A model generated the notes under the pieces. That model searched no databases. It saw nothing but the letters and a program-made list of their open reading frames with translations, and had not been told where the DNA came from. A program made the position numbers and the translations under genes. Of a stretch of 64,000 bases of DNA, positions 1 to 64,000 are shown piece by piece. The stretch spans positions 1,280,001 to 1,344,000 of the forward strand of contig OZ251219.1 in NCBI GenBank assembly GCA_965240465.1. The letters run 5' to 3'. Origin of the DNA: a bacterium. GTDB lineage: Bacteria; SAR324; JACQKK01. Each line of letters starts with the position of its first letter. Position 1 is the first letter of the stretch.

Positions 1-853
1 CAGTACTACGGCTGCCAAAGGCGATGTGGTCATCTTTGATTTTCAAGGTCGGCTGGAAGGACAGACTTTTTCAGGCGGAAGTGGTGAAAATCAACGCTTG
101 GAGGTAGGAGGAACAGGCTATCTGCCCGATTTCCAAAGTCAGTTTGAAGGCGTTTCTAGCGGTCAGAAGAAGGTATTTTCCCTTTCTTTTCCTGCCGATT
201 ATGAGGCAACTGAGCTGGCAGGTAAACAGGTTGAATTCACTGTGAACATCAAGGAGGTACAACAAATAATCCTGCCTGAGGTCAATCAGGAATTTTTGAA
301 GGGTTTTGGCGAATTCAAGGATCTAAAAGAATTTCGCGATAAAATAAGCCAGCTGATAGATAGCCAAAAAAAGCACCAACAGCACCGTCAACTGGTGGAT
401 ACTTTGGCACAGCAAATTCAAGATAAATATAGCTTTGATGTTCCCGAGCGACTGATAAATAGAGGATTAGAAATTCTAAAAGAAAAAATGGATAAACAAA
501 ATCCTCCTCCAGATAAAAAAACTCGTAAAAAATATCTGGCTGAGGAAGAAAAACGTATTTGCAGCGGATTAAAGCTCAATTATGTGGTGGAAGCCCTAGT
601 ACGTGCTTACGGTATAAGGGTTGATCCAGTAGAACTACGACAACGTTTCAACATGCAAGCCATGATGGCTCGCCAAGATCCCTCCGAATTGATGAACTCC
701 CCCAATGGTGAAAAAATGATGCAAGAAATCCATGACAATATCCTGTATGAACGATCATTAGGCCATTTTAGTGCCTTGATACTCGGGGAACTACCTCACA
801 AATCCCCCGACAAATCCCCCGATAAATCCCCCGACAAATCCAAAGGAAAATGA
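1..853 (+). CDS. tig: Trigger factor, 5'-truncated by window edge
   Basis: FKBP-like segment [14 protein letters not shown]...FPADY...[10 protein letters not shown] plus C-terminal domain; directly upstream of clpP. Confidence 0.92.
799..841 (+). repeat. 12-bp in-frame tandem repeat (KSPD) at tig C-terminus
   Basis: caaatcccccga x~3.5. Confidence 0.9.
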
Positions 854-854
854 C

Positions 855-1460
855 ATGACACTGGTACCCATGGTCGTAGAACAAAGCAGTCGCGGTGAAC
901 GTGCCTTTGATATTTATTCTCGCCTGTTAAAAGATCGCATTGTGTTTATCGGGGCTCCTTTGGATGATGTGGTAGCTAATTTATCCGTAGCTCAGTTACT
1001 CTACCTAGAAGCCGAAGACGCGGTAACAGAGATATCCATGTACATCAATTGCCCTGGAGGGAGTTTAACGGCAGGATTATGCGTCCACGACACCATGCAA
1101 TATGTTTCTCCTCCGATACAAACTATCTGCTTGGGTCAGGCGGTCAGCTTGGGAGCCTTATTGCTAGCAGGAGGTGCAGCTGGCAGGCGTTATGCCCTTC
1201 CTAATTCCCGCATGATGCTCCATCAGCCATTAGGAACGGTGTCTGGGCAGGCATCCGATATTGATATTCATGCTCGCGAAGTACTGCGGTTGAAAAGCAA
1301 GATCAATGTTCTTTTGGCTAGATACAGCGGAAAGAATATCAAGAAAATAGAAAAAGATACCCAAAGAGATTATTTCATGAGTGCTCAAGAAGCCCTCCAA
1401 TACAAACTAATTGACCACATCATGGAGAAAAAACCAGACCCCGTTAAAGAAGCAGCTTAG
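855..1460 (+). CDS. clpP: ATP-dependent Clp protease proteolytic subunit
   Basis: [49 protein letters not shown] motifs. Confidence 0.97.
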
Positions 1461-1485
1461 TAGTAGCCAGCCTAGATAAACAATG

Positions 1486-2538
1486 CTAGTCAAATGAAAG
1501 AGCGGCTTTAAGTTTCGGTGAGAGTTTTTGCTCTAAGCGAGGTCCGATTTTGCTGACAACCTCAGCTGCGATGGTACATCCCAGCTGACCCGCTTGTAGC
1601 AAGGAGGCATTAGACATCAGCCCGAACAATAATCCCGCCGCGAAGGCATCGCCAGCTCCAGTGGTGTCAATAACTTGAGTGGGAAGGACTTCAACGGACA
1701 CCATTTCATGCTGGTCTTTTATTAGGACGCCATTAGCTCCCATTGTCAGCGTGGCGATCAGGTCGTATTGCTGCAGAGCTGCTAATGCTTCGTGAGCACT
1801 AGTTTGCTGAGTGAGAGCTATTCCTTCTTCCAAATTGCCCAACACCAATTGAACTCCTTCCCCCAAGGTTTGTCGCAGTTCGGCTTGATTGCGTTTCACG
1901 CAGGCGGGATCTGCTAGGTTAATGGCAATGGATACCCCGTACTTACGTGCTAGTTTCAAAGTTTCCTTGACGGTAGCCTTAGTACTGGGGCTGTCCCAGA
2001 GATAAGAGCTGGTATAAAGCCAATCGGCTTGGGACAGGGTTTCTTCAGGAATATGTTGTGGAGACAAGGACTGCGATGCCCCCAGAAATGTAGCCATAGT
2101 GCGTTCGGCATCGGGAGTGATTAAAATCATGGCACTGCCTGTTTTTATTTTAGGGTCGGTGCTGATGAGGCATTGAACTCCATTTTGGGCTAATTTTTGG
2201 GTGAAAATCTTCCCTAGGTGATCATTTCCCACGCAGCCGACAAAGGCACCGCGACCTCCCAGCAGAGAGAACGCTTGCATGGTATTGGCACAAGCTCCAC
2301 CGGGTTCATGCTGAATGGTTTTATCCTTCAGAGCAGCTAGCATTTTGGCTTGCTGAGTGGCATCAACTAGGAGCATCTGGCCTTTCTTTAGCTGTTGCTG
2401 TTGCAGAAAGTCATCGTCCACCTGAACCAGCATATCCATGAGGGGATTTTCTACTCCCAGCAACAGGGGAGGCTCAGAAGAGCGGGAAAGGCTTGGAGGG
2501 CTGGGGGGGCTGGGGGGGGGGGGATTGGAGGGGGTCAT
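1486..2538 (-). CDS. PfkB-family carbohydrate/adenosine kinase
   Basis: PGGACANT, VGNDHLG and DTTGAGDAFAAG PfkB signatures. Confidence 0.9.
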   Translation of the reverse strand: MTPSNPPPPSPPSPPSLSRSSEPPLLLGVENPLMDMLVQVDDDFLQQQQLKKGQMLLVDATQQAKMLAALKDKTIQHEPGGACANTMQAFSLLGGRGAFVGCVGNDHLGKIFTQKLAQNGVQCLISTDPKIKTGSAMILITPDAERTMATFLGASQSLSPQHIPEETLSQADWLYTSSYLWDSPSTKATVKETLKLARKYGVSIAINLADPACVKRNQAELRQTLGEGVQLVLGNLEEGIALTQQTSAHEALAALQQYDLIATLTMGANGVLIKDQHEMVSVEVLPTQVIDTTGAGDAFAAGLLFGLMSNASLLQAGQLGCTIAAEVVSKIGPRLEQKLSPKLKAALSFD

Positions 2539-2539
2539 T

Positions 2540-3712
2540 TTAGGTAAGGGTTAAAAGTAGGCTACTAAAGAAGGCTATTATCCAGCTGGTCCATTGCCAC
2601 CAGCCGAGACGCTTAAAGTATTGGCTATGCGGGAGTAGTTCTTCAAGCGGGATGCCTCCTTGTCCGCGTAATCCTCTGATGGCGGATTCTGCTAGCCATT
2701 CTATGAAGCGGGGGTGATTTCCGATGGCATCTACTCGGACGGCTTTCATGCCATTTTTTTCAGCTTGTTGACAATAGGTTATTTCTATTTCGTACAGGGT
2801 TTCAATATGGTCGTTGACGAAGCTGAGCGGGACAAAGACCAAGTTACGTATCCCTTTGGAGGGAAGGGTGTTGATGATTTCATGGGTATAGGGTTTAAGC
2901 CATTCTAGTGGTCCGATTTTGCTTTGGAAGCTCAGTGCGAATTGCCATTCTGGGAGTCTGGCTTGTAGGGCTTCTAGCGAGGTTTGTACTTCTAATCGGT
3001 AGGGGTCTCCTTGGTTCACGTATGTACGAGGCAAGCCGTGTGCAGAGCATAGAATAAGAGTGTGGGCGGGTTTTAAGCGGGATTTTTTTAATTTTTTTCG
3101 TAGTTTATCTTCTAGGGCATCAATGTAGGCTGGTTCGGCTGGATAAGAACGCTGGGCGGTTACGATTCCTTCCCATTTGCCTTCCCATTTGCCTTCCCAT
3201 TTGCCATTCCGATGACAATTGCTGAGTAGATGTACCAGTTGTTCTAAGGAAGATCCAGTAGTCGCCCAGCTAAACTGGGGCTGCATTGTGAGAGCATGTA
3301 CCCGCTGAACGCCTGATGCAACTAGCTTTTGTACCGAATACTGGGCTTGCTGTGGCAAATAGCGATGCACTACAAACACTTGCCAGTTATAACCGCGTTT
3401 TTTTAATTGAAGTCGTAGTTCATCGGCTACTACTTCGGTAGCTTGAAAAATAGGAGAATGCCCTCCGATTTCTGCGTACTGCTTTTGCACCTCTGGGGAG
3501 CGTAGGTGGGCGATTATCCTAGCCAGCAGGTTCTGCACCCATTGAGGAACTGGTAGCTGAATGGTGTTAGGATCCTTGAATATCCCATAAATGAACGCTT
3601 TGATTTCCTGCTGACTGCGAGGACCGCCAAAGTTCAGCAGTACAATCGCCTCTTTTTTATTGATTTGTTTTTTATTCAAAGGTTGATATTTGCCGACTGC
3701 CGAAACGGACAT
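2540..3712 (-). CDS. hemH: Ferrochelatase (start taken at ATG 3712; ORF is open to 3796)
   Basis: LLNFGGP, YAEIGGHSP, SAHGLP, GDPY, FQSKIGPLEWLKP, FVNDHIETLYEI. Confidence 0.93.
   Translation of the reverse strand: MSVSAVGKYQPLNKKQINKKEAIVLLNFGGPRSQQEIKAFIYGIFKDPNTIQLPVPQWVQNLLARIIAHLRSPEVQKQYAEIGGHSPIFQATEVVADELRLQLKKRGYNWQVFVVHRYLPQQAQYSVQKLVASGVQRVHALTMQPQFSWATTGSSLEQLVHLLSNCHRNGKWEGKWEGKWEGIVTAQRSYPAEPAYIDALEDKLRKKLKKSRLKPAHTLILCSAHGLPRTYVNQGDPYRLEVQTSLEALQARLPEWQFALSFQSKIGPLEWLKPYTHEIINTLPSKGIRNLVFVPLSFVNDHIETLYEIEITYCQQAEKNGMKAVRVDAIGNHPRFIEWLAESAIRGLRGQGGIPLEELLPHSQYFKRLGWWQWTSWIIAFFSSLLLTLT
3168..3205. repeat. 12-bp in-frame tandem repeat (GKWE) inside hemH
   Basis: ccttcccatttg x3. 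Confidence 0.9.
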
Positions 3713-3879
3713 AATCAGGGAGTGATTTATAAACAAAGAATTTCTACTAGGTATCTTATTGCTGACAAGCAGGAAAAATGCTACCCTGAGTATCACTGAT
3801 TGCGATCAATATGACTATAATGATAGAAAAACATTAGGCAAATCTATCTTAAACGCAGCTACTCTAAGGAAATATCCCT

Positions 3880-4815
3880 ATGATACAACGCGGTTGGCTT
3901 GTTTTGAACAATTTGGCACTTACCACCTTATTGGGCTACAACGTGGGACTTGGCACGGTGGGTGTACTGGAGGATAAATTAGATTCCTCAATTTTATCTT
4001 CGCCCGTGAGTACAAAAGCTGTGGTTCATCCTGAAAAAAAGGAGTACCAGACTTTTTCTTCCCAAGTGGTGGAGAGCATCTTGGAGGCTAATGCTTTTAA
4101 TGCTCGCCGCAATCCTAAGCCCTTGCCTGAAATCTTGCCTGCTGATGGTGTTCCAGTGGCAGCTAAGCTATCCATTCGCTTGGCGGGTACGGCTTTGCTG
4201 GGAACAATCTCCTTCGCGATCATAACTGATCAAAGTAATGAAAAACAACGTGCTTATCAGCTGAACGATTGTCTACCAACTACCACCAAAAAAACCGAGT
4301 GTATTTCTAGTCAGGGCAGGCTGGTGAAGATCAATCCTCGGTCGGTGGAGGTAAAGTACAATGGCAAAATACAGGTTTATGATATTCAACACAGAGAAGT
4401 TGCCAGTAATACTGAATCTAGGAGTCTTGCATCAGCAAGATCTTCAACTAGAAGCAGGATTTCTGCTCCCTTGCCAGTGACCCGTAGAGGCAGAAAGATT
4501 GATGTCAACGTGCCTAGTGTGGAAGTACAGCAGGCATTTGAGAATTTTTCTTCGGTCTTAAAGCAAGCCCTAGTGGTTCCACACGAGGAAAATGGCAAAC
4601 CCGATGGCTTTAGCATCAAAAAAATAGTCCCAGGAGGAGTATTCGCACGATTAAACCTGAAGAATGGTGATGTAATTCAGACAGTCAATGGCAGCGATCT
4701 AACCACCGCAGACCAAGCCATTCAATTACTGAATGCTTTTCGCAATGATAAGGAAATTGTCTTAGGTGTTAAACGCAACGGCAAACCCCTAGAATTTAAT
4801 TATCATGTTAAGTAG
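3880..4815 (+). CDS. gspC: Type II secretion GspC-like protein with C-terminal PDZ domain
   Basis: N-terminal TM; LAGT...FAII HR-like segment; VVPHEENGKPDGFSI...LKNGDVIQTVNG...KRNGKP PDZ. Confidence 0.8.
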   Translation: MIQRGWLVLNNLALTTLLGYNVGLGTVGVLEDKLDSSILSSPVSTKAVVHPEKKEYQTFSSQVVESILEANAFNARRNPKPLPEILPADGVPVAAKLSIRLAGTALLGTISFAIITDQSNEKQRAYQLNDCLPTTTKKTECISSQGRLVKINPRSVEVKYNGKIQVYDIQHREVASNTESRSLASARSSTRSRISAPLPVTRRGRKIDVNVPSVEVQQAFENFSSVLKQALVVPHEENGKPDGFSIKKIVPGGVFARLNLKNGDVIQTVNGSDLTTADQAIQLLNAFRNDKEIVLGVKRNGKPLEFNYHVK

Positions 4816-4832
4816 GGTGGCGAGTTTTCACC

Positions 4833-6353
4833 TCAGCTTGGCGAAGATGAAGATGATGATGATGAGGCGGGGCTGGTATTTTTGCGTGTAGGACGCTGAC
4901 GATGGAAAGCGGCGGTTTCACAGAAGATATGAGCTGCTTTCAGTAGTTCACCTTCTTGGAAGTGCCTACCGATTAGTTGCAGTCCGAACGGTAATTTAGA
5001 AGAGCTAAATCCAGACGGGATGGTAATTCCCGGCAGCTCGGCTAGATTAAGGGGCAGGGTGAATATGTCGTGATTGTAGGTTTGTAGGGGTGTGAGGGAG
5101 GTACTTAGATAGATGGCTTCGGTGGGAGTAGTGGGGGTAGCTAGCAATTCTACTTCTAAAAAGGCTTTGGCGAAATCGTTGCGTAGGGATTGTCTTAGGG
5201 CGGAGGCTTTCTTGTAGTAGTCGTTATGAAATCCAGCACTGAGGGCAAAAGTTCCCAGCATGATGCGGAGTTTTACCTCCTTACCCAGACCCGCTTTTCT
5301 GGTGTGGCAGTATAATTCACGCAGCCCTAGCTTATCGGTGGCACGTACGCCATAGCGAATTCCATCATAACGACCTAAGTTGGAACTAGCTTCAGCTGGG
5401 GCTATTAAATGATATATGGAAAAGGCAAATTTCCAGTTAGGAATAGAAATTTGACGCACCTCAGCCCCTAGGCTTTTCAATAATTTAACACTCTGCCTAA
5501 AATTATCTCGGATCTCAGTTGTCCCTTCCAGTTCGCTTTCCAATTCTCTGACCAAGCCGATACGCTTTCCTTTTAAGCTGGCGTTATCTAATAAGGCAGG
5601 ATAATCGGGGATTGGTTCTTGGGCACTGGTGGAATCTAGAGGGTCGTGCCCTGCGAGTGCCTTTAGTAACAAGGCACTGTCCCTAACATCGTGAGTGAGA
5701 ATTCCAGCGGTGTCCAAAGAGCTGGCAAATGCCACCATTCCATAACGGCTGATAAGCCCATAAGTGGGCTTCAATCCCACTAAGCCTGTCCACGCACATG
5801 GCTGACGGACGGAACCCCCAGTATCGGTACCTATGGAGGCTAGGGCTTCTCCAGCCGCGACCGCAGCTGCAGAACCACCTGATGACCCCCCTGGCGAACA
5901 ACGCAAATTCCACGGATTGTAAGATGGTCCAAATCCGGAATTTTTGGTGGAAGAACCCATGGCAAATTCATCCAAGTTGGTTTTACCAGTCAGGCTCATG
6001 CCTGCCTCTTTAAGACGCTTGGTCACGGTGGCATCGTAAGAAGGAATAAAATTAGCTAGTATCTTGGAACCACAAGTGGTTTTAATTCCCTCGGTGATGA
6101 AGATGTCTTTCAGGGCTATGGGCATCCCTGCCAATGGCGATGATAACTGACCCTTCTTTAGTTGCTTATCGGTATTTCGGGCGGATTCCAATAAATTCTC
6201 CGTGGTTAAGAGAAGGTAGGCCTTTACTTGAGATTCGGTTTCCTCAATCCTTTTCAGCACAGAATTAGCAATATCCTCGGTACTCACTACGCCTTGCTGA
6301 CGAAGAGTGTGGAGCTCATGAATCGGGCGATCACAAAGTTCTAAATCGGTCAT
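4833..6353 (-). CDS. gatA: Asp/Glu-tRNA amidotransferase subunit A
   Basis: GKTNLDEFAMGSS, PGGSSGGSAAAV, GTDTGGSVRQP, EASSNLGRYDGIRYG. Confidence 0.96.
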   Translation of the reverse strand: MTDLELCDRPIHELHTLRQQGVVSTEDIANSVLKRIEETESQVKAYLLLTTENLLESARNTDKQLKKGQLSSPLAGMPIALKDIFITEGIKTTCGSKILANFIPSYDATVTKRLKEAGMSLTGKTNLDEFAMGSSTKNSGFGPSYNPWNLRCSPGGSSGGSAAAVAAGEALASIGTDTGGSVRQPCAWTGLVGLKPTYGLISRYGMVAFASSLDTAGILTHDVRDSALLLKALAGHDPLDSTSAQEPIPDYPALLDNASLKGKRIGLVRELESELEGTTEIRDNFRQSVKLLKSLGAEVRQISIPNWKFAFSIYHLIAPAEASSNLGRYDGIRYGVRATDKLGLRELYCHTRKAGLGKEVKLRIMLGTFALSAGFHNDYYKKASALRQSLRNDFAKAFLEVELLATPTTPTEAIYLSTSLTPLQTYNHDIFTLPLNLAELPGITIPSGFSSSKLPFGLQLIGRHFQEGELLKAAHIFCETAAFHRQRPTRKNTSPASSSSSSSSPS

Positions 6354-6410
6354 GCTAAATCGGTCATGCTAAATTGGTCATGCTAAATTGGTCATGCTAA
6401 ATCAGTCATG
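6341..6410 (-). repeat. 14-bp tandem repeat x5 that duplicates the gatA start codon
   Basis: ctaaat(c/t)(g/a)gtcatg at 6341, 6355, 6369, 6383, 6397. Confidence 0.92.
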
Positions 6411-6519
6411 GAAGATTGTTTAGCTGGAGAATATGGAGAGTATCAAAAATGAGTTTTATGAAGAACGAACGCACATGCATGATAAGCTAATGATAATCTA
6501 TTGCGATAAGCCAAGAATG

Positions 6520-7062
6520 TCAGGAAGCAATAGTCCTAGGACGAAAATATCCTTCTTCACCGTGATGGGTTTGAAACAAAGTGGTATTCAAAAAATTTGT
6601 GTTCAAGACCACAATTTTCAACAAATGATGCCTAATAACTCGCTCTACCAGTTCAGCGGGCCAGTGACTAGGTAATTTGTGTTTTTTTTGGTCGGTAGTC
6701 AACAATTTACTGGCTTCTATATTGATCTGATGTCGCGGAGCAGAAAAGAGCAATAGCCGATAGGCATTGGGCTGGGGATTCAATAGATAGGCGCGGTATT
6801 CGCTGGAGAACTCCAAGGGAACGCCATGTACCAGCGAACTGGCGTGAAATAATAATCCTTTACGACCTTGCCGTGGCAAATGAAAATTCCAAAGGATGCT
6901 CTTTTTCTTGGGTTTTCTGAGATAGATGCCATTCATACTTATTTGCCGAGGAAAAGCCTCAGAATGAATACCAAAGTGGTAGGGCGGAACAGAATATAAG
7001 TATAATTTTACTGGCTTCACCTTAGATAGAGTTTTTGGTAGGTGGGGTCGTGTTTTAAGCAT
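6520..7062 (-). CDS. Hypothetical protein
   Basis: 180-aa ORF co-oriented between ilvE and gatA; no motif recognised. Confidence 0.5.
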   Translation of the reverse strand: MLKTRPHLPKTLSKVKPVKLYLYSVPPYHFGIHSEAFPRQISMNGIYLRKPKKKSILWNFHLPRQGRKGLLFHASSLVHGVPLEFSSEYRAYLLNPQPNAYRLLLFSAPRHQINIEASKLLTTDQKKHKLPSHWPAELVERVIRHHLLKIVVLNTNFLNTTLFQTHHGEEGYFRPRTIAS

Positions 7063-7089
7063 GGAAACAATAAGTTAGGCAAGAGTCAA

Positions 7090-8181
7090 TTATACAGATG
7101 GGTTTAACGAGGTATAGCATGAACCCATCCAAAGGGGGTCGGGAGTGCGTCCGTACTGGATGTCTGTCAGTTCTTTGAGTAAGCGAGCGGCTATGCTGCC
7201 ATCTTTTGCTTCCGCGATTGGATAATCTTTGGCTTGATAATTAAGGTTCTTTACCGAAGAAATAACGGCTACGGTCCCAGAACCAAAGACTTCTTCCAGA
7301 GTTCCTGCTTGTTGGGCTGTTAAGACTTCTTGTAGGGCGATTGGGCGTTCTTCGTGAGGGATATCCCAGCTTTTCAGCAGTTGCAAGATGGAATCTCTGG
7401 TGATGCCCGGTAAAATGGTGCCACCTAAGGCTGGAGTAATCACGGTTCCTCTTATTTTGAAAAATATATTCATAGACCCGACTTCTTCCACCCAGCGTTT
7501 TTCTTGTGAATCAAGCCACAACACTTGTGCGTGACCGCTATTATGAGCTTCTTCCTCAGCCAGCATGGCGGCAGAGTAATTAGCAGAAGCTTTGACATCG
7601 CCTAAGCCGCCGCGGGAAGCACGTGAATATTTTTCATTCACCATGATGGACACTGGCTTAAAGCCTGTCTGATAGAAAGATCCTACGGGGCTAGTAATGA
7701 CAAACAAACGGACTTCATTGGTAGGCCTCAAGCCCAAAAATGGCTCTGCGGCCACTAGGGTAGGACGAATATAAAGCGAAGTTCCCGTAGCACTAAGTAT
7801 CCATTCTTGATCAATTTCCAGCAATTTTTCAATCCCTTTTAACAGAAATGCTTCATCTACTTCTGGTAGGGTCAAGCGACGTGCAGAACGATTGAGGCGT
7901 TTCATGTTCTCCCGCGGACGAAATAAATTCACTCCGCCTCCATGGGTGCGATAGGCTTTCAACCCCTCAAATACTGATTGCGCGTAGTGCAACACAAAGG
8001 CAGCAGGAGAAATATGAAAATCCTCCATGCCACAGATGCACGCCTCTCCCCAGCCCTCCTTTCTAGTCCAGGGCATGGTAAACATGTGGTCACCATAGTA
8101 AAGACTAAAACCGAGCTTATTTTCATCGCTAGGCTTAGGCCTACGCTCTTTCAGCGGAAGTAGGCGATATTCAATACTCAC
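7090..8181 (-). CDS. ilvE: Branched-chain amino acid aminotransferase (possible +1 frameshift near C-terminus)
   Basis: LHYAQSVFEGLKAY, SLYIRP, EEVGSMNIF, ILPGITR motifs. Confidence 0.95.
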   Translation of the reverse strand: MSIEYRLLPLKERRPKPSDENKLGFSLYYGDHMFTMPWTRKEGWGEACICGMEDFHISPAAFVLHYAQSVFEGLKAYRTHGGGVNLFRPRENMKRLNRSARRLTLPEVDEAFLLKGIEKLLEIDQEWILSATGTSLYIRPTLVAAEPFLGLRPTNEVRLFVITSPVGSFYQTGFKPVSIMVNEKYSRASRGGLGDVKASANYSAAMLAEEEAHNSGHAQVLWLDSQEKRWVEEVGSMNIFFKIRGTVITPALGGTILPGITRDSILQLLKSWDIPHEERPIALQEVLTAQQAGTLEEVFGSGTVAVISSVKNLNYQAKDYPIAEAKDGSIAARLLKELTDIQYGRTPDPLWMGSCYTSLNPSV

Positions 8182-8454
8182 GGCAGAAATCTCAGCTAGC
8201 TTAAGTAGCCCTCCATGGATGACGATAATAAATATTTTTGCAATAATTTCAACGGTCTTGCCAGTAGTCTATTTGCCAGTAATCAAGATAAACCAATGCT
8301 ATGACAAACTCTTGATAGCAGTGCATGGTAGGATTGTAGCTATTAAAAGTCAAACCGAGTTCTTTAAGTTTATAAGCCGATATTTTGTAATATATGCTAC
8401 CGCCGTAGTATCCTTCATCATTATTTTGAGCTATTTCTTTGGCGAGTATCTATT

Positions 8455-9519
8455 TTGTCTAAGATAATTGTACCAGAATTAGGAATTCACTCACCGCAAT
8501 GCACGGTACTTCACTGGGTAAAACAACCGGGCGAAGCGGTTAAAAAAGGTGATACCTTGCTGGAACTATCAGTGGAAAAAACCGTCTACACCCTTGAGGC
8601 TCCAGAAACAGGGGTGCTGAGTAAAATCTATGCCCCGATTGGCGCGGTACTTCCTCAGGGAGAAGCCTTGGGCTGGATTAGCAATAACGCAGCTGAAAAA
8701 GCTCCCGATCTAAAACCTCGCCTGCTGGATTGGGATGATACTATCGCTCCGATGCCAAATGATTTTCAACCCGAGCTCCCCAGCAACGAGCAGGTTACTT
8801 CAGTCGGTAGCCCCCGCAGTGCTGAGCTGAAAATTATACGGGAAGAACGCCGTTTGCATCACGGCAAAAAATTATCGGGGGTACTCAAAAGAGATATTAG
8901 CACTCGGATAAAAGTTTCTTGGCAAGAAGTGCCTAAGGTAGATTTGTTCTGCGATGTCAATTGCTCTAAGTACACCGAGATAAAAGCTTCACTAGGTAAG
9001 GATGGTGTGCCGTCTTATAATGCTGGGATTGCTTGGGCGGTCACTCGTGCTTTTCAGGCTTTTCCCCAATACAATCTCCATTGGGAGAACGGGCGTCCAG
9101 TCCCCAAAAATCAAATAGATGTGGGATTGGCAGTAGCCCTCAAAGATGAACTCATTACCGTGCGTACCGAAAATACCATCAACCTAAATATGATGGAAAT
9201 CCACCACAGATTCCGACTTTTAATTCGTAAGGCTCTGCGTCTTAATCTTACCGATCAGGAGCAATTCGGCAGTAGCCTCACCATCACCAACTTGGGTGAA
9301 ATCGGAGTGAAGTACTTTACTCCAATCATCAATCCTCCAGAAGTGTTTATCCTTTCTGTCGGGGCAATCCAAGCACGAGTCGTTCCTGTTGATAACAAAA
9401 TTGAAATAGTCCCCATGTGTACCATCGGGCTTAGCTTTGACCATCGCGCCATCAATGGAGCTCCTGCAGCTCGCTTGCTACAGGAAATTAAACGCAACCT
9501 AGAAAATCTGGTCGTTTAG
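8455..9519 (+). CDS. 2-oxoacid dehydrogenase E2 (dihydrolipoamide acyltransferase)-like protein
   Basis: Lipoyl domain (W.KQPGEAVKKGD.LLE.SVEK); TITNLG, FTPIINPPE, LSFDHRAINGA. Confidence 0.88.
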   Translation: MSKIIVPELGIHSPQCTVLHWVKQPGEAVKKGDTLLELSVEKTVYTLEAPETGVLSKIYAPIGAVLPQGEALGWISNNAAEKAPDLKPRLLDWDDTIAPMPNDFQPELPSNEQVTSVGSPRSAELKIIREERRLHHGKKLSGVLKRDISTRIKVSWQEVPKVDLFCDVNCSKYTEIKASLGKDGVPSYNAGIAWAVTRAFQAFPQYNLHWENGRPVPKNQIDVGLAVALKDELITVRTENTINLNMMEIHHRFRLLIRKALRLNLTDQEQFGSSLTITNLGEIGVKYFTPIINPPEVFILSVGAIQARVVPVDNKIEIVPMCTIGLSFDHRAINGAPAARLLQEIKRNLENLVV

Positions 9520-9543
9520 TCTACCGAGCAGCTATTTATGCTC

Positions 9544-9657
9544 GGGGGGGGGGGGGTTGTGTGGGTGCGTGTGGGTGCAAGAGTGGGTTGCGTGTGGGTG
9601 CAAGAGTGTGTGGGTGCGTGTGGGTGCAAGAGTGTGTGGGTGGGTGGGGGGGGGGTG
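9544..9657. repeat. G/GT-rich low-complexity repeat between convergent genes
   Basis: Poly-G runs flanking degenerate gtgtgggtgcaaga units. Confidence 0.85.
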
Positions 9658-9676
9658 CAGTTGTATAATCCCGCAC

Positions 9677-10060
9677 CTAATTGACAATGTTAGGGACGCT
9701 CAGGGAGAACATGGGTATTTTTATTTTGAAGGTTTCCTTATGTTCGTTAATCATTTGATATTCTCCCTCCATGGTGCCTACTGGGGAGTGCAACAGGGAG
9801 CTACTTTCATAATTGAATTCTTCACCGGGCTTTATAGTGGGCTGCATGCCGATAACTCCATCACCATGAATATGAAACACATGACCATTGCTATCGCTGA
9901 TAACCCAATGGCGAGTTAGCAACTGGAGAGTTTCCTGCCCTGTGTTACGTAGCTTAATTCGGTAGCCAAACCGATAATCATTCTTGTCGGCATCTGAATG
10001 CTCAGGAAGATAAAATGCCTCTGCACTGACTTCCATGTCGCTGGTAATCTCGGTATTCAC
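9677..10060 (-). CDS. apaG: ApaG protein (start taken at GTG 10060)
   Basis: Y.F.Y.I...N.G....QLLTRHWVI.D.NG; GDGVIGMQP.I.PGEEF.YES; GTMEGEY. Confidence 0.93.
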   Translation of the reverse strand: MNTEITSDMEVSAEAFYLPEHSDADKNDYRFGYRIKLRNTGQETLQLLTRHWVISDSNGHVFHIHGDGVIGMQPTIKPGEEFNYESSSLLHSPVGTMEGEYQMINEHKETFKIKIPMFSLSVPNIVN

Positions 10061-10155
10061 AAATGACGCCTCTCTTGTAGAAATGGTGCTAATAAAGCCA
10101 GACTGGTAAAAACTCCTAGCACAATCAACGCCCCATGCTCTCACGGATGTAAAAT

Positions 10156-10911
10156 TTAAGCGAGTTCTAAATCAATAGGACAATGATCGGATCCCAGTAC
10201 CTGCGATTGAATGCCGCAGGAAATTACCCTGGGACGCAATTGAGGAGAGACGCAAAAATAATCAATCCGCCAACCAATGTTCCTTTCTCGGGAGCGTCCC
10301 ATGTTGCTCCACCAAGTGTAGTTTCCGCCTTCTTTAGTGAATTCCCGAAAGCAATCTATAAACCCCGCCTGAATGATGTTCCCAAAGCTAGCCCTTTCTT
10401 GAGGAGTAAAGCCCGCGTTCTTTTGATTGGCACGCGGGTTAGCTAAATCAATTTCTTGGTGGGCGACATTCAAATCGCCACAGAATACCAGGGGCTTTTT
10501 TTTGGCTAGCTTTTCAAGCCAGCTTAGTAGATCTGAGTCCCACTCCTGAGTGCGATAATCCAAGCGGGCTAGGTCTCTGCGAGCATTGGGTACATAGATG
10601 TTGACAAGGTATAGGTCTTCAAATTCCATGGTAAGCAGGCGTCCTTCTTGGTCGTGCTTCACAATACCCATTCCTTCTTTCACGCGTAAGGGCTTGAGGC
10701 GAGTTAAAATGGCTGTGCCTGAATAACCCTTCTTTTCAGAAATACCCCAAAACATCTCATAGCCCTCGGGGATTTCTAGATTTACTTGCTCAGGCCAAGC
10801 ACGAGTTTCTTGCAAGCAGAGGACATCGGGCTGTTGCTGGGCGATATAATCTAAAAAACCCTTTTTCAAAACTGAGCGAATTCCATTAACATTCCAAGAA
10901 ATAAGCCTCAT
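10156..10911 (-). CDS. xth: Exodeoxyribonuclease III / AP endonuclease (start at ATG 10911 after GGAGG)
   Basis: SWNVNGIR, CLQET, GYSGTA, CGDLNVAH, GWRIDYF, GSDHCPI. Confidence 0.96.
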   Translation of the reverse strand: MRLISWNVNGIRSVLKKGFLDYIAQQQPDVLCLQETRAWPEQVNLEIPEGYEMFWGISEKKGYSGTAILTRLKPLRVKEGMGIVKHDQEGRLLTMEFEDLYLVNIYVPNARRDLARLDYRTQEWDSDLLSWLEKLAKKKPLVFCGDLNVAHQEIDLANPRANQKNAGFTPQERASFGNIIQAGFIDCFREFTKEGGNYTWWSNMGRSRERNIGWRIDYFCVSPQLRPRVISCGIQSQVLGSDHCPIDLELA

Positions 10912-10997
10912 TTGATCCTCCCTAAGAGTAAATTGCCCGCGATAACCACAGCTAAGCATGCTATAGCATAGCAACTGAATGAATAAGAGTGAAAGGC

Positions 10998-13424
10998 TTA
11001 GGCACCAAAAGCCTGCAGAGAACGTTCCAGCAATAACTGAGAAAATTGCTCAGCATCGGTGACATTCATAAAAACACCCTCTGTACCAGAAGATTCAGGG
11101 GCAAAATCAGCTTCAGTAGGCATGACCAGGGAAGCCTCCAGCCTTAAACAGAGTGCGTAGGGACCCTGCAATATTCTCACGCATTCTGAGTAATAGGGTA
11201 GGGCATCCAAAGCCAACTGACTATGCTTGCTCTGGACTAAATGACGCCAAAGGTCAACCGCTTCCTTGGCTCTATTAGTAGCATCAGTACCAACTTTACC
11301 AGTCTGCTCCTGTTCAAAGCGATTAAGCTGGGTCAGATCGCGAATCCAAAGGAAATTGTTTAGGGGTCGCTGAAGGTTATCGGCACGTTCCTGTTTCATC
11401 AGGGGTAGATTGCGTAAAAAACGGCGACGACGTGAATCTTCCGTCAGATAGCCCTGGTGGCTAATGGTAACATCAGGCAGGACAAACACCTGACCAGGGC
11501 CACCGCCTCCTTGTTCGGGATGCTCATGAACCATGCCCTGAAATTGAAATTTTGAGCTACTCCTCAACAAGCGACAAGGTAAATCAGTTTTCAATAACCC
11601 AGGCGGTTGCAAAGAAAAATGATGCTGTGGAATAGCATAGGCATTGAAAATGTTATCCCGCAAATACTTGCCTAAATGTTTTTTGCCAGTCAGTATTTCA
11701 TCGGCATCCAGCCATAGCACCCACTCTGCTGCCGCAGCCCGCAACAACTGGTTGCGGGCTGCGGCAAATCCAGTGTGTAAGGGGCTAGGCAAAGATAATA
11801 TCCGTCCTCGGTAGCCGCGTATCAATGATTTCACCGTTCTGAGTTCCGTAGCTGAATGAGGGCTTTCCTCGTCCAAGCCGATGATCCATTCATCGGCTAC
11901 ACTGGCAACGGAAGCCAGACAATTTGCCAGCCCTGCTTCTCGCACTTTTGTCAAGATACACACCGAGACCGTTTGTGGCGGAGGGCTGGTTATCAGTGGT
12001 TTTAGCCATAATCCAGCTGGGAGGCCTGTTATCATTTGGGCTGATGATAAAACAGCTGCTTGGGCTAGTTTGGTATCGGGACAAGTAGCGGGAGTGAGGG
12101 AGGGATTGTTTGGGTCTATTTGTTGTCTAAGTAAAAGACGCTGATATTTTTTGCGAGCCAATTTCATCAGCTTGCTACGGTGTTGTGGATATTCCTCTAG
12201 ATGTTCTTTTAGGCGACTGATTGGAGGAGGGGATTTTCTCAGCAGGGACATTGCTAAACGCTCAGGTTTGGCGAGCTCTTCTTGCTGTAGTTTCTTATGA
12301 ACTAGAGCTTCTGCTATCTTAAAGGAGCTTTCCCAACTGATGCGATCACGAACCACTTGAGTTTGTTGCTGGAGCTTCATCCAGCGGGACGGGCTATGGG
12401 AGAGAGCCAGAATCTCTTTGACAAAACATGTTCTTAGCTCATCATTGCTTTCTGTCAAGGGTACCCAGATAGCTCCTCCTCCGCGCAAGGTTTCCTCGAG
12501 TGCTCCTGAGGAAGTACAAAGAATAGGCAAACTGGCAAATTGAGTTTCCATAGCCGTAATGCAAGACACTTCTGGAAAGCGAGTGGGATAGACATGCAAC
12601 CAAGCTTGCATCATCTGACGTGCCAGTTCAGCTTTTGATAAATGTCCCAGCCAACGAACATTAGGCAATATCCTACAGCGATGTTCTAGAAATTGATGTA
12701 ATTCCTTTATCCAGGGCGGGCTGTTGTCGTAGTTGCAAACGAACAAGGTAATCTCGGGGTCTTGTTTTAGTAGTTGCTCCATTATGCTGGGCTTGCCATC
12801 GGCTCCTCCTACTAGATGTTCTAATCCTCTTTCTGGGCAGGAAGAATAAAAAAGACGCTTTCCAACGCGTTGATTATTGCCAGAGGAAGCTAAGGAAAAT
12901 AATGAGCTATCCACTGCATTGGGAATCACCGATATGTCCTTTTGCGGCCAGTTGTATATCTTTGTCAAAGCCTGCTTGTGAAAATTTGAAACAGCCATTA
13001 TGGCATCAATGTTCCAGCCTTGGGCTCGCATTTGAGGTCGCAGATGGACTTCTGGCATGTCGTGAGCCCACCAAAGATGGCAGCGGGCAGCCGTGGGAAA
13101 TATAAAGGCTCGCATCATACGCTGAGATACCAGCACATCGTGAGCCACAGAACGTACTGCATTTATGCAATCAATCCCGGGTAGATCTGCACTAGGATGA
13201 TTACCAGCACTAAAATAATTGACGCCCTCCCAAGTGCCTGCTTGCTGGGATGAAATGTTACTAAATACATCCACCTTATGACCAGCCCGAACAGCCTCTC
13301 TAGCTAGATAAAAACAGGCACTCTCAGAGCCACCCAGCGAATAACCCTCCTGGATGCTTCCGCCATGAAAGGGAATTCCGGGTGCATAAAATATCCAGCG
13401 TAGGGTCTTAGCCATTTTCGCCAT
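10998..13424 (-). CDS. Bifunctional glycosyltransferase (GT4-like N-terminal + GT2-like C-terminal)
   Basis: SLGGSESA, YSSCPERGL, YPTRFPEVSCITAME (GT4); VSVCIL...CLASV..VADE, WVLWLDADE, GMVHEHP, I.HQGY (GT2). Confidence 0.85.
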   Translation of the reverse strand: MAKMAKTLRWIFYAPGIPFHGGSIQEGYSLGGSESACFYLAREAVRAGHKVDVFSNISSQQAGTWEGVNYFSAGNHPSADLPGIDCINAVRSVAHDVLVSQRMMRAFIFPTAARCHLWWAHDMPEVHLRPQMRAQGWNIDAIMAVSNFHKQALTKIYNWPQKDISVIPNAVDSSLFSLASSGNNQRVGKRLFYSSCPERGLEHLVGGADGKPSIMEQLLKQDPEITLFVCNYDNSPPWIKELHQFLEHRCRILPNVRWLGHLSKAELARQMMQAWLHVYPTRFPEVSCITAMETQFASLPILCTSSGALEETLRGGGAIWVPLTESNDELRTCFVKEILALSHSPSRWMKLQQQTQVVRDRISWESSFKIAEALVHKKLQQEELAKPERLAMSLLRKSPPPISRLKEHLEEYPQHRSKLMKLARKKYQRLLLRQQIDPNNPSLTPATCPDTKLAQAAVLSSAQMITGLPAGLWLKPLITSPPPQTVSVCILTKVREAGLANCLASVASVADEWIIGLDEESPHSATELRTVKSLIRGYRGRILSLPSPLHTGFAAARNQLLRAAAAEWVLWLDADEILTGKKHLGKYLRDNIFNAYAIPQHHFSLQPPGLLKTDLPCRLLRSSSKFQFQGMVHEHPEQGGGGPGQVFVLPDVTISHQGYLTEDSRRRRFLRNLPLMKQERADNLQRPLNNFLWIRDLTQLNRFEQEQTGKVGTDATNRAKEAVDLWRHLVQSKHSQLALDALPYYSECVRILQGPYALCLRLEASLVMPTEADFAPESSGTEGVFMNVTDAEQFSQLLLERSLQAFGA

Positions 13425-13770
13425 TGATGGAGTCTTCTTTGTCCTCAAACGGATTGCTATTTCTAGCTTCTCCCAGCAAGACTTCGTTCATGTTAAAAAA
13501 CCGAACCTGTTTGGCTTCAACTTTTTTAGCCAGCGGGCAATTAGCACACCTTATCGGTTGGACATTGGGAGGTAGTACATCAAAGTAATTAAGTGCTTCC
13601 ACGAAGGGAATTTTAGCCCGATTTTCTCTGCAGCGTGCCAAAGATAAGGTTGCTGAAAGTCTATAACAGCGAAAATACTGATTTTCTGGAGCTAGTAATT
13701 CTGTTAGGTGTAATTTTTCTATTATTTGGGAAGAATGTACTCCGCAATACTCAGTATTTGCTATAGCCAT
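13408..13770 (-). CDS. Cys-rich hypothetical protein, possible Zn binder
   Basis: FRCYRL...CRENR...CANCPL; AGGAG RBS upstream; overlaps the GT start. Confidence 0.65.
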   Translation of the reverse strand: MAIANTEYCGVHSSQIIEKLHLTELLAPENQYFRCYRLSATLSLARCRENRAKIPFVEALNYFDVLPPNVQPIRCANCPLAKKVEAKQVRFFNMNEVLLGEARNSNPFEDKEDSINGENG

Positions 13771-13934
13771 TAAGAAACTCCTTTAATTGTTTTATTGTCG
13801 CAAACTGCCAAAATAAGATTTAGAACCTCGGCTTCAGATCCAGATCAGGCTTAAGGGGGCTTTAGGTCGTATTAACGACAAACGAACCCATTGCGTTCTC
13901 ACTGAAACAGTAAAAACGTACCCTGTAAGACCTC

Positions 13935-13957
13935 ACTGATATTTTCCTTATATCAGT
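13935..13957. promoter_or_regulatory. Candidate operator (8-bp inverted repeat) in divergent intergenic region
   Basis: actgatat-tttcctt-atatcagt. Confidence 0.4.
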
Positions 13958-14059
13958 TAAAAGACATGGTCGCATCCTTGCATTAGTAAGATTATTCTTA
14001 AACAAGTATAGGTGTTATGTCAATAAAAAATTGTATTTTTCTAATATTATTATAAAAAA

Positions 14060-14851
14060 ATGCCCATGGTTGCTAAAAAAGAGATGGATTCCATTACATT
14101 AAGGATAGAAAAAATTCGCCAGCGGACGGGTCTTTCTCGCCGAGCATTCTGTGCCAAAGTAGGATTTTCTTATGCTCGTTATCATCATCTGTCTGGGGTG
14201 AGGCGTGCCAGACCACCAGTAGATTTACTGACGGCTGTGGTAGAAAAGCTCGGAGTTAATATAGAATGGATCTTCAGTGGGCAGGGAAGTATTTCTAATT
14301 CTCACAAAAAATTCATCCCCATCCCCTTTTATCGCACCGAAAAACAAATTGCTGCCGAGCATGCCAAACCTAAATCTGCCAAACCTAAATCTGCCAAACC
14401 TAAATCTGCCAAACCTAAATCTGCCAAACCTAAATCTGCCAATCTCTCCAGTGAAAACCATAGCCCAGAAAAAGATGGTGAGATTTATACACCATCAGAC
14501 GGACTAGATCAGTCTTATATCGCCCTACATGATGAATGGATAAAGCGGGAGCTCGGTTTTCAGGCGAAGCAATTAGTGTGTACCTCTGGGCAGGGAGATG
14601 CCATGACACCCACCATACAGCCCGGCGATATTATGTTAATAGGATGCCAACTTACACCACCTTATCCAGATGGTATTTATCTATTATTCATCAATAAAGC
14701 CTTGTTGTTAAAGCGTCTGCAATTCCTTCCGAACAACATCGTAAGGGTTTCAGGGGATAACCATGCTTATCAGCCCTTTGAGGCTAGCCTGCAAGATAAT
14801 GGTGATATTAACATCTTAGGGCGAGTATTGTGGATATTTCACAAGTACTAG
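14060..14851 (+). CDS. XRE HTH + S24 peptidase (CI/LexA-like) repressor
   Basis: RIEKIRQRTGLSRRAF...LGVNIEWIFSGQG HTH; GDAMTPTIQPGDI, DGIY, LLKRLQ, SGDN.AY, ILGRV. Canonical GDSM Ser is Ala. Confidence 0.88.
   Translation: MPMVAKKEMDSITLRIEKIRQRTGLSRRAFCAKVGFSYARYHHLSGVRRARPPVDLLTAVVEKLGVNIEWIFSGQGSISNSHKKFIPIPFYRTEKQIAAEHAKPKSAKPKSAKPKSAKPKSAKPKSANLSSENHSPEKDGEIYTPSDGLDQSYIALHDEWIKRELGFQAKQLVCTSGQGDAMTPTIQPGDIMLIGCQLTPPYPDGIYLLFINKALLLKRLQFLPNNIVRVSGDNHAYQPFEASLQDNGDINILGRVLWIFHKY
14362..14442 (+). repeat. 15-bp in-frame tandem repeat (AKPKS x5) in repressor linker
   Basis: tgccaaacctaaatc x5. Confidence 0.95.
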
Positions 14852-15365
14852 CAAGCCGCAGAGCAAGCCGACTAGCATTGCAGACTTAAATAAATATGTA
14901 TTGTGAGTAAAATCCTTACATAAATAAGTAAATTAAACAATAACTTATGAATGTTTATAGCGGTACTTGGTATTATCAATTGCAAGCATTAGCGAGTGAG
15001 ATATAATAATCTTCTGGAGTGTGGAAGACCGCTTTCTGTTTATGAATTTGCACGCAAGAAATATATTAGTAGTATTCTGGGTGCGACAAATGTTTAGGAG
15101 ATTTTTTTTTAATACGACCTCTGGTGGTTTGTTTTCCTTGATCATAGAGTGCTAGTGGATTTTGGGAATTATCTATTTGATAGTGTTTTCTATTTTCCGT
15201 TTTTGCTTGGTTGATTTATAAGTTTCTTGGTGCCTTAAGAAGAGAATTAAGAAACGACCTTCTTTTTGTGTATTTAAGAAGGGTGAAGGACATATCAGAC
15301 GGTGCTTTTTAGTGCAGTCATAGTTGATGTGTTTGGGCAAGCTGGTTGGGGGTTATGTAAGGAAT

Positions 15366-17102
15366 ATGAAGAGTATTGTTATTCCTATTTTTTGGTTGTC
15401 TCTAGTGTTAATGACATGGAAAGCGAGTGCACAGAGTTATATTTACGATCAGATTAATCATGCCCGAGTGTTGCATCGCCAAGGAGAGCTTAGGAAAGCT
15501 GCGTTGGTGTTGACTAGGGTAATCCAAGAGGATCGCTCTGAGAAGGCAGCCCTGCTGGAAAGAGGAACGATTCGTTATAAGCTTGGTGAGTATTTGCAAG
15601 CTGTTGAAGATTTCAGCAGTTATCTGCTCTTGGAAAAGCAGAGTACCGATGGCTATTACAAACGCGGATTGGCATTCTTACTACAGCAGAACAACAAAAA
15701 GGCCCTGGATGATTTTAGCAAAGCGATTGAGCTAAATTCACGTTATAGCCGAGCATACATGCGACGCGGGTTTCTACATAACCTGAATGGTCATCATCAA
15801 TCTGCTCTGGAAGATTTAGATAAATATCTCAGCTTGGAGAAGAATTCTTTTGAAGGTCATTTGTATCGGGGGGTAGCATATTATTTTCTTGGTCAGCCGG
15901 GTAATGCGATTGCAGATTACAATCGGGCTTTAAGGATAGTCCCCAAAAATGCCTTGATTTACAACAATCGTGGCTTGGCTCAAAAATCTGCGGGTCAGCA
16001 TGGTCAGGCTGATAAGGATTTTAAGCGGGCGCGCACTTTAGAGGGGTATCCTGTAGCTCGGGAAGCGGTCTTAAATAAGGCAGAGTATTATTTCAAAGAT
16101 CAGGATATTGCCCGCGAGCTCGGGATGAACCATCAGCCTCGGGCAGATAGTATCCGTCCTAAGTTACGATTGCTGGATGCCACCGTAGATTTAGAGCAAG
16201 GACATGTTACTATCGCCTTACAAAAAATGGAAAGGCTACTGAAAACCTCCAACGACCCCAACTTACGCCTAGCACGTGCAATAACCTACATGCGTATTCC
16301 CGATTATCCGCGGGCTGAAAATGATTTGCTAGTGGTGCTTCGCCAACAGCCAGATACCCCTGAAGTACATCGCATGCTAGGAGATGTCTATTACAACACT
16401 GGCCGATTATCCAAGGCGGTGAAGCAATATGGAGCTTATTTTAAGCATGGTGGTTCGGATTCGGCAGTGCGATTGCGTCGTGCTCAGGCCAGCTATATCT
16501 CTGATAATTTTATTCAGGCAGTAGATGATTATACAGAGCTATTAAAAAATGTCCGTGGCAAACACGCTTGGACTTATTACCGAGCCAGAGGAAATGTCTA
16601 TCTAGCAGCCAAAGAACCTGAGAAAGCCATCTCCGATTATCAGATTGTTTTGCAGACACGCAGTCGGGATAAGCTGGTACTACTGCGATTATCCGAGGCG
16701 TATTATCTTCAGGGGCAACATGATAAATCATTGAGATGGCTAAACAGGGGGATAAAGATTTATCCTGAGAACAGGGCGTTCTATTTATTACGGGCAAAGG
16801 TTTGGAGAGAGAAAGGTAAATTTAAGACTGCGGTGGCAGACCTAGAAAAAGCGGTTGATATTTCGCCAGATGCTGAGTTGTATTATCGGTTAGGGAAATT
16901 GTACGCGGAGATTGGTGGTCATAAGCGGGCGATTCGTTGGTTGAATAAAAGCATTCAATTGAATAAGAAGCAGGCAGCAGCTTATACACAAAGGGGTATT
17001 CTCTATCGGAAGGAAAAGAAACTTAGCCAAGCTAAAGGGGATTGGGAATTAGGCTGTCAGTTGGGTGATAAATTGGCTTGTCAGTTCTTACAAAAGTTAT
17101 GA
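15366..17102 (+). CDS. Exported TPR-repeat protein
   Basis: Signal peptide ending ASA-Q; many 34-aa TPRs (YYKRG...ALDDFSKAIELN). Confidence 0.85.
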   Translation: MKSIVIPIFWLSLVLMTWKASAQSYIYDQINHARVLHRQGELRKAALVLTRVIQEDRSEKAALLERGTIRYKLGEYLQAVEDFSSYLLLEKQSTDGYYKRGLAFLLQQNNKKALDDFSKAIELNSRYSRAYMRRGFLHNLNGHHQSALEDLDKYLSLEKNSFEGHLYRGVAYYFLGQPGNAIADYNRALRIVPKNALIYNNRGLAQKSAGQHGQADKDFKRARTLEGYPVAREAVLNKAEYYFKDQDIARELGMNHQPRADSIRPKLRLLDATVDLEQGHVTIALQKMERLLKTSNDPNLRLARAITYMRIPDYPRAENDLLVVLRQQPDTPEVHRMLGDVYYNTGRLSKAVKQYGAYFKHGGSDSAVRLRRAQASYISDNFIQAVDDYTELLKNVRGKHAWTYYRARGNVYLAAKEPEKAISDYQIVLQTRSRDKLVLLRLSEAYYLQGQHDKSLRWLNRGIKIYPENRAFYLLRAKVWREKGKFKTAVADLEKAVDISPDAELYYRLGKLYAEIGGHKRAIRWLNKSIQLNKKQAAAYTQRGILYRKEKKLSQAKGDWELGCQLGDKLACQFLQKL

Positions 17103-17260
17103 TTTTTGGTAGACTGCCCTGAGGTGAGGGTATTTTATCAAGAATATGCTTGCTCTTATAGGCCTTGCTGGAATGGGGGAGGCACGGATAGTTTGGCTGG
17201 TGCTGTTCTGTTCTCGGTTAATTTTTTACCTTTTTAGGAAGAAAGGTTATTTCCTTTGGC

Positions 17261-20200
17261 ATGAAGCTAAAGCAGCTACGCATCAGCGGGTTTAAGTCAT
17301 TTTGTGATGAAACCGAATTTCGTTTTGACGGCGGTCTGGTCAGCATGATTGTTGGTCCCAATGGCTGTGGTAAGAGCAATGTCGCCGACGCCCTTGGCTG
17401 GGCATTAGGAGAACAAAGCCCTCGCTCTATGCGTGGTGCGAGTATGTCTGATGTCATATTCAATGGGAGTAGTACTCGTAAGGCGGTCAATCTGGCAGAG
17501 GTAAGCGTGTTGTTTGACAATCGCGAACGAAAGGCCTTGGAAAAGTACAATGATTTTAGCGAAATTGCCATTACGCGGCGGCTTTATCGCTCTGGTGAAA
17601 GCGAGTACTTGATCAACAATGTTGGTTGTCGCCTGATGGATGTGCGTGAATTGCTGATGGATACAGGGGCAGCGGGACGTGCCTATTCTATTGTGGAACA
17701 AGGGCGAGTGGAATCCTTTGTATCGGCTTCGGCAGAGGATCGTCGTCAGTTTATGGAAGAAGCAGCTGGGGTGATGCGTTATAAAACTCACCGACTAACA
17801 GCAGAACGCAAACTAGAACAAACACAGCAAAATCTACGGCGAGTAGATGATGTCCTGAGTGAGTTATATCGTCAAGAAGCGGTGCTTTCTCAGCAAGTGA
17901 AGAATGTGCAACAAGTGCGAAATCTACAGCAGGAAACCGAGCAAGTTCAGCTGGCTTTAGGTTGTAAGTCCTATGCTGAGAAGTTACTCGTGGTGCAATC
18001 ATTGGAGGAGCAGCTGGATAAGCTAAAGCAAGCAGCCGAGCAAATAGAAGAGGGGTTGGAGGCATCCCTGAAGACTGCCGAAATAGATGGCAGTACACAG
18101 GCGGAATCCTTGCAGAACGCTCGGGCTGAGCAAGAAAAAACTCGGCAAATATTGCAGAAAGACCAGCAACAATTAGAAATGCTAACAGAAAGTCAACCGC
18201 AAAGCATGGGTTGGAAATCCCACCTAGAAGCCGATTTACAAAAAATTGACACTAGCTTTTCACAAATGGAAAAAGCCCTAAAAGAAAAAGAAAAACTCCA
18301 AAAAGAACTAGTCAGAGAATTGAATAAGGAAGAAAAATCCCTACAGCTAAAGCAAAACCTACACGATAAGCATCAAGCAGCTTTTACTCAGGATGATGCA
18401 AAACAACAGCAGCAACAAGAGCGTTTATTTGCGTTCCATGACCAATTGAACGGGATTAATCATCGGTCTCAACAGTTGTCCGAGCAATTGAACCGCTGGA
18501 AAGGGAGTGAAGAAGCCTTGATGAACCAATTCCGAGGACTTCAGCAGGAGAAATCTTCTCAGCAAGGAGCTCAGCAACAGCAAAAAGTGCTGGCGTCTTT
18601 GCGAGATTCCCTTCAAGCAGTTAGAGCCTCACATGGAGCTACTATGGCGGAGGAAAAAAAATCCCTGGAAATAGAAAATCAGGCTCGGGAGCGTCACACT
18701 GAATTGGAAAAGCGTCAGCTAGAATGTACCCTGCGTTTTCAAGCTCTTAAAGAGATGCAGGACAATCTTGAGGGATTCACTGGTCCTGTGAAGAGTCTTT
18801 TTGCTTGGTTGCAGGCTAATCCTCAATCTGCCCAGAAACTGAAAGTATGTGGGGTGATGTCGGACTTGTTCACTGCATCTAAGGAGGTACTGCGGTGGGC
18901 GGGAACCTACTTGGCAAGTTTTTCGGGCTGGGTAGTGATTGAATCCAGTGCGAATTTGCTGTCATTGGCTAATTTGCTGGAGAAGGAGCAAATAGGAGGG
19001 ATTAGCTTTGTGGCTCTAGACAGACTGCCGCAACTACCTGCTGATGAGGGAGTGAGTTTAGCTTCGCGGTTGAGATATGCTCCTAAATTCAAGCCATTGT
19101 TTCAGGCGTTATTCGGCAATGTGATGGTGCATGAGGGAGAGAAGTGGGCGGAAGTATTTGCTTCTGATTGGCACAAAAGATGGAAAACGGATTCAGAATG
19201 GCTTAGTGAAGGTATTGCCGTTCACATGGGATTAAAGGGAGAGGTTGTTTTAGGGCTGAAGAAAGAGAGCGGAGTGGAAGTCCTACAAAGGCGGTTAAAG
19301 TTAGAGGAATTGGAAAAAGAACTCGGTTCTCTAGCAAATTCGTGCAAAAAAGTGAACAAAGAGCTAGAAGCAGCTGGGGAAAATCTAAAATCTTGGGAGC
19401 AAAAGCGAATTGCTCATCAGGCGGAGCTGGAAGAAAAAAATCAGGCACTGATGTCCTGTGAACAGCATTGGCATGTCCTTCAAACCGAGCAGCAACGCTT
19501 CACCCGAAAAGAGGAACAATTGCAAAGCGAATTGAACTCAAATCGCAGCGGACAAAAAATATTGGCATCCGAACGCGATGCCCTAATAAGCCAAATCAAG
19601 GATGTTGAAAATAAGCGGGCAACTACCGAAAAAGAAGTGAACCAGTCATCAACAAAATTAGGGCAGCTGCGTCAATCTTCAGAAGAGGCTACCGTAGCTC
19701 TTTCTCGGCAACAGGCCTTATGTATCAGGCTGAAAAGCAATCTGGATGCCTCTGGAAAAGAATACCAGCAATTAAGGCAATCGCTGGAAGGGCTGTCCTC
19801 TCAACGGAGTGAGCAGCAAATTCGTCAACGGAATTGGCAGGAAGAAGAAATAAAGAAAAAGGAACGCAAAAAACAGCTGAAAGAGCAAATCACTCAAATG
19901 AAGAGTACCTACACTCACCAGAAAAAGCAGAGGCTAATTCTGGAAAGGCAATTTAAGCAGAAAGAAGCTGAACGGAGAAAAATAGCGGTAAAAGTCCACC
20001 AAAGCAGAGAAAAACAAGGCAAATATCACAAAAATAAGCACGCCCTAGAATTGAAATTGGCTGAAGAAAAAGTCAGGCTGGAACAATCTGCCGTGAAAGT
20101 CACTCCCTTGCTGGCACAAGTGGAGTTTTCTAAAGAGACCACCCAAAAAATATCCAAGCTGGATCAAGATGCCAAGCTCAGATATCTATTTTCTGCTGAA

Positions 20201-20884
20201 ATCCAAATACTACCCGAAGCATTAAGCAATCACTCCCGAAAACAGCTGGAGCAAAAACTATTAAAAAACGAGCATAACTTGCAAAAATTCAGTGATGTGA
20301 ACATGACCGCTCCCAAAGAACATCAAAAACTGACCGAACGCACCGCTCATATGAAAGACCAACAAGCCGATCTACAGAGTGCCATCAAGAATTTACACGA
20401 TTCCATTCTGCGTCTCAATCAGGAATCCCAAAGGCGATTCCTAAAAACTTTTAAGGCTGTAAATACCAAATTTGAAGAACTATTTGTTAACATCTTCGGA
20501 GGAGGAGAAGCTCGCCTGATGATGACCCAAAAAGATGATCCCCTCAATACAGGAGTGGATATCTATGCTCATCCGCCCGGTAAAAAGCTACAAAACATCA
20601 ATCTACTCTCTGGAGGAGAAAAAGCTCTCACCTCCATTGCCCTGATATTCGCCTTCTTTCTGCACAAACCCAGCCCCTTCTGTCTGCTGGATGAAGTGGA
20701 TGCTCCCCTAGATGATGTCAACATAGCTCGCTTTAATCGCTTATTAAAATCCATGACAAAGCACACTCAGTTCATCATCATAACCCACAACAAGCGTACC
20801 ATGGAAGTCGGAGACACCCTCTACGGAGTCACCATGGAAAAAGCAGGAGTTTCGCGGATCGTTTCGGTGCGACTGCCACAATAG
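17261..20884 (+). CDS. smc: Chromosome segregation protein SMC
   Basis: GFKSF, VGPNGCGKSN, coiled coils, hinge, LSGGEK, LDEVDAPLD, ITHNK. Confidence 0.97.
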   Translation: MKLKQLRISGFKSFCDETEFRFDGGLVSMIVGPNGCGKSNVADALGWALGEQSPRSMRGASMSDVIFNGSSTRKAVNLAEVSVLFDNRERKALEKYNDFSEIAITRRLYRSGESEYLINNVGCRLMDVRELLMDTGAAGRAYSIVEQGRVESFVSASAEDRRQFMEEAAGVMRYKTHRLTAERKLEQTQQNLRRVDDVLSELYRQEAVLSQQVKNVQQVRNLQQETEQVQLALGCKSYAEKLLVVQSLEEQLDKLKQAAEQIEEGLEASLKTAEIDGSTQAESLQNARAEQEKTRQILQKDQQQLEMLTESQPQSMGWKSHLEADLQKIDTSFSQMEKALKEKEKLQKELVRELNKEEKSLQLKQNLHDKHQAAFTQDDAKQQQQQERLFAFHDQLNGINHRSQQLSEQLNRWKGSEEALMNQFRGLQQEKSSQQGAQQQQKVLASLRDSLQAVRASHGATMAEEKKSLEIENQARERHTELEKRQLECTLRFQALKEMQDNLEGFTGPVKSLFAWLQANPQSAQKLKVCGVMSDLFTASKEVLRWAGTYLASFSGWVVIESSANLLSLANLLEKEQIGGISFVALDRLPQLPADEGVSLASRLRYAPKFKPLFQALFGNVMVHEGEKWAEVFASDWHKRWKTDSEWLSEGIAVHMGLKGEVVLGLKKESGVEVLQRRLKLEELEKELGSLANSCKKVNKELEAAGENLKSWEQKRIAHQAELEEKNQALMSCEQHWHVLQTEQQRFTRKEEQLQSELNSNRSGQKILASERDALISQIKDVENKRATTEKEVNQSSTKLGQLRQSSEEATVALSRQQALCIRLKSNLDASGKEYQQLRQSLEGLSSQRSEQQIRQRNWQEEEIKKKERKKQLKEQITQMKSTYTHQKKQRLILERQFKQKEAERRKIAVKVHQSREKQGKYHKNKHALELKLAEEKVRLEQSAVKVTPLLAQVEFSKETTQKISKLDQDAKLRYLFSAEIQILPEALSNHSRKQLEQKLLKNEHNLQKFSDVNMTAPKEHQKLTERTAHMKDQQADLQSAIKNLHDSILRLNQESQRRFLKTFKAVNTKFEELFVNIFGGGEARLMMTQKDDPLNTGVDIYAHPPGKKLQNINLLSGGEKALTSIALIFAFFLHKPSPFCLLDEVDAPLDDVNIARFNRLLKSMTKHTQFIIITHNKRTMEVGDTLYGVTMEKAGVSRIVSVRLPQ

Positions 20885-20907
20885 TGAATAGAATTGTTCA
20901 GGGGCGG

Positions 20908-21645
20908 TTAATTCACCACCGCATTTTCATCTGATTGTTGTTTGGATAGATAGCGATTTATAATTTCTAGTACAATGGAGGCTTTTTCTTTTACCAAGTG
21001 GCTTTCGTCATTTTTTTCCATGTCTTTGATTTTTTCCAAGTGAGAGAAATCGGAAGCTAGGGAAATCACTTCCAAGGTGTGCCATCGTACTAGTACATCT
21101 TTGTCTTCAAGCAGGTATCCTACTAAGGGAGCTACTCGGTCGTCACCGATATTTTTCAAAGCACGTATCACTGGGAGCTTGACGAAATTCCTAATTGTCT
21201 CCTGATTACTATCCTCCTTGGAAGATTTTGTTTTAGCAGAGGTTTTTTTCATTTTACTGAGGAGTTTTCCAGTTGCTCCCAGTCTTAAACCCAGTAATTT
21301 TAGTAAGGGTTCGGTAGCCTGTTTATTTTTGGCCTTACCGAGGGCATCCACAATGGTTTCTAACAACAAAGGATGCTCGCGTTTGTTTTTTTCTAGCATT
21401 TCCATCAGCCTATTCACTGCCGCGGGCTGACTATTGCGTCCCAGAGCGGATATGGCATACATCACCTGAGCGGGAGTGCCTTCCTTAGAAATCTGTAGCA
21501 GTGATTCCAAGGGCACCCGACCAGATCGCTCAAAATCAATGAGACGCTTTATGGCAATACTACGCTCTTCTGGTTCTTTGGATTTAAGATTATGGACCAG
21601 TTTATCCAGTTCTTCGGCAGCTTTTTTTGTTAATTTGTTCGCCAT
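20908..21645 (-). CDS. HEAT-repeat (PBS lyase-like) protein
   Basis: AISALG, VDALG...ATEPLL.LL, ALKNIGDDR...LLEDKDVLVR repeats. Confidence 0.75.
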   Translation of the reverse strand: MANKLTKKAAEELDKLVHNLKSKEPEERSIAIKRLIDFERSGRVPLESLLQISKEGTPAQVMYAISALGRNSQPAAVNRLMEMLEKNKREHPLLLETIVDALGKAKNKQATEPLLKLLGLRLGATGKLLSKMKKTSAKTKSSKEDSNQETIRNFVKLPVIRALKNIGDDRVAPLVGYLLEDKDVLVRWHTLEVISLASDFSHLEKIKDMEKNDESHLVKEKASIVLEIINRYLSKQQSDENAVVN

Positions 21646-21760
21646 AGTACCTCCAGCTACTTACTAACACTTTCCATTATGGGATTATGATAGCATGATT
21701 AAACATTGCGTGCAGTTATGAGAGAGTAATTTATAATAATCATTCCAGAAACGATGCTTT

Positions 21761-22261
21761 GTGAATGCAGTTGTTAAAAATACCATCAGAATTGGTTGCG
21801 GTTTTGATGTCCATGCCCTGCGATCAGGAATCCCTTTGTTGTTAGGAGGAGTTCTGATTCCGCATCATAGTGGTTTAGCTGGTCATTCCGATGGAGATGT
21901 ACTTTTGCATGCGGTATCGGATGCTTTACTGGGTGCGGCTGCCTTAGGTGATATAGGTCTGTTTTTCCCTGCCACAGATGAACGCTGGCGTGGTGCAGAC
22001 AGCGGAATGTTGTTGAAAGAAGTGGTAAAAAAGATACACGAAAAAGGTTGGCAGGTAGGCAATGTAGACACTATCATAATCGCCCAATCTCCGCGATTGC
22101 AGTCGTTTATTCAGGCAATCAGTGCTAGGCTGGCGGGGTTGTTGCGGGTGGAACAATCAGCTGTGTCGGTGAAGGCTACCACTACCGATGAGCTTGGTTT
22201 CATAGGACGACAAGAGGGAATCGCTGCTAAAGCGGTGGCATTGTTACAGGCAACAGGTTAA
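21761..22261 (+). CDS. ispF: 2-C-methyl-D-erythritol 2,4-cyclodiphosphate synthase
   Basis: RIGCGFDVH, GHSDGDVLLHA, LGDIG, VKATT, GFIGRQEGIAA. Confidence 0.96.
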   Translation: MNAVVKNTIRIGCGFDVHALRSGIPLLLGGVLIPHHSGLAGHSDGDVLLHAVSDALLGAAALGDIGLFFPATDERWRGADSGMLLKEVVKKIHEKGWQVGNVDTIIIAQSPRLQSFIQAISARLAGLLRVEQSAVSVKATTTDELGFIGRQEGIAAKAVALLQATG

Positions 22262-22683
22262 GTTTTCTGGCTGGAAGGACTGCTTCCCTTGGCATCGGAT
22301 TTGGTGGAGGCAATGGCACTTTTTGGAGTGTTTTTAGTGCTACTACCATTGCTGGTGCCATCGGAGGCGTTGCTGGAGGCAGAAGGGGTGCTGGTATCGG
22401 AGGCGTTGCTGGAGGCGTTAGAAGGGGTGCTGGTATCAGAGCTTGTTTTTGATGCATCAACTCCCCCCCCTCCCTTTGATTCTTGGCTGGCTGGGGCGGG
22501 AGTAGCACTATATCCATCACGATACCAGTTGGACCCCTTTAGTTGAAAAGCACTCAGGGAGAGCTTTTTGACGACTTTATTTTCACCACAAAATTGACAA
22601 GTGGTAGGTGAGGTATCGGAGAATTTTCTTAGGACTTCAAATTCCTTCCCGCAAGAGTGGCAAATGTATTCATAAATGGGCAT
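22258..22683 (-). CDS. FmdB-family zinc-ribbon protein with Ser-rich repeat tail
   Basis: MPIYEY.C..CG..FE...C..CG....K.LS...F.LKGS.WY.DGY. Confidence 0.9.
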   Translation of the reverse strand: MPIYEYICHSCGKEFEVLRKFSDTSPTTCQFCGENKVVKKLSLSAFQLKGSNWYRDGYSATPAPASQESKGGGGVDASKTSSDTSTPSNASSNASDTSTPSASSNASDGTSNGSSTKNTPKSAIASTKSDAKGSSPSSQKT

Positions 22684-22769
22684 TTGGTCCTTTGTTATTT
22701 GATGGTCATTATTGTGGGTATAAGAATCGTGAGCGTAGAAATATCAGCTATCGGAGGGGGGGGGGGGGG

Positions 22770-24161
22770 TTACATTTTATTCATGCGGTCAAGAAATTCA
22801 GAATTGGTTCTGAATGCTCTCAGTTTCTCCGATAGGAACTCCATGCTTTCTACTACGCTCAAAGGATGGAGAACCCGCCTTAACACCCAGATCCTATCTA
22901 AATCCGTTTTGGGGATTAACAATTCTTCCTTACGGGTAGCAGATTTAGAAATATCAATAGCGGGAAAGATTCGCTTTTCTATCAGGCGGCGGTCTAGGGC
23001 AAGTTCCATGTTGCCAGTTCCCTTAAATTCTTCAAAAATAACCTCATCCATGCGACTACCAGTATCCACCAGAGCGGTAGCAATTATGGTGAGAGAACCT
23101 CCCTCTTCCAGATTGCGAGCAGCCCCAAAAAAACGCTTGGGCTTATGCAAAGCATTTGAATCTACACCTCCAGAAAGGATCTTTCCGCTGGGAGGAACCA
23201 CAGAATTATACGCCCGAGCTAAACGAGTAATGGAATCCAATAAAATAATGACATCATGCTTGTGCTCTACTAAACGCTTAGCCTTTTCTATCACCATTTC
23301 GGCAACTTGTACGTGACGAGCAGCTGGCTCATCAAAAGTGGAACTGACTACTTCACCGCACACGGAGCGTTCCATATCGGTAACTTCCTCCGGGCGTTCA
23401 TCTATCAGTAGTACTATGAGATCGGCCTTGGGATGATTCTTGGATATGCTGTTGGAGATGGTTTGCAAGATCATGGTCTTGCCAGTACGGGGCGGAGCTA
23501 CAATCAAGCCGCGTTGTCCCATTCCTACGGGAGAAACCAAATCCATAATGCGAGTGGTGAGGTCTTCCTTGTCGCGCTCCAGTACTATGCGAAACTCAGG
23601 GTACAATGGAGTAAGATTATCAAAAAGAATCTTTTCTTTATTTTGTAGGGGAGGTTCATGATTGAGAGACTCCACCTTGATAAGAGCAAAATAACGCTCC
23701 CCATCTTTTGGTGAACGCACCTGCCCTGAAATACTATCTCCTGTACGCATGTTAAATCTCTTCACTTGCGATTGCGAAACGTAAATATCATCCGGACCAG
23801 CCAAATAATTTGAATCCGGAGAACGCAGAAAACCATAGCCATCAGGCAACTTTTCCAGAACGCCAGAGCCATATACAATCCCACTCTGTGAGGTCTGAGC
23901 TTTCAATAAGGCAAAAATCATTTCCTGACGACGCATGCTAGAGGCATTGTCTATGTTGAATCTCTTCACCAGCTGACTAAGCTCATTGATACTCATCCGC
24001 TTTAATTCAGCTAGATCCATCGGAGGCAAGTCTTTGTTGCTGCCATTTTGTGGAGCTCGGTTATTATTTCTTGACCCATTCGGATTGTTAAATCTACCCT
24101 GCTCACGAGAGGGAGATTCGGGATGCTTATCGGTAGTAGGTTCTGGATTAGCTCGGTTCAT
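22770..24161 (-). CDS. rho: Transcription termination factor Rho (start taken at ATG 24161)
   Basis: [44 protein letters not shown]. Confidence 0.97.
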
Positions 24162-24697
24162 AGTTATAGCAGAATTGAGAGTGAAAATATAATGACATGC
24201 AAACGAGTGTAAAATCACTCTACAGACCTGCTAAGGTCCTTGGGCAAACATTCTTATCAGGAGGGAAAACTTTAACCTTGAATGATAAGCGATCATAATG
24301 GTCGCAGTGAGGTTACTATTTGAGAAAGATTTGTCATTGTGCCGTACATGGCAGGAGAATATACGCCATCCTTGGCGAGAAAAACACAATATTTAGCTAG
24401 GTTTCCAGATAAACAGGAGCATCCTATCAGAATAAAACAGAGGGGGGAGGATTTTTTTCAAGAATTAGCAGAGACAAATCACGGTCTTCATTTTGTCAGT
24501 CTAGTAGTGATTCAAATTACCAATGAGAGGGGAATTAAAACAGAACATTTGGCACTGACGCCAATAAGAACAGATATTTCCAATGGAAGCAAGAGACAAC
24601 CTGATAACAGGATAATCACAAGGTCTTGTCTTATGCAAGCCCTTTTTTATGATAATTCACGATAATCTCATTTAATCAAATGATAAAGCATGCCCTT

Positions 24698-25627
24698 TTA
24701 ATCAGACTTGGAATGATCGGATGACCTTATCCAATCTAGTTCTAGATTATCCTGCCATACTTTGCAGCGTTGTTCCCAGTCTTTTTTGAAGGGGCTGGGG
24801 GGGCTACTGGGGGGGCTTGGGGGGCTGGATGATGGTTCGTCAGGAGCAGGAGTTATTGCCTGAGGAGCAGTTTGTGGCTCAGTTGATAGGGGGTGGGGTA
24901 GGGGGCGAGATGGGATGGCAGAGTTTGATGGTGGTATTTCAGGGCGAGCGGATTGGCGATATCGCAAGGGAGGACAAGGATGCTTCTGAAAGGGATTAAA
25001 TCTTTTAGGCACGATTAAGAACGATGAAAAGGATGTTACTGCTTCAAGCACGATATTCATGGTATGCAGTAGCTTCTTAGGGACAAATGCTAGCCCGCGG
25101 GGTTTTAGTTGGAGAATAAGCCAGCTGAAGGATATGATGGCAAAGATTAAGCCAAGTTTGCTCCCTAGTGTTTGTTGGGTCCAGTTTAGGGAGCTCCAGC
25201 CTACCCATCCAGAGCCTTTCAAGCTGGAGTTAGGGGGAACATCAAGCATTCCTAGTAGGAAAGCGAAGGAGAAAAGTGTGAGTAGGGCTGTCATCCAGTA
25301 GCGTAAGGCGGAGATTTGTCGGTTGGGGAGGCAAATACGGCTAAAGATTAGGAAAGGTAGCAACAAGGAAGCTCCCCCGAATGCTTCTACTAAGGCACCT
25401 GCCAGCAGTGCTCCTAAGATTCCAAACCTGTTTTGGATGCCACCCAGGGAGGTGTATAGGTTAAACGGAGATGAATCAAGCGGATGAAACGATAGTAGGC
25501 AAGCCATCAGCAAGGAGGAGACGGTAATGGCTACAACTGGACGAAGAACAGGGCGTACTGCCAGTCTATTGAGGAGGGTAAGAGACCTATTGAATAAATT
25601 CATAGCTGTACCCATGCATCCTTTCAT
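24698..25627 (-). CDS. FtsK 4TM-like membrane protein without motor domain
   Basis: LLSFHPLDSS...NRFGILGALLAGALVEAFG resembles FtsK_4TM; Pro-rich tail; no P-loop. Confidence 0.6.
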   Translation of the reverse strand: MKGCMGTAMNLFNRSLTLLNRLAVRPVLRPVVAITVSSLLMACLLSFHPLDSSPFNLYTSLGGIQNRFGILGALLAGALVEAFGGASLLLPFLIFSRICLPNRQISALRYWMTALLTLFSFAFLLGMLDVPPNSSLKGSGWVGWSSLNWTQQTLGSKLGLIFAIISFSWLILQLKPRGLAFVPKKLLHTMNIVLEAVTSFSSFLIVPKRFNPFQKHPCPPLRYRQSARPEIPPSNSAIPSRPLPHPLSTEPQTAPQAITPAPDEPSSSPPSPPSSPPSPFKKDWEQRCKVWQDNLELDWIRSSDHSKSD

Positions 25628-25684
25628 GCGAGGCAGCGAACCTGCGAGGCAGCGAACCTGCGGGGCAGCGAACCTGCGAGGCAG
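25627..25684. repeat. 16-bp intergenic tandem repeat
   Basis: tgcgaggcagcgaacc x~3.6. Confidence 0.9.
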
Positions 25685-25855
25685 TGACTAGCATCTGGTT
25701 ATCATTGTGGCAAGTTTAGAATGTGAAATGCAATAGGCTTTATCATAGTACACGGTCTGCAGAAAAGAGATACAAGGGAGATATTTTGTAGGTCTGCTTG
25801 ACAGCATCATAGGCAAGAGTCTACCGTCACTAGTAATTGACAAATTAGCACAAGG

Positions 25856-26668
25856 TTGACGATGCTCAAAAGAAACCAGATACATTGCGGGGATGCTTTT
25901 GATCTACTGAAAAAAGTTGATGATGAGTCAATTGATCTGGTGATTTGTGATGGACCTTATGGTGTCACTCAAAAGGAGTGGGATAAAGTACCTTCCATCC
26001 AAGAATTCAATTTGGAACTTATCAAGCGGTTTTGTTTGAAGTTGAAGAATGGAGGGGTACTCTATCTTTTCGGGAAACCAAATTGTCTTGATTTTATTGA
26101 TTACCGACCCTACTTGAATTTAATATCAAAAATAGTTTGGTATCAGCCGAGTAGGCTAGCACAGGGCAAGCTTAGGTACACAAACAACTATGATATTATT
26201 GGATATTTTATAAAAGGCAAATCTCCTCGCTGTTATAACTTGGATTGTATAAGAGTGCCGCAGTTAGTTGAGTTAGAACATAGATTGAGATGTGAAAAGG
26301 TTCCTTCTGTAAGGAATGGTGAGTATGGGAGAACAAAGTTTAATGACAAGGGAAAGAATCCAGGTGATGTCTGGGGAGACATAAAACAACTAACTTATAA
26401 ATCTAAAGAGTTGGTTTCAAGAGAGGCTCTAAACACAATTCAAAAACCAAAGAGATTGATTGAAAGGCTTGTACTTGCAAGTTCTAATGAAGGTGATGTT
26501 GTGTTGGACCCATTTTCTGGTGTGGGGACTTGTCCTGTTGTCTGCAAGGAACTTAAGAGGGATTTTATAGCATTTGAAATACAGCCAGACTACGTGGAAA
26601 TAGCTAAAAGAAGATTTTTTGAAAGTGTAGTACAGGAAAAATTATTTTATGGCGTCGGACGTCTATAA
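25856..26668 (+). CDS. N4/N6 DNA methyltransferase, beta class
   Basis: IDLVICDGPY (DPPY variant), QKP.RLIERLV, VLDPFSGVGT. Confidence 0.9.
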   Translation: MTMLKRNQIHCGDAFDLLKKVDDESIDLVICDGPYGVTQKEWDKVPSIQEFNLELIKRFCLKLKNGGVLYLFGKPNCLDFIDYRPYLNLISKIVWYQPSRLAQGKLRYTNNYDIIGYFIKGKSPRCYNLDCIRVPQLVELEHRLRCEKVPSVRNGEYGRTKFNDKGKNPGDVWGDIKQLTYKSKELVSREALNTIQKPKRLIERLVLASSNEGDVVLDPFSGVGTCPVVCKELKRDFIAFEIQPDYVEIAKRRFFESVVQEKLFYGVGRL

Positions 26669-27155
26669 AAAAATTATATTACTGATTGAAAAGGCAGCAG
26701 AACTTGCACGCTCAATAGGGATTAACAATCTATTGCAACCGGGCCTTGTGAAAGAGATGATAATCAGTGAAATTCTTGGGCATGTACTTATAACAACCAA
26801 GAGAGATGCTGACGCAAGGGATGCAAATGATCCGTCTATTTTGTATGAATATCTATCTTGCAAAGAGGGAGGTTCTGGACAACTTGATAGAATGTTCAAA
26901 AAGCCAGCAGAGAAACTTCAAAATTCTCTAAAAAGGATCACAAGAAATCACAAATTTTATTATGCCGTTTTCTATGCTCACAACCAGACAAAAGCTAAGA
27001 TTATCTATGAACTGGAAACGAAAGTGGTTTTGCAGGAAGCAAAACAGCAACTTGATAGAAGTAAAAACACCATATCACACGTGGGATTCTCTGAAAAATG
27101 GGTAAAAGAAAACAGCAAAATTGTTTATGTTGATGCCAAGAACAGTTTCCAATGA
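26649..27155 (+). CDS. Putative type II restriction endonuclease, PvuII-like
   Basis: Overlaps the MTase stop; A...GI.N.LQ...K......LG......DA.D...YEY.S pattern and C-terminal W/YV.E..KI.Y resemble R.PvuII. Confidence 0.65.
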   Translation: MASDVYKKIILLIEKAAELARSIGINNLLQPGLVKEMIISEILGHVLITTKRDADARDANDPSILYEYLSCKEGGSGQLDRMFKKPAEKLQNSLKRITRNHKFYYAVFYAHNQTKAKIIYELETKVVLQEAKQQLDRSKNTISHVGFSEKWVKENSKIVYVDAKNSFQ

Positions 27156-27236
27156 AAATCAAACATGCAAATTACCTTGTGTACTCAGTGATATAAATCC
27201 CTTATTCCGCCAATGAATGGCTCATTAGCTAGGGGG

Positions 27237-27743
27237 TTATTGCAAACGCTTTTGGTTGAGGTAGTCCCGCATACGTTCAGCGGCTTTTTTGGGTATTAGA
27301 TCATCAAGAGGAGCTTGGAGCAAAGCGAGTTCACGCGTCAAGTTGGAAGAGACATGAGAGTATTCAGGGCGAGAAAACAGCAGTACGGTTTCTAGATTTG
27401 GAGAAAGCAACCGATTTCCATAGGCGAGTTGCATTTCATTTTCTAGATCGGCGTGATTGCGTAATCCTCTGATCAGGACGGTGGCACCTATTTTGCGAGC
27501 AAAATGAGAGGTAGGCCCCCGATAATGGACAATTTCTACTCCTGAAATATTTAGCTCTTTCAGGCAGTCTTCCATCATTGATAGGCGGAGCTCGCTAGGT
27601 AAGAACGAGGTTTTTAAGAGGTTAATCCCTAGCCCCCAAGTAAGCTTGGAGTATAGCCTACTGGCACGTTGAAGAATATCCATGTGTGCCCGAGTAGGAG
27701 GGTCTCCACTGATAGGATAAAGTGCATGCACAGAAATAGACAT
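27237..27743 (-). CDS. coaD: Pantetheine-phosphate adenylyltransferase
   Basis: YP.S.DPPT.AH.DI, IRGLR..D.ENE..A..NR.L...ET, VSS. Confidence 0.9.
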   Translation of the reverse strand: MSISVHALYPISGDPPTRAHMDILQRASRLYSKLTWGLGINLLKTSFLPSELRLSMMEDCLKELNISGVEIVHYRGPTSHFARKIGATVLIRGLRNHADLENEMQLAYGNRLLSPNLETVLLFSRPEYSHVSSNLTRELALLQAPLDDLIPKKAAERMRDYLNQKRLQ

Positions 27744-27805
27744 ATCAAACCAATGAAATTATAATGAATAAAAAGCATCAAAAACGATTGCCGCACCGCT
27801 CATAA

Positions 27806-29596
27806 TTAACGCATCAAATCCAAAGCCATTTGCTTGCCCGCCTCGCAAAGTGCCGCGGTAGCTGCTTCACTAAGTAGACTTTCCGCGTACACACGCATTT
27901 TAGGTTCAGTTCCAGAAGGACGGAGCATCAGCCACGAGTCATCATTAAGGTAAAACTTGTATCCGTCCCTACGGGAAATCTGCTTCACTTGGTATTCGCC
28001 TCTAGAAGTTTTCCAGACATATCCTGGGTGAATTTTATCAAGTGCTTGGAATTTCTCTTGGACTTGGACTACTGATAACTGTATAGCAAATGCTTCTTGC
28101 TGCCAATAATGCTTGCCTACTTCTTTCTCCAGTGAGGTAACCAAGGCACTAAGCGGCTTTTGATAATGCAAAGCAATTCGCATAGCCAGCAAACCAGATA
28201 GAATACCATCTTTATCAAGAGTGTGATTGGCTATGGTAATGCCATTGCTTTCTTCATAAGCTACCATGGCTCCATTCTTTAGCCAAGGACGAAAGTTCTT
28301 GAATCCCGTAGGAGTAAGGTGTACTTGACAGCCTCGGGTTTGGGTGTATTGCTGAGCAAAATGGCTACTCGCATAAGAAGTCACCAACGCACCACGATAA
28401 CCAATATCCAACAAATACTTAGACACCAAAGCCGAAAATTGATTCATACTGATAGCACCATAGGCATCTCCTACCAAACCGCGATCTCCATCGGGGTCAT
28501 TGCGAACTGCTATCTGTAAAGCTCCCTGCTTGTTTAACTCAGACAGAGCATCCTGTAGTGTATCTGGACTGGGTTCGGTGTTTTGACCGTCAAAAAATGG
28601 ATTTTCCTCTGTGTGTAGCAACCGTAAAACATCAGTCCCCAGTCTTTTCTGTAGCTGGTGATACACAGGCACCGCAGCCCCCCAAACAGGATCAGCTACC
28701 ATCAGCACGGAGTGATTATCTTTCTCTCGATGTAGCTCAGCGGCTAGCTCCTTTAATCTGATAGCAGGGTGCGTGTCCATGGAATCCAAATAGATGTTGT
28801 GCAGGCTATGGATGCTAAGACCATCCCTCAGCTGTGCTCGTTCCCGTCCTTGCTTGATGCACTCCCTTAGCTCTGCTTCCGTTAGCCAATCCTCTGGAGA
28901 AAGTGCTTGTAGAAACTTATTAGCTCTTTCAGTCAGCGGATCGGTCAGTTTAACATCAGCCAGTCCGCCATCGGTGGGGCTGTACTTTATTCCTCCATAG
29001 CAAAAAGGATTATGACTAGGGGTGAAATTCAGAGATCCTGCCCAGCCCAGCTTCGGTGTTAACAACGACAACTGTGGAGAAGCCATGCGTCCAACATAAT
29101 CGGCCCTGAAGCCCGACTCAGATAGCAACCAAGCGGCATAACAGGCAAAATCCTCATTGAATAAGCGATTGTCATGACCCAAAATAAAACCACGCTTTTT
29201 GACCTCTTCAACTGAGGACGACCCGCAGTACTCCAAGCGTTCCACCGAAGACATGCCCTGTACTTGCTCAATCAAGGCTTTTACAATGGCATGGACGTGT
29301 AATATGGTCAGTCCGTACCCTAACTTGCCACGATGACCACCAGTGCCAAACATCAGGGGCAAAAGCTCTTCCTCCAAATGGCTAGGGTGAGCATAAACCC
29401 TTGTTTTAAGGCAAGTACAGGCGAGAGCTAGCAGCTCCTTGGGAGGCGGACTCAATACAGAAGCCCATTCTAGCAAGGGAAACAAATCTCCTTGTTGCTG
29501 TATGCAATCGCGGACGGTAGTGGGTGCACCTAAGGAAGTGGCAAAATCTAAGACGATCCTTAACTGGGACCTTAAGAGCTGAATAGCAGAACTCAT
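27806..29596 (-). CDS. Phosphoglucomutase/phosphomannomutase family protein
   Basis: FGTGGHRG, TPSHNP, DPDGDR, EESNG, RPSGTEPKMRVYAE. Confidence 0.92.
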   Translation of the reverse strand: MSSAIQLLRSQLRIVLDFATSLGAPTTVRDCIQQQGDLFPLLEWASVLSPPPKELLALACTCLKTRVYAHPSHLEEELLPLMFGTGGHRGKLGYGLTILHVHAIVKALIEQVQGMSSVERLEYCGSSSVEEVKKRGFILGHDNRLFNEDFACYAAWLLSESGFRADYVGRMASPQLSLLTPKLGWAGSLNFTPSHNPFCYGGIKYSPTDGGLADVKLTDPLTERANKFLQALSPEDWLTEAELRECIKQGRERAQLRDGLSIHSLHNIYLDSMDTHPAIRLKELAAELHREKDNHSVLMVADPVWGAAVPVYHQLQKRLGTDVLRLLHTEENPFFDGQNTEPSPDTLQDALSELNKQGALQIAVRNDPDGDRGLVGDAYGAISMNQFSALVSKYLLDIGYRGALVTSYASSHFAQQYTQTRGCQVHLTPTGFKNFRPWLKNGAMVAYEESNGITIANHTLDKDGILSGLLAMRIALHYQKPLSALVTSLEKEVGKHYWQQEAFAIQLSVVQVQEKFQALDKIHPGYVWKTSRGEYQVKQISRRDGYKFYLNDDSWLMLRPSGTEPKMRVYAESLLSEAATAALCEAGKQMALDLMR

Positions 29597-29609
29597 AGAA
29601 ATTTGCAAA

Positions 29610-31034
29610 CTAGGAATAATGGGTGCGTAATCCTGAAAGTACGTGCTTCCATGGAGCAGACTGTAAAACCTCGCCCCAAGCGACAAATTTTTCGGCAAAG
29701 CGGAATAATTTTTTGTTGAAGGCTGATTTGTTATTGGCGTCCCAAGCGATTAAAGCCTTTTCCAAGGGCTGTGCTAGCGTTTTAGGAGCTTCTATGCTCG
29801 GATGACATGCCAAAGTACGCCAAAGTAACTGGATCTGCAAATAGGCCTCATCGTGGATGCCACTAGCTGTATGATAAGCATTGGTATAGCAAAGCATGGC
29901 TTGCTTATAAAATTCATTGGGGGATATTAAATAAGGATGCAGACTGGATACCTTACGGATCAAAGCCTGACCGTAAGATTTAGGAACACGCAGAAAAGGC
30001 TCACGAGCAATCACGAAGCGATTTTGGTACATCATATGAACGAAATGGATTGCTTCTTGGTTAACTGCTTCCAGAGTTTGTGGATCGGGCTTAAGTCTGA
30101 TGGATGATTGTAGGTTGTTCATGGCAATACGAAATCCAGAACGCATTCGGCAATTCTTGGAGTAGCGAATAAATTCTTCTTCCACCAGAAAACGAGATTG
30201 CTTCTGACGACGAAAAGGCCATCCAAATGGAGGTAGATGCTCATGCAACAAAGCTGAAGGATAACTTATCATCAGGCTTAGTTTTTGAGCACTATCTAAA
30301 AAATGTTTCAGAGTATTTTGTCGCCATGCCACTATCCCCTGATTTAACCATGGCTCCCACAACACATATTGCTCCCAAATTAACTGGCAAAAATTGAAAC
30401 CATTCCGCAATTGCTTAAAATCACTGGAAACGCTCAAAAGAACTCCCGAGGCACTCACGGCTGCTTTATGTCTGAATGTCATCGGGGAGGTCGGCTTAGA
30501 TCGCCATGGCAAAGGAGGTGGCTCATCTATCGCGGTGTGAATGTGCTTCATCTCTTGGGGAAAAAGTGCTGCCGCAGCACTCAGCCAACTAGATAAAAAT
30601 CTAGAAAAATATGCCATATTCATCATCAGCGAATCGCAGGCATGACTATCGGGCAACGCCTTCTTTGCGTGAAACTCAGCCAAACTTAGACCGAGTAAGG
30701 AAATCCTCTCCTTCAGGCAACTTGGAAATGATGACAAACCTTCCTCAGATTGGTTATATTCCAAACAGTCTGCTCTCTGCCAACTGGTATAAAAGCAAGA
30801 AGCCTCAGCTGGAAATCCCCCTGCTCCTAAGCGAATAGGTAGTATCTGCTTGCTCTTCAAAACCTGAACCCAACTACGTAAATTATCCTCGGCTACATGA
30901 AGCAAATTATGGCAATCACGCTTTTCTATCTCACAGGCTATGCTCGCTAAATTCGCTTCAATGCTCTCAACGGCAGATATATCACGCTCGTGAAGAACGG
31001 TGGTTCGCATCAACATAGAAAACATCCAATCCAA
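29610..31034 (-). CDS. Hypothetical protein
   Basis: 474-aa ORF co-oriented with the phosphomutase; no motif recognised. Confidence 0.6.
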   Translation of the reverse strand: MDWMFSMLMRTTVLHERDISAVESIEANLASIACEIEKRDCHNLLHVAEDNLRSWVQVLKSKQILPIRLGAGGFPAEASCFYTSWQRADCLEYNQSEEGLSSFPSCLKERISLLGLSLAEFHAKKALPDSHACDSLMMNMAYFSRFLSSWLSAAAALFPQEMKHIHTAIDEPPPLPWRSKPTSPMTFRHKAAVSASGVLLSVSSDFKQLRNGFNFCQLIWEQYVLWEPWLNQGIVAWRQNTLKHFLDSAQKLSLMISYPSALLHEHLPPFGWPFRRQKQSRFLVEEEFIRYSKNCRMRSGFRIAMNNLQSSIRLKPDPQTLEAVNQEAIHFVHMMYQNRFVIAREPFLRVPKSYGQALIRKVSSLHPYLISPNEFYKQAMLCYTNAYHTASGIHDEAYLQIQLLWRTLACHPSIEAPKTLAQPLEKALIAWDANNKSAFNKKLFRFAEKFVAWGEVLQSAPWKHVLSGLRTHYS

Positions 31035-31129
31035 GGGGGCTATTGGTAACCTTACACGATAACATACAATGATACTTAATTTCAGACATCAGGCAACGAC
31101 AATAACCCAAAAATGATCTCCTTGCAGAC

Positions 31130-31777
31130 ATGAAAAAAAAAATCAAAACTACCAACTGGCCCCGCTGGATGCAAAATCAGCTGCTAAATAGGGGAATTAC
31201 TCATCAGAGGGTACTTAATGCCATCGCTGAAACCCCACGAAAATTATTTGTCGCTCCTGATGACTCCGCTTTGGCTGAAGAGGATATTCCTATAAAAATA
31301 GGCGAAAATCAAACCATCTCACAGCCTTATGTGGTCGCTCTAACGCTGCAGGAAACCAACCCGCAATCTTACGAAAAAATACTGGAAATCGGCGCTGGCT
31401 CAGGATGGCAAGCTGCTTTGCTTGGCAAACTCTCTCAAAAAGTACACACCCTAGAAATACGACCTAAACTCTTCTCGCAGGCAAAAATAAATCTGCTGAA
31501 ACTCCAATGCCACAATGTCCACCTCCACCTTGCCGATGGCAAACTAGGATGGAAAAACGCTGCCAAATACGATGTCATTATCTCGGCCGCTTGCGTCCCT
31601 AAAATCCCGACCGCCTGGACCGAACAACTCTGTCCAAACGGAAGACTGCTCGCACCAGTCGGAAACACACACTCTCAACAACTTTGGCTCTTGAAAAAAA
31701 TGCCCGATGGAAGCATCAAACACAAAATACTCACCGAAGTTAAATTCGTACCGCTGGTCTCGCCCACTGAACTATAA
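31130..31777 (+). CDS. pcm: Protein-L-isoaspartate O-methyltransferase
   Basis: PR.LFV, IG.NQTISQPY, ILEIGAGSGW, YDVII.AA, QL.PNGRL.APVG, FVPL. Confidence 0.94.
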   Translation: MKKKIKTTNWPRWMQNQLLNRGITHQRVLNAIAETPRKLFVAPDDSALAEEDIPIKIGENQTISQPYVVALTLQETNPQSYEKILEIGAGSGWQAALLGKLSQKVHTLEIRPKLFSQAKINLLKLQCHNVHLHLADGKLGWKNAAKYDVIISAACVPKIPTAWTEQLCPNGRLLAPVGNTHSQQLWLLKKMPDGSIKHKILTEVKFVPLVSPTEL

Positions 31778-31815
31778 AAAAGCGGGGGCGGGGGGCTGGC
31801 GGGCTGGCGGGCATC

Positions 31816-31844
31816 TTGACAAAGGATAGGGCTAGGCATACTTT
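31816..31844 (+). promoter_or_regulatory. Sigma70-like promoter for TPR cassette copy 1
   Basis: TTGACA-N17-TACTTT; identical copy at 36164-36192. Confidence 0.55.
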
Positions 31845-31880
31845 GTTTGTTAGGTGACTGTATTACCTCAGGAGAACAGC

Positions 31881-33383
31881 ATGGCAGGAGAAAACAAAAC
31901 AGAAGGCAGTATTAACACAGCAAATACTTTGGGAAAAACACTTCTTGATGTTTTGTATACAGCGGTAGATCCCAAACGCTTTGCTGTGTTGGTTTTTACC
32001 GTAGTGGCGGCGTTGGTTGGTATTGGTATTTATGTAAGAATGAATTGGTTAGAGATTATATACCTAAACGGCTCATTATTGGGTCTTGGATCAGTGGCTT
32101 TTGTTTTTTTGTGGCGGGCAACAAATAAAGATAAAGATGAAGAACTTGAAAAGGTACTTCAACAGAATATAGAAAATTTAGTAGCTGATAAAATACAGCA
32201 ACGATCTAGTAAAATAGAGCGTAGCGATAGCGATGATTTTAAGGGAGATAAGCCACAACAAGCAGATACTCTTCTGAAATTAGGGGGTACTGAATTTTTA
32301 TCTGGTAATTTAACAAAAGCCAAGCCATACCTTGAAGAAGCCTTGGGCTTGTATCAGAAAGTCAGCGATCGTTTGGGTAAGGCAAATGCCTTGCTTATCC
32401 TTGGTGACTTGGCGGTAAGGGTAGGAGATCCAAAAGCCAAGGAACACCTTGAAAAAGCCCTAGGCTTATTTCAGCAATTAGAAACCCCCTTGGGTGAGGC
32501 AAACGCTTTACTTCGCCTTGGTGAATTGGCGGAAATAGAAGGATACAATCAAAAAGCCAAGCAACACATTAAAGAAGCCTTGGGCTTATTTCAGCAAGTC
32601 AGAGATCGTTTGGGTGAGGCAAATTCCATGCAAAGCCTTGGTAAATTGGCGATAAAGGTAGGGGAATATCCAGATGCCAAGGAATACCTTGAAAAAGCCT
32701 TGAACTTATTTCAGCAAGTCAGAGATCGTTTGGGTGAGGCAAATTCCATGCAAAGTCTTGGTGACTTGGCGAAAAGGATAGAGGAATATCCGAAGGCCAA
32801 GGAATACCTTGAAGAAGCCTTGGGCTTATTTCAGCAATTAAAACACTCCTTGGGTGAGGCAAATTCCATGCAAAGCCTTGGTGATTTGGCGATGAGGGAA
32901 GGAGACAATCAAAAAGCCAAGCAATACTTTGAAGAAGCCCTAGTTTTATGTCGGCAAATCAAATATCGCTTGGGTGAGGCAAACGCCTTGTTTAACCTTG
33001 GTGATTTGGCGATGAGGAAAGAGGAATATTCAGATGCCAAGCAATACCTTGAAGAATCCCTAGTTTTATGTCGGCAAATCAAATATCGCTTGGGTGAAGC
33101 AAATTCCACGCAAAGCCTTGGTGGTTTGGCGATTGTTGAAGAAGATTATAAAAATGCCAAGCAATACCTTGAAAAAGCCTTGGCCTTGTATCAGCAATTA
33201 AAAACCCCCTTGGGTGAGGCAAGAACCTTGTCCGTCCTTGGTGTGTTAGCGATGAGGGAAGGAGACAAATTAATAGACAAGCTAACAGCCAAGAAATACC
33301 TTGAAGAAGCCCTAAAATTATTCAAAGAAATTGGCATTTCATCTGGGGTAAAGCAAGTAGAGGACGTGCTTAAAGATTTATAA
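31881..33383 (+). CDS. Membrane-anchored TPR protein A1 (2 TM + 40-aa repeats)
   Basis: AGGAG RBS; two hydrophobic helices; repeats LGEANS/AL..LG.LA...G.Y..AK.YLEEAL.L. Confidence 0.88.
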   Translation: MAGENKTEGSINTANTLGKTLLDVLYTAVDPKRFAVLVFTVVAALVGIGIYVRMNWLEIIYLNGSLLGLGSVAFVFLWRATNKDKDEELEKVLQQNIENLVADKIQQRSSKIERSDSDDFKGDKPQQADTLLKLGGTEFLSGNLTKAKPYLEEALGLYQKVSDRLGKANALLILGDLAVRVGDPKAKEHLEKALGLFQQLETPLGEANALLRLGELAEIEGYNQKAKQHIKEALGLFQQVRDRLGEANSMQSLGKLAIKVGEYPDAKEYLEKALNLFQQVRDRLGEANSMQSLGDLAKRIEEYPKAKEYLEEALGLFQQLKHSLGEANSMQSLGDLAMREGDNQKAKQYFEEALVLCRQIKYRLGEANALFNLGDLAMRKEEYSDAKQYLEESLVLCRQIKYRLGEANSTQSLGGLAIVEEDYKNAKQYLEKALALYQQLKTPLGEARTLSVLGVLAMREGDKLIDKLTAKKYLEEALKLFKEIGISSGVKQVEDVLKDL

Positions 33384-33410
33384 CCCCCCCCTTGAGATTT
33401 GGTAATAGCG

Positions 33411-33971
33411 ATGAATAAAAAAGAAAAGCAAGAAATTGAGGTTCAGGCAAGCACCTTGTTTGAACATGGTAAGTTGGCGATGAAGGAAGGAGAATATCCA
33501 AAAGCTAAGCAATGCCTTGAAGAAGCCCTAGCCTTGTTTAAGCAAATTAATGGTATTAAGGGTCAGGCAGATATCTTGGGTGGCCTTAGTGACTTGGCGA
33601 GGAAGGAGGGGGAATGTCCAATAGCTGAACAACACCTTGAAAAAGCCTTGGGCTTGTATCAGCAAGTCAGAGATCGCTTGGGTGAGGCACACACCTTGAT
33701 TAACCTTGGTATCTTGGCAACGGAATCAGGAGAATATCAAAAAGCCAAGCAATACCTTGAAAAAGCCCTAGACTTATATAAGCAATTAAAAGAGCCCTTC
33801 TACGAGGCAAGCTCCTTACTTTTCCTTGGTGACTTGGCGAAGAATGAAGGATACAAATTAATAGACAAGAAAACAGCCGAGAAATACCTTGAAGAAGCCC
33901 TAAAATTATTCAAAGAAATAGGCATCTCAGATATGGTAAAGCACATAGAGCAATTGATTGAAGATTTATAA
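33411..33971 (+). CDS. Short TPR protein B1
   Basis: Same 40-aa repeat family; no TM. Confidence 0.85.
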   Translation: MNKKEKQEIEVQASTLFEHGKLAMKEGEYPKAKQCLEEALALFKQINGIKGQADILGGLSDLARKEGECPIAEQHLEKALGLYQQVRDRLGEAHTLINLGILATESGEYQKAKQYLEKALDLYKQLKEPFYEASSLLFLGDLAKNEGYKLIDKKTAEKYLEEALKLFKEIGISDMVKHIEQLIEDL

Positions 33972-34010
33972 CCCCCCATCCCCCACCTTTTGCCTAGCGT
34001 AGCTATCCCT
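33960..34010 (+). repeat. ~50-bp direct repeat, copy left of the MTase
   Basis: gaagatttataac-C-rich-ttttgcctagcgtagc(t/c)atccct; copies at 35558-35606 and ~38643-38689. Confidence 0.9.
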
Positions 34011-35528
34011 ATGAATACCGACAACCAATTACTATATGGCGATTGCCTGGATATTATGAATAAGATGTGTCCCAATTCTGTTGATTTGGTGTATCTTGAT
34101 CCTCCTTTTAACAGCAGCAGGTCTTACAATCTGTTATACAAAAACGCAACAGGAATGCCTATACCAGAACAAATTGAGGCTTTTTGTGATGCGTGGGATA
34201 TGGACGAAGAAAAAGACCGTTTCATAAGAAAAATGCCTTTAATAGTAAGTGAATATGGTATAGATACTAACACAGCAATTTTTTGGCAAACATGGATGAA
34301 AGCATTAAGGGATGTGCAACCCAAATTGCTAGCATATCTTGTTTATATGATGCAAAGATTACTGCAAATAAGAGCGGTATTAAGCCCAACAGGTAGTGTT
34401 TATTTACATTGTGACCCGACAGCCAGCCACTACATCAAGGTGATAATGGACGGTATATTTGGGCATCATAATTTCAGAAATGAGATAATATGGTGCTATG
34501 ACAGATGGGACGCTCTTTCTAGGGATTTTCAAAGAATGCATGATGTTGTATTAAGGTATTCAAAAAGTAAGGAATTCTATTTTAACAAATTAACAGAAAT
34601 AGATAGTCGTAGAGAAAAAACTTTGGAAAGAGGATACACTACCAATCTGTTAAAAAATGGAACAAGACAACTTATCGTTTATAAAGGAAACGAGAATCGT
34701 CCAAATATAAAAAAACTAATGGAAAAAGAGAAGTTTGATAAAATCATCATTAAAGATGTAGAAGGAAGACCGTTAAAAGATTACTGGATAATAAATATCA
34801 TTCATCCAAAAGCAAAAGAAAGATTGGGTTATCCAACACAAAAACCACTCCCTTTATTGGAACGTATCATCAGATCGTCCAGCAAAGAAGGTGATACCGT
34901 ATTTGATCCATTTTGCGGTTGTGGTACAAGCCTGTATGCATCCCATCTTCTTAAAAGGCGGTGGATAGGTTGTGATATTGCTTTACATGCTCACAACTTA
35001 ATAAAAGGCGTCTTACAAAAGAGATATGGATTGAATGAAGGTACTGATTATGTTGTTAGCGGTGTTCCAAAAACACCAGAACAAGCAGACGAATTGTTTG
35101 CCAATAGTCCCTTGCACTTTCAAAATTGGGTGGTAGAAAGCCTGTGTCATGGGTTTAGAGATACTAAGTACTCAGGGGATAGAGGTATTGACGGAAGGTT
35201 GTATTTTGAGGTTGGCGATGATTTAAAAAACATGGTTGTCTCTGTGAAAGGTGGTAAAAATGTTGGTCCTGTAGCTGTAAGGGAATTACAAGGAACCGTT
35301 AATACCACCACAAACTCCGAGATAGGTGCTCTGGTGGTAAGATTTCCGCCAACAAAACAAATGCTAAGCGATGCTTTATCTTCTGGTGTGTGGGAACACA
35401 AAGGAAAGGAATACCAACGAACACAAATACGTACTGTTCAGGAACTGATGGGTGGAAAACACTTTGATACACCACATTTTGTAGAAATTTTGCATAAAAA
35501 TAAACAAGGCGAAATGGCTGTTATTTGA
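34011..35528 (+). CDS. N6/N4 DNA methyltransferase fused to C-terminal Mrr-like PD-(D/E)XK domain
   Basis: VYLDPPFNS, YPTQKP, DPFCGCGTS; C-terminal DRGIDG...VSVKGG...VRELQG. Confidence 0.87.
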   Translation: MNTDNQLLYGDCLDIMNKMCPNSVDLVYLDPPFNSSRSYNLLYKNATGMPIPEQIEAFCDAWDMDEEKDRFIRKMPLIVSEYGIDTNTAIFWQTWMKALRDVQPKLLAYLVYMMQRLLQIRAVLSPTGSVYLHCDPTASHYIKVIMDGIFGHHNFRNEIIWCYDRWDALSRDFQRMHDVVLRYSKSKEFYFNKLTEIDSRREKTLERGYTTNLLKNGTRQLIVYKGNENRPNIKKLMEKEKFDKIIIKDVEGRPLKDYWIINIIHPKAKERLGYPTQKPLPLLERIIRSSSKEGDTVFDPFCGCGTSLYASHLLKRRWIGCDIALHAHNLIKGVLQKRYGLNEGTDYVVSGVPKTPEQADELFANSPLHFQNWVVESLCHGFRDTKYSGDRGIDGRLYFEVGDDLKNMVVSVKGGKNVGPVAVRELQGTVNTTTNSEIGALVVRFPPTKQMLSDALSSGVWEHKGKEYQRTQIRTVQELMGGKHFDTPHFVEILHKNKQGEMAVI

Positions 35529-35557
35529 TGTTTCTAAGCCCTAAAAGTGAACATTCC

Positions 35558-35606
35558 GAAGATTTATAACCTCCCATCCCCCCTTTTGCCTAGCGTAGCC
35601 ATCCCT
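35558..35606 (+). repeat. ~50-bp direct repeat, copy right of the MTase
   Basis: gaagatttataacctcccatccccccttttgcctagcgtagccatccct. Confidence 0.9.
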
Positions 35607-35954
35607 TACTCTGAGCGAGTGAGCTTATCAGCTTCGTTCTGCAGCTCTTCCAGCTCCTCCTGCCAGCCAGATGCAAGAATCGGAAACCGACACCAAGTAC
35701 GAGGGTCAAGATTGTAGTCATCCACATGAAGAGACGGTGCTAAGCGTTCGCGTTTCCATTGTGAACCCCCCCAAAGCCGAAAGAATTTTGCTATCTGTTC
35801 TGCGAGCAGTCGCGGACTAACCGATAATCTGGGCCGAACCCGTAAGTACTGCCATATCTGCAAGGGAGACATGCGATTACCTATCGCTGCTTGTAAGATG
35901 TCATCCAGTAGCGAGTACGGCATGAGGTCGTTTTCGTCTTTTTGTGCTTGCGTC
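35606..35954 (-). pseudogene. nadE: Duplicated 3' fragment of nadE
   Basis: Near-identical to 38689-39037. Confidence 0.93.
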
Positions 35955-36134
35955 CCTAAAATCCCGACCGCCTGGACCGAACAACTCTGTCCAAACGGAA
36001 GACTGCTCGCACCAGTCGGAAACACACACTCTCAACAACTTTGGCTCTTGAAAAAAATGCCCGATGGAAGCATCAAACACAAAATACTCACCGAAGTTAA
36101 ATTCGTACCGCTGATTTCCCCAACTGAACTATAA
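35946..36134 (+). pseudogene. pcm: Duplicated 3' fragment of pcm
   Basis: Near-identical to 31589-31777. Confidence 0.93.
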
Positions 36135-36163
36135 AAAGCGGGGGCGGGGGGCTGGCGAGCATC

Positions 36164-36192
36164 TTGACAAAGGATAGGGCTAGGCATACTTT
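36164..36192 (+). promoter_or_regulatory. Sigma70-like promoter for TPR cassette copy 2
   Basis: TTGACA-N17-TACTTT, duplicate of 31816-31844. Confidence 0.55.
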
Positions 36193-36228
36193 GTTTGTTA
36201 GGTGACTGTATTACCTCAGGAGAACAGC

Positions 36229-38049
36229 ATGGCAGAAGATAGAAGAAAGCAAGACAGCGGGGTAGAGGACAGCAACAATGTGGTAGATGCTACATATAGA
36301 AAACTTCGTGATGTTTTGTTTGGGGCAGCAGAAAAACCCAGAATCTTTGCTGTGGTAGTTTTTATCGCAGTGGCGGCGTTAGCTGCTTTTGGTGTTTCTG
36401 GAAATTGGGAGTTGGATGAGGTTCTATTGGTAGGTGTCGCATTATTGGGTGTTGGTTTGGTGATGTGTATTTTGTTGTGGTTGTTAAAAGATAAAGATAC
36501 TAGAAAGGATCTTAGGCAGAAGCTAGCAAAATTGTTAGAAACTCAAAAGGGAATAGATAAGGAAATACAAGAATTATTGAACCGAGGGATAAGCCATTAT
36601 GAAAGCCCCGAACTTAAGCTTGCCAAAAGTAGCCTTGAATTAATTCTTTTTCTGTTTGAAGAATTGGAAAATAAACCACAACAAATAGCAGATACTCTTT
36701 TGCAACTAGGGAGTCTTGAATTTTTATCTGGTAATTTCACAACAGCCAAGAAATACCTTGAAAAAGCCCTAGGCTTATTTAATAAAATCGGAGATCGTTC
36801 AAGTAAGGCAAACGCCTTGATTAACCTTGGTGACTTGGCGGTAAGGGTAGGAGATCCAAAAGCCAAGCAACGCCTTGAAAAAGCCTTGGTATTGTATCAG
36901 CAATTAAAAACCCCCTTGGGTGAGGCAAACGCCCTGCGTAGCCTTGGTAAATTGGCGATGAATGTAGGGGAGTATCCAGATGCCAAGCAATACCTTAAAG
37001 AAGCATTAGGCTTATATCAGCAATTAGAAAGCCCCTTGGGTAAGGCACATGCCTTGTCTAACCTTGGTGACTTGGCGATGAGAGAAGGAGAATATCCAGA
37101 TGCCAAGCAACACCTTACAAAAGCCTTGGGCTTGTATCAGCAAATCAGCGATCGTTTGGGTGAAGCAAACGCCTTGACTTACCTTGGTGACTTGGCGATG
37201 AGGAAAGGGGAATATCCAGACGCCAAGCAATACCTTGAAAAAGCCTTGGGCTTGTATCAGCAAGTCAGAGATCGTTTGGGTGAGGCAAACGTCTTGACTT
37301 GCCTCGGTGACTTGGCGATAAAGGTAGGGGAATATCCAGACGCCAAGCAATACCTTGAAGAATCCCTAGTTTCATGTCGGAAAATCAAATATCGCTTGGG
37401 TGAAGCAAATTCCACGAAAAGCCTTGGTGACTTGGCGATGCTTGGAGGAGACAATCAAAAAGCTAAGGATTACTCTGAAAAAGCCCTATTTTTACATCAG
37501 CAATTAAAAGACCCCTTGGGTGAGGCAAACGCCTTGCTTAGCCTTGGTAACTTGGCAAAACTAGAAGGAGAATATCCAAATGCCAAGCAATACCTTGAAA
37601 AAGCCCTAATCTTATATAAGCAATTAAAAGACCCCTTGGGTCAGGCAAACGCCTTGTTTAGCCTTGGTGAATTGGCGATGCTGGTAGGAGAATATCCAAA
37701 AGCCAAGGAATACCTTGAAAAAGCCCTAATCTTATATAAGCAATTAGAAGACTTCTCGAGTGAAGCAAACGCTCTGACTTGCCTTGGTGAATTGATGACG
37801 AATGTAGGAGAATATCCAAAAGCCAAGCAATACCTTGAAGAAGCCCTGGTTTTAAGTCGGAAAATCAAATATCGCTTGGGTGAGGCAAACGCCTTACTTC
37901 GCCTTGGTGAATTGGCGAAGAAGGAAGAATACGAATTAATAGGCAAGCCAACAGCCGAGCGATACCTTAAAGAAGCCCTAGCTATATACAAAGAAATGGG
38001 CATGTCAGATATGGTAAAGCACGCAGAGGACTTGCTTAAAGATTTATAA
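36229..38049 (+). CDS. Membrane-anchored TPR protein A2
   Basis: Paralog of A1 with a different N-terminus and more 40-aa repeats. Confidence 0.88.
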   Translation: MAEDRRKQDSGVEDSNNVVDATYRKLRDVLFGAAEKPRIFAVVVFIAVAALAAFGVSGNWELDEVLLVGVALLGVGLVMCILLWLLKDKDTRKDLRQKLAKLLETQKGIDKEIQELLNRGISHYESPELKLAKSSLELILFLFEELENKPQQIADTLLQLGSLEFLSGNFTTAKKYLEKALGLFNKIGDRSSKANALINLGDLAVRVGDPKAKQRLEKALVLYQQLKTPLGEANALRSLGKLAMNVGEYPDAKQYLKEALGLYQQLESPLGKAHALSNLGDLAMREGEYPDAKQHLTKALGLYQQISDRLGEANALTYLGDLAMRKGEYPDAKQYLEKALGLYQQVRDRLGEANVLTCLGDLAIKVGEYPDAKQYLEESLVSCRKIKYRLGEANSTKSLGDLAMLGGDNQKAKDYSEKALFLHQQLKDPLGEANALLSLGNLAKLEGEYPNAKQYLEKALILYKQLKDPLGQANALFSLGELAMLVGEYPKAKEYLEKALILYKQLEDFSSEANALTCLGELMTNVGEYPKAKQYLEEALVLSRKIKYRLGEANALLRLGELAKKEEYELIGKPTAERYLKEALAIYKEMGMSDMVKHAEDLLKDL

Positions 38050-38077
38050 ACCCCCCCTTTGAGACTTGGTAATAGCG

Positions 38078-38650
38078 ATGAATAAAAAAGAAAAGCAAGA
38101 AATTGAGGTTCAGGCAAGCACCTTGTTTGAACATGGTAAGTTGGCGATGAAGGAAGGAGAATATCCAAAAGCTAAGCAATGCCTTGAAGAAGCCCTAGCC
38201 TTGTTTAAGCAAATTAAGGATATTCATGGTGAGGCAACCACCTTGATTAGTCTTGGTTACTGTGAGTTGAGGGAAGGAAGCATAACAAAATCCAGGCAAT
38301 ACTCTGAAGAAGCCCTGGGCTTATTTAGGCAATTAGAAGACTATTCTAATGAAGCATACGCCGTGACTTTCCTTGGTGAATTGGCGATGAGGAAAGAATA
38401 CAAATTAATAGACAAGCTAACAGCCAAGCAATACCTTGAAGACTCCCTAGTTTTAAGTCGGCAAATCAAATATCGCTTGGGTGAGGCAGACGCCTTATTT
38501 TTACTTGGTGTCTTGGCGAAGAAGGAAGGATACAAATTAATAGACAAGCAAACAGCCGAGAAATACCTTAAAGAAGCCCGAGAATTATTCAAAGAAATAG
38601 GCATGTCAGATAGGGTAAAGCTCGTAGAGGACTTGCTTAGAAATTTATAA
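38078..38650 (+). CDS. Short TPR protein B2
   Basis: First ~46 codons identical to B1, then divergent repeats. Confidence 0.85.
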   Translation: MNKKEKQEIEVQASTLFEHGKLAMKEGEYPKAKQCLEEALALFKQIKDIHGEATTLISLGYCELREGSITKSRQYSEEALGLFRQLEDYSNEAYAVTFLGELAMRKEYKLIDKLTAKQYLEDSLVLSRQIKYRLGEADALFLLGVLAKKEGYKLIDKQTAEKYLKEARELFKEIGMSDRVKLVEDLLRNL

Positions 38651-38688
38651 CCCCCCATCCCCCCCCTTTTGCCTAGCGTAGCCACCCC

Positions 38689-40815
38689 CTACTCTGAGCG
38701 AGTGAGCTTATCAGCTTCGTTCTGCAGCTCTTCCAGTTCCTCCTGCCAGCCAGATGCAAGAATCGGAAACCGACACCAAGTACGAGGGTCAAGATTGTAG
38801 TCATCCACATGAAGAGACGGTGCTAAGCGTTCGCGTTTCCATTGTGAACCCCCCCAAAGCCGAAAGAATTTTGCTATCTGTTCTGCGAGCAGTCGCGGAC
38901 TAACCGATAATCTGGGCCGAACCCGTAAGTACTGCCATATCTGCAAGGGAGACATGCGATTACCTATCGCTGCTTGTAAGATGTCATCCAGTAGCGAGTA
39001 CGGCATGAGGTCGTTTTCGTCTTTTTGTGCTTGCGTCAAGGGACGGAGTTCAGCGGTGGGTGCTTGATTATTGAGGGCTGCTAAAGTTCTGCCCTGTGCC
39101 GAGGGCTTGCTGGGTTTGAAGGGAGGAGAAGTTTCCATCCATTTTAGCCATTGTCGTAGGAAGGTTTTGCTGGCACCTGCGATAGGAGCAAAACCGCAGC
39201 TGGTATCGCCATCGGTGGTGGTGTATCCGACTGCGAGTTCGCTGCGGTTGGAGGTTCCGAGCAGTAGGAAGTTCTTTATATTGGCGATCATCCAGATGCT
39301 CGGGGAGCGTACTCGGGCTTGGATGTTTTGTCGGGCGAGGTCGTCATTTTTCCAGCTGAGTTGGTACTGAAGGGCTTCTTCCACCATGGATTCATATGCA
39401 GCTACCATCGGTTGAGTGTTTAGTTCCAGATGGCAGGCCCCGATATCATCAGCGAGTTCACGTGCTATTTGGCGTGTATTTTCAGAAGAGTTAGCACTGG
39501 CTTGATAGACGGTGAGCAAAAGTTTTCTGGTTAGGGTTCGGATGTCGTTTTCAGATATCGGGGTGCTGGCGGAGGTCGGGAGTGCATGATCCAGTCCTTT
39601 TACATGAGGGAGGGTTTTTTTAATACCTGTTGGTCCTAGTTCTTGGAGTGCGAACCTAATCATTGCAGAGCATAGCATCGCCACCGAGGAGGAATCAGCT
39701 CCGCCGCTGAGGGAGATTAAACAGCCTTGGGTGCGGCTTTTGCGTAGATAATCCCAGATACCCAACGAGACGGCTTGCAGGAATTCTTCTTCTGGCGATA
39801 AATTCACCGCTTGCTTAGCTGCAACGAGTACATTATGGGCTTCATCTAGTTTTGCATGGTGCATATCGGATGGAGGGGCGGGCGGAGAGGGAGCAGGCAG
39901 ATGAGCTGGCGGGGCAACAGATACCATCAGTTTGTGTTTTTGGTTGTAGCGGGGGAGGGGTTTTGCTAGTTGGCGGAGTTTAACATCAACGCATGAGAGG
40001 TGTATAGGATGATAAGAAAAACGAGGGAGTTCAGCCAGCATAGTTCCTTGTGATGCGATCATAACTGAGCCATCGTAGAGGATGTTGCCTGCTTCATTAC
40101 CCAATAGATTGCAGTAGATGTAGATTGCTTGGGCTTGGCGAGACCCCTCCAGCACGAGGTTACGCATGGTTTCATATTTACCGAGTGCAAAGTGACTAGC
40201 ACTAGGATTAATAAGTACATCTAGTTTAGTTCCTCCATCCAGTTGCCGATTTTTACCGGTCCAGGCTTCTTCGCAGATTTCGAATCCTAATCGCAGGTCG
40301 CCTATTTGATAGCTTAGATCGCCAATGGGAATGTTTTTCAGCGGAGTTTCAAGCGAAGTTTCAAGCGGAGTTTCAAGGTTCTCACGCAGCCCCCTACGCC
40401 AAGCCGAGAACCACCTTGGCTCATAATGAACTCCATAACCAGCTAGGGTTCGTTTGGCATTCAAGCCTACCAAGTGTCCGTCCACCAACAGAGCCACCGC
40501 GTTGTACCGACTACCCTCATAGCTTATCGGCAGTCCCACTGTGACTATCAATTGCTGGCTGTGAGGAATTATTTCAAGTAGGCTCTCCCAAGCCGACTGA
40601 ATCACTGCTTGACCGTAAAAGGCATCCTCGCAGCCGTAGCCAGAAATACACAACTCTGGCAAACAGAGCAAATGCACGCCCCTCCTACGAGAGGCAGCCA
40701 TCGCAGACAGGATAGTCCGACGATTGCCCTTCCAGTCCAGGGGCGTCTGATTGAGGGCAGCCCCAGCTACCTTCAATTCGCGTGCTGTTGAGGAGCTCAA
40801 GAACGGATTCATCAC
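38689..40815 (-). CDS. nadE: Glutamine-dependent NAD+ synthetase
   Basis: PELCISGYGCED, YEPRWF, EICEE nitrilase domain; SLSGGADSS, QNIQAR.R, PTAEL, QWKRER. Confidence 0.95.
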   Translation of the reverse strand: MMNPFLSSSTARELKVAGAALNQTPLDWKGNRRTILSAMAASRRRGVHLLCLPELCISGYGCEDAFYGQAVIQSAWESLLEIIPHSQQLIVTVGLPISYEGSRYNAVALLVDGHLVGLNAKRTLAGYGVHYEPRWFSAWRRGLRENLETPLETSLETPLKNIPIGDLSYQIGDLRLGFEICEEAWTGKNRQLDGGTKLDVLINPSASHFALGKYETMRNLVLEGSRQAQAIYIYCNLLGNEAGNILYDGSVMIASQGTMLAELPRFSYHPIHLSCVDVKLRQLAKPLPRYNQKHKLMVSVAPPAHLPAPSPPAPPSDMHHAKLDEAHNVLVAAKQAVNLSPEEEFLQAVSLGIWDYLRKSRTQGCLISLSGGADSSSVAMLCSAMIRFALQELGPTGIKKTLPHVKGLDHALPTSASTPISENDIRTLTRKLLLTVYQASANSSENTRQIARELADDIGACHLELNTQPMVAAYESMVEEALQYQLSWKNDDLARQNIQARVRSPSIWMIANIKNFLLLGTSNRSELAVGYTTTDGDTSCGFAPIAGASKTFLRQWLKWMETSPPFKPSKPSAQGRTLAALNNQAPTAELRPLTQAQKDENDLMPYSLLDDILQAAIGNRMSPLQIWQYLRVRPRLSVSPRLLAEQIAKFFRLWGGSQWKRERLAPSLHVDDYNLDPRTWCRFPILASGWQEELEELQNEADKLTRSE

Positions 40816-40908
40816 TGGCGATCGCCCCCTCCCCCCCCCTTGTGCTTATTAGTGCTTATTAGGTGCTTATATCGGGTGGTTATTAGGGGTTATGCGAGAA
40901 TGAGCAGA

Positions 40909-42318
40909 TTAAACATCAAAGTATAGATAGAACTCATGCGGAGAGGGGCGACTATCTATTTCATTGATTTCCCTCTTGATCTTGTCATCACAAAATACCT
41001 GAAGAAGATCTTCGGTGAAGGCTCCGCTTTGTAACAGGAATTGAGAATCCTCTTTTAAGGCTACAATAGATTCTCGCAGAGAAGTAGGCATTTTAGGTAC
41101 TTTGCTCAATTCCTCAGGAGAAATTTTATAGATGTCTTTCTCAATGGGTTCACCAGGATGGATATTATTCTGGATCCCATCTAGTCCTGCCAGCATCATG
41201 GCTGAGAACGCCAAATATGGATTGCTGGTGGCATCTGGTACCCTGAATTCTATCCGACATGTCTCGGGCGATTGAAAAACAGGCACGCGGATAGATACCG
41301 AACGATTACGGCTGGAATAAGCTAAGTTAATAGGGGCCTCAAAGCCGGGTATCAGGCGACGATAAGAATTAGTAGATGGATTAGTAAAGGCTGCCAAAGC
41401 ACGAGCATGCTTTAAGATACCTCCGATATAATACAAGGCTAATTTGCTTAATCCCGCATATTGATCGCCAGCAAAGATAGGTTTTTTGCCTTTCCATAAG
41501 CTCTGGTTGGTGTGCAGACCGCTACCATTATCGTTGTAGAGCGGCTTGGGCATGAAAGTAGCCACCTTGCCATGTTGACGGGCTATATTACGCACTATGT
41601 ACTTGTACCAACATAGATTATCAGCAGTTTTCAATAGGGTATCGTAAGTAAAGCTAATCTCATGCTGGGCAGGGGCTACTTCGTGATGGGAACATTCAAC
41701 GCTGATACCGATCTTCTCCATTGCCAAGCTCATCTCATTGCGAATGCCTTGGCAGGTGTCCCCAGGTTTTGCCCGAAGATAACCCTCCTTAGCACGTGTC
41801 TTATAACCCGTATTCCCTTCTGGCTTGGCACTAGACCAATACCCCTCCTCCGATTCCAGATTGTAAGAGCTACCCCCAGTGCCATCGGTGAAAGTAACCC
41901 TATCAAATATGAAAAATTCTGGCTCAGGAGCAAAATACGCGGTGTCAGCTATTCCAGTGGACTTTAAATACTCAGTCGCCTTAAGAGCTACATTGCGAGG
42001 ATCGCGAGAATAGCTCTCGTTAGACCCAGGATCCCTGATGTTACAAATCAACGAAAGAGTGGTACAATCAAAAAACGGGTCCAGCTTAGCGGTGGATGTA
42101 TCGGGGAGCATCAGCATATCGCTGGCTTCAATCCCTTGCCAACCCCGAATGCTGGAAGCATCAAAGGGAATCCCTACCTCAAATTGCTCTGCCTTCAGTT
42201 TATCGGGAGTAATCTGTAAGTGATTCCAAGCACCAACCAAATCACAGAACCTCAGGTCAATAATCTTCACCTGATGATCCTTCACCATCTTTAAGATATC
42301 CGTGGGAGCTCTCACCAT
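40909..42318 (-). CDS. glnA: Glutamine synthetase type I
   Basis: FDASSIRGW, HHEVA, ATFMPKP..DNGSG.H, NSYRRL.PGFEAP, IEFR.PD. Confidence 0.97.
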   Translation of the reverse strand: MVRAPTDILKMVKDHQVKIIDLRFCDLVGAWNHLQITPDKLKAEQFEVGIPFDASSIRGWQGIEASDMLMLPDTSTAKLDPFFDCTTLSLICNIRDPGSNESYSRDPRNVALKATEYLKSTGIADTAYFAPEPEFFIFDRVTFTDGTGGSSYNLESEEGYWSSAKPEGNTGYKTRAKEGYLRAKPGDTCQGIRNEMSLAMEKIGISVECSHHEVAPAQHEISFTYDTLLKTADNLCWYKYIVRNIARQHGKVATFMPKPLYNDNGSGLHTNQSLWKGKKPIFAGDQYAGLSKLALYYIGGILKHARALAAFTNPSTNSYRRLIPGFEAPINLAYSSRNRSVSIRVPVFQSPETCRIEFRVPDATSNPYLAFSAMMLAGLDGIQNNIHPGEPIEKDIYKISPEELSKVPKMPTSLRESIVALKEDSQFLLQSGAFTEDLLQVFCDDKIKREINEIDSRPSPHEFYLYFDV

Positions 42319-42357
42319 TTTCCCTTTCTATGATCCATGGAAATTATATTAAGCTAA

Positions 42358-43860
42358 TTACAACAAGGCTCGGGGCATTATTTTTTCCATAGCAGGATAT
42401 TTTTTTGCAAACTGGCGGGCTACTCTTGCAAACTCTCGGGCTTGTTCGGGGGCTAATGCCAGCCAGCGATCCTTATCTTCCATGATTTCCTCCACCTCTG
42501 CTTTAGAAAGGGGAAAGCGATCATCCTCGCCTAGTCGCTCAACAAAAGAAGCCTGCTTACCCTCTTTGGCGGTAGCCAGGGCATGTTGTTTGATTAGCTC
42601 ATGCATTGTTTCTCTGCCCCCACCACGTTTGACGGCTTCCGTCAATAGAGTACTGCTAGACATCATGGGAAGCTCCCGCTGAAATTCTTGCCCGATGGCT
42701 TCTTCATTAAAACTCATCTCGTCTAGCACGGTGAGAACAGTCTCCAACAAACCATCAGCCGCCAAACACAAACCCGGCAAAGCCACCCGCCTCACCACCG
42801 AGCAAGATACATCACCTTCATTCCATTGGTCTCCCGCTAGGCGAGTACACATTGCCAGATAACCACTGAGTACGGCATGCAAACCACAAATACGCTCACA
42901 ACTACGGGCATTCATCTTGTGGGGCATGGCTGTTGAGCCCACTTGTTCCTTCTTAAAGCCTTCCAACCAGAGTCCCTCTCCTGCCATCAGGCGAAAAGTA
43001 GTAGCTAATGATGCTAAGGGGGCAGTAAGATTATAGACTAAGGAAGCAAATTCAAAGTCTAGCCCTCGGGGATAGACTTGCCCCACATTATTAAGAACAT
43101 AGCGAAATGATAGTTTTTTAGCTATGTATGCTTCTAGTTCTTTAACATCCTCTTTTCCCTTAGGTAATAGGGAGATCAGATCCAAGCTAGTACCAGAAGC
43201 CCCCTTGATGCCCCGCATGGGGTATGTGCTATGCCATCCTAGTAGTTTTTCACATGCTCGTAGTAGTGGTTCTCCAAAGGATGCCAAGCGTTTGCCTACT
43301 GAGGAGGGCTGGGAAGGCACATTGTGGGTACGGGCTATTAAGGGGGTTTGGGCATGGCGTTCGCTCAAATTTGATAATTGTTCCAGCACTGCTACGGTTT
43401 TATTTACTAGTATGCCAGCAGACCATCTTAGTAGCACCTGTTCTGTATTATCGGTGATGTCACGGCTGGTTAACCCTAAGTGAATTTTTTGATGACCTGC
43501 CAATTCACAAAATACTTCTATCCGAGCCTTTAGATCATGGCGTAAGCGGAATTCACGCTCTTTAATGGATTCTAATGAAATCTCGTCTAATACCTTCTTA
43601 CAGGCATCTATTTCTCCTTGGGTAATGTTCACTCCCAGTTCCTTCTGGGCTTCCATGATAATAATCCAAAGCTCACGCTCCAGTCGGACGCGGAATCTTG
43701 GAGTCCACAGCATTATCATGTTTGGACTAGCATAGCGACTAGCTAAGACATCAGGTACATCACCCCAGAATGCCATATCTTTGGGTCCTTTACCTTCGGG
43801 TCTTTCACCCTCGGATCTTTCATCTTCTGGTCTTTTACCTGAGGAAGATGGAGTATTCAC
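42358..43860 (-). CDS. purB: Adenylosuccinate lyase
   Basis: LASRYAS, HLGLTSRD, RTH, QVYPR, GSTAMPHKMN. Confidence 0.93.
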   Translation of the reverse strand: MNTPSSSGKRPEDERSEGERPEGKGPKDMAFWGDVPDVLASRYASPNMIMLWTPRFRVRLERELWIIIMEAQKELGVNITQGEIDACKKVLDEISLESIKEREFRLRHDLKARIEVFCELAGHQKIHLGLTSRDITDNTEQVLLRWSAGILVNKTVAVLEQLSNLSERHAQTPLIARTHNVPSQPSSVGKRLASFGEPLLRACEKLLGWHSTYPMRGIKGASGTSLDLISLLPKGKEDVKELEAYIAKKLSFRYVLNNVGQVYPRGLDFEFASLVYNLTAPLASLATTFRLMAGEGLWLEGFKKEQVGSTAMPHKMNARSCERICGLHAVLSGYLAMCTRLAGDQWNEGDVSCSVVRRVALPGLCLAADGLLETVLTVLDEMSFNEEAIGQEFQRELPMMSSSTLLTEAVKRGGGRETMHELIKQHALATAKEGKQASFVERLGEDDRFPLSKAEVEEIMEDKDRWLALAPEQAREFARVARQFAKKYPAMEKIMPRALL

Positions 43861-43891
43861 AGGTAGGGTAGAGCGGGGGGGGGGCGGGGGG

Positions 43892-45070
43892 TTATGATTT
43901 ATGAAAATTGGAGAAGAAGTTTTCCAATCGTTCCAGGGATTTTTTGATGTTTTCTAGAGAATTAGCGTAGCTGATTCGTAGATAGCCCTCTCCGCCAGGG
44001 CCGAAGTCTACCCCTGGTGAGAGTACCACCCCAGTTTTGTTCATGATTTGTCGTGCGAGGGCGAGGGAGTCTAGACCATATTTTTTGACATTAACCAGCA
44101 CATAGAATGCACCTTGGGGGGTATAGTTTAGTTTCAGTCCGATTTTTGGCAGTTCTTTTAGGAGGTATCGGCGGCGATTATCATATTCTTGGCGATATTT
44201 TTCACAGATGGGGATTGTTTCTCTTATGGCAGCGATGCCAGCGTGCTGTACGAAGTCGGAGGCACATACTACCACATTTTGGTGTATTCGCATGAGCATA
44301 TCGGCGGTATGGGGCGGGCAGATGAGGTATCCGAGTCGCCAGCCTGTCATGCTGAAGTATTTGGAGAAGCCACTGAGGACGAAGCAATTATCTTGGGAGT
44401 ATTCAAGGACGCTGGTGACAGGTTCTTCATAGGATAATCCGTGGTAGATTTCATCTGCGATAAGGGCGATGTTGGCATCTTTGGCGAGCGAGGTTATTTG
44501 CCGTATATTTTCTTTGGGTATGACGACCCCAGTGGGGTTACCTGGGGAGCAGATGATAATTGCCTTAGTACGCGGAGTGATTGCTTGTCGCAATCTTTCG
44601 GTTGAGAGTACAAATCCTTCTTCTTCTAGGACGGGTACGAGTACTGGTTTGCCTCCTGCGATGCGTACATAGTTGGCGTAGCAGGTATAGGAGGGATTAG
44701 ATATGATTACTTCATCATCGGGTTCTAGTAATGAGTTAACTACCGAGTGAAGTAGAATGGAGCTTCCTGAGGATACGATCACGCAATCGGGAGAGATTTT
44801 CACTTTATGCATGTTGTAGTAGTGATTGCAGATGGCTTCGCGCAGTTCCAGTATTCCCATGCTGTGGGTGTAGCGGGTGAGTCCTTTTTGAATGGCGTTG
44901 ATACCGGCCTTGACGGTAGGAGCTGGGGTCGGGAAATCTGGTTCTCCGATTTCCAGATGAAAGATTTCTCTGCCGTCTCTTACTAGTTGCAGGGCTTCTT
45001 GGAATATATCTATGGCGAGAAAGGGTGTAACTCCCTGTATGCGACTAGAAAGCTGGATTGATTTGGGCAT
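43892..45070 (-). CDS. Class I/II PLP-dependent aminotransferase (aspartate aminotransferase-like)
   Basis: IGEPDF, SPGNPTG, DEIY, GFSKYFSMTGWRLG, YLRISYA. Confidence 0.92.
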   Translation of the reverse strand: MPKSIQLSSRIQGVTPFLAIDIFQEALQLVRDGREIFHLEIGEPDFPTPAPTVKAGINAIQKGLTRYTHSMGILELREAICNHYYNMHKVKISPDCVIVSSGSSILLHSVVNSLLEPDDEVIISNPSYTCYANYVRIAGGKPVLVPVLEEEGFVLSTERLRQAITPRTKAIIICSPGNPTGVVIPKENIRQITSLAKDANIALIADEIYHGLSYEEPVTSVLEYSQDNCFVLSGFSKYFSMTGWRLGYLICPPHTADMLMRIHQNVVVCASDFVQHAGIAAIRETIPICEKYRQEYDNRRRYLLKELPKIGLKLNYTPQGAFYVLVNVKKYGLDSLALARQIMNKTGVVLSPGVDFGPGGEGYLRISYANSLENIKKSLERLENFFSNFHKS

Positions 45071-45172
45071 GATTACTGGTTATGAGGTATCAACAGGCAA
45101 GAAAGTTCACAGAAAGCACTTTTAACATTCAAAGTACTAGATAGCCATCGTATTTATTATTTACTGAGCATG

Positions 45173-45877
45173 TCAATAGCAGTTTTTGTTTGCAGTTGTC
45201 ATTGTTGTGGCACATGCCGAGCGATATGCCAAGCATTTCGCCCATTTTTGTTGGACGGTTGCTTTTAGGGTGAGGATGTTTAGGCTATTATCCAGAACAT
45301 AGGATTTTTCAGGTAGTTTAGGGGGAGTTTGACAGAGCATGCGTTTTCGGGTGTCTTGGGGATTGCGGCCTTGTTGTATGGCGCGTTGGAGGGCGATTTT
45401 TGGGGGAGCAGAAACTACCCAGACGAGATCGCACAGATTTTCCCAGCCAGCTTCTAGCAAGAGGGCGGCTTCAATGACGACTGGAGTGACAGCTGGGGTG
45501 ACAGCTGGGGTGACAGCTGGGGTGACAGCTGGTTTGAGTTTGGTGGTTTGTAGCTGGATGAGGTGCTTTTTTAGGGTTTGTTTTATGCGGGGATGAGAAA
45601 TAGCGTTCAGCTTGTCAGTTTGTTGAGGACTAGAAAAAGCTAATTTTGCCAATTTGGTCCGATTGATTCCTCCTTTTCCGTCGCTTATTTTACTGCCGAA
45701 TGTTTTTATAATTTCTGCGATGACTGCATCGGATTTGAGTACTTGATGTCCGAGCAGGTCGGTTTCAATGAGGTAGACGCCTTTAGTTTGGAGTATTTTA
45801 GCGACGGTGCTTTTACCGCTGCTTATGCTACCGGTCAGTCCTAGTATCAGCAAGGGAGGATATTTCAGTTTATCCAT
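45173..45877 (-). CDS. coaE: Dephospho-CoA kinase
   Basis: GLTGSISSGKST, INR.KLA, LNAI.HP, EAALLLE. Confidence 0.92.
   Translation of the reverse strand: MDKLKYPPLLILGLTGSISSGKSTVAKILQTKGVYLIETDLLGHQVLKSDAVIAEIIKTFGSKISDGKGGINRTKLAKLAFSSPQQTDKLNAISHPRIKQTLKKHLIQLQTTKLKPAVTPAVTPAVTPAVTPVVIEAALLLEAGWENLCDLVWVVSAPPKIALQRAIQQGRNPQDTRKRMLCQTPPKLPEKSYVLDNSLNILTLKATVQQKWAKCLAYRSACATTMTTANKNCY
45481..45532. repeat. 12-bp in-frame repeat (PAVT) in coaE
   Basis: ctggggtgacag x4. Confidence 0.9.
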
Positions 45878-46047
45878 TTTGGGAGGCGTGGAAGGAGGTG
45901 AAGAAATAGGGGAAAGTCACTAGATTTTGCATTTTTAATGAGATGTCGCTGGTTTCATTTTTGCTCTTATGAGCCAATTATGCCAGCATACTGGTGGAAG
46001 GTTTCTTAGAGTTAGTGAGTTTATTCACATAAAGCGGGCGTGATTAT

Positions 46048-47385
46048 ATGTTGGATAGCTGGGATTTACTGGTATTGGGGGCGGGTTCGGGTGGTGTTAG
46101 GGCGGCTCGCAGGGCGGCGGCACTAGGAGTAAAAACAGCCATTTGTGAAGGTAGTCATTTGGGGGGGACTTGTGTGAATTTGGGTTGTGTTCCCAAGAAG
46201 TTGTTTGTGTATGGAAGCCAGTTCTCCAGGGATTTAGTGGATGCCAAGGGTTATGGTTGGCAAGTTTCGGATATACGCTTCAGTTGGACTGACTTGGTTA
46301 GCAACAAGAACAAGGAGATTGAACGCTTAAACGGCATTTATCATGAGTTACTCAATTCTGCGGGGGTTTGCCTCTTAAGGGGAAAGGGAAAGCTGATAAG
46401 TCCCACTGAGGTAGAGATAGCGGGTACCGTTCATGTTGCTAAGCATATCTTATTAGCGACTGGTAGCAGTCCTTTTTTGCCCGATATTCCAGGGATAGAA
46501 CACGCGGTTTCTTCAGATGACATGTTCCATCTGCCAAGTCTTCCCAGCGAGGCAATAGTGGTGGGAGGAGGGTATATCGGGGTGGAGTTCGCCTGCATTT
46601 TACACGGATTGGGAGTCAAGGTCACCGTTGTTCATCGCCGCGAACGCTTGCTGCCACTATTTGATGAAGAAATCAGCAATGCCCTCTGCGAAGAAATGCA
46701 AAACCAAGGCATTAAATTGATACTAGGGCAAAACCTACAGCAAATTGAAAAATTAGATTCAGGCCAGCTACAAGCTAGTTTGAGCTCTAAACAGCAACTT
46801 TCCACGGGATTGTTGCTATTTGCGGTCGGCAGAAAGCCAAATGTAGCTGGCTTGGGACTTGACAAAGTTGGCGTACAACTGAGCTCAGAAGGAGGCGTTA
46901 TAGTGAATGAAGAATTTTGTAGTTCTGTGTGCTCTATCTCGGCTCTGGGCGATCTGATTGAACGCGTGCCACTTACTCCAGTAGCCATTGCCGAAGCGGA
47001 AGCTTTTGTCAGTACTCGTTATGGAGGTAAGCCAGTAAAAATGGATTATAGTAACATTCCCTCTGCGGTGTTTAGTCAGCCTGCTATCGCTAGTGTAGGA
47101 CTGACCGAAAGCCAAGCTCGCTCCAGATTAGGTAAGGTGAAGGTATTCACCACCCGCTTTAATGCCATGAAGCAAACCCTAACCTCCAGAAAAGAACCCG
47201 TACTATTCAAACTGATAGTCAACCCCGCCGATGATAAAGTGGTCGGTTGCCACCTCCTCTCCCCAGACGCAGCAGAACTAATCCAAATACTGGGCGTAGC
47301 ACTTAAAAGCGGAGCCACCAAAAAGGACTTCGATGCCACCATCGCAGTCCATCCTACCGCAGCAGAAGAATTGGTCTCGCTATAA
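46048..47385 (+). CDS. gor: Glutathione-disulfide reductase
   Basis: GAGSGG, GGTCVNLGCVPKK, GGGYIGVEFA, LTPVAI, HPTAAEE. Confidence 0.94.
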   Translation: MLDSWDLLVLGAGSGGVRAARRAAALGVKTAICEGSHLGGTCVNLGCVPKKLFVYGSQFSRDLVDAKGYGWQVSDIRFSWTDLVSNKNKEIERLNGIYHELLNSAGVCLLRGKGKLISPTEVEIAGTVHVAKHILLATGSSPFLPDIPGIEHAVSSDDMFHLPSLPSEAIVVGGGYIGVEFACILHGLGVKVTVVHRRERLLPLFDEEISNALCEEMQNQGIKLILGQNLQQIEKLDSGQLQASLSSKQQLSTGLLLFAVGRKPNVAGLGLDKVGVQLSSEGGVIVNEEFCSSVCSISALGDLIERVPLTPVAIAEAEAFVSTRYGGKPVKMDYSNIPSAVFSQPAIASVGLTESQARSRLGKVKVFTTRFNAMKQTLTSRKEPVLFKLIVNPADDKVVGCHLLSPDAAELIQILGVALKSGATKKDFDATIAVHPTAAEELVSL

Positions 47386-47411
47386 ACAACCAAGGCCTTA
47401 TTCGTCAAGAT

Positions 47412-47800
47412 CTTATTTGCCAGCTTTTATTTGTCAGCCTTATTTGCCAGCTTTTGTTTGTCAGCCTTAGATGCCAGCTTTTATTTGTCAGCCTTATTTG
47501 CCAGCTTTTATTTGTCAGCCTTATTTGCCAGCTTTTGTTTGTCAGCCTTATTTGCCAGCTTTTATTTGTCAGCTTTTGTTTGTCAGCCTTAGATGCCAGC
47601 TTTTATTTGTCAGCCTTATTTGCCAGCTTTTATTTGTCAGCCTTATTTGCCAGCTTTTGTTTGTCAGCCTTAGATGCCAGCTTTTGTTTGTCAGCCTTAG
47701 ATGCCAGCTTTTGTTTGTCAGCCTTATTTGTCAGAACTTGTTTGTCAGCCTTATTTGTCAGAACTTGTTTGTCAGCCTTATTTGCCAGCTTTTGTTTGTC
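47412..47800. repeat. Degenerate 27-bp (14+13) tandem repeat array
   Basis: cagctttt(a/g)tttgtcagcctta(ttt/gat)gc units, about 14 copies. Confidence 0.92.
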
Positions 47801-48067
47801 TCGCAAATGATCGCTGCTGGATTTTATTCTTCTTCTGAGCTTCTTACGGCTAATTTTGTAAAACCTTTCCAGACTGTCAGCAAATTTATCTTCAATTGTT
47901 TGAATGTCTCTCTCAGTCAACATACTGCTGGGATCAGTACATACGTGCTGAAAAGACATGGTAATCGTTGAGATGCCATTCTCGGTGAATATGCAGTCAA
48001 AACCGTATGGGTGATTGCCTATCCTCAAAATATTAGTAGCAATCTGTGTGTGTTTTAATATGCTCAT
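47630..48067 (-). CDS. Hypothetical protein whose C-terminus runs into the 27-bp repeat
   Basis: About 90 aa of unique sequence then KLANKADKQ repeats. Confidence 0.45.
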   Translation of the reverse strand: MSILKHTQIATNILRIGNHPYGFDCIFTENGISTITMSFQHVCTDPSSMLTERDIQTIEDKFADSLERFYKISRKKLRRRIKSSSDHLRDKQKLANKADKQVLTNKADKQVLTNKADKQKLASKADKQKLASKADKQKLANKADK

Positions 48068-48287
48068 ATCATTAACAGGAGTAAATGGGTTGTTCTAAAC
48101 ATCAGCAATCTGACACATGAGAACGTGTCATGTCAATGTGCCATAAAATACGGTTCTGAATCAAGTATTTTTAAGAATGTTTTAGAAAAGTTTTGGAAAA
48201 GTTTTGGGAAAGTTCTAGAAAAGTCTTAGAAAGTCACTTTCTTAGATCCCCCCCTCCCTAATTCTCAGCATTTAACCAATAAATAAC

Positions 48288-48316
48288 TTGACAAACGCAG
48301 CTCTTAATGATACGAT
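48288..48316 (+). promoter_or_regulatory. Near-consensus sigma70 promoter with extended -10
   Basis: TTGACA-N17-TACGAT, TG-n before the -10. Confidence 0.65.
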
Positions 48317-48383
48317 GAGGAACTTTCATAGAAGCATTGGAAGATGCCAAATAAAGCACGCCAGAGCATGAGAACATGCCAAA

Positions 48384-48543
48384 GCATTAGAACATGCAAG
48401 CATTAGAACATGCAAGCATTAGAACATGCAAGCATTAGAACATGCAAGCATTAGAACATGCAAGCATTAGAACATGCAAGCATTAGAACATGCAAGCATT
48501 AGAACATGCAAGCATTAGAACATGCAAGCATTAGAACATGCAA
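48384..48543 (+). repeat. Perfect 16-bp tandem repeat x10
   Basis: gcattagaacatgcaa x10; degenerate copies upstream. Confidence 0.97.
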
Positions 48544-48701
48544 TGGCATGCGATAAAGGCATGTATCACGATGAAAGAGGGTAGGAAGAAAGTGCCATGA
48601 GGTTCGTCACATCCGTAAGGCACTTTTATTCATGCCCGCCCTAGCATGAAGCAAGTGACGCGAAAGAGAGGAGGTTGCCACTGCACCGTAATCTCTTTTT
48701 T
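48539..48701 (+). ncRNA. Candidate structured RNA ending in a terminator-like hairpin
   Basis: Stems aaagtgcc/ggcacttt, ttcatgc/gcatgaa, aaagaga/tctcttt + T-run; motif GAGGTT-N8/9-CCGTAA twice. Confidence 0.45.
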
Positions 48702-48799
48702 ATAGTGTATTCAATTATTTGAGTACCCAACTATTACCATGTGCTCACTTTGCACAGCAAGCAGTAGCATTCCCAGCCCTCTTTCATTCCCTACTTCCA

Positions 48800-49672
48800 A
48801 TGCTGAAAGTCAAAAAAACTCCCCAAAAACTCCAAAAACATAAGGAAACTAACACCAGCCAAAACCAGAAAAAATACGGTACATCCAAAAAACACAGTCC
48901 ATCCAAAAAACTTAAGCACCAAAGAATCCCCCTGTGGCGTGTAGAACAACTTGCACACTTGGGTATGGAATGGCAAACCATCATCGCTACCATTGACCTA
49001 AGGCGTAAAATCACTGACTTTGAGGTGAAACTCATTCAGCAACGCATCGCTAAGGCACATGCCAGAACTTATCTGAAAATGCTGAAAATCCGCCTCCAAC
49101 AAGCCTCTAAGGGTAGGCTCTCCCCCTTAAATGAACTGATAAAACAACTTAGTAAATCATCACCTGCTAACGGTGGCATCGCTCTTAAGGTGATTAGAAA
49201 TATTATTCAAAATCCGCAACCTCCCCAACTCCATCCCCCGCAGATCCATCCATCCACCTCAGCTCCCGCTCCCGCTCCCGCCCCCGCTCCCCCAACTCCA
49301 TCCCCCGCTCCCGCTCCCGCCCCCCCAACTCCATCCCCCGCTCCCGCTCCCGCCCCCGCTCCCCCAACTCCATCCCCCGCTCCCGCATCTCCATCCACTC
49401 CATCCCCCGCCCCCGCAGCTCCATCCCCCGCCCCCCCAACTCCATCCCCCGCTCCCGCCACCCCTGATGCCACCAATATATCCTCTAATCAACAGCTGGT
49501 ACCATTGGCAGAACGTCATTTCTTCAAACATCTCCCCCCGCAAGAAGCTTATCAAATATGGCTCGCTAGCCATAACGCTAGCAAACAAATAATAAAGATA
49601 AACCCATTAGCTGAACCCCCCTCCCGAGTCATCAGTACTTATTCAATCATGGCTAAAGCTCCTATCTTTTAA
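48800..49672 (+). CDS. Hypothetical basic protein, terminase-small-subunit-like core with Pro/Ala-rich insert
   Basis: VEQLAHLG...IAKAHA...L.Q.A.KG...L..L pattern; C-terminal LPPQEAY; PAP repeats. Confidence 0.5.
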   Translation: MLKVKKTPQKLQKHKETNTSQNQKKYGTSKKHSPSKKLKHQRIPLWRVEQLAHLGMEWQTIIATIDLRRKITDFEVKLIQQRIAKAHARTYLKMLKIRLQQASKGRLSPLNELIKQLSKSSPANGGIALKVIRNIIQNPQPPQLHPPQIHPSTSAPAPAPAPAPPTPSPAPAPAPPTPSPAPAPAPAPPTPSPAPASPSTPSPAPAAPSPAPPTPSPAPATPDATNISSNQQLVPLAERHFFKHLPPQEAYQIWLASHNASKQIIKINPLAEPPSRVISTYSIMAKAPIF

Positions 49673-49746
49673 GGTCTTTTTCATGCCATGCTGACGGGCA
49701 AAACTCGCTCAGACAGAACTCGCTCAGACAACAGGAATAGGAAGCC

Positions 49747-50574
49747 GTGGTTTATAATCCATTACAAGTAGAATTGCCTCAGTTTGAAGGTCCGCTGGAC
49801 TTGTTGCTCCATTTGGTACGCAAGCGGGAATTAGACATAGATACTTTGTACCTCAGCGAGCTAACCGAGCCATATCTGGAGTGGATAAAGGGGATGAAGG
49901 TTAGCGAGTTGGATTTGAATGGGGAGTTTTTGGTAATTGCGGCTACCTTGATTTGGATTAAGTCGCGTTCATTGTTGCCTAGGGTTATGACCAGCGATGA
50001 TGAGGGTGATGAAGTGGATGTCGCTGAGATGGAAGCTTTATTGATGAATCGTTTGCAGGTGTACAAGAAGATTCAGAATGTAGCTCAGCAGTTAAAGTTT
50101 CACCAGCGTTTAGATCGCGAGGTATTTGCTCGTATTCCAGCTATGGATGATAAAGAAGAGGAGCAAGGGCAGGAGCAGGGGCAGGAGCAGGGGCAGGAGA
50201 TAGAGGTATCGCTGTATAGTTTATTGGAGGCTTTCAGTAGGGTTCAGGAGAGATTAAGGAATGATGAGCCATGGCAGATTGAGCCAGACGACTTTAACCT
50301 TGAGGATGTTTTGGATGGTATTTGGAAGACCTTGAAGCAGGAGAAGAGGGTATTATTCGGACGATTATTTCGGACTAGTACCAGTCGTTTTGAGATAGTG
50401 ACCATTTTTATTTTATTATTGGAGTTGGCGAGGCTGGGAGCCTTGCATTTTGTGCAGGAAGATCCTGGTAAGGAGTTGCTGTGCCAGTTGCTAGTGCCTG
50501 AGAATCAGCCCCATGAAGGATTTTTCAACCAGCTACTAACCTCCCCGAGCTTAAGTAGTGCTATAAGTAGTTAA
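49747..50574 (+). CDS. scpA: Segregation/condensation protein A (kleisin)
   Basis: FEGPLDLLLHL, EFLVIAATL..IKSR.LLP, IVT.F..LLEL. Confidence 0.93.
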   Translation: MVYNPLQVELPQFEGPLDLLLHLVRKRELDIDTLYLSELTEPYLEWIKGMKVSELDLNGEFLVIAATLIWIKSRSLLPRVMTSDDEGDEVDVAEMEALLMNRLQVYKKIQNVAQQLKFHQRLDREVFARIPAMDDKEEEQGQEQGQEQGQEIEVSLYSLLEAFSRVQERLRNDEPWQIEPDDFNLEDVLDGIWKTLKQEKRVLFGRLFRTSTSRFEIVTIFILLLELARLGALHFVQEDPGKELLCQLLVPENQPHEGFFNQLLTSPSLSSAISS

Positions 50575-50633
50575 GTGGGATACTATGATGGGCGACATTT
50601 ACATGCAGAGGTATCTCGCTTTGTGCTTGCACC

Positions 50634-50759
50634 TGGGCATTGGCATTTGGGCATTGGCATTTGGGCATTGGCATTTGGGCATGGAATTTAGGCATTGGCA
50701 TTTAGGCAGTATTTTTAGGCACTGGCAGGCAGTATTTTTAGGCACTGGCATTTAGGCAT
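50634..50759. repeat. Degenerate 14-bp intergenic tandem repeat
   Basis: tgggcattggcatt / taggcattggcatt units. Confidence 0.85.
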
Positions 50760-50798
50760 GGTACGACATCACGAGCTCCCTAGCTTATAAGAGGAAGA

Positions 50799-51893
50799 TT
50801 GATTAGAGAACGCTTACAGTCATTTTTAAGGATGCTTACCGATCCTCGGGTTATCACTTTGGTGATAGCATCTGTTTTGGCTACGCTGTCGGTGATTTTA
50901 TTAGGTACGGCGGTTTTGCTCCTAATTATTGCTCTTATGCTAGTTTTTGCCTTAGAGAGTTATATTTCACGTTTGAGGAGTTTAGGCATGTCAGTGGGAG
51001 TGGCTCGCAATCTTGTTTTTTGGATATTTTGTTTTATCTATCTTTTGGGAATTATCGGTCCTGTTCAGTTAGCGATTGAGCAATTATTGCAGATTGTGTC
51101 CATTTTACCTCAATTGACCTTAGACATTTCTAGCAATCTTGAGAATTGGACTCCTCCTTTATTTTTACAGAAGTATCAACCTTACATTTCCAATATTTTG
51201 GTATCTAGCCCTCAATTTATAGATACTCTCACTCAAAAAATTGGTGAGAATGCCCAGAATGCTGTTCAGACGGCTTTGGGGGCATTTTTAAGTATTACGG
51301 GTGCGGCGGTTTATTTGATATTACTTCCATTGCTGGTATTTTTCATGCTTAAGGATAAAGCGATGCTTTATGGTGCCATTCGGTTGATACCCGGCAATTT
51401 TGAGTTAGTAAAAAGCATTTGGAATGATATGGAAGAAGGCATGGCTAGGTATGTGAGCAGCAAGCTTTGGGAGGTTATGATAGTTGGTTTGGTTACTTGG
51501 GGTATTTTTTATTTACTTAAGTTTGAGTATGCAGCTTTGATGGGAATATTCACTGGTCTTTCGGTGTTAGTTCCTTATGTAGGAGCATTTGTGGTTACGA
51601 TTCCGGTTTTTTTATTAGGTCTTAGCCAGTGGGGATTTTCCGTGGATCTTAGTTATTTGATGATTGCATATTTTGCCATTCAATTTTTGGATGGCAATGT
51701 TCTTTCAACGCTTATGTTTTCTGATGCTGTTAAGATACCGCCTACCGCCATTTTGATCAGCGTGATTGTCTTTGGACGTTTGTGGGGTTTTTGGGGAGCT
51801 GTGTTTGCTATTCCACTGGTATCATTACTGAGGTCGCTGGCACATGCTTGGATTAAATTTAAGGACTCCAGTGATCAGCCGAATGCGTCCTGA
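50799..51893 (+). CDS. AI-2E (PerM-like) family membrane transporter
   Basis: Multi-TM; FFMLKD, VPYVG, QFLDGNVL, FG.LWG.WG..FAIP. Confidence 0.88.
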   Translation: MIRERLQSFLRMLTDPRVITLVIASVLATLSVILLGTAVLLLIIALMLVFALESYISRLRSLGMSVGVARNLVFWIFCFIYLLGIIGPVQLAIEQLLQIVSILPQLTLDISSNLENWTPPLFLQKYQPYISNILVSSPQFIDTLTQKIGENAQNAVQTALGAFLSITGAAVYLILLPLLVFFMLKDKAMLYGAIRLIPGNFELVKSIWNDMEEGMARYVSSKLWEVMIVGLVTWGIFYLLKFEYAALMGIFTGLSVLVPYVGAFVVTIPVFLLGLSQWGFSVDLSYLMIAYFAIQFLDGNVLSTLMFSDAVKIPPTAILISVIVFGRLWGFWGAVFAIPLVSLLRSLAHAWIKFKDSSDQPNAS

Positions 51894-52095
51894 TGGTATT
51901 GCGTCCCTTTTGTTTTGCATTTTGATGGTATTGCGTTGATGGTATTGCGTCCCTTTTGTTTTGCATTTTGATGGTATTGCGTTGATGGTATTGCGTTGAT
52001 GGTATTGCGTTGATGGTATTGCGTTGATGGTATTGCGTTGATGGTATTGCGTTGATGGTATTGCGTCCCTTTTGTTTTGCATTTTGATGGTATTG
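51891..52095. repeat. Composite tandem repeat (14-bp A unit + 18-bp B unit)
   Basis: A=tgatggtattgcgt, B=cccttttgttttgcattt; order A B A A B A7 B A'. Confidence 0.93.
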
Positions 52096-52129
52096 AGTTT
52101 TGATAGTTTGTGGGTTTATTTACGTGCAA

Positions 52130-52203
<74 letters not shown>

Positions 52204-52238
52204 ATGCAGAGTGAGAATACGATACTAGCATGACTTAG

Positions 52239-53012
52239 TTAGCGTGAAGCCAGCTTGAAGTAACGCTTTTCAGTTGGAGCATAGAGTTTGGGGTATTTTT
52301 GTTTAGCGACCTGCAGCATGGCGATAAATTTAGGAACATATTCTGCGGTTTCTTGTCGGAGACGGAGTCTGAAAAAGCTGGTGGTGTGTTGTTGTTGGAT
52401 TTTTTTAGACAGGTAGTTAGGTCCTCCATTGTAGGCTGCTAGGGCTAATTCCCAACGATAGTTAAATTCCAGCCCTAGCTGTTCCAAATAACGAGCTGCG
52501 GCCACGGTGGATTTCTTCCAGTTGAGGCGATCATCACGGTTGTGGCTGATGTGTAAGCCCATATGTCTGGCGGTCTGTGCGGTGAACTGCCACATACCGA
52601 GGGCACTTCCAGAGTTGGCATCCAGCTTAAAGGTGGATTCGAGCATGGGCAAATAGGCTAGTTCTTCTGGCAACCCCCGACGGCGGAACTCTCGCACGAT
52701 GGTAGGTAAATAGGGCTGAGCACGAACCAAAGCCTTTTTCACGGTGTTAGTACGATTGTAATAACGATGAAATTTCTGCACCAAAGCATGATTGGATTGC
52801 CACAGTAATGGATTCTTATCCTTAATCCTGCTAGTCAGCAAAGATGCTCTTATCTCGGTGGGATATACAAAAGGATTCGTACAAGAACTCAGCAACAATG
52901 CTATTAGTGAAATGCTCAGATAGTGCAACAAACTCAGATGTGAACTCCTAGCTGCACTAGCCAATTCATAGCAACTCAGGTGATAACTAGCAGGGCGTAA
53001 ATTTGACTTCAT
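52239..53012 (-). CDS. Lytic transglycosylase (SLT/MltD-like), possible lipoprotein
   Basis: LAYLPMLES, GMWQF...TAR..GL, ST.AAARYL, LALAAYNGG, ETAEYVPK; LLLSSC lipobox. Confidence 0.88.
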   Translation of the reverse strand: MKSNLRPASYHLSCYELASAARSSHLSLLHYLSISLIALLLSSCTNPFVYPTEIRASLLTSRIKDKNPLLWQSNHALVQKFHRYYNRTNTVKKALVRAQPYLPTIVREFRRRGLPEELAYLPMLESTFKLDANSGSALGMWQFTAQTARHMGLHISHNRDDRLNWKKSTVAAARYLEQLGLEFNYRWELALAAYNGGPNYLSKKIQQQHTTSFFRLRLRQETAEYVPKFIAMLQVAKQKYPKLYAPTEKRYFKLASR

Positions 53013-53143
53013 ATAATTCCCAAAACAACAATTTCCGTGCAACAACAATCTCCGTGCAACAACAATCTCCGCGCGGTAGCATCACCTACCTCGCCATATG
53101 TATTGCAATTCGGCTGCCAGAATAAGCACTAGACCTCACTTTA

Positions 53144-54058
53144 ATGCCTACTCCTGTTCAACCCGCGATAAATGCCATGATAAATGCCATCACCATCGCC
53201 AAACTGATGGAATACACACAGAAAATGGATGCAATCGCAATCCCGCGCCTCATCCTCAAGGATAAACAGCTGGAGTACCCTCTACTGATGGGCGTGATAA
53301 ACCTATCGCCCGATTCCGCTTACCGAAAAAGTATCTGCCATGATGCTCCTACTGCCATTGCCCGCGGACTCACCCTAAGCCAACAAGGAGCGTGCCTCAT
53401 AGACATCGGGGTTGAATCCACCTTAGAACATGCCAAACGAATTGACCCTCAGGAGCAAATAAAGCTCCTGCTGCCAGTAATCAAGGGATTGGTAACAGAG
53501 GGAATCTTGGTGTCCGCAGAAAGCTACCACCCTAAAGTGCTCGAAGCTGCAGCTCAAGCTGGGGCTGCTATTTTTAATCTCACTGGCACTGCCGAAGAAA
53601 ATGACGTATATCAACTGGCAGCTAAATATCAAACTGCCGTCATCCATAGCTACATCCAAGGCGAACATGTTCATAAAGTGCAAGACTTCCAATTCCAGCC
53701 CCAAATGACCCTCAAAATGCAGGCTTGGTTTCAAAAACGACTTGAAATAGCTCAAAAACAAGGGGTACAACACCACATCCTAGACCCAGGACTGGGCTTC
53801 TACTATCCCAATCTCAAGGACAGCACCCAACGAGTACATCATCAACTAAACACCTTCCTTACCAGCTGGCAACTACACTCACTAGGTTGGCCTATAATGA
53901 ACATCCTTCCTCACGCCCCAGAAGCTTTTACCGACTCCCTCCAGTCCTATGCCGAACCCTTCTTTGCCGTCTTTGCTCTCCTCGGGGGAACACATATCAT
54001 CCGCACCCACGAAGTGAAAACCGTTGCTGCCGTCCAGCAAACAATGGAAATGTATTAA
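53144..54058 (+). CDS. folP: Dihydropteroate synthase-like pterin-binding protein (divergent)
   Basis: MGVINLSPDS, GA..IDIG.EST, ILDPGLGF, IIRTHEV; no SRK motif. Confidence 0.75.
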   Translation: MPTPVQPAINAMINAITIAKLMEYTQKMDAIAIPRLILKDKQLEYPLLMGVINLSPDSAYRKSICHDAPTAIARGLTLSQQGACLIDIGVESTLEHAKRIDPQEQIKLLLPVIKGLVTEGILVSAESYHPKVLEAAAQAGAAIFNLTGTAEENDVYQLAAKYQTAVIHSYIQGEHVHKVQDFQFQPQMTLKMQAWFQKRLEIAQKQGVQHHILDPGLGFYYPNLKDSTQRVHHQLNTFLTSWQLHSLGWPIMNILPHAPEAFTDSLQSYAEPFFAVFALLGGTHIIRTHEVKTVAAVQQTMEMY

Positions 54059-54150
54059 AATGGGAAATGTATTAAAATAATTGAAATAAGTAAGATTTTA
54101 TGGTATGTACTAGCTAACTCATTAAGTAGTATATAGGAACGGAGAGTGCT

Positions 54151-54591
54151 ATGGATACGGTTTTTGTCATTGCAGATGCAATTCTTAAGATAGCCAAAGA
54201 GCAAAATAAAAAGGTTACCCCACTTCAATTATTGAAGCTGGTATATATCTCGGAAGGTTGGAGCTTGGCTTTGCGAAATAAAACGCTGTTTTCTAATCGC
54301 ATAGAGGCTTGGCAGTACGGGCCTGTTGTTCCAGACCTTTACCACAGAACGAAGAATTTTGGTGGAAACCCAATACCATACAAAGAAATGGATTATGAAG
54401 AATCTTCTCTTAGCGGGGAAGATTTTGAGTTTCAAAAGGAGGTTTATAATGCTTATCGTGATTACTCAGGTATTGAATTATCAAGCATTACACACCAGAC
54501 TGATTCGCCTTGGTACCAAGTCTACAAGCATGGTGAGTATAAATTAGAAATACCTCATCTAGAGCTCAAGAAGGCTAGAGGAGTAAAGTAG
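54151..54591 (+). CDS. Panacea/SocA (DUF4065)-family antitoxin
   Basis: TPLQLLKLVY, IEAWQYGPVVPDLY, LS.ITH..DSPW. Confidence 0.88.
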   Translation: MDTVFVIADAILKIAKEQNKKVTPLQLLKLVYISEGWSLALRNKTLFSNRIEAWQYGPVVPDLYHRTKNFGGNPIPYKEMDYEESSLSGEDFEFQKEVYNAYRDYSGIELSSITHQTDSPWYQVYKHGEYKLEIPHLELKKARGVK

Positions 54592-54596
54592 AGATA

Positions 54597-54920
54597 TTGC
54601 ATGGCATCCCAAATCCTCCAGAGAGACCGCAATTTGAATGGACAAGCGATAAGCTTGCAAATTTAGAAGGTGAATTACACGGGGAAAAAATAAAACAAGA
54701 TATTAGGATCATTTCGTTCCTTGGGTGGTTAAGGATGGTTGTTGCAGGTTTGCTGGTGGTAGTTTTTCTCGTATGGTTATTTCATTTATTAACCCCTGGA
54801 TATTGGCATTGGTTAAGCACAGAAAGTATAAGAACGTTGGAAGTAATTTTTATTAGTGTTATTTTTGGAGGATTTTTTCTCAACCCAGCTAGTAGATACT
54901 CTGATAACAGAGACGCATAA
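54597..54920 (+). CDS. Small 2-TM protein, putative partner/toxin of the Panacea protein
   Basis: Two hydrophobic helices around HLLTPGYWHWLS; 5 bp after the antitoxin; TTG start uncertain. Confidence 0.55.
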   Translation: MHGIPNPPERPQFEWTSDKLANLEGELHGEKIKQDIRIISFLGWLRMVVAGLLVVVFLVWLFHLLTPGYWHWLSTESIRTLEVIFISVIFGGFFLNPASRYSDNRDA

Positions 54921-55020
54921 AAATTTAATAAGGGCAATTTTGTAGCAGTGTCCGTAGGGTAAAACCATTTGCTAAATTTTTTTATCGCTTAGTGATTATG
55001 AAGACAAAATAGCAGAGAAA

Positions 55021-55431
55021 ATGGAAGGTGGATTTAGAAATAGTGTAGCTTTTGGTGAGCGAATTGAGTACTTGCTGGTAGGAGAAATGATTGGGGAAGG
55101 ATTGGATGTTTATCGTCCTGTGACTGATAACATGGGCATTGATGCGGTTATCAGAAGGAAGGATGGAACATTTATTGAGGTGCAAATCAAGGCTCGCTCA
55201 AAGGACGCAAAGCAAGGTACTTTATTTACCTTAAAAGCTTTCCAAGCGAGAAGAAGTTATTTCTTTATCTTTTACGCTGAGGGAATTAATACCAAGTGGA
55301 TATTTTCCTCTAAGGAACTTGACGCAGAGGCTGTGACAAATAAAACAGGAAAGCACGAAGGCAAGAGGAGCATTACACTTGGTAAAAGATTTGACAAATA
55401 CATAGCTACTAATTTTGATAGGCTAAAATAG
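55021..55431 (+). CDS. PD-(D/E)XK nuclease-like paralog 1
   Basis: E(RIE)...D.MGID...EVQIKAR; TAG replaces GAG so the EYQGG tail is lost. Confidence 0.8.
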   Translation: MEGGFRNSVAFGERIEYLLVGEMIGEGLDVYRPVTDNMGIDAVIRRKDGTFIEVQIKARSKDAKQGTLFTLKAFQARRSYFFIFYAEGINTKWIFSSKELDAEAVTNKTGKHEGKRSITLGKRFDKYIATNFDRLK

Positions 55432-55435
55432 TATC

Positions 55436-55465
55436 AGGGGGGCTAATGTTGCCCCTTATTTTTTT
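55436..55465 (+). terminator. Possible intrinsic terminator between paralogs 1 and 2 (second copy 55902-55932)
   Basis: ggggc-taatgtt-gcccc followed by T-run. Confidence 0.45.
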
Positions 55466-55486
55466 GCATAATAAAAGGAGACACAA

Positions 55487-55912
55487 ATGGCAAATCGTGA
55501 AAATAATCACGCTTTTAATGAGCGAATTAAGTGCTTTATAAAGAAGGAAATGCTTAAAGAAGGGATGGATGTTTATCTTGCCAAGGTTGAAAATGGAGAA
55601 GGTATAGTTGTCAAAAAGGAGAACAAAATACATATTGAGGTGAAAGTCCATGCTAGTTCAAAGGAGGCACAGAAAGGTTGTTCATTTGGATTTGGCTTAC
55701 AACCTTTCCCAAAGAAAAGAAATTATTTCTTTATCCTTTATGATGAAAGAACTAATACCAAGTGGATATTCTCCTCTAAGGAACTTGACGCAGAGGCTGA
55801 GACAAATAAAACAGGAAAAAACAAAGGGGAGAGAAGCATTATACTTGGTGAAAGATTTGAAAAATACATAGCTACTAATTTTGATAGGCTAAAAGAGTAT
55901 CAGGGGGGCTAA
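55487..55912 (+). CDS. PD-(D/E)XK paralog 2, catalytic motif degenerate
   Basis: GID becomes GEG and EVQIK becomes EVKVH; C-terminus conserved. Confidence 0.78.
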   Translation: MANRENNHAFNERIKCFIKKEMLKEGMDVYLAKVENGEGIVVKKENKIHIEVKVHASSKEAQKGCSFGFGLQPFPKKRNYFFILYDERTNTKWIFSSKELDAEAETNKTGKNKGERSIILGERFEKYIATNFDRLKEYQGG

Positions 55913-55953
55913 TGTTGCCCCTTATTTTTTTTGCATAATAAAAGGAGACACAA

Positions 55954-56382
55954 ATGGGAGTTAGTTTTAGAAGTAAAAAATCTTTTGGTGAGCGAATTGA
56001 GTACTGGATAGCGGGGGAAATGCTGAAAGAGGGGATGGATGTTTATCTTCCTACGGTTGATGACATGGGAATTGATATGGTTGTCAGAAGGAAGGATAAA
56101 ACATTTATTGAGGTGCAAGTTAAGGCTAGATCAGAGGACGCAAAGCAAGGTCTTTTATTTGCTGCTCTAAAACCTTTTCCAGTGAGAGAAAATTATTTCT
56201 TTATCTTTTATGCTGAAGCAGTAAATACCAAGTGGATATTTTCCTCTAAGGAACTTGACAAAGAAGCTGGGACGAATAAAACAGGAGAAAATAAAGGCAA
56301 GAGGAACATTGCTCTTGGTAAGAAATTTGACAAATACATAGCTACTAATTTTGATAGGCTAGAAGAGTACAAGGGGGGCTAA
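55954..56382 (+). CDS. PD-(D/E)XK nuclease-like paralog 3
   Basis: DDMGID...EVQVKAR; AGGAG RBS. Confidence 0.82.
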   Translation: MGVSFRSKKSFGERIEYWIAGEMLKEGMDVYLPTVDDMGIDMVVRRKDKTFIEVQVKARSEDAKQGLLFAALKPFPVRENYFFIFYAEAVNTKWIFSSKELDKEAGTNKTGENKGKRNIALGKKFDKYIATNFDRLEEYKGG

Positions 56383-56434
56383 GAAAACTGGATGAGGCAT
56401 ATTATTTTTTTTTGCATAATGAAAGGAGACACAA

Positions 56435-56860
56435 ATGGGAGTTAGTTTTAGAAGTAAAAAATCTTTTGGTGAGCGAATTGAGCACTGGATAATGGGGGAA
56501 ATGCTTAAAGAAGGGATGGATGTTTATCTTTCCACGGTTGATGACAGGGGAGTTGATATGGTTGTCAGAAATGAGAATGGAATATTTATTGAGGTGCAGA
56601 TCAAGGCTAGATCAGAGGACGCAAAGAAAGATATGTTATTTAACACTAAACCTTTCATAGCAAGAAAAAATTATTTCTTTATCTTTTATGCTGAGGGAAG
56701 AAATATCAAGTGGATATTCTCCTCTAAGGAACTTGACGCAGAGGCTGAGACAAATAAAACAGGAAAAAACAAAGGGGAGAGAAGCATTATACTTGTTGAA
56801 AGATTTGACAAATACATAGCTACTAATTTTGATAGGCTAAAAGAGTACAAGGGGGGCTAA
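56435..56860 (+). CDS. PD-(D/E)XK nuclease-like paralog 4
   Basis: DDRGVD...EVQIKAR. Confidence 0.82.
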   Translation: MGVSFRSKKSFGERIEHWIMGEMLKEGMDVYLSTVDDRGVDMVVRNENGIFIEVQIKARSEDAKKDMLFNTKPFIARKNYFFIFYAEGRNIKWIFSSKELDAEAETNKTGKNKGERSIILVERFDKYIATNFDRLKEYKGG

Positions 56861-56913
56861 GAAAACTGGATGAGGCATATTATTTTTTTATTGCATAATG
56901 AAAGGAGACACAA

Positions 56914-57339
56914 ATGGGAGTTAGTTTTAGAAGTAAAAAATCTTTCGGTGAGCGAATTGAGCACTGGATAATGGGGGAAATGCTTAAAGAAGGGATGGAT
57001 GTTTATCTTTCCACGGTTGATGACAGGGGAGTTGATATGGTTGTCAGAAATGAGAATGGAATATTTATTGAGGTGCAGATCAAGGCTAGATCAGAGGACG
57101 CAAAGAAAGATATGTTATTTAACACTAAACCTTTCATAGCAAGAAAAAATTATTTCTTTATCTTTTATGCTGAGGGAAGAAATATCAAGTGGATATTCAC
57201 CTCCAAGGAACTTGACGCAGAGGCTGAGACAAATAAAGCAGGAAAAAACAAAGGGGGGAGGTGGATTCGTCTTAGTGATAAATTTGACAAGTACACGGTT
57301 ACTAATTTTGATAGGCTAAAAGAGTACAAGGGGGGCTAA
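56914..57339 (+). CDS. PD-(D/E)XK nuclease-like paralog 5
   Basis: Identical protein to paralog 4 except in the C-terminal third. Confidence 0.82.
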   Translation: MGVSFRSKKSFGERIEHWIMGEMLKEGMDVYLSTVDDRGVDMVVRNENGIFIEVQIKARSEDAKKDMLFNTKPFIARKNYFFIFYAEGRNIKWIFTSKELDAEAETNKAGKNKGGRWIRLSDKFDKYTVTNFDRLKEYKGG

Positions 57340-57347
57340 AAATTGGA

Positions 57348-57440
57348 TGAGGCATGAACTCATGCCGAGCGAAGTAGTAGGTAAGAGTACACTACGGGGG
57401 GGGGCTTTATATTTTTTGGCATAACAAACAGGAGACACAG
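57348..57440 (+). repeat. 93-bp intercassette element (second copy 57888-57980)
   Basis: tgaggcat(g/a)aactcatgccga...ggtaagagtac..ctacgggggggg...ttttttggcataa...agga.acaca.atg. Confidence 0.88.
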
Positions 57441-57890
57441 ATGGAAGGTGATTTTAGAAGTAAAAAATCTTTTGGTGAGCGAATTGAGAGTTTCTGGCAT
57501 AATTCCCCTTTACCAGCCCTTTTTGGGTATCCCTTAGTGGCTGCTTTTATGGGGTATGGATTATTCATATTTGTTTTTGGTATTTGGGGATTATTCAATA
57601 TGTTCGAAAATTTTGGATTATGGCTAATCTTTGAGTACTTTTTTAAATTTTTAGCTGTACTTTTACTATTTTTTGGGTTCTGGGTTCATTTGGTAATTGG
57701 GGTAGTCTACTGGCTGGTAACAGAATGGAACTGGGAGATTTGGCAAGCAATTTTGTTTGTTTCTCCTTTTTCTTTTATTTGGCTTTTTTTGCTTATTTGG
57801 CTTATCGGAACAGGCTTGGCTGCTTCTTTTTCCTTGCTTGGAAGTTTATTCGGACATAAAAAAAAGGGAGACAATGAAATCAACTGGTGA
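57441..57890 (+). CDS. Multi-TM membrane protein with nuclease-derived N-terminus (copy 1)
   Basis: MEGDFRSKKSFGERIE followed by hydrophobic helices. Confidence 0.75.
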   Translation: MEGDFRSKKSFGERIESFWHNSPLPALFGYPLVAAFMGYGLFIFVFGIWGLFNMFENFGLWLIFEYFFKFLAVLLLFFGFWVHLVIGVVYWLVTEWNWEIWQAILFVSPFSFIWLFLLIWLIGTGLAASFSLLGSLFGHKKKGDNEINW

Positions 57891-57980
57891 GGTATAAACT
57901 CATGCCGAGAGAAGTGGTAGGTAAGAGTACGCTACGGGGGGGGCTTTATATTTTTTGGCATAATAAAGCAGGATACACAA

Positions 57981-58415
57981 ATGGAAGGTGGATTTAGAAA
58001 TAGTGTAGCTTTTGGTGAGCGAATTGAGAGTTTCATGCTACTTCTTTTTAGGTGTCCCTTAAAGGTTGCTGTTTGGGGGTATGGATTATTCATAGTTGTT
58101 TTTGGTATTTGGGGATTATTCAATATGTTCGAAGATTTTGGATTATGGCCAATCTTTGAGTACTTTTTTACAGGTATAGTTTCACTTTTAGTATTTTTTG
58201 GGTTCTGGTATCTTTTGATGATTGGGGTAGTCTACTGGTTCGTAACAGAATGGAACTGGGAGGTTTGGCAAGCATTTTTGTTTATTTTTCCTTTCATTCC
58301 TGTTGCTATTATTTTGCCTATTTGGCTTATCGGAACAGGCTTGGCTGCTTTTTCTTCCTTGCTTGGAAGTTTATTCGGACATAAAAAGAGGGGAGACAAT
58401 GGAATCAACTGCTGA
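57981..58415 (+). CDS. Multi-TM membrane protein with nuclease-derived N-terminus (copy 2)
   Basis: First 48 nt identical to paralog 1; remainder paralogous to 57441-57890. Confidence 0.75.
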   Translation: MEGGFRNSVAFGERIESFMLLLFRCPLKVAVWGYGLFIVVFGIWGLFNMFEDFGLWPIFEYFFTGIVSLLVFFGFWYLLMIGVVYWFVTEWNWEVWQAFLFIFPFIPVAIILPIWLIGTGLAAFSSLLGSLFGHKKRGDNGINC

Positions 58416-58426
58416 GGCATAAACTC

Positions 58427-59365
58427 ATGCCGAAACTCATGCCCAGAGAAAAAGCCAGTATTGCCTCCCCCGAAATATCCATTCCAGTGGTTTGGCAGCC
58501 AGGACACATGCAAGCCGCCAAAAAGAAGCTGTCCCAAGTGCTGAAAAGTACGGACATCGTCTTGGAACTGCGAGATGCCCGCCTCCCAGCCCTGACCTCG
58601 CCCGCTTGGTTTGAGGAAAGACTGCGACAAAAATCCCGCTTGCTCGCCTGCAACAAATCAGCTTTAGCCGATCCAGAAGTGAACCAGCAATGGTTGGAAT
58701 TCTGGAAGCAACAACAACAACCAGCCATCTTGCTTGATGCAGATTCTAAGCAAGGCTTAAAACAACTTTTTCAGGCTATTCAGTTCTTAGGAAAACCCTC
58801 GCGACAGCGTTTCCACCGACGCAATATGCAGCCTCCCGCCCTGCGAATTTTAATCATCGGGCTGCCCAATGTTGGCAAATCCACCCTGATCAATCGCTTG
58901 GGAAATAAGAAACGAACCGCAGTAGCACCGCAACCAGGGGTTACCAGAGGAATTACCTGGATCAATCTGCCTCCCAACATGCTGGTGATGGATACCCCAG
59001 GCATTTTGCCACCACGAGTAGAAAATCAACAACAATTGCTCTGGCTGGCTTGGAGCGGATGCCTCCCAGATCATACGCTCAACCTGCCTCACCTTACCGC
59101 ACTACTACTTACCTACTTGCTTGATAAACCTCAGCCCCAACTGCTCCAATGGCTAAAACCGATAATACCACCTACCCAGCCAAATTTTAGCCAAACCCAG
59201 CAATTACTCCGCGAACTATGTCAACATCGGGGCTGGCTACTACCTAAAGCCCAGCCTCATCTTCATCAGGCAGCCCAAAAATTCTTCTCCCACTTCCGAA
59301 CAGGAAAACTAGGGCGATATTCCTTCCAAAGACCTAAACATAAACCGAAAAATGAAAATATCTAG
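58427..59365 (+). CDS. rbgA: Ribosome biogenesis GTPase YlqF/RbgA
   Basis: W.PGHM, D.VLE.RDARLP, NK..LAD, GLPNVGKSTLIN, PGVT, DTPG, FRTGKLG. Confidence 0.93.
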   Translation: MPKLMPREKASIASPEISIPVVWQPGHMQAAKKKLSQVLKSTDIVLELRDARLPALTSPAWFEERLRQKSRLLACNKSALADPEVNQQWLEFWKQQQQPAILLDADSKQGLKQLFQAIQFLGKPSRQRFHRRNMQPPALRILIIGLPNVGKSTLINRLGNKKRTAVAPQPGVTRGITWINLPPNMLVMDTPGILPPRVENQQQLLWLAWSGCLPDHTLNLPHLTALLLTYLLDKPQPQLLQWLKPIIPPTQPNFSQTQQLLRELCQHRGWLLPKAQPHLHQAAQKFFSHFRTGKLGRYSFQRPKHKPKNENI

Positions 59366-60197
59366 CAGACGCTTACTGTTTCTAGGACTGGCAACGCTTT
59401 TCGCCTTGTTGCTATTCCTAGCCTTGGGGCGTGAGGTATATCGCGAAATCGGTGATGCTCGGCTCTCGGTGAACGCTTTGCTGCGAGTCAGCGAACCCCT
59501 GCTACACAGTGGAAAGGTGAACTTGCTACGCACCGACCGCCTAGCCATCTTCTTGGTGGATGGGCAGAAGCCTGTCGCTATGAAGATAATCTCTCCCTTG
59601 CTGCTACCTCAGGCAGTGCAAATAGGACAAAAACATGCCACCGAGCAGGCACTTGTAGAGCAATCACTTGTGGAGCAATCACTTGTGGTGCGAGAGCAAA
59701 AGGAGTACTTGCTGGTGGCTATCACTGATAAAGACGGAGATATATTTCAGCTCAGTCCTGGAGAAGCCTATGGAAGCACCACCGCGACCATCGGAGATAA
59801 GAAGGTACCTCTGCTACTGACGGAAGAATATCGGGGTGGACTTTTTAATCAAGGGTATCAATCCTTTACCATTTCTGGCGTTGCAGATACTAAACTGCCC
59901 TACCAGCCCTCGCCTGATGGTAGACTCATCGTGATGCTATTTGATACAAAACTTCAGCAACCAATCGCTTTCAGCATTACTGATAATGATCGCCTGCCCC
60001 AGCCTTTTTCAATTTCTTTGCCTCTGCAGCTGCATGATAATCACCAGCCCGCTTATCAGCTACGCATCCTGACCGATAAAAACCAGCAACCTTTTCAGTC
60101 GGCTCCAGGGGAAATCATTGGGCGTTCGGCTGAAGCTGTCCCGCTGGGGACTACCCAGCTGCAATTCTGGCTGGACATGCCTTATCGCAGAAAGTGA
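59352..60197 (+). CDS. Membrane-anchored hypothetical protein with two similar domains
   Basis: N-terminal TM; two copies of a PVA/PIA...LPQ...TDK..PGE..G pattern. Confidence 0.6.
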   Translation: MKISSRRLLFLGLATLFALLLFLALGREVYREIGDARLSVNALLRVSEPLLHSGKVNLLRTDRLAIFLVDGQKPVAMKIISPLLLPQAVQIGQKHATEQALVEQSLVEQSLVVREQKEYLLVAITDKDGDIFQLSPGEAYGSTTATIGDKKVPLLLTEEYRGGLFNQGYQSFTISGVADTKLPYQPSPDGRLIVMLFDTKLQQPIAFSITDNDRLPQPFSISLPLQLHDNHQPAYQLRILTDKNQQPFQSAPGEIIGRSAEAVPLGTTQLQFWLDMPYRRK

Positions 60198-60210
60198 GTA
60201 CGCAATGTTT

Positions 60211-60289
60211 AAGGCACTAGTAGACAAGTCACTAGTAGACAAGGCACTAGTAGACAAGTCACTAGTGACAAGGCACTAGTAGACAAGGC
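60211..60289. repeat. 15-bp intergenic tandem repeat with ACTAGT palindrome
   Basis: aag(g/t)cactagtagac x5. Confidence 0.9.
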
Positions 60290-60306
60290 AAGAGATGTCG
60301 GGATGT

Positions 60307-61755
60307 TTAGGCGATTTGCAGGGAACGCTCAACTCGCTCTGCCACTTTTGCCCTACCGAATACGGAGGCTACTTGTGCTAGGTCTGGTCCCTCTGCTTCC
60401 AAAGTGATGGCCATTCTCATGGGCATAAGCAAGGGCTTTCCTTTGAAACTGGTTTCGCTACCGACGCGGTTGATAAGCTTGTTAAATGATTCCGCATTAA
60501 ACTCTTCGGCTTCAAAATTATTGAGGTGTTTCAGCAAGCAGGTAAGCACGGTCTTGCTGATCCTATGCCCCAATATTTCAATAATTTTATCAGATGGAAG
60601 TTCTTGCTCTGGGCGGTAGAAAATGTTGAGACCTTGCTCTATATCAACGAGTTTGCTCATCTGGGGTTGAATTATAGGCACCAATTCACGAATCTCTTGC
60701 ATGTCCCGATCGCCATAGCGAGAGTGGGTAACAAAGGGAATCAAATAATGCCAGAGAGCTTCTTTGCCTAGTTTGTCAATCCAGATCTTATTAATCCAAC
60801 CAAGCTTTTCAGAGTTGAACTTGGCTGGTGATTTACCAATCCTCTTCACATCAAAGATGGATTCCAAATCCGAGACAGAAAACACCTCCTCTTCGTTACC
60901 AGGATTCCAACCCAAAAGAGCTAGAAAATTAATCAAAGCCTGCGGCAAATAACCCTTACGAGCAAAATCTCCCACAGTGAAATCACCTCCGCGTTTACTC
61001 ATCTTACTTCTATCGGGATTGAGTATCAACGGCAAATGTGCAAACTGAGGAGGAACTATATCCAGCCAGCGACACAGCAAAATATACTTCGGAATAGATG
61101 GCAACCATTCCTCCCCTCTTAATACGTGAGAAATCTCCATGAGACTGTCATCCATCACCGCAGCTAAATGATAAGTAGGATAACCATCCGTCTTCATAAT
61201 AACCTGATCCTCTTGCTGCTTAAGGCTAAACTGAACCCTCCCACGAATCATGTCCTCTAAAATAACCGGACTCTCACTCTTATCCACACGCATCCTAACC
61301 ACATGAGAATATCCATCGTCATCATACTTCTGACGCTGCTTATCCGTTAAATCCCGACAACGACCATCATAACCAGATTGACGTCCCAACTCCGCCCGAC
61401 GCTTACGCATCGCCTCCAACTCAGAGACAGTACAATAACACTTGTAGGCTTTATTGCGATTAAGTAACTCCTCAACCGCATCGCGATATATCCCCAAACG
61501 CTCCGACTGCCGATAAGGACCATACTCTCCTTCTTGAACAGGACTCTCATCGGGAATGATGCCCGTCCAAGCTAACTCACGCAAAATGTTCTTCTCCGCA
61601 GTGGAATCAAAACGATCTTGATCGGTATCCTCTATACGCAAAATGAAGGTGCCTCCATGCTTACGAGCAAATAGATAATTAAACAACGCCGTACGTAAAC
61701 CACCTATGTGTAGGTGACCTGTCGGACTAGGTGCAAAACGAACTCGGACATCCAT
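60307..61755 (-). CDS. gltX: Glutamate--tRNA ligase
   Basis: RFAPSPTG.LHIGG, RIEDTD, YRQSER, LRGEEW, KMSKR, anticodon domain. Confidence 0.96.
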   Translation of the reverse strand: MDVRVRFAPSPTGHLHIGGLRTALFNYLFARKHGGTFILRIEDTDQDRFDSTAEKNILRELAWTGIIPDESPVQEGEYGPYRQSERLGIYRDAVEELLNRNKAYKCYCTVSELEAMRKRRAELGRQSGYDGRCRDLTDKQRQKYDDDGYSHVVRMRVDKSESPVILEDMIRGRVQFSLKQQEDQVIMKTDGYPTYHLAAVMDDSLMEISHVLRGEEWLPSIPKYILLCRWLDIVPPQFAHLPLILNPDRSKMSKRGGDFTVGDFARKGYLPQALINFLALLGWNPGNEEEVFSVSDLESIFDVKRIGKSPAKFNSEKLGWINKIWIDKLGKEALWHYLIPFVTHSRYGDRDMQEIRELVPIIQPQMSKLVDIEQGLNIFYRPEQELPSDKIIEILGHRISKTVLTCLLKHLNNFEAEEFNAESFNKLINRVGSETSFKGKPLLMPMRMAITLEAEGPDLAQVASVFGRAKVAERVERSLQIA

Positions 61756-61869
61756 GGCTCAAATAATGAAAAAGAAACTAAAAAAAAATAACTCCAGCAT
61801 CTCACAAACCCTACTACATATTTGATAGCTGTCAAAATGTTTTTTATCTTTTTTACATCCTTGAAGAAC

Positions 61870-61898
61870 TTGACAACGCCCCCTCTGCTCGCTACGAT
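61870..61898 (+). promoter_or_regulatory. Sigma70 promoter of the lipoprotein gene
   Basis: TTGACA-N17-TACGAT. Confidence 0.65.
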
Positions 61899-61972
61899 GT
61901 GAACTGGCGATTTCTCAAAGCTGAGGAAGGCCTTGGTATCAAGCCTTTCATACCCATATCAGAGGATTACCG

Positions 61973-63892
61973 ATGAAAAGATTATCACTACTCTCGGCTG
62001 GTTGTATTCTGGCTTTATTTTTGGCTAGCTGCGGGGGGAGCAGTGGCGGTGGTGGAGGTGGTGGCGGTGGTGGAGGTGGTGGATCTGCCGACACCGACGG
62101 CGATGGCATCTCTGATCTTACAGACCGATGCTCCTCTAGTGCCGATGAGAAATTCGTCAGTACCCCCATGACTGACTACGATAGCGACGGTTGCAAAGAT
62201 GACGACCCTAATGGAGAAGACGATGATGACGACGATGATGGGGTCACCGATTTTGAGTCAGATGGCACCCAGAAAGACCAATGCCTCAAAGGCAGTTTAT
62301 TCACCAGCAACAGCAGCACCGACTACGATGGCGACGGTTGCAAAGATGACGACCCTGATGGAGAAGACGATGATGACGACAATGATACTGTCCCAGATGC
62401 CCAAGACACAGAATGCCCTAAAACTCCCTTTGGCTCTGCCGACTACGATTCTGACGGCTGCGAAGACAGCAAGGACACCGATGACGACGGTGACGGCAAA
62501 GACGATACTGCTGATGCCTGTCCTAGGGGTATAACTGGCATCGGAAATGACAAAGATGACGATGGCTGTAAAGATTCTGAAGACACCGATGACGACAACA
62601 ACGGTCTAATAGAAATTGCCACTGCTACCGAGCTAGACAACATCCGCTATGATCTGGACGGTAGCCACTATGATGACAATACAGGTAATCCATCTAATGC
62701 GGGCTGTCCTACTACTAATAATCCCGTAGGTTGCAAGGGCTACGAACTAGCTGGTGACATTGATCTTTCTTCCTTTGCCAACTTTGCTCCCATTGGTAGC
62801 GATAGCAATCATTTTACCGCTGTCTTAGAAGGCAATGATTATACCATCAGTAACCTAAACATTGCCACTGATTCCACCCTATACACGGGATTATTTGCGA
62901 TTTTGGGTACTGGTAGCAAGGTACAAAACTTGTCCTTTGCAGAAAGTACAACTGGTTCAGTTGCCAGTAGCAACAATAGTGGTGCTCTTTCTAATCCTAA
63001 CCGTGTAGGGGTTTTGGCAGGCAGAAATAATGGAACAATATCGGGTGTTTCTTCTGGGATATCGGTTTCTGCCAGTGTGGGTACCTTTAACTATGTGGGT
63101 GGCTTGGTAGGTCAGAATTATCTTAGTGGCACCATCCAAGATAGTTATGCCACTGGCGATGCCACTGGCAGTAATGGTAATCGGGATCGGGTGGGTGGCT
63201 TGGTAGGTTCTAATGAGAGTGGCACCATCGGTAATAGCTATGCCACTGGCGATGCCACTGACGGTAAAGATGTGGGTGGCTTGGTAGGTACTAATCTTGG
63301 CACCATCGGTAATAGCTATGCCACTGGCTCTGCCAAGGGCGGTGCTGGGGATGACTCTGTGGGTGGCTTGGTAGGTGGGAATAGAAGTGGCATTCTTGGT
63401 GGTGCCACCATCAAAAATAGTTATGCCACTGGCTCTGCCGATGGCGGTGCTGGTAATGACTCTGTCGGTGGCTTGGTGGGAGATACTAATAATCGATATG
63501 GTTCTGTAACCATCGGTAACAGTTATGCCTTAGGCAAGGTGGATGGGGGCGATGGAGCCGATGAAGTGGGACGCTTGCTTGGCAAAAAAGGTACTGGGAA
63601 TTATACAATTACCAGCAACTATTATAATAGTGAGAGTGACTTAGATAATGGCGAAACCATCCTAATCCTTGAAAACACCGAGGCGGTTGCCAAAACCCGC
63701 GATGAACTAAAAGCCTTGACTGCCAACACTACAGGCTGGAGTGCTGACGACTGGGATTTCACGGATGATTTCTACCCCAGCCTGAAGTCTTATGAAGAAG
63801 ATGCCGATGGTAACCGAGTTATCCCCAGTGAATTACTCTGTAACCAACCCACCGATTTCGTTCAGTGTCCTACGCCCCCCCTTACGCCCTAG
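61973..63892 (+). CDS. Surface lipoprotein with Gly linker, thrombospondin-type-3-like Asp/Cys repeats and GLUG repeats
   Basis: LASC lipobox; DYD.DGC.D..D.DDD repeats; VGGLVG.N..GTI.NSYATG repeats. Confidence 0.85.
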   Translation: MKRLSLLSAGCILALFLASCGGSSGGGGGGGGGGGGGSADTDGDGISDLTDRCSSSADEKFVSTPMTDYDSDGCKDDDPNGEDDDDDDDGVTDFESDGTQKDQCLKGSLFTSNSSTDYDGDGCKDDDPDGEDDDDDNDTVPDAQDTECPKTPFGSADYDSDGCEDSKDTDDDGDGKDDTADACPRGITGIGNDKDDDGCKDSEDTDDDNNGLIEIATATELDNIRYDLDGSHYDDNTGNPSNAGCPTTNNPVGCKGYELAGDIDLSSFANFAPIGSDSNHFTAVLEGNDYTISNLNIATDSTLYTGLFAILGTGSKVQNLSFAESTTGSVASSNNSGALSNPNRVGVLAGRNNGTISGVSSGISVSASVGTFNYVGGLVGQNYLSGTIQDSYATGDATGSNGNRDRVGGLVGSNESGTIGNSYATGDATDGKDVGGLVGTNLGTIGNSYATGSAKGGAGDDSVGGLVGGNRSGILGGATIKNSYATGSADGGAGNDSVGGLVGDTNNRYGSVTIGNSYALGKVDGGDGADEVGRLLGKKGTGNYTITSNYYNSESDLDNGETILILENTEAVAKTRDELKALTANTTGWSADDWDFTDDFYPSLKSYEEDADGNRVIPSELLCNQPTDFVQCPTPPLTP

Positions 63893-63953
63893 GCTGTTGA
63901 GGGCGAGGGGCTAATCCCCCCCCACGTGCCAGATCGGCAGGCTGTTAAAAAGC

Positions 63954-63982
63954 TTGACAACGCCCCCTCTGCTTGCTACGAT
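63954..63982 (+). promoter_or_regulatory. Second copy of the lipoprotein promoter
   Basis: ttgacaacgccccctctgcttgctacgat, 1 mismatch vs 61870-61898. Confidence 0.65.
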
Positions 63983-64000
63983 AGAGAATGGCGATTTATC

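Follow-up and report, generated by a model that had tools for sequence, protein, structure and literature searches.

A structured element at 48570-48788 of the 64,000-nucleotide window (the whole stretch of SAR324 bacterial DNA analysed here, to which positions refer unless stated otherwise) is one of seven copies of what is probably an independently transcribed ncRNA gene family, whose members are predicted to be modular, to hold several pseudoknots and to act in trans rather than as the leader of a particular gene. The features by which a noncoding RNA gene is generally recognised are found here, namely a promoter of its own, a covarying secondary structure and no conserved reading frame. 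The first-pass annotation had marked positions 48539-48701 as a pseudo-symmetric, pseudoknotted structured RNA that could serve as an attenuator of the downstream ORF. It saw the core correctly, as two tandem modules do covary among the seven paralogues, but drew the boundaries too short and over-read a T-run: the flagged stretch amounts to the 5' two thirds of a single RNA gene in the family. It covers about 60% of a domain of ~220 nt, whose ends at 48570-87 and 48770-88 are joined by a 17-bp helix (13 + 4 bp), and conservation with the related genomic copies extends past the flagged span on both sides.

The twin motif from which that annotation set out is present in the sequence. Two stems, AAAGTGCC/GGCACTTT (48589-96 / 48619-26) and AAAGAGA/TCTCTTT (48663-69 / 48692-98), each enclose GAGGTT-N8/9-CCGTAA, a pattern with two occurrences in the window where 0.04 would be expected (at least two in 0 of 100 shuffles) and with three in the whole genome. 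Across the family, GAGG is found on the 5' strand of the internal loop in all 19 motif hairpins, while the 3' strand reads CCG-UAA in nine and shows AAG, AAA, CAA, UAG or an insertion in the other ten, giving the consensus 5' GAGGU ... CCG-N-A-R 3'. The internal loop might be compared with the UAA/GAN-type or loop-E-like motifs, in which a GAN strand lies opposite a UAA strand inside a helix; a literature search for the UAA GAN motif name returned no papers. Inspection of the strands also led to the rejection of a K-turn, which they do not fit. The middle hairpin described in the first pass, TTCATGC/GCATGAA (48629-35 / 48644-50), exists as well, but the pairing proposed for its loop with AGGGTAGG falls away: the two share just a 4-base complement (CCCT/AGGG), those bases sit in the closing helix, and this complementarity is trivial.

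The other copies were found with a covariance model (R1) built from a single sequence, 48570-48702 of the target copy, because H1 came out shifted by one base when the core was aligned with MAFFT; the remaining copies were then realigned to this model. Seven matches were obtained in the 1.6-Mb genome, with E from 1e-50 to 3.5e-8. Two are short two-module forms (the target, ~220 nt, and another of ~250 nt) and five are long three-module forms of ~590 nt. The long forms are 68-97% identical among themselves, with three of them at 93-97% and the others at 68-73%, and match the short forms over ~150 nt only, at ~70% identity.

All copies share one order of elements: the P1 5' strand, the motif hairpin H1, a variable hairpin, GCAA followed by the complement of the H1 loop, the motif hairpin H2, a variable region, GCAA followed by a second loop complement, and finally the P1 3' strand. 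In the long forms, a third motif hairpin and ~300 more conserved bases separate H2 from the last partner segment. Spacer hairpin 1 ranges from 22 to ~70 nt across the copies, and the second short copy has different hairpins where the target has its spacer region 2 (Table 1). Each gene has a strong predicted sigma-70-type promoter to itself and a 5' leader of poor conservation, followed by a closed structured domain. In the predicted fold, a P1 helix of 17-22 bp joins the domain ends and encloses two (short) or three (long) tandem modules, each composed of an internal-loop hairpin, a variable spacer hairpin and a GCAA-linked segment. By pairing with the apical loop, this segment forms one H-type pseudoknot per module. 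Since the module number is two or three while the letters of the internal loop are invariant, the modules could each bind a protein or ligand semi-independently, as repeats of one site, making the RNA a multivalent platform rather than one catalytic core. A transcript of this kind would be a separate molecule acting in trans.

Table 1. Features of the target RNA copy and its immediate surroundings (positions in the window)
Feature	Positions	Strand	Details
Sigma-70-type promoter	48288..48316	+	TTGACA, 17-nt spacer, TACGAT, TG before second hexamer
Predicted transcription start	near 48323	+	From promoter
16-nt tandem repeat, 11 copies, in 5' leader	48365..48543	+	Tandem Repeats Finder, score 333
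Leader segment TGCAATGGCA	48539..48548	+	Alternative loop-2 partner, 9/10 complementary
P1 5' strand	48570..48587	+	13 bp (48570-82) + 4 bp (48584-87)
P1 3' strand	48770..48788	+	Pairs with 48570-87 in minimum-energy and constrained folds
Hairpin H1	48588..48627	+	8-bp stem, asymmetric internal loop AUGA / GUAA, GG/CC clamp, 10-nt loop
Pseudoknot 1, loop-1 strand CGTCAC	48605..48610	+	Complements 48655-60
Variable spacer hairpin 1, 7 bp	48629..48650	+	Constrained fold
GCAA linker, then GTGACG, 3' strand of pseudoknot 1	48651..48660	+	
Hairpin H2	48662..48699	+	8-bp stem, GAGG.../...CCGUAA internal loop as in H1, GGU/ACC clamp; T-run after
Last pseudoknot, loop-2 strand TGCCACTGC	48676..48684	+	Pairs with 48761-69, 8/9
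Variable spacer region 2	48702..48756	+	13-bp bulged hairpin 48702-34, 5-bp hairpin 48740-56; constrained fold
GCAA linker, then GCAGTAGCA, 3' strand of last pseudoknot	48757..48769	+	
Conserved hypothetical gene before scpA, outside the RNA	48800..49672	+	Likely ATG 48800

Support for this fold comes from the pattern of substitutions among the copies. All of it is drawn from paralogues in one genome, three of which are near-identical, so that they amount to about five independent sequences. In the seven-copy alignment with pseudoknot 1 included, which was fitted to the structure of the model and hence favours it, pairing extends to 94.5% of the 220 cells, and both sides have changed in 15 of the 32 pairs. 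None of 500 shuffles reaches any of five measures, and in a control with the partners slid by 1-3 columns pairing drops to 38-55%. Two-sided changes affect six of the eight pairs in the outer stem of H1 and every one of the seven pairs of spacer hairpin 1, with a hairpin present at this place in 7/7 copies. H2 is near-invariant, six of its seven stem pairs never varying over the seven copies. The ends of the domain form a P1 duplex in every copy (-21.8 to -34.3 kcal/mol), the inner part of which varies between copies. For the five long forms, RNAalifold returned 163 pairs, 16 of them compensated.

The cross-pairing loops of the first-pass annotation fared differently from one another. Loop 1, CGTCAC, complements GTGACG as had been described, and this pairing (pseudoknot 1) recurs in other copies, with 88% of cells paired over the seven copies and one position changed on both sides: where the short forms have CGTCAC/GTGACG, four of the five long forms have CGTCAT/ATGACG. 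One of these four, a near-identical duplicate, has an extra T in the loop, and the fifth long form has CGTCAA. Loop 2, TGCCACTGCA, is indeed complementary to the leader segment TGCAATGGCA at 9 of 10 positions, but the partner that covaries lies downstream, where GCAGTAGCA at 48761-69 is complementary at 8 of 9 positions. Only this downstream partner recurs and covaries across all seven copies; eight or nine of the nine positions of this last pseudoknot pair in each of them, with two-sided changes at three of the nine (3, 4 and 6). Comparison of the copies gives good support to the predicted P1, H1 and spacer hairpin, as well as to pseudoknot 1 and the last pseudoknot.

The leader partner does not behave in the same way. 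The segment TGCAATGGCA is absent from the other short copy. A conserved leader segment of the long forms can pair with the second loop at 8/8 positions in one copy and at 7/8 (two of them G-U) in three, while the fifth, by reading, offers about five Watson-Crick pairs and one G-U out of eight; comparison of the copies gave no compensatory evidence for this pairing. Additionally, the third loop of the long forms can pair with the loop-1 partner, and RNAalifold chose that pairing. With more than one possible partner for several loops, any tertiary arrangement is tentative.

Folding against shuffled controls, named in the first pass as a possible refutation, gives a weak result for the flagged span (z = -1.98, with 7 of 200 shuffles equally good) and a strong one for the whole domain at 48566-48792 (z = -6.96, 0 of 200). 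The other short copy behaves like the latter (z = -6.47, 0 of 200), whereas the minus strand of the target domain scores z = -4.14 (0 of 200). Further, G-U pairs, which would be A-C if read on the opposite strand, occupy 14 of the 220 alignment cells, and together with the fold scores favour the plus strand. In the target copy no stop-free stretch exceeds 33 codons, and the copies have no open frame in common; a small-protein reading was dropped.

The same extended -35 element, separated by 17 nt from a -10 hexamer, stands in front of all seven copies. The promoter of the target copy matches 10 of 12 positions and is the sole promoter-like site on the plus strand in 48000-49000. An 11-mer around the -35 box, ACTTGACAAAC, occurs eight times in the genome, seven times at the RNA loci and once upstream of another gene. 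The promoter lies 282 nt from P1 in the target as against 113-124 nt in the other six copies, and the leader is correspondingly ~250 nt against ~95-105 nt, because the 16-nt repeat in the target leader has expanded 11-fold; the leaders of the other six copies lack this tandem repeat. Its copy number varies, an assembled contig from a public run being shorter here by 80 nt (five units); a public run from another study contributed two identical 151-nt pieces and no further variation.

It is extremely improbable that the element is a site acting as DNA, in replication or recombination or as folded single-stranded DNA, with the repeats serving as iterons. Tandem repeats do lie directly upstream of the target copy, and the structure could form in single-stranded DNA too. 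However, the repeat-free leaders of the other six copies run against it, tandem repeats being a genome-wide habit, and a promoter at every copy, strand-unequal G-U pairs and covarying long-range pseudoknots would be unexpected for duplex DNA.

The 1.2 kb between a glutathione-reductase-like gene and the RNA are filled by dense tandem repeats (48365-48543, 47395-47800 and 48179-48235, with units of 16 nt x 11, 27/81 nt x 14.6 and 11 nt x 5, respectively). Within the RNA genes, tandem repeats have expanded in the leader of the target and in a peripheral loop of two long copies, and the helices are free of such expansions. In the long forms, a 13-nt unit in the peripheral region is present about three, two and zero times in three otherwise near-identical copies (L009:1497-2092, L010:1497-2054 and L011:1074-1659; alignment columns ~410-450), repeat slippage being tolerated there and not in the helices.

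The proposal that the RNA regulates the gene following it has a natural basis at the target locus. The gene in question, as listed from 48719, overlaps the RNA domain at its start; homology with its same-genus orthologue, an ORF directly upstream of scpA (29% identity, E = 3e-26), begins at residue 51, which leaves ATG 48800 as the only plausible start, 12 nt after P1. A cis-acting leader, i.e., a riboswitch or attenuator controlling this gene and scpA, would accord with the common strand and this close spacing, with the RNA's own promoter being the only one predicted on the plus strand in 48000-49000, with the T-run after H2, with the same-strand downstream genes of two long copies, and with the resemblance of two or three similar tandem modules to tandem aptamers. 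Nevertheless, such a leader is an unlikely account of the family. The downstream gene is convergent in four of the seven copies and on the same strand in three, and for the two same-strand long copies its likely start (by reading) lies ~180-330 nt further on, with a ribosome-binding-like site of its own and in one case also a TTGACA box. The same-genus orthologue of the 48800 gene has an upstream spacer of ~140 nt in which the model finds no match, the downstream genes are functionally unrelated, and there is neither a consistent 5' UTR position nor an expression platform to be found.

The T-run itself, with which the last stem ends according to the first-pass annotation, is real in the target and absent from the other six copies. 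H2 fails the terminator scan, no terminator-like site was found on the plus strand in 48000-49000, and no terminator was found behind P1; a terminator reading of the last stem is unsupported. With four of the seven downstream genes convergent and a T-run in one of the seven copies, a general attenuator reading is unsupported. The target copy alone may possibly double as the 5' UTR of the 48800 gene; reading of the interval between P1 and ATG 48800 revealed no purine-rich ribosome-binding site. The gene has no Pfam or PADLOC family. Its product contains an expanded proline/alanine-rich repeat, with DNA repeats at 49262-49464, which is lacking in the 215-aa same-genus homologue.

A second way of accounting for the copies without a trans-acting RNA is to view them as a selfish or neutral repeat, either MITE-like or carried as a passenger of segmental duplications, with the closing helix as a mere terminal inverted repeat and no function in the cell. 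The copies are multiple and have inverted termini, the genome is exceptionally repeat-rich, neither the same-genus genome nor 87 other genomes of the phylum yielded a relative, and three copies arose by duplications in which the upstream gene was copied too. In these three recent duplicates, identity is 93-97% over the promoter-plus-RNA unit and 80-89% overall in the aligned stretches inclusive of upstream DNA. This reading is nonetheless improbable, as two-sided changes fall in internal helices and two pseudoknots and not at the termini alone, G-U pairs make the strands unequal, and copies that have diverged to 68-73% keep the fold. Further, the duplicated unit begins at the promoter, ~120 nt outside the inverted repeat, no shared flanking duplication was seen by eye at the termini, no transposase-like gene lies among the annotated neighbours, and the genome is without a reverse transcriptase match.

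Searches against known families place the RNA outside them. The 4227 models of Rfam 15 at gathering thresholds identified in the 64-kb window only a tRNA at 52130-52203, consistent with the earlier statement that no known riboswitch or ribozyme could be recognised. With E relaxed to 10, positions 48000-49000 gave three unrelated weak matches far below gathering (best E 2.3), and 9144 bases around three other copies gave none with E up to 1. A retron msr/msd RNA was considered and set aside, as the reverse transcriptase model RVT_1 (PF00078), to which control genomes respond, has no match in this genome, which is a single contig though 83.6% complete by marker count; a bacterial Y RNA of the YrlA type was likewise discarded, with no TROVE (PF05731) match in the genome and no Rfam match.

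The compact, pseudoknotted and closed architecture with its invariant purine-rich internal loops might point to a catalytic RNA, self-cleaving or of another kind, or to a degenerate intron. This is a very unlikely identity: no ribozyme or intron model of Rfam responds over 48000-49000 even with E up to 10, the copies sit between genes and not within them, so that exon contexts are missing, and a varying number of modules would be unusual for a single active site.

Relatives were sought in several sets of genomes. The same-genus genome is distant (ScpA 53% identical) and yielded no match to R1; the region upstream of scpA reached at best 7 bits with filters off. The motif pattern gave 35 scattered matches there against 109 in a reversed control, with no clusters, and one such place proved on reading to lack the motif hairpin and to look like coding sequence. 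The promoter 10-mer has three sites in that genome, none with a similar element behind it. A second model, R2, gave two matches without the motif in 18 other genomes of the family (E 0.19 and 0.36) and one in 87 other genomes of the phylum (E 0.06); the latter was rejected as a plain extended hairpin that, by reading, lacks the CCG-N-A-R strand and the closing helix. By blastn, the short form found no match in 40 relatives, and the long form found two ~30-nt matches in the 87 other phylum genomes (E 0.003 and 0.007), at which the model is blank.

In exact-pattern searches of GTDB genomes, JGI metagenomes and IMG/VR, narrow nets which distant relatives could escape, a 20-letter H2 pattern was found at nine loci in genome_contigs, eight in metagenome_contigs and two in viral_contigs. 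With E up to 1 the model matched five, five and two of these, in all but one confined to the stretch of the pattern itself, and was silent at the remaining loci; the exceptional whole-model match (17.5 bits) was dismissed as it shows no H1 motif on reading. A 24-letter pattern of the long form had no locus in viral_contigs, and blastn against phage and plasmid collections found no match. Of 1,682 papers on combinations of SAR324, noncoding RNA and pseudoknot, the ten titles listed held none of relevance. The RNA family thus appears to be new to the databases searched and is, as far as its sequence can be traced, known from this genome only.

Few large, intricately folded bacterial RNAs lack a known function, and every addition to their number has led to new biology. 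OLE, GOLLD, ROOL, HEARO and raiA are large ornate bacterial ncRNAs whose functions are unknown or were recently found, and all of them are in Rfam. The present family resembles them in its size of several hundred nucleotides, its many helices and pseudoknots with conserved unpaired letters, the lack of a single downstream gene and the occurrence, sometimes seen among them, of several copies per genome. However, it is not matched by their Rfam models, consists of two or three repeats of one module, is known from one genome and has a recognisable promoter at each copy. The glycine and c-di-AMP (ydaO) riboswitches likewise combine tandem similar domains, a closed fold, conserved internal-loop letters and covarying stems, but, unlike these, the new family lacks an expression platform and an Rfam match, and four of its seven copies have no downstream gene to regulate.

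The pseudoknot strings of tmRNA offer a parallel, with one hairpin after another contributing a loop that pairs with sequence lying further 3'. In contrast to tmRNA, the new family has no tmRNA or tRNA-like match, exists in seven copies, and has in each module a common internal-loop motif and a spacer hairpin within the pseudoknot loop. Protein sponges of the CsrB/RsmZ type are comparable in their repeated short conserved purine motifs on several hairpins, in strong transcription, which is only predicted for the new family, and in multi-copy paralogues. Their GGA motif lies in apical loops, whereas the conserved letters of the new family (GAGG) lie in the internal loop of a structure that pseudoknots and a long closing helix hold fixed. 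MITE/REP-type repeats share the multi-copy intergenic occurrence and inverted termini, but differ in that the new family has compensatory changes in internal helices and pseudoknots, a promoter outside the inverted repeat and no target duplication that could be seen. What sets the family apart is the repetition of one pseudoknot module two or three times, and the presence of seven diverged, separately promoted copies in a 1.6-Mb genome with no relative detected elsewhere. A reduced genome that keeps seven such RNA genes probably needs them. The family is known from one uncultured organism and its genes are predicted from sequence. The paralogues alone supply enough covariation for a testable secondary-structure model.

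The genomic surroundings of the copies are varied. Among the neighbours are GLUG-repeat proteins, uvrB, an Smr protein, hutH, a UvrD-like helicase and an OLD/AriA-like ATPase, and the genes downstream of the copies have no common function. A GLUG gene lies directly upstream of four of the five long copies and ~2 kb from one short copy, and the GLUG motif has at least 150 matches in this genome; the same-genus genome, in which the RNA is likewise missing, has none. This association is only suggestive, with three of the copies involved being duplicates. A more specific and rather unlikely proposal is that a new modular RNA class arose or was acquired in this reduced-genome lineage along with the large expansion of GLUG-repeat surface-protein genes and acts in trans on the GLUG system, or else assembles into a larger RNA or RNA-protein particle by means of cross-complementary loops. 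Between modules, too, loops and partner segments complement each other. An antisense action of the P1 3' strand on the starts of GLUG genes was also considered and rejected, as the complementary word is not enriched at gene starts.

GLUG-repeat gene regions are found, for example, at 310-351 kb, 692-716 kb and 871-909 kb of the genome and in the window from 61866 onward. At genome positions 1208196-1213260, a long copy is located between the UvrD-like helicase, which has weak GajB-like matches, and the convergent OLD/AriA-like ATPase; this region is a possible defence island. Near another RNA copy, a ThsB-like TIR protein is encoded. Elsewhere in the window, 55021-56382 holds three tandem paralogous small ORFs of 136-142 aa with the C-terminal half in common. 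Finally, an identical 23-base pattern match near both contig ends (72-94 and 1597102-1597124) may reflect the overlap of a circular assembly, or a repeat.

Follow-up and report, generated by a model that had tools for sequence, protein, structure and literature searches.

A tandem array of diverging PD-(D/E)XK nuclease paralogs and chimeric membrane genes in a SAR324 bacterium

Gene content and layout of the array

The window, i.e., the whole 64,000-nucleotide stretch of contig OZ251219.1 analysed here, contains an array of seven co-oriented ORFs, comprising five nuclease-type genes (N1 to N5) and two membrane genes (M1 and M2) (Table 1). The near-regular spacing described in the initial annotation was confirmed, with start-to-start distances of 466, 467, 481, 479, 527 and 540 bases. 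The common leader that it had assigned to genes 2–7 (T-run/GCATAA/AGGA/ACACA-ATG) was found at all six; the upstream region of N1 is its own and lacks this leader. A 13-base leader core (up to one mismatch) is present at genes 2–7 and at one further site in the 1.6-Mb genome. Inspected by eye, the CATAAT element is probably −10-like; a sigma-70 scan returned 5 sites versus 11.7 expected, none of which coincided with the leaders. Terminator-like hairpin sites, such as the one ahead of the N2-leader T-run, were found five times versus 2.9 ± 1.9 in shuffled sequences and are a mere pattern match. A 21-base motif recurs at the junctions, its copy at 58413 overlapping the predicted rbgA start, and its first 8 bases are also located 3' of N3 (56393) and N4 (56871). 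It is probably a duplication scar marking the right-hand boundary. There was no Rfam match in 53900-58700.

Table 1. Coordinates of the array and the genes to its left, in positions of the window
Feature	Position	Strand	Remarks
Panacea (SocA-like) antitoxin gene	54151..54591	+	PF13274 76.5 bits, cut-off 25.7
107-aa ORF, charged N-half, hydrophobic C-half	54597..54920	+	between Panacea and N1
N1, predicted 136-aa PD-(D/E)XK nuclease	55021..55431	+	PF11645 28.8 bits; active site intact
Terminator-like hairpin ahead of N2-leader T-run	55437..55457	+	same hairpin at 55903-55923
Shared leader (T-run, CATAAT, AGGAG ribosome-binding site, ATG)	55452..55489	+	repeat family D7
N2, 141-aa paralog, predicted catalytically dead, frame open	55487..55912	+	sequence comparison
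Further leader copies	55919, 56400, 56879, ~57405, 57944	+	
N3, predicted 142-aa nuclease, active site intact	55954..56382	+	PF11645 27.9 bits; copy folded
N4, predicted 141-aa nuclease, active site intact	56435..56860	+	
N5, predicted 141-aa nuclease, active site intact	56914..57339	+	
21-base junction motif	57348..57368	+	repeat family D10; repeated at 57888 and 58413
M1, 149-aa chimera	57441..57890	+	nuclease codons 1-16 (N3-N5 type) and hydrophobic helical body
M2, 144-aa chimera	57981..58415	+	nuclease codons 1-16 (identical to N1) and paralog of M1 body

The nuclease genes share 59–77% identity with N3 within the five-gene set. The residues E16, D41, Q55 and K57 (N3 numbering) are kept in N1, N3, N4 and N5, for which metal-dependent nucleic-acid cleavage is predicted from these active-site residues. 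All four positions are substituted in N2 (E16K, D41G, Q55K and K57H), which, judged from its sequence, is catalytically dead. The pattern on which five nucleases had been annotated, E..D-x-G-(I/V)D..EVQ(I/V)K, thus holds in four of the five copies and fails in N2. Similarly, the conserved EY(K/Q)GG 3' end is present in N2–N5 and missing from N1, which stops five codons earlier although its DNA continues unchanged. No frameshift or internal stop was detected in the five copies, and the three indels distinguishing N2 from N1 are all in frame; the chance of the frame staying open by luck was 0.18 for 48 private changes in a simulation, so the open frame is weak evidence alone. The PF11645 (PDDEXK_5) cut-off of 26.1 bits was exceeded by N1 and N3, whereas N4 (21.2 bits) and N5 (21.1 bits) fell below it and N2 gave no match. 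These matches span approximately 60 of 138 positions, and those of N1 and N3 exceed the cut-off over the first 68 residues. For N3, weak matches to REase_II and NgoBV were recorded (E 0.002-0.004). PADLOC matches were weak and partial (best E 1.3e-4), NCBIfam gave no nuclease family, and a profile search of PDB sequences returned 0 matches at E <= 10.

The two membrane genes are present as annotated, yet they are not independent of the nucleases. By sequence, both are chimeras that open with the first 16 nuclease codons and have the leader upstream: 57979-58028 at the start of M2 is identical to 55019-55068 at the start of N1 over 50 bases, and from 57452 the start of M1 shares 37 identical bases with the sequences beginning at 55965 and 56446. 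The M proteins had no Pfam match, and among 41 candidates (lengths 79-252 searched) the only homologs were the window's own two clusters. Their bodies were absent beside other members of the nuclease family and from all of the relatives examined (0/60). An Atlas search gave a best score of 0.88, a lead only; the single-sequence model reached a pTM of 0.38 and had no Foldseek match.

Fold and parent family of the nucleases

The PD-(D/E)XK fold proposed in the initial annotation was borne out by a structure model of N3 (pLDDT 85.9; helix 1 spanning residues 5-25) and by fold searches. Modelling shows an I-Ssp6803I-like PD-(D/E)XK fold for N3: its model aligned with I-Ssp6803I (PDB 2ost) at Z 13.3 (rmsd 2.8, 124 aligned residues, 19% identity), with NhoI at Z 10.9 (rmsd 3.7, 118 aligned), with Hjc at Z 10.3 (rmsd 2.9, 113 aligned) and with Eco15I at Z 8.2 (rmsd 3.7, 97 aligned), and PvuII-class folds were among its structural neighbours. 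I-Ssp6803I (PF11645) resembles the array nucleases in size and fold, as far as the accessible text of PMC3384342 describes it. The BisI-family enzymes NhoI and Eco15I (PDB 8q5n, 8q5m) are likewise small, with a helix-1 Glu, a degenerate PD, QxK and a PvuII-like fold, and their Glu/D/QxK site is matched by the family residues (PMC11347163, available portion); however, they share only 10–12% identity with N3 in structural alignments, and cleavage of GCNGC in methylated form alone is a trait of the BisI family. The DREN (DUF4365) domain of SPARDA has a D/Q/K active site that corresponds to D41/Q55/K57, with a Foldseek E of 1e-4 and weak DUF4365 matches. The array proteins of 136–142 aa stand alone, whereas the effector nuclease DREN forms a fusion with APAZ and depends on a short Argonaute for its activation (accessible part of PMC12205087). 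No Argonaute was found among the flanking genes scanned.

The parent family is a widespread, uncatalogued nuclease of approximately 150 aa, with 994 clusters at E <= 0.001, and was single-copy in 80/80 loci elsewhere. The loci retrieved also include nine metagenome loci and one viral locus. E16, D41, Q55 and K57 were invariant in 93/93 family rows, although selecting these rows for their similarity to the query raises the apparent conservation. An R-M, BREX or GmrSD gene was the nearest neighbour in 22/80 family loci, which supports the defence context suggested earlier for the family. The other 58 loci had no such neighbour, which speaks against a defence role, as do the members in housekeeping operons. 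A gene for hsdS lay directly upstream in 14 of the 75 neighbours scanned, and 11 of these 14 cases belong to one clade. Single-copy family members often occupy the hsdS-hsdR cargo slot of type I R-M operons, known for e.g. DarTG2 in the RRDM island in the available part of PMC12255303; unlike such cargo, the array adjoins no type I operon. Among the 23 longer relatives, no modification-reader domain was fused at E <= 0.05, and the fusions comprised DUF7662 twice and DUF7669 once. Titles and opening lines of abstracts in the literature contained no description of the family or its tandem array; subscription papers and supplements might name it among candidate defence genes.

A selfish homing endonuclease or a substitute Holliday-junction resolvase is hardly credible as an explanation. 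The nearest folds are indeed I-Ssp6803I and Hjc, and several family members do reside inside conserved housekeeping operons (pheS-pheT, gatA-gatB, lysS, gltX). However, enzymes of the I-Ssp6803I type are encoded by a group I intron lying within a tRNA gene, while no intron is present at the array, 0/80 homologs fell inside a predicted tRNA, the family has no constant insertion site, its neighbours varying between hosts, and ruvC is present in the genome.

The initial annotation had placed the nucleases next to a Panacea antitoxin without a cognate methyltransferase. The Panacea link was not sustained, as the gene occurs in five dispersed copies in the genome and is directly followed by the 107-aa ORF, not by a nuclease. 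In a Panacea toxin-antitoxin pair, the toxin is encoded immediately downstream and PanA neutralises it. This ORF (homologs, 0/2 candidates) is probably the likelier Panacea partner, judging by the accessible text of PMC8832971. The Panacea gene forms the left end of a low-GC island, and its last helix lacks seven residues in comparison to a conspecific allele. The absence of a methyltransferase held locally (none in 53144-60197, the nearest match being approximately 19.5 kb away) and failed genome-wide, where 21 N4/N6 methyltransferase matches were counted, one of them at 33990-35528 of the window. Judging from these matches, dispersed methyltransferases may provide protection in trans. Under a type II-like reading, the array would encode restriction enzymes acting on short unmodified targets, which such protection would leave free to change their specificity. 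The methyltransferase matches, the REase_II and NgoBV similarities of N3 and its PvuII-class neighbours fit this reading. We nevertheless consider it unlikely, as no constant methyltransferase partner accompanied the family across the loci compared, and its strong family-wide conservation is atypical of type II restriction enzymes.

Tandem duplication and recombination

The array is best read as a tandem-duplication accordion and not as an integron-like cassette system. Its genes are mosaics with identical tracts of 89, 252, 61, 50 and 37 bases, the 252-base tract being common to N5 and N4 and the 89-base tract to N2 and N4. Contigs of one sample contained minority deletion joints, duplication joints and extra alleles (comparison at 85% likeness, with joints of approximately 30 bases on the short side). 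In two runs of one sample, contigs covered 30/30 bins of 52000-60500. Among the 18 pieces listed, those unique to N1, N2, N3, M1 and M2 showed no differences, and none spanned the whole array, whose gene order and number are those of the assembly. Run X3 gave one 146-base piece at a depth of 2.9 and run X4 gave no piece. Other alleles of the array genes were identified on two other contigs, and with the minority junctions they support the variation in alleles and junctions that had been anticipated. The array copies and three alleles from other contigs formed one clade (support 0.91) that was absent from all relatives examined (0/60), which supports the annotated local expansion as lineage-specific. 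The comparison of the folP-rbgA interval, proposed earlier, extended to one congeneric genome, in which the two genes lie approximately 200 kb apart with no nuclease or M match, and hence no empty site was available.

Tandem duplication is commonplace in this genome: tandem runs occur in 17/21 of its paralog families, and 70 of its 1263 called ORFs sit in adjacent paralog pairs. Loss of mismatch repair was ruled out as a cause of amplification, given that mutS and mutL are present. Since tandem arrays are common, recA is present and neither IntI nor GTTRRRY was found, a cassette system with an unseen recombinase is not supported; the initial annotation had called the array cassette-like and integrase-less. 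An integron-like or other recombinase-driven array with its integrase elsewhere is thus largely refuted and very improbable. Small co-oriented genes at even spacing are reminiscent of integrons, two kinds of gene body lie between common flanks, and two tyrosine recombinases are encoded elsewhere in the genome. However, the units have their own leader, are paralogous and carry no attC core site. The best integron-integrase match (TIGR02249) reached 33.5 bits versus a cut-off of 265 in a genome estimated to be 84% complete. GTTRRRY was absent from 54901-58500 (+ strand), where the two RYYYAAC sites lie within N4 and N5, and no within-spacer inverted repeat was present among the 25 longest of 36 listed. 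Rfam was negative, homology extends through entire nuclease genes, and the leader is confined to the array locus, its core having the single other genomic match.

The architecture is that of a known process. In the S. aureus lpl/csa1 gene accordions, as described in the accessible parts of PMC2568036 and PMC7360770, head-to-tail paralogs likewise carry conserved crossover stretches and mosaic genes and vary in copy number within populations, to which the minority joints of one sample may correspond in our array. The cargo differs: lpl/csa1 encode surface lipoproteins, whereas the array encodes a cytoplasmic nuclease, one copy of it dead, along with two unrelated membrane bodies that have nothing but the 5' stretch in common with it.

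Divergence of the copies and its interpretation

The intact array copies depart from the family at 16-19 of 70 family-conserved positions, versus 4 in a typical member (maximum 13). All four intact copies keep 28/36 core versus 15/34 accessory positions (Fisher p 0.0065). The changed positions include A9, K13, H75, W120 and N122, and a 12-16-residue loop, present in 88/93 family rows, is absent from all array copies; together these changes could cripple DNA binding. Across the six intact pairs, pN/pS was 0.35-0.50 in the core and 0.67-1.44 in the accessory part, the latter near 1, which relaxed selection fits as well as diversification. Omega for the nuclease pairs (0.53-0.75) was similar to the median of 0.57 for the 18 computable adjacent paralog pairs in the genome, four of which are the array's own. 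N1 and a conspecific allele of it differ in 6 residues, of which 4 fall within residues 70-76, and the differences between N5 and N4 cluster in residues 97-130. From the fold, the accessory segments are presumed to read DNA, and adaptive diversification of the copies is possible.

We see an even chance that the array represents a defence nuclease diverging in specificity inside a RecA accordion. In this reading, the gene of a stand-alone PD-(D/E)XK DNA endonuclease would have been imported as one copy and amplified in tandem. Gene conversion and unequal crossing-over of the RecA type would reshuffle the copies, the leader being the 5' region copied along with each unit. The family would be a defence nuclease without a dedicated methyltransferase and would cut foreign DNA via a mark, or at a long or rare site, as do BisI/NhoI or the I-Ssp6803I oligomers. 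With the cutting core kept, the presumed DNA-reading surfaces would drift and supply the population with specificities that vary. A single fusion event following codon 16 may have brought an unrelated membrane body under the promoter, ribosome-binding site and start of the nuclease; the chimera would then have been duplicated, and the common 5' stretch would let nuclease and membrane units recombine. N2 would be a dead copy awaiting loss.

The same divergence might instead reflect non-adaptive amplification and decay, in which the imported nuclease was attenuated, be it through drift or to spare a host chromosome with heavy methylation, while the likeness of the cores stems from gene conversion more than from function. 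We regard this as possible, if somewhat doubtful. The ready duplication of genes in this genome, the dead N2, the loss of family-invariant surface residues and of the loop in all copies, an omega like that of other tandem pairs, the shortened Panacea helix and the 21 methyltransferase matches all suit decay, but the low core pN/pS in 6/6 intact pairs argues against it, as do, more weakly, the five open frames and the in-frame N2 indels.

A combinatorial system is quite improbable. Here, the array would be a recombination-driven generator of defence diversity, whose 5' handle (leader and 16 codons) lets two unrelated kinds of body be added, dropped and re-capped. Intact copies that differ in their DNA-reading strands would combine into mixed dimers or tetramers whose specificities are combinatorial. 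N2 would persist as a subunit that does not cut but has a structural or inhibitory role, and the fast-changing M chimeras, new genes made by fusion, would tether the nucleases through the half of helix 1 that both have, or back them up as a killing arm. I-Ssp6803I does act as a tetramer in which two subunits bind DNA and two are structural (PMC3384342), and DREN oligomerises via helix 1 (PMC12205087), in both cases by the accessible portion of the source. M1 and M2 retain residues 1-16, the M bodies show a pN of 0.158 versus a pS of 0.072 (Fisher p 0.04), and two further contigs retain M1. However, the M bodies accompany no other family member, the ungapped M body alone gave p 0.06 (simple counting method), and the shared piece is half of helix 1, which capture of the promoter and start explains. 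A complex prediction for two N3 and two N2 chains scored 0.51 versus 0.45 for one control, and does not tell either way.

Returning to the drifting defence nuclease, the locus would constitute a natural series of enzyme variants that retain the core and differ in the presumed reading surfaces, and a change of specificity can be tested on them directly. It may also capture a chimeric membrane gene at its origin. The parent family, found partnerless in type I R-M loci as well as in other defence loci, is a candidate new one-gene defence enzyme or modification-dependent enzyme.

Composition of the folP-rbgA island

The island between folP and rbgA had a GC content of 34-39%, versus 48-51% on both flanks, and held, all on the + strand, Panacea, an ORF of 107 aa, the five tandem nuclease paralogs N1 to N5 and two genes for hydrophobic proteins, M1 and M2. 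The genome is a single contig of 1,599,138 bases, estimated to be 84% complete, and 5/5 nuclease matches and 2/2 M matches genome-wide fell inside the array. The regular spacing, common leader and conserved 3' ends reported in the initial annotation held, with some corrections, but the count of five nucleases and the description of the membrane genes did not: N2 lacks all four active-site residues, and M1 and M2 each begin with the leader and nuclease codons 1-16. The rbgA start (58413-58445) carries a 12-base repeat, with one extra unit in the conspecific allele P0033.

The proposed tie between Panacea and the nucleases found no support, as five Panacea-like matches occur in the genome and the 107-aa ORF directly follows Panacea. 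This ORF has a charged front and a hydrophobic back, a build like that of several membrane-acting PanT toxins (PMC8832971). The last helix of the window Panacea allele is seven residues shorter than in a conspecific allele.

Positions of the features in the window
Feature	Position	Remark
TPR-like gene pair	31854-33971 and 36202-38650	repeated pair, part of a second tandem duplication (31854-40815)
methyltransferase	33990-35528	between TPR-like genes
139-aa ORF	35606-36025	- strand; copies 3' end of 708-aa gene
708-aa gene	38689-40815	- strand; NAD synthetase-like (by eye)
folP	53144-54058	left flank of island
Panacea	54151-54591	
N1-N5	55021-57339	+ strand
M1	57441-57890	membrane chimera
M2	57981-58415	membrane chimera
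rbgA	58427-59365	right flank of island
639-aa lipoprotein-like gene	61973-63892	start resembles 50-member tandem family

Fold, active site and divergence of the nuclease copies

The AlphaFold model of N3 (pLDDT 85.9) matched I-Ssp6803I (Z 13.3, rmsd 2.8, 124 aligned), NhoI (Z 10.9) and Hjc (Z 10.3), and in Foldseek the model matched the DREN domain of SPARDA. Residues E16, D41, Q55 and K57 (N3 numbering) were invariant in 93/93 aligned family rows and present in N1, N3, N4 and N5; all four are lost in N2. The DREN catalytic residues are D41/Q60/K62 (PMC12205087) and the site of BisI enzymes combines a Glu in helix 1 with a degenerate PD and a QxK (PMC11347163), so the family active site is read as D...QxK. 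The assignment to the PD-(D/E)XK superfamily, made earlier for all five copies, holds for the four with intact sites. PADLOC, suggested as a check, returned weak matches at most, as did the NCBIfam models. Homing endonuclease, SPARDA and linked type II R-M were considered as identities and rejected.

N1-N5 and three alleles of other contigs (P0028, P0016 and P0004) grouped in a single clade on a long branch (FastTree, support 0.91, midpoint root), and searches of 60 relatives, one congeneric single-contig genome among them, gave no match to the nuclease gene. Of 70 positions, each kept in 80% or more of the family, a typical member deviated at 4, against 16-19 in intact copies of the window and 34 in N2. 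All four intact copies kept 28/36 core and 15/34 accessory positions (p 0.0065; split by the secondary structure of the N3 model), and a 12-16-residue loop found in 88/93 family rows was missing from all window copies. The pN/pS values of the six intact pairs (core 0.35-0.50, accessory 0.67-1.44) indicate a cutting core under purifying selection and a remainder that is about neutral; core values in pairs including N2 were 0.85-1.96. Decay of the array is possible though rather unlikely. Of the proposed expanding and diversifying repertoire, local expansion was supported by the lineage-specific clade and variation by allele differences (P0028 and N1 are separated by six residue changes, four of them in 70-76). 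Positive selection is possible; accessory pN/pS was about neutral, and whole-gene selection values equalled those of the genome's other tandem pairs.

The nuclease family in other genomes

The profile search yielded 994 family clusters at E <= 0.001. A genome scan confirmed at least 157 relatives among 598 candidate stretches listed; the best 80, from many phyla, were kept, and all 80 loci were single copy within the fetched DNA (up to 6 kb each side, shorter at contig ends). The upstream neighbour (75 scanned) was HsdS in 14 and DpnII (2), ResIII helicase, GmrSD, BrxL or BsuBI in another 6; the downstream neighbour (72 scanned) was an EcoEI-type HsdR in 6 and an N4/N6 methyltransferase in 2. 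Counted by locus, 22 of these best 80 of at least 157 had a restriction or defence gene as nearest neighbour. The HsdS cases lay in two clades (11/14 and 3), so they represent only a small number of independent events; the gap between hsdS and hsdR is a known defence-cargo slot (PMC12255303). In unrelated phyla, lone family members (L010, L021, L041, L059, L077, L011, L022) sat within or next to housekeeping operons for tRNA synthetases and amidotransferases (pheS-pheT, gatA-gatB, lysS, gltX). Longer relatives (P0087, P0091, P0144, P0175, P0124, P0140, P0118) were fused to uncharacterised domains of ~100-130 aa (DUF7662, DUF7669 or none named), with the order swapped in one case.

No constant partner gene was found across the loci compared (best 80 of at least 157), so the host would have to tolerate the enzyme with no methyltransferase devoted to it, presumably because the target is modified, because the site is long or rare, or because cutting needs a trigger. 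The window genome has 21 N4/N6 DNA methyltransferase matches in 1.6 Mb, all above the Pfam cut-off; thus both protection in trans and pressure against cutting methylated self DNA are possible. A type II system protected in trans is improbable.

Array turnover and the membrane chimeras

In both M1 and M2 the hydrophobic body starts from the same base, so a single nuclease-membrane fusion would have been duplicated afterwards. At its start M2 matches N1 exactly over 50 bases, as M1 does N3 and N4 over 37, which indicates that nuclease and membrane units still exchange 5' ends. A combinatorial multi-part system is distinctly improbable, and the readings as a recombinase-driven cassette array or as a homing endonuclease or junction resolvase are together very improbable. 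The M body has at least three hydrophobic segments, and homolog searches found no relatives. From codon 17, M1 and M2 differed with pN 0.158 and pS 0.072 (Fisher p 0.04; ungapped part 0.06), and their best DNA alignment has mutually compensating 7-base and 8-base gaps; this one pair, analysed by a simple method, hints at fast change under selection.

Mosaic tracts of identical bases joined N2/N4 (89), N4/N5 (252) and N3/N4 (61). The 21-base motif of the right island boundary is found again ahead of each M gene, and N3 and N4 are followed by the first 8 bases of this motif, as expected if these copies were duplication scars. Contigs from two runs of one sample, matched at 85% likeness, contained a joint that leads back from 58465 to 57946 (depth 15 and 27 vs flanks 64-137; no assembly repeat explains it), a skip 56529 to 57351 (depth 13, one run only) and a skip 54556 to 54838 (depth 9 and 13 in two runs), which would delete the end of Panacea together with the greater part of the 107-aa ORF. 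Minority letters at the N3 5' end in these contigs (85% likeness) comprise, by our reading, one allele with K13 and Q14, like P0004. The minority joints and letters may partly represent paralogs or co-occurring strains. Proteins assigned to contigs of 58,033 or 8,681 bases include near-identical counterparts of the folP, rbgA, Panacea and M1 products as well as the alleles P0028, P0016 and P0004; we infer shared contigs from equal length, and these proteins may stem from the same sample.

The earlier label of a cassette-like array was not retained in the integron sense, with no IntI in the genome (84% complete) and no attC core sites at the array; recA, ruvC, mutS and mutL are all present. Genome-wide, 17/21 paralog families at >= 50% identity had tandem runs (simple ORF calling), one of them with 50 members and runs up to 16. 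The 31854-40815 duplication showed the same neighbour-scar pattern as the nuclease array. Three tandem 848-849-aa lipoprotein-like genes lie at G000:C1:1379667-1388432 of the window genome (omega ~2 between neighbours), and in the congeneric G001 near-identical 720-737-aa lipoprotein-like genes (L101:7032-9245 and 11501-13663) surround a folP-transglycosylase pair.

In its way of changing, the array is like the lpl/csa1 accordion (PMC2568036, PMC7360770). On the best reading, which has about an even chance, it acts in the manner of a defence endonuclease that stands alone and was multiplied through a RecA accordion. Its architecture is a variant of an already known accordion process; the parts deserving follow-up are the uncatalogued nuclease family and the two membrane chimeras.
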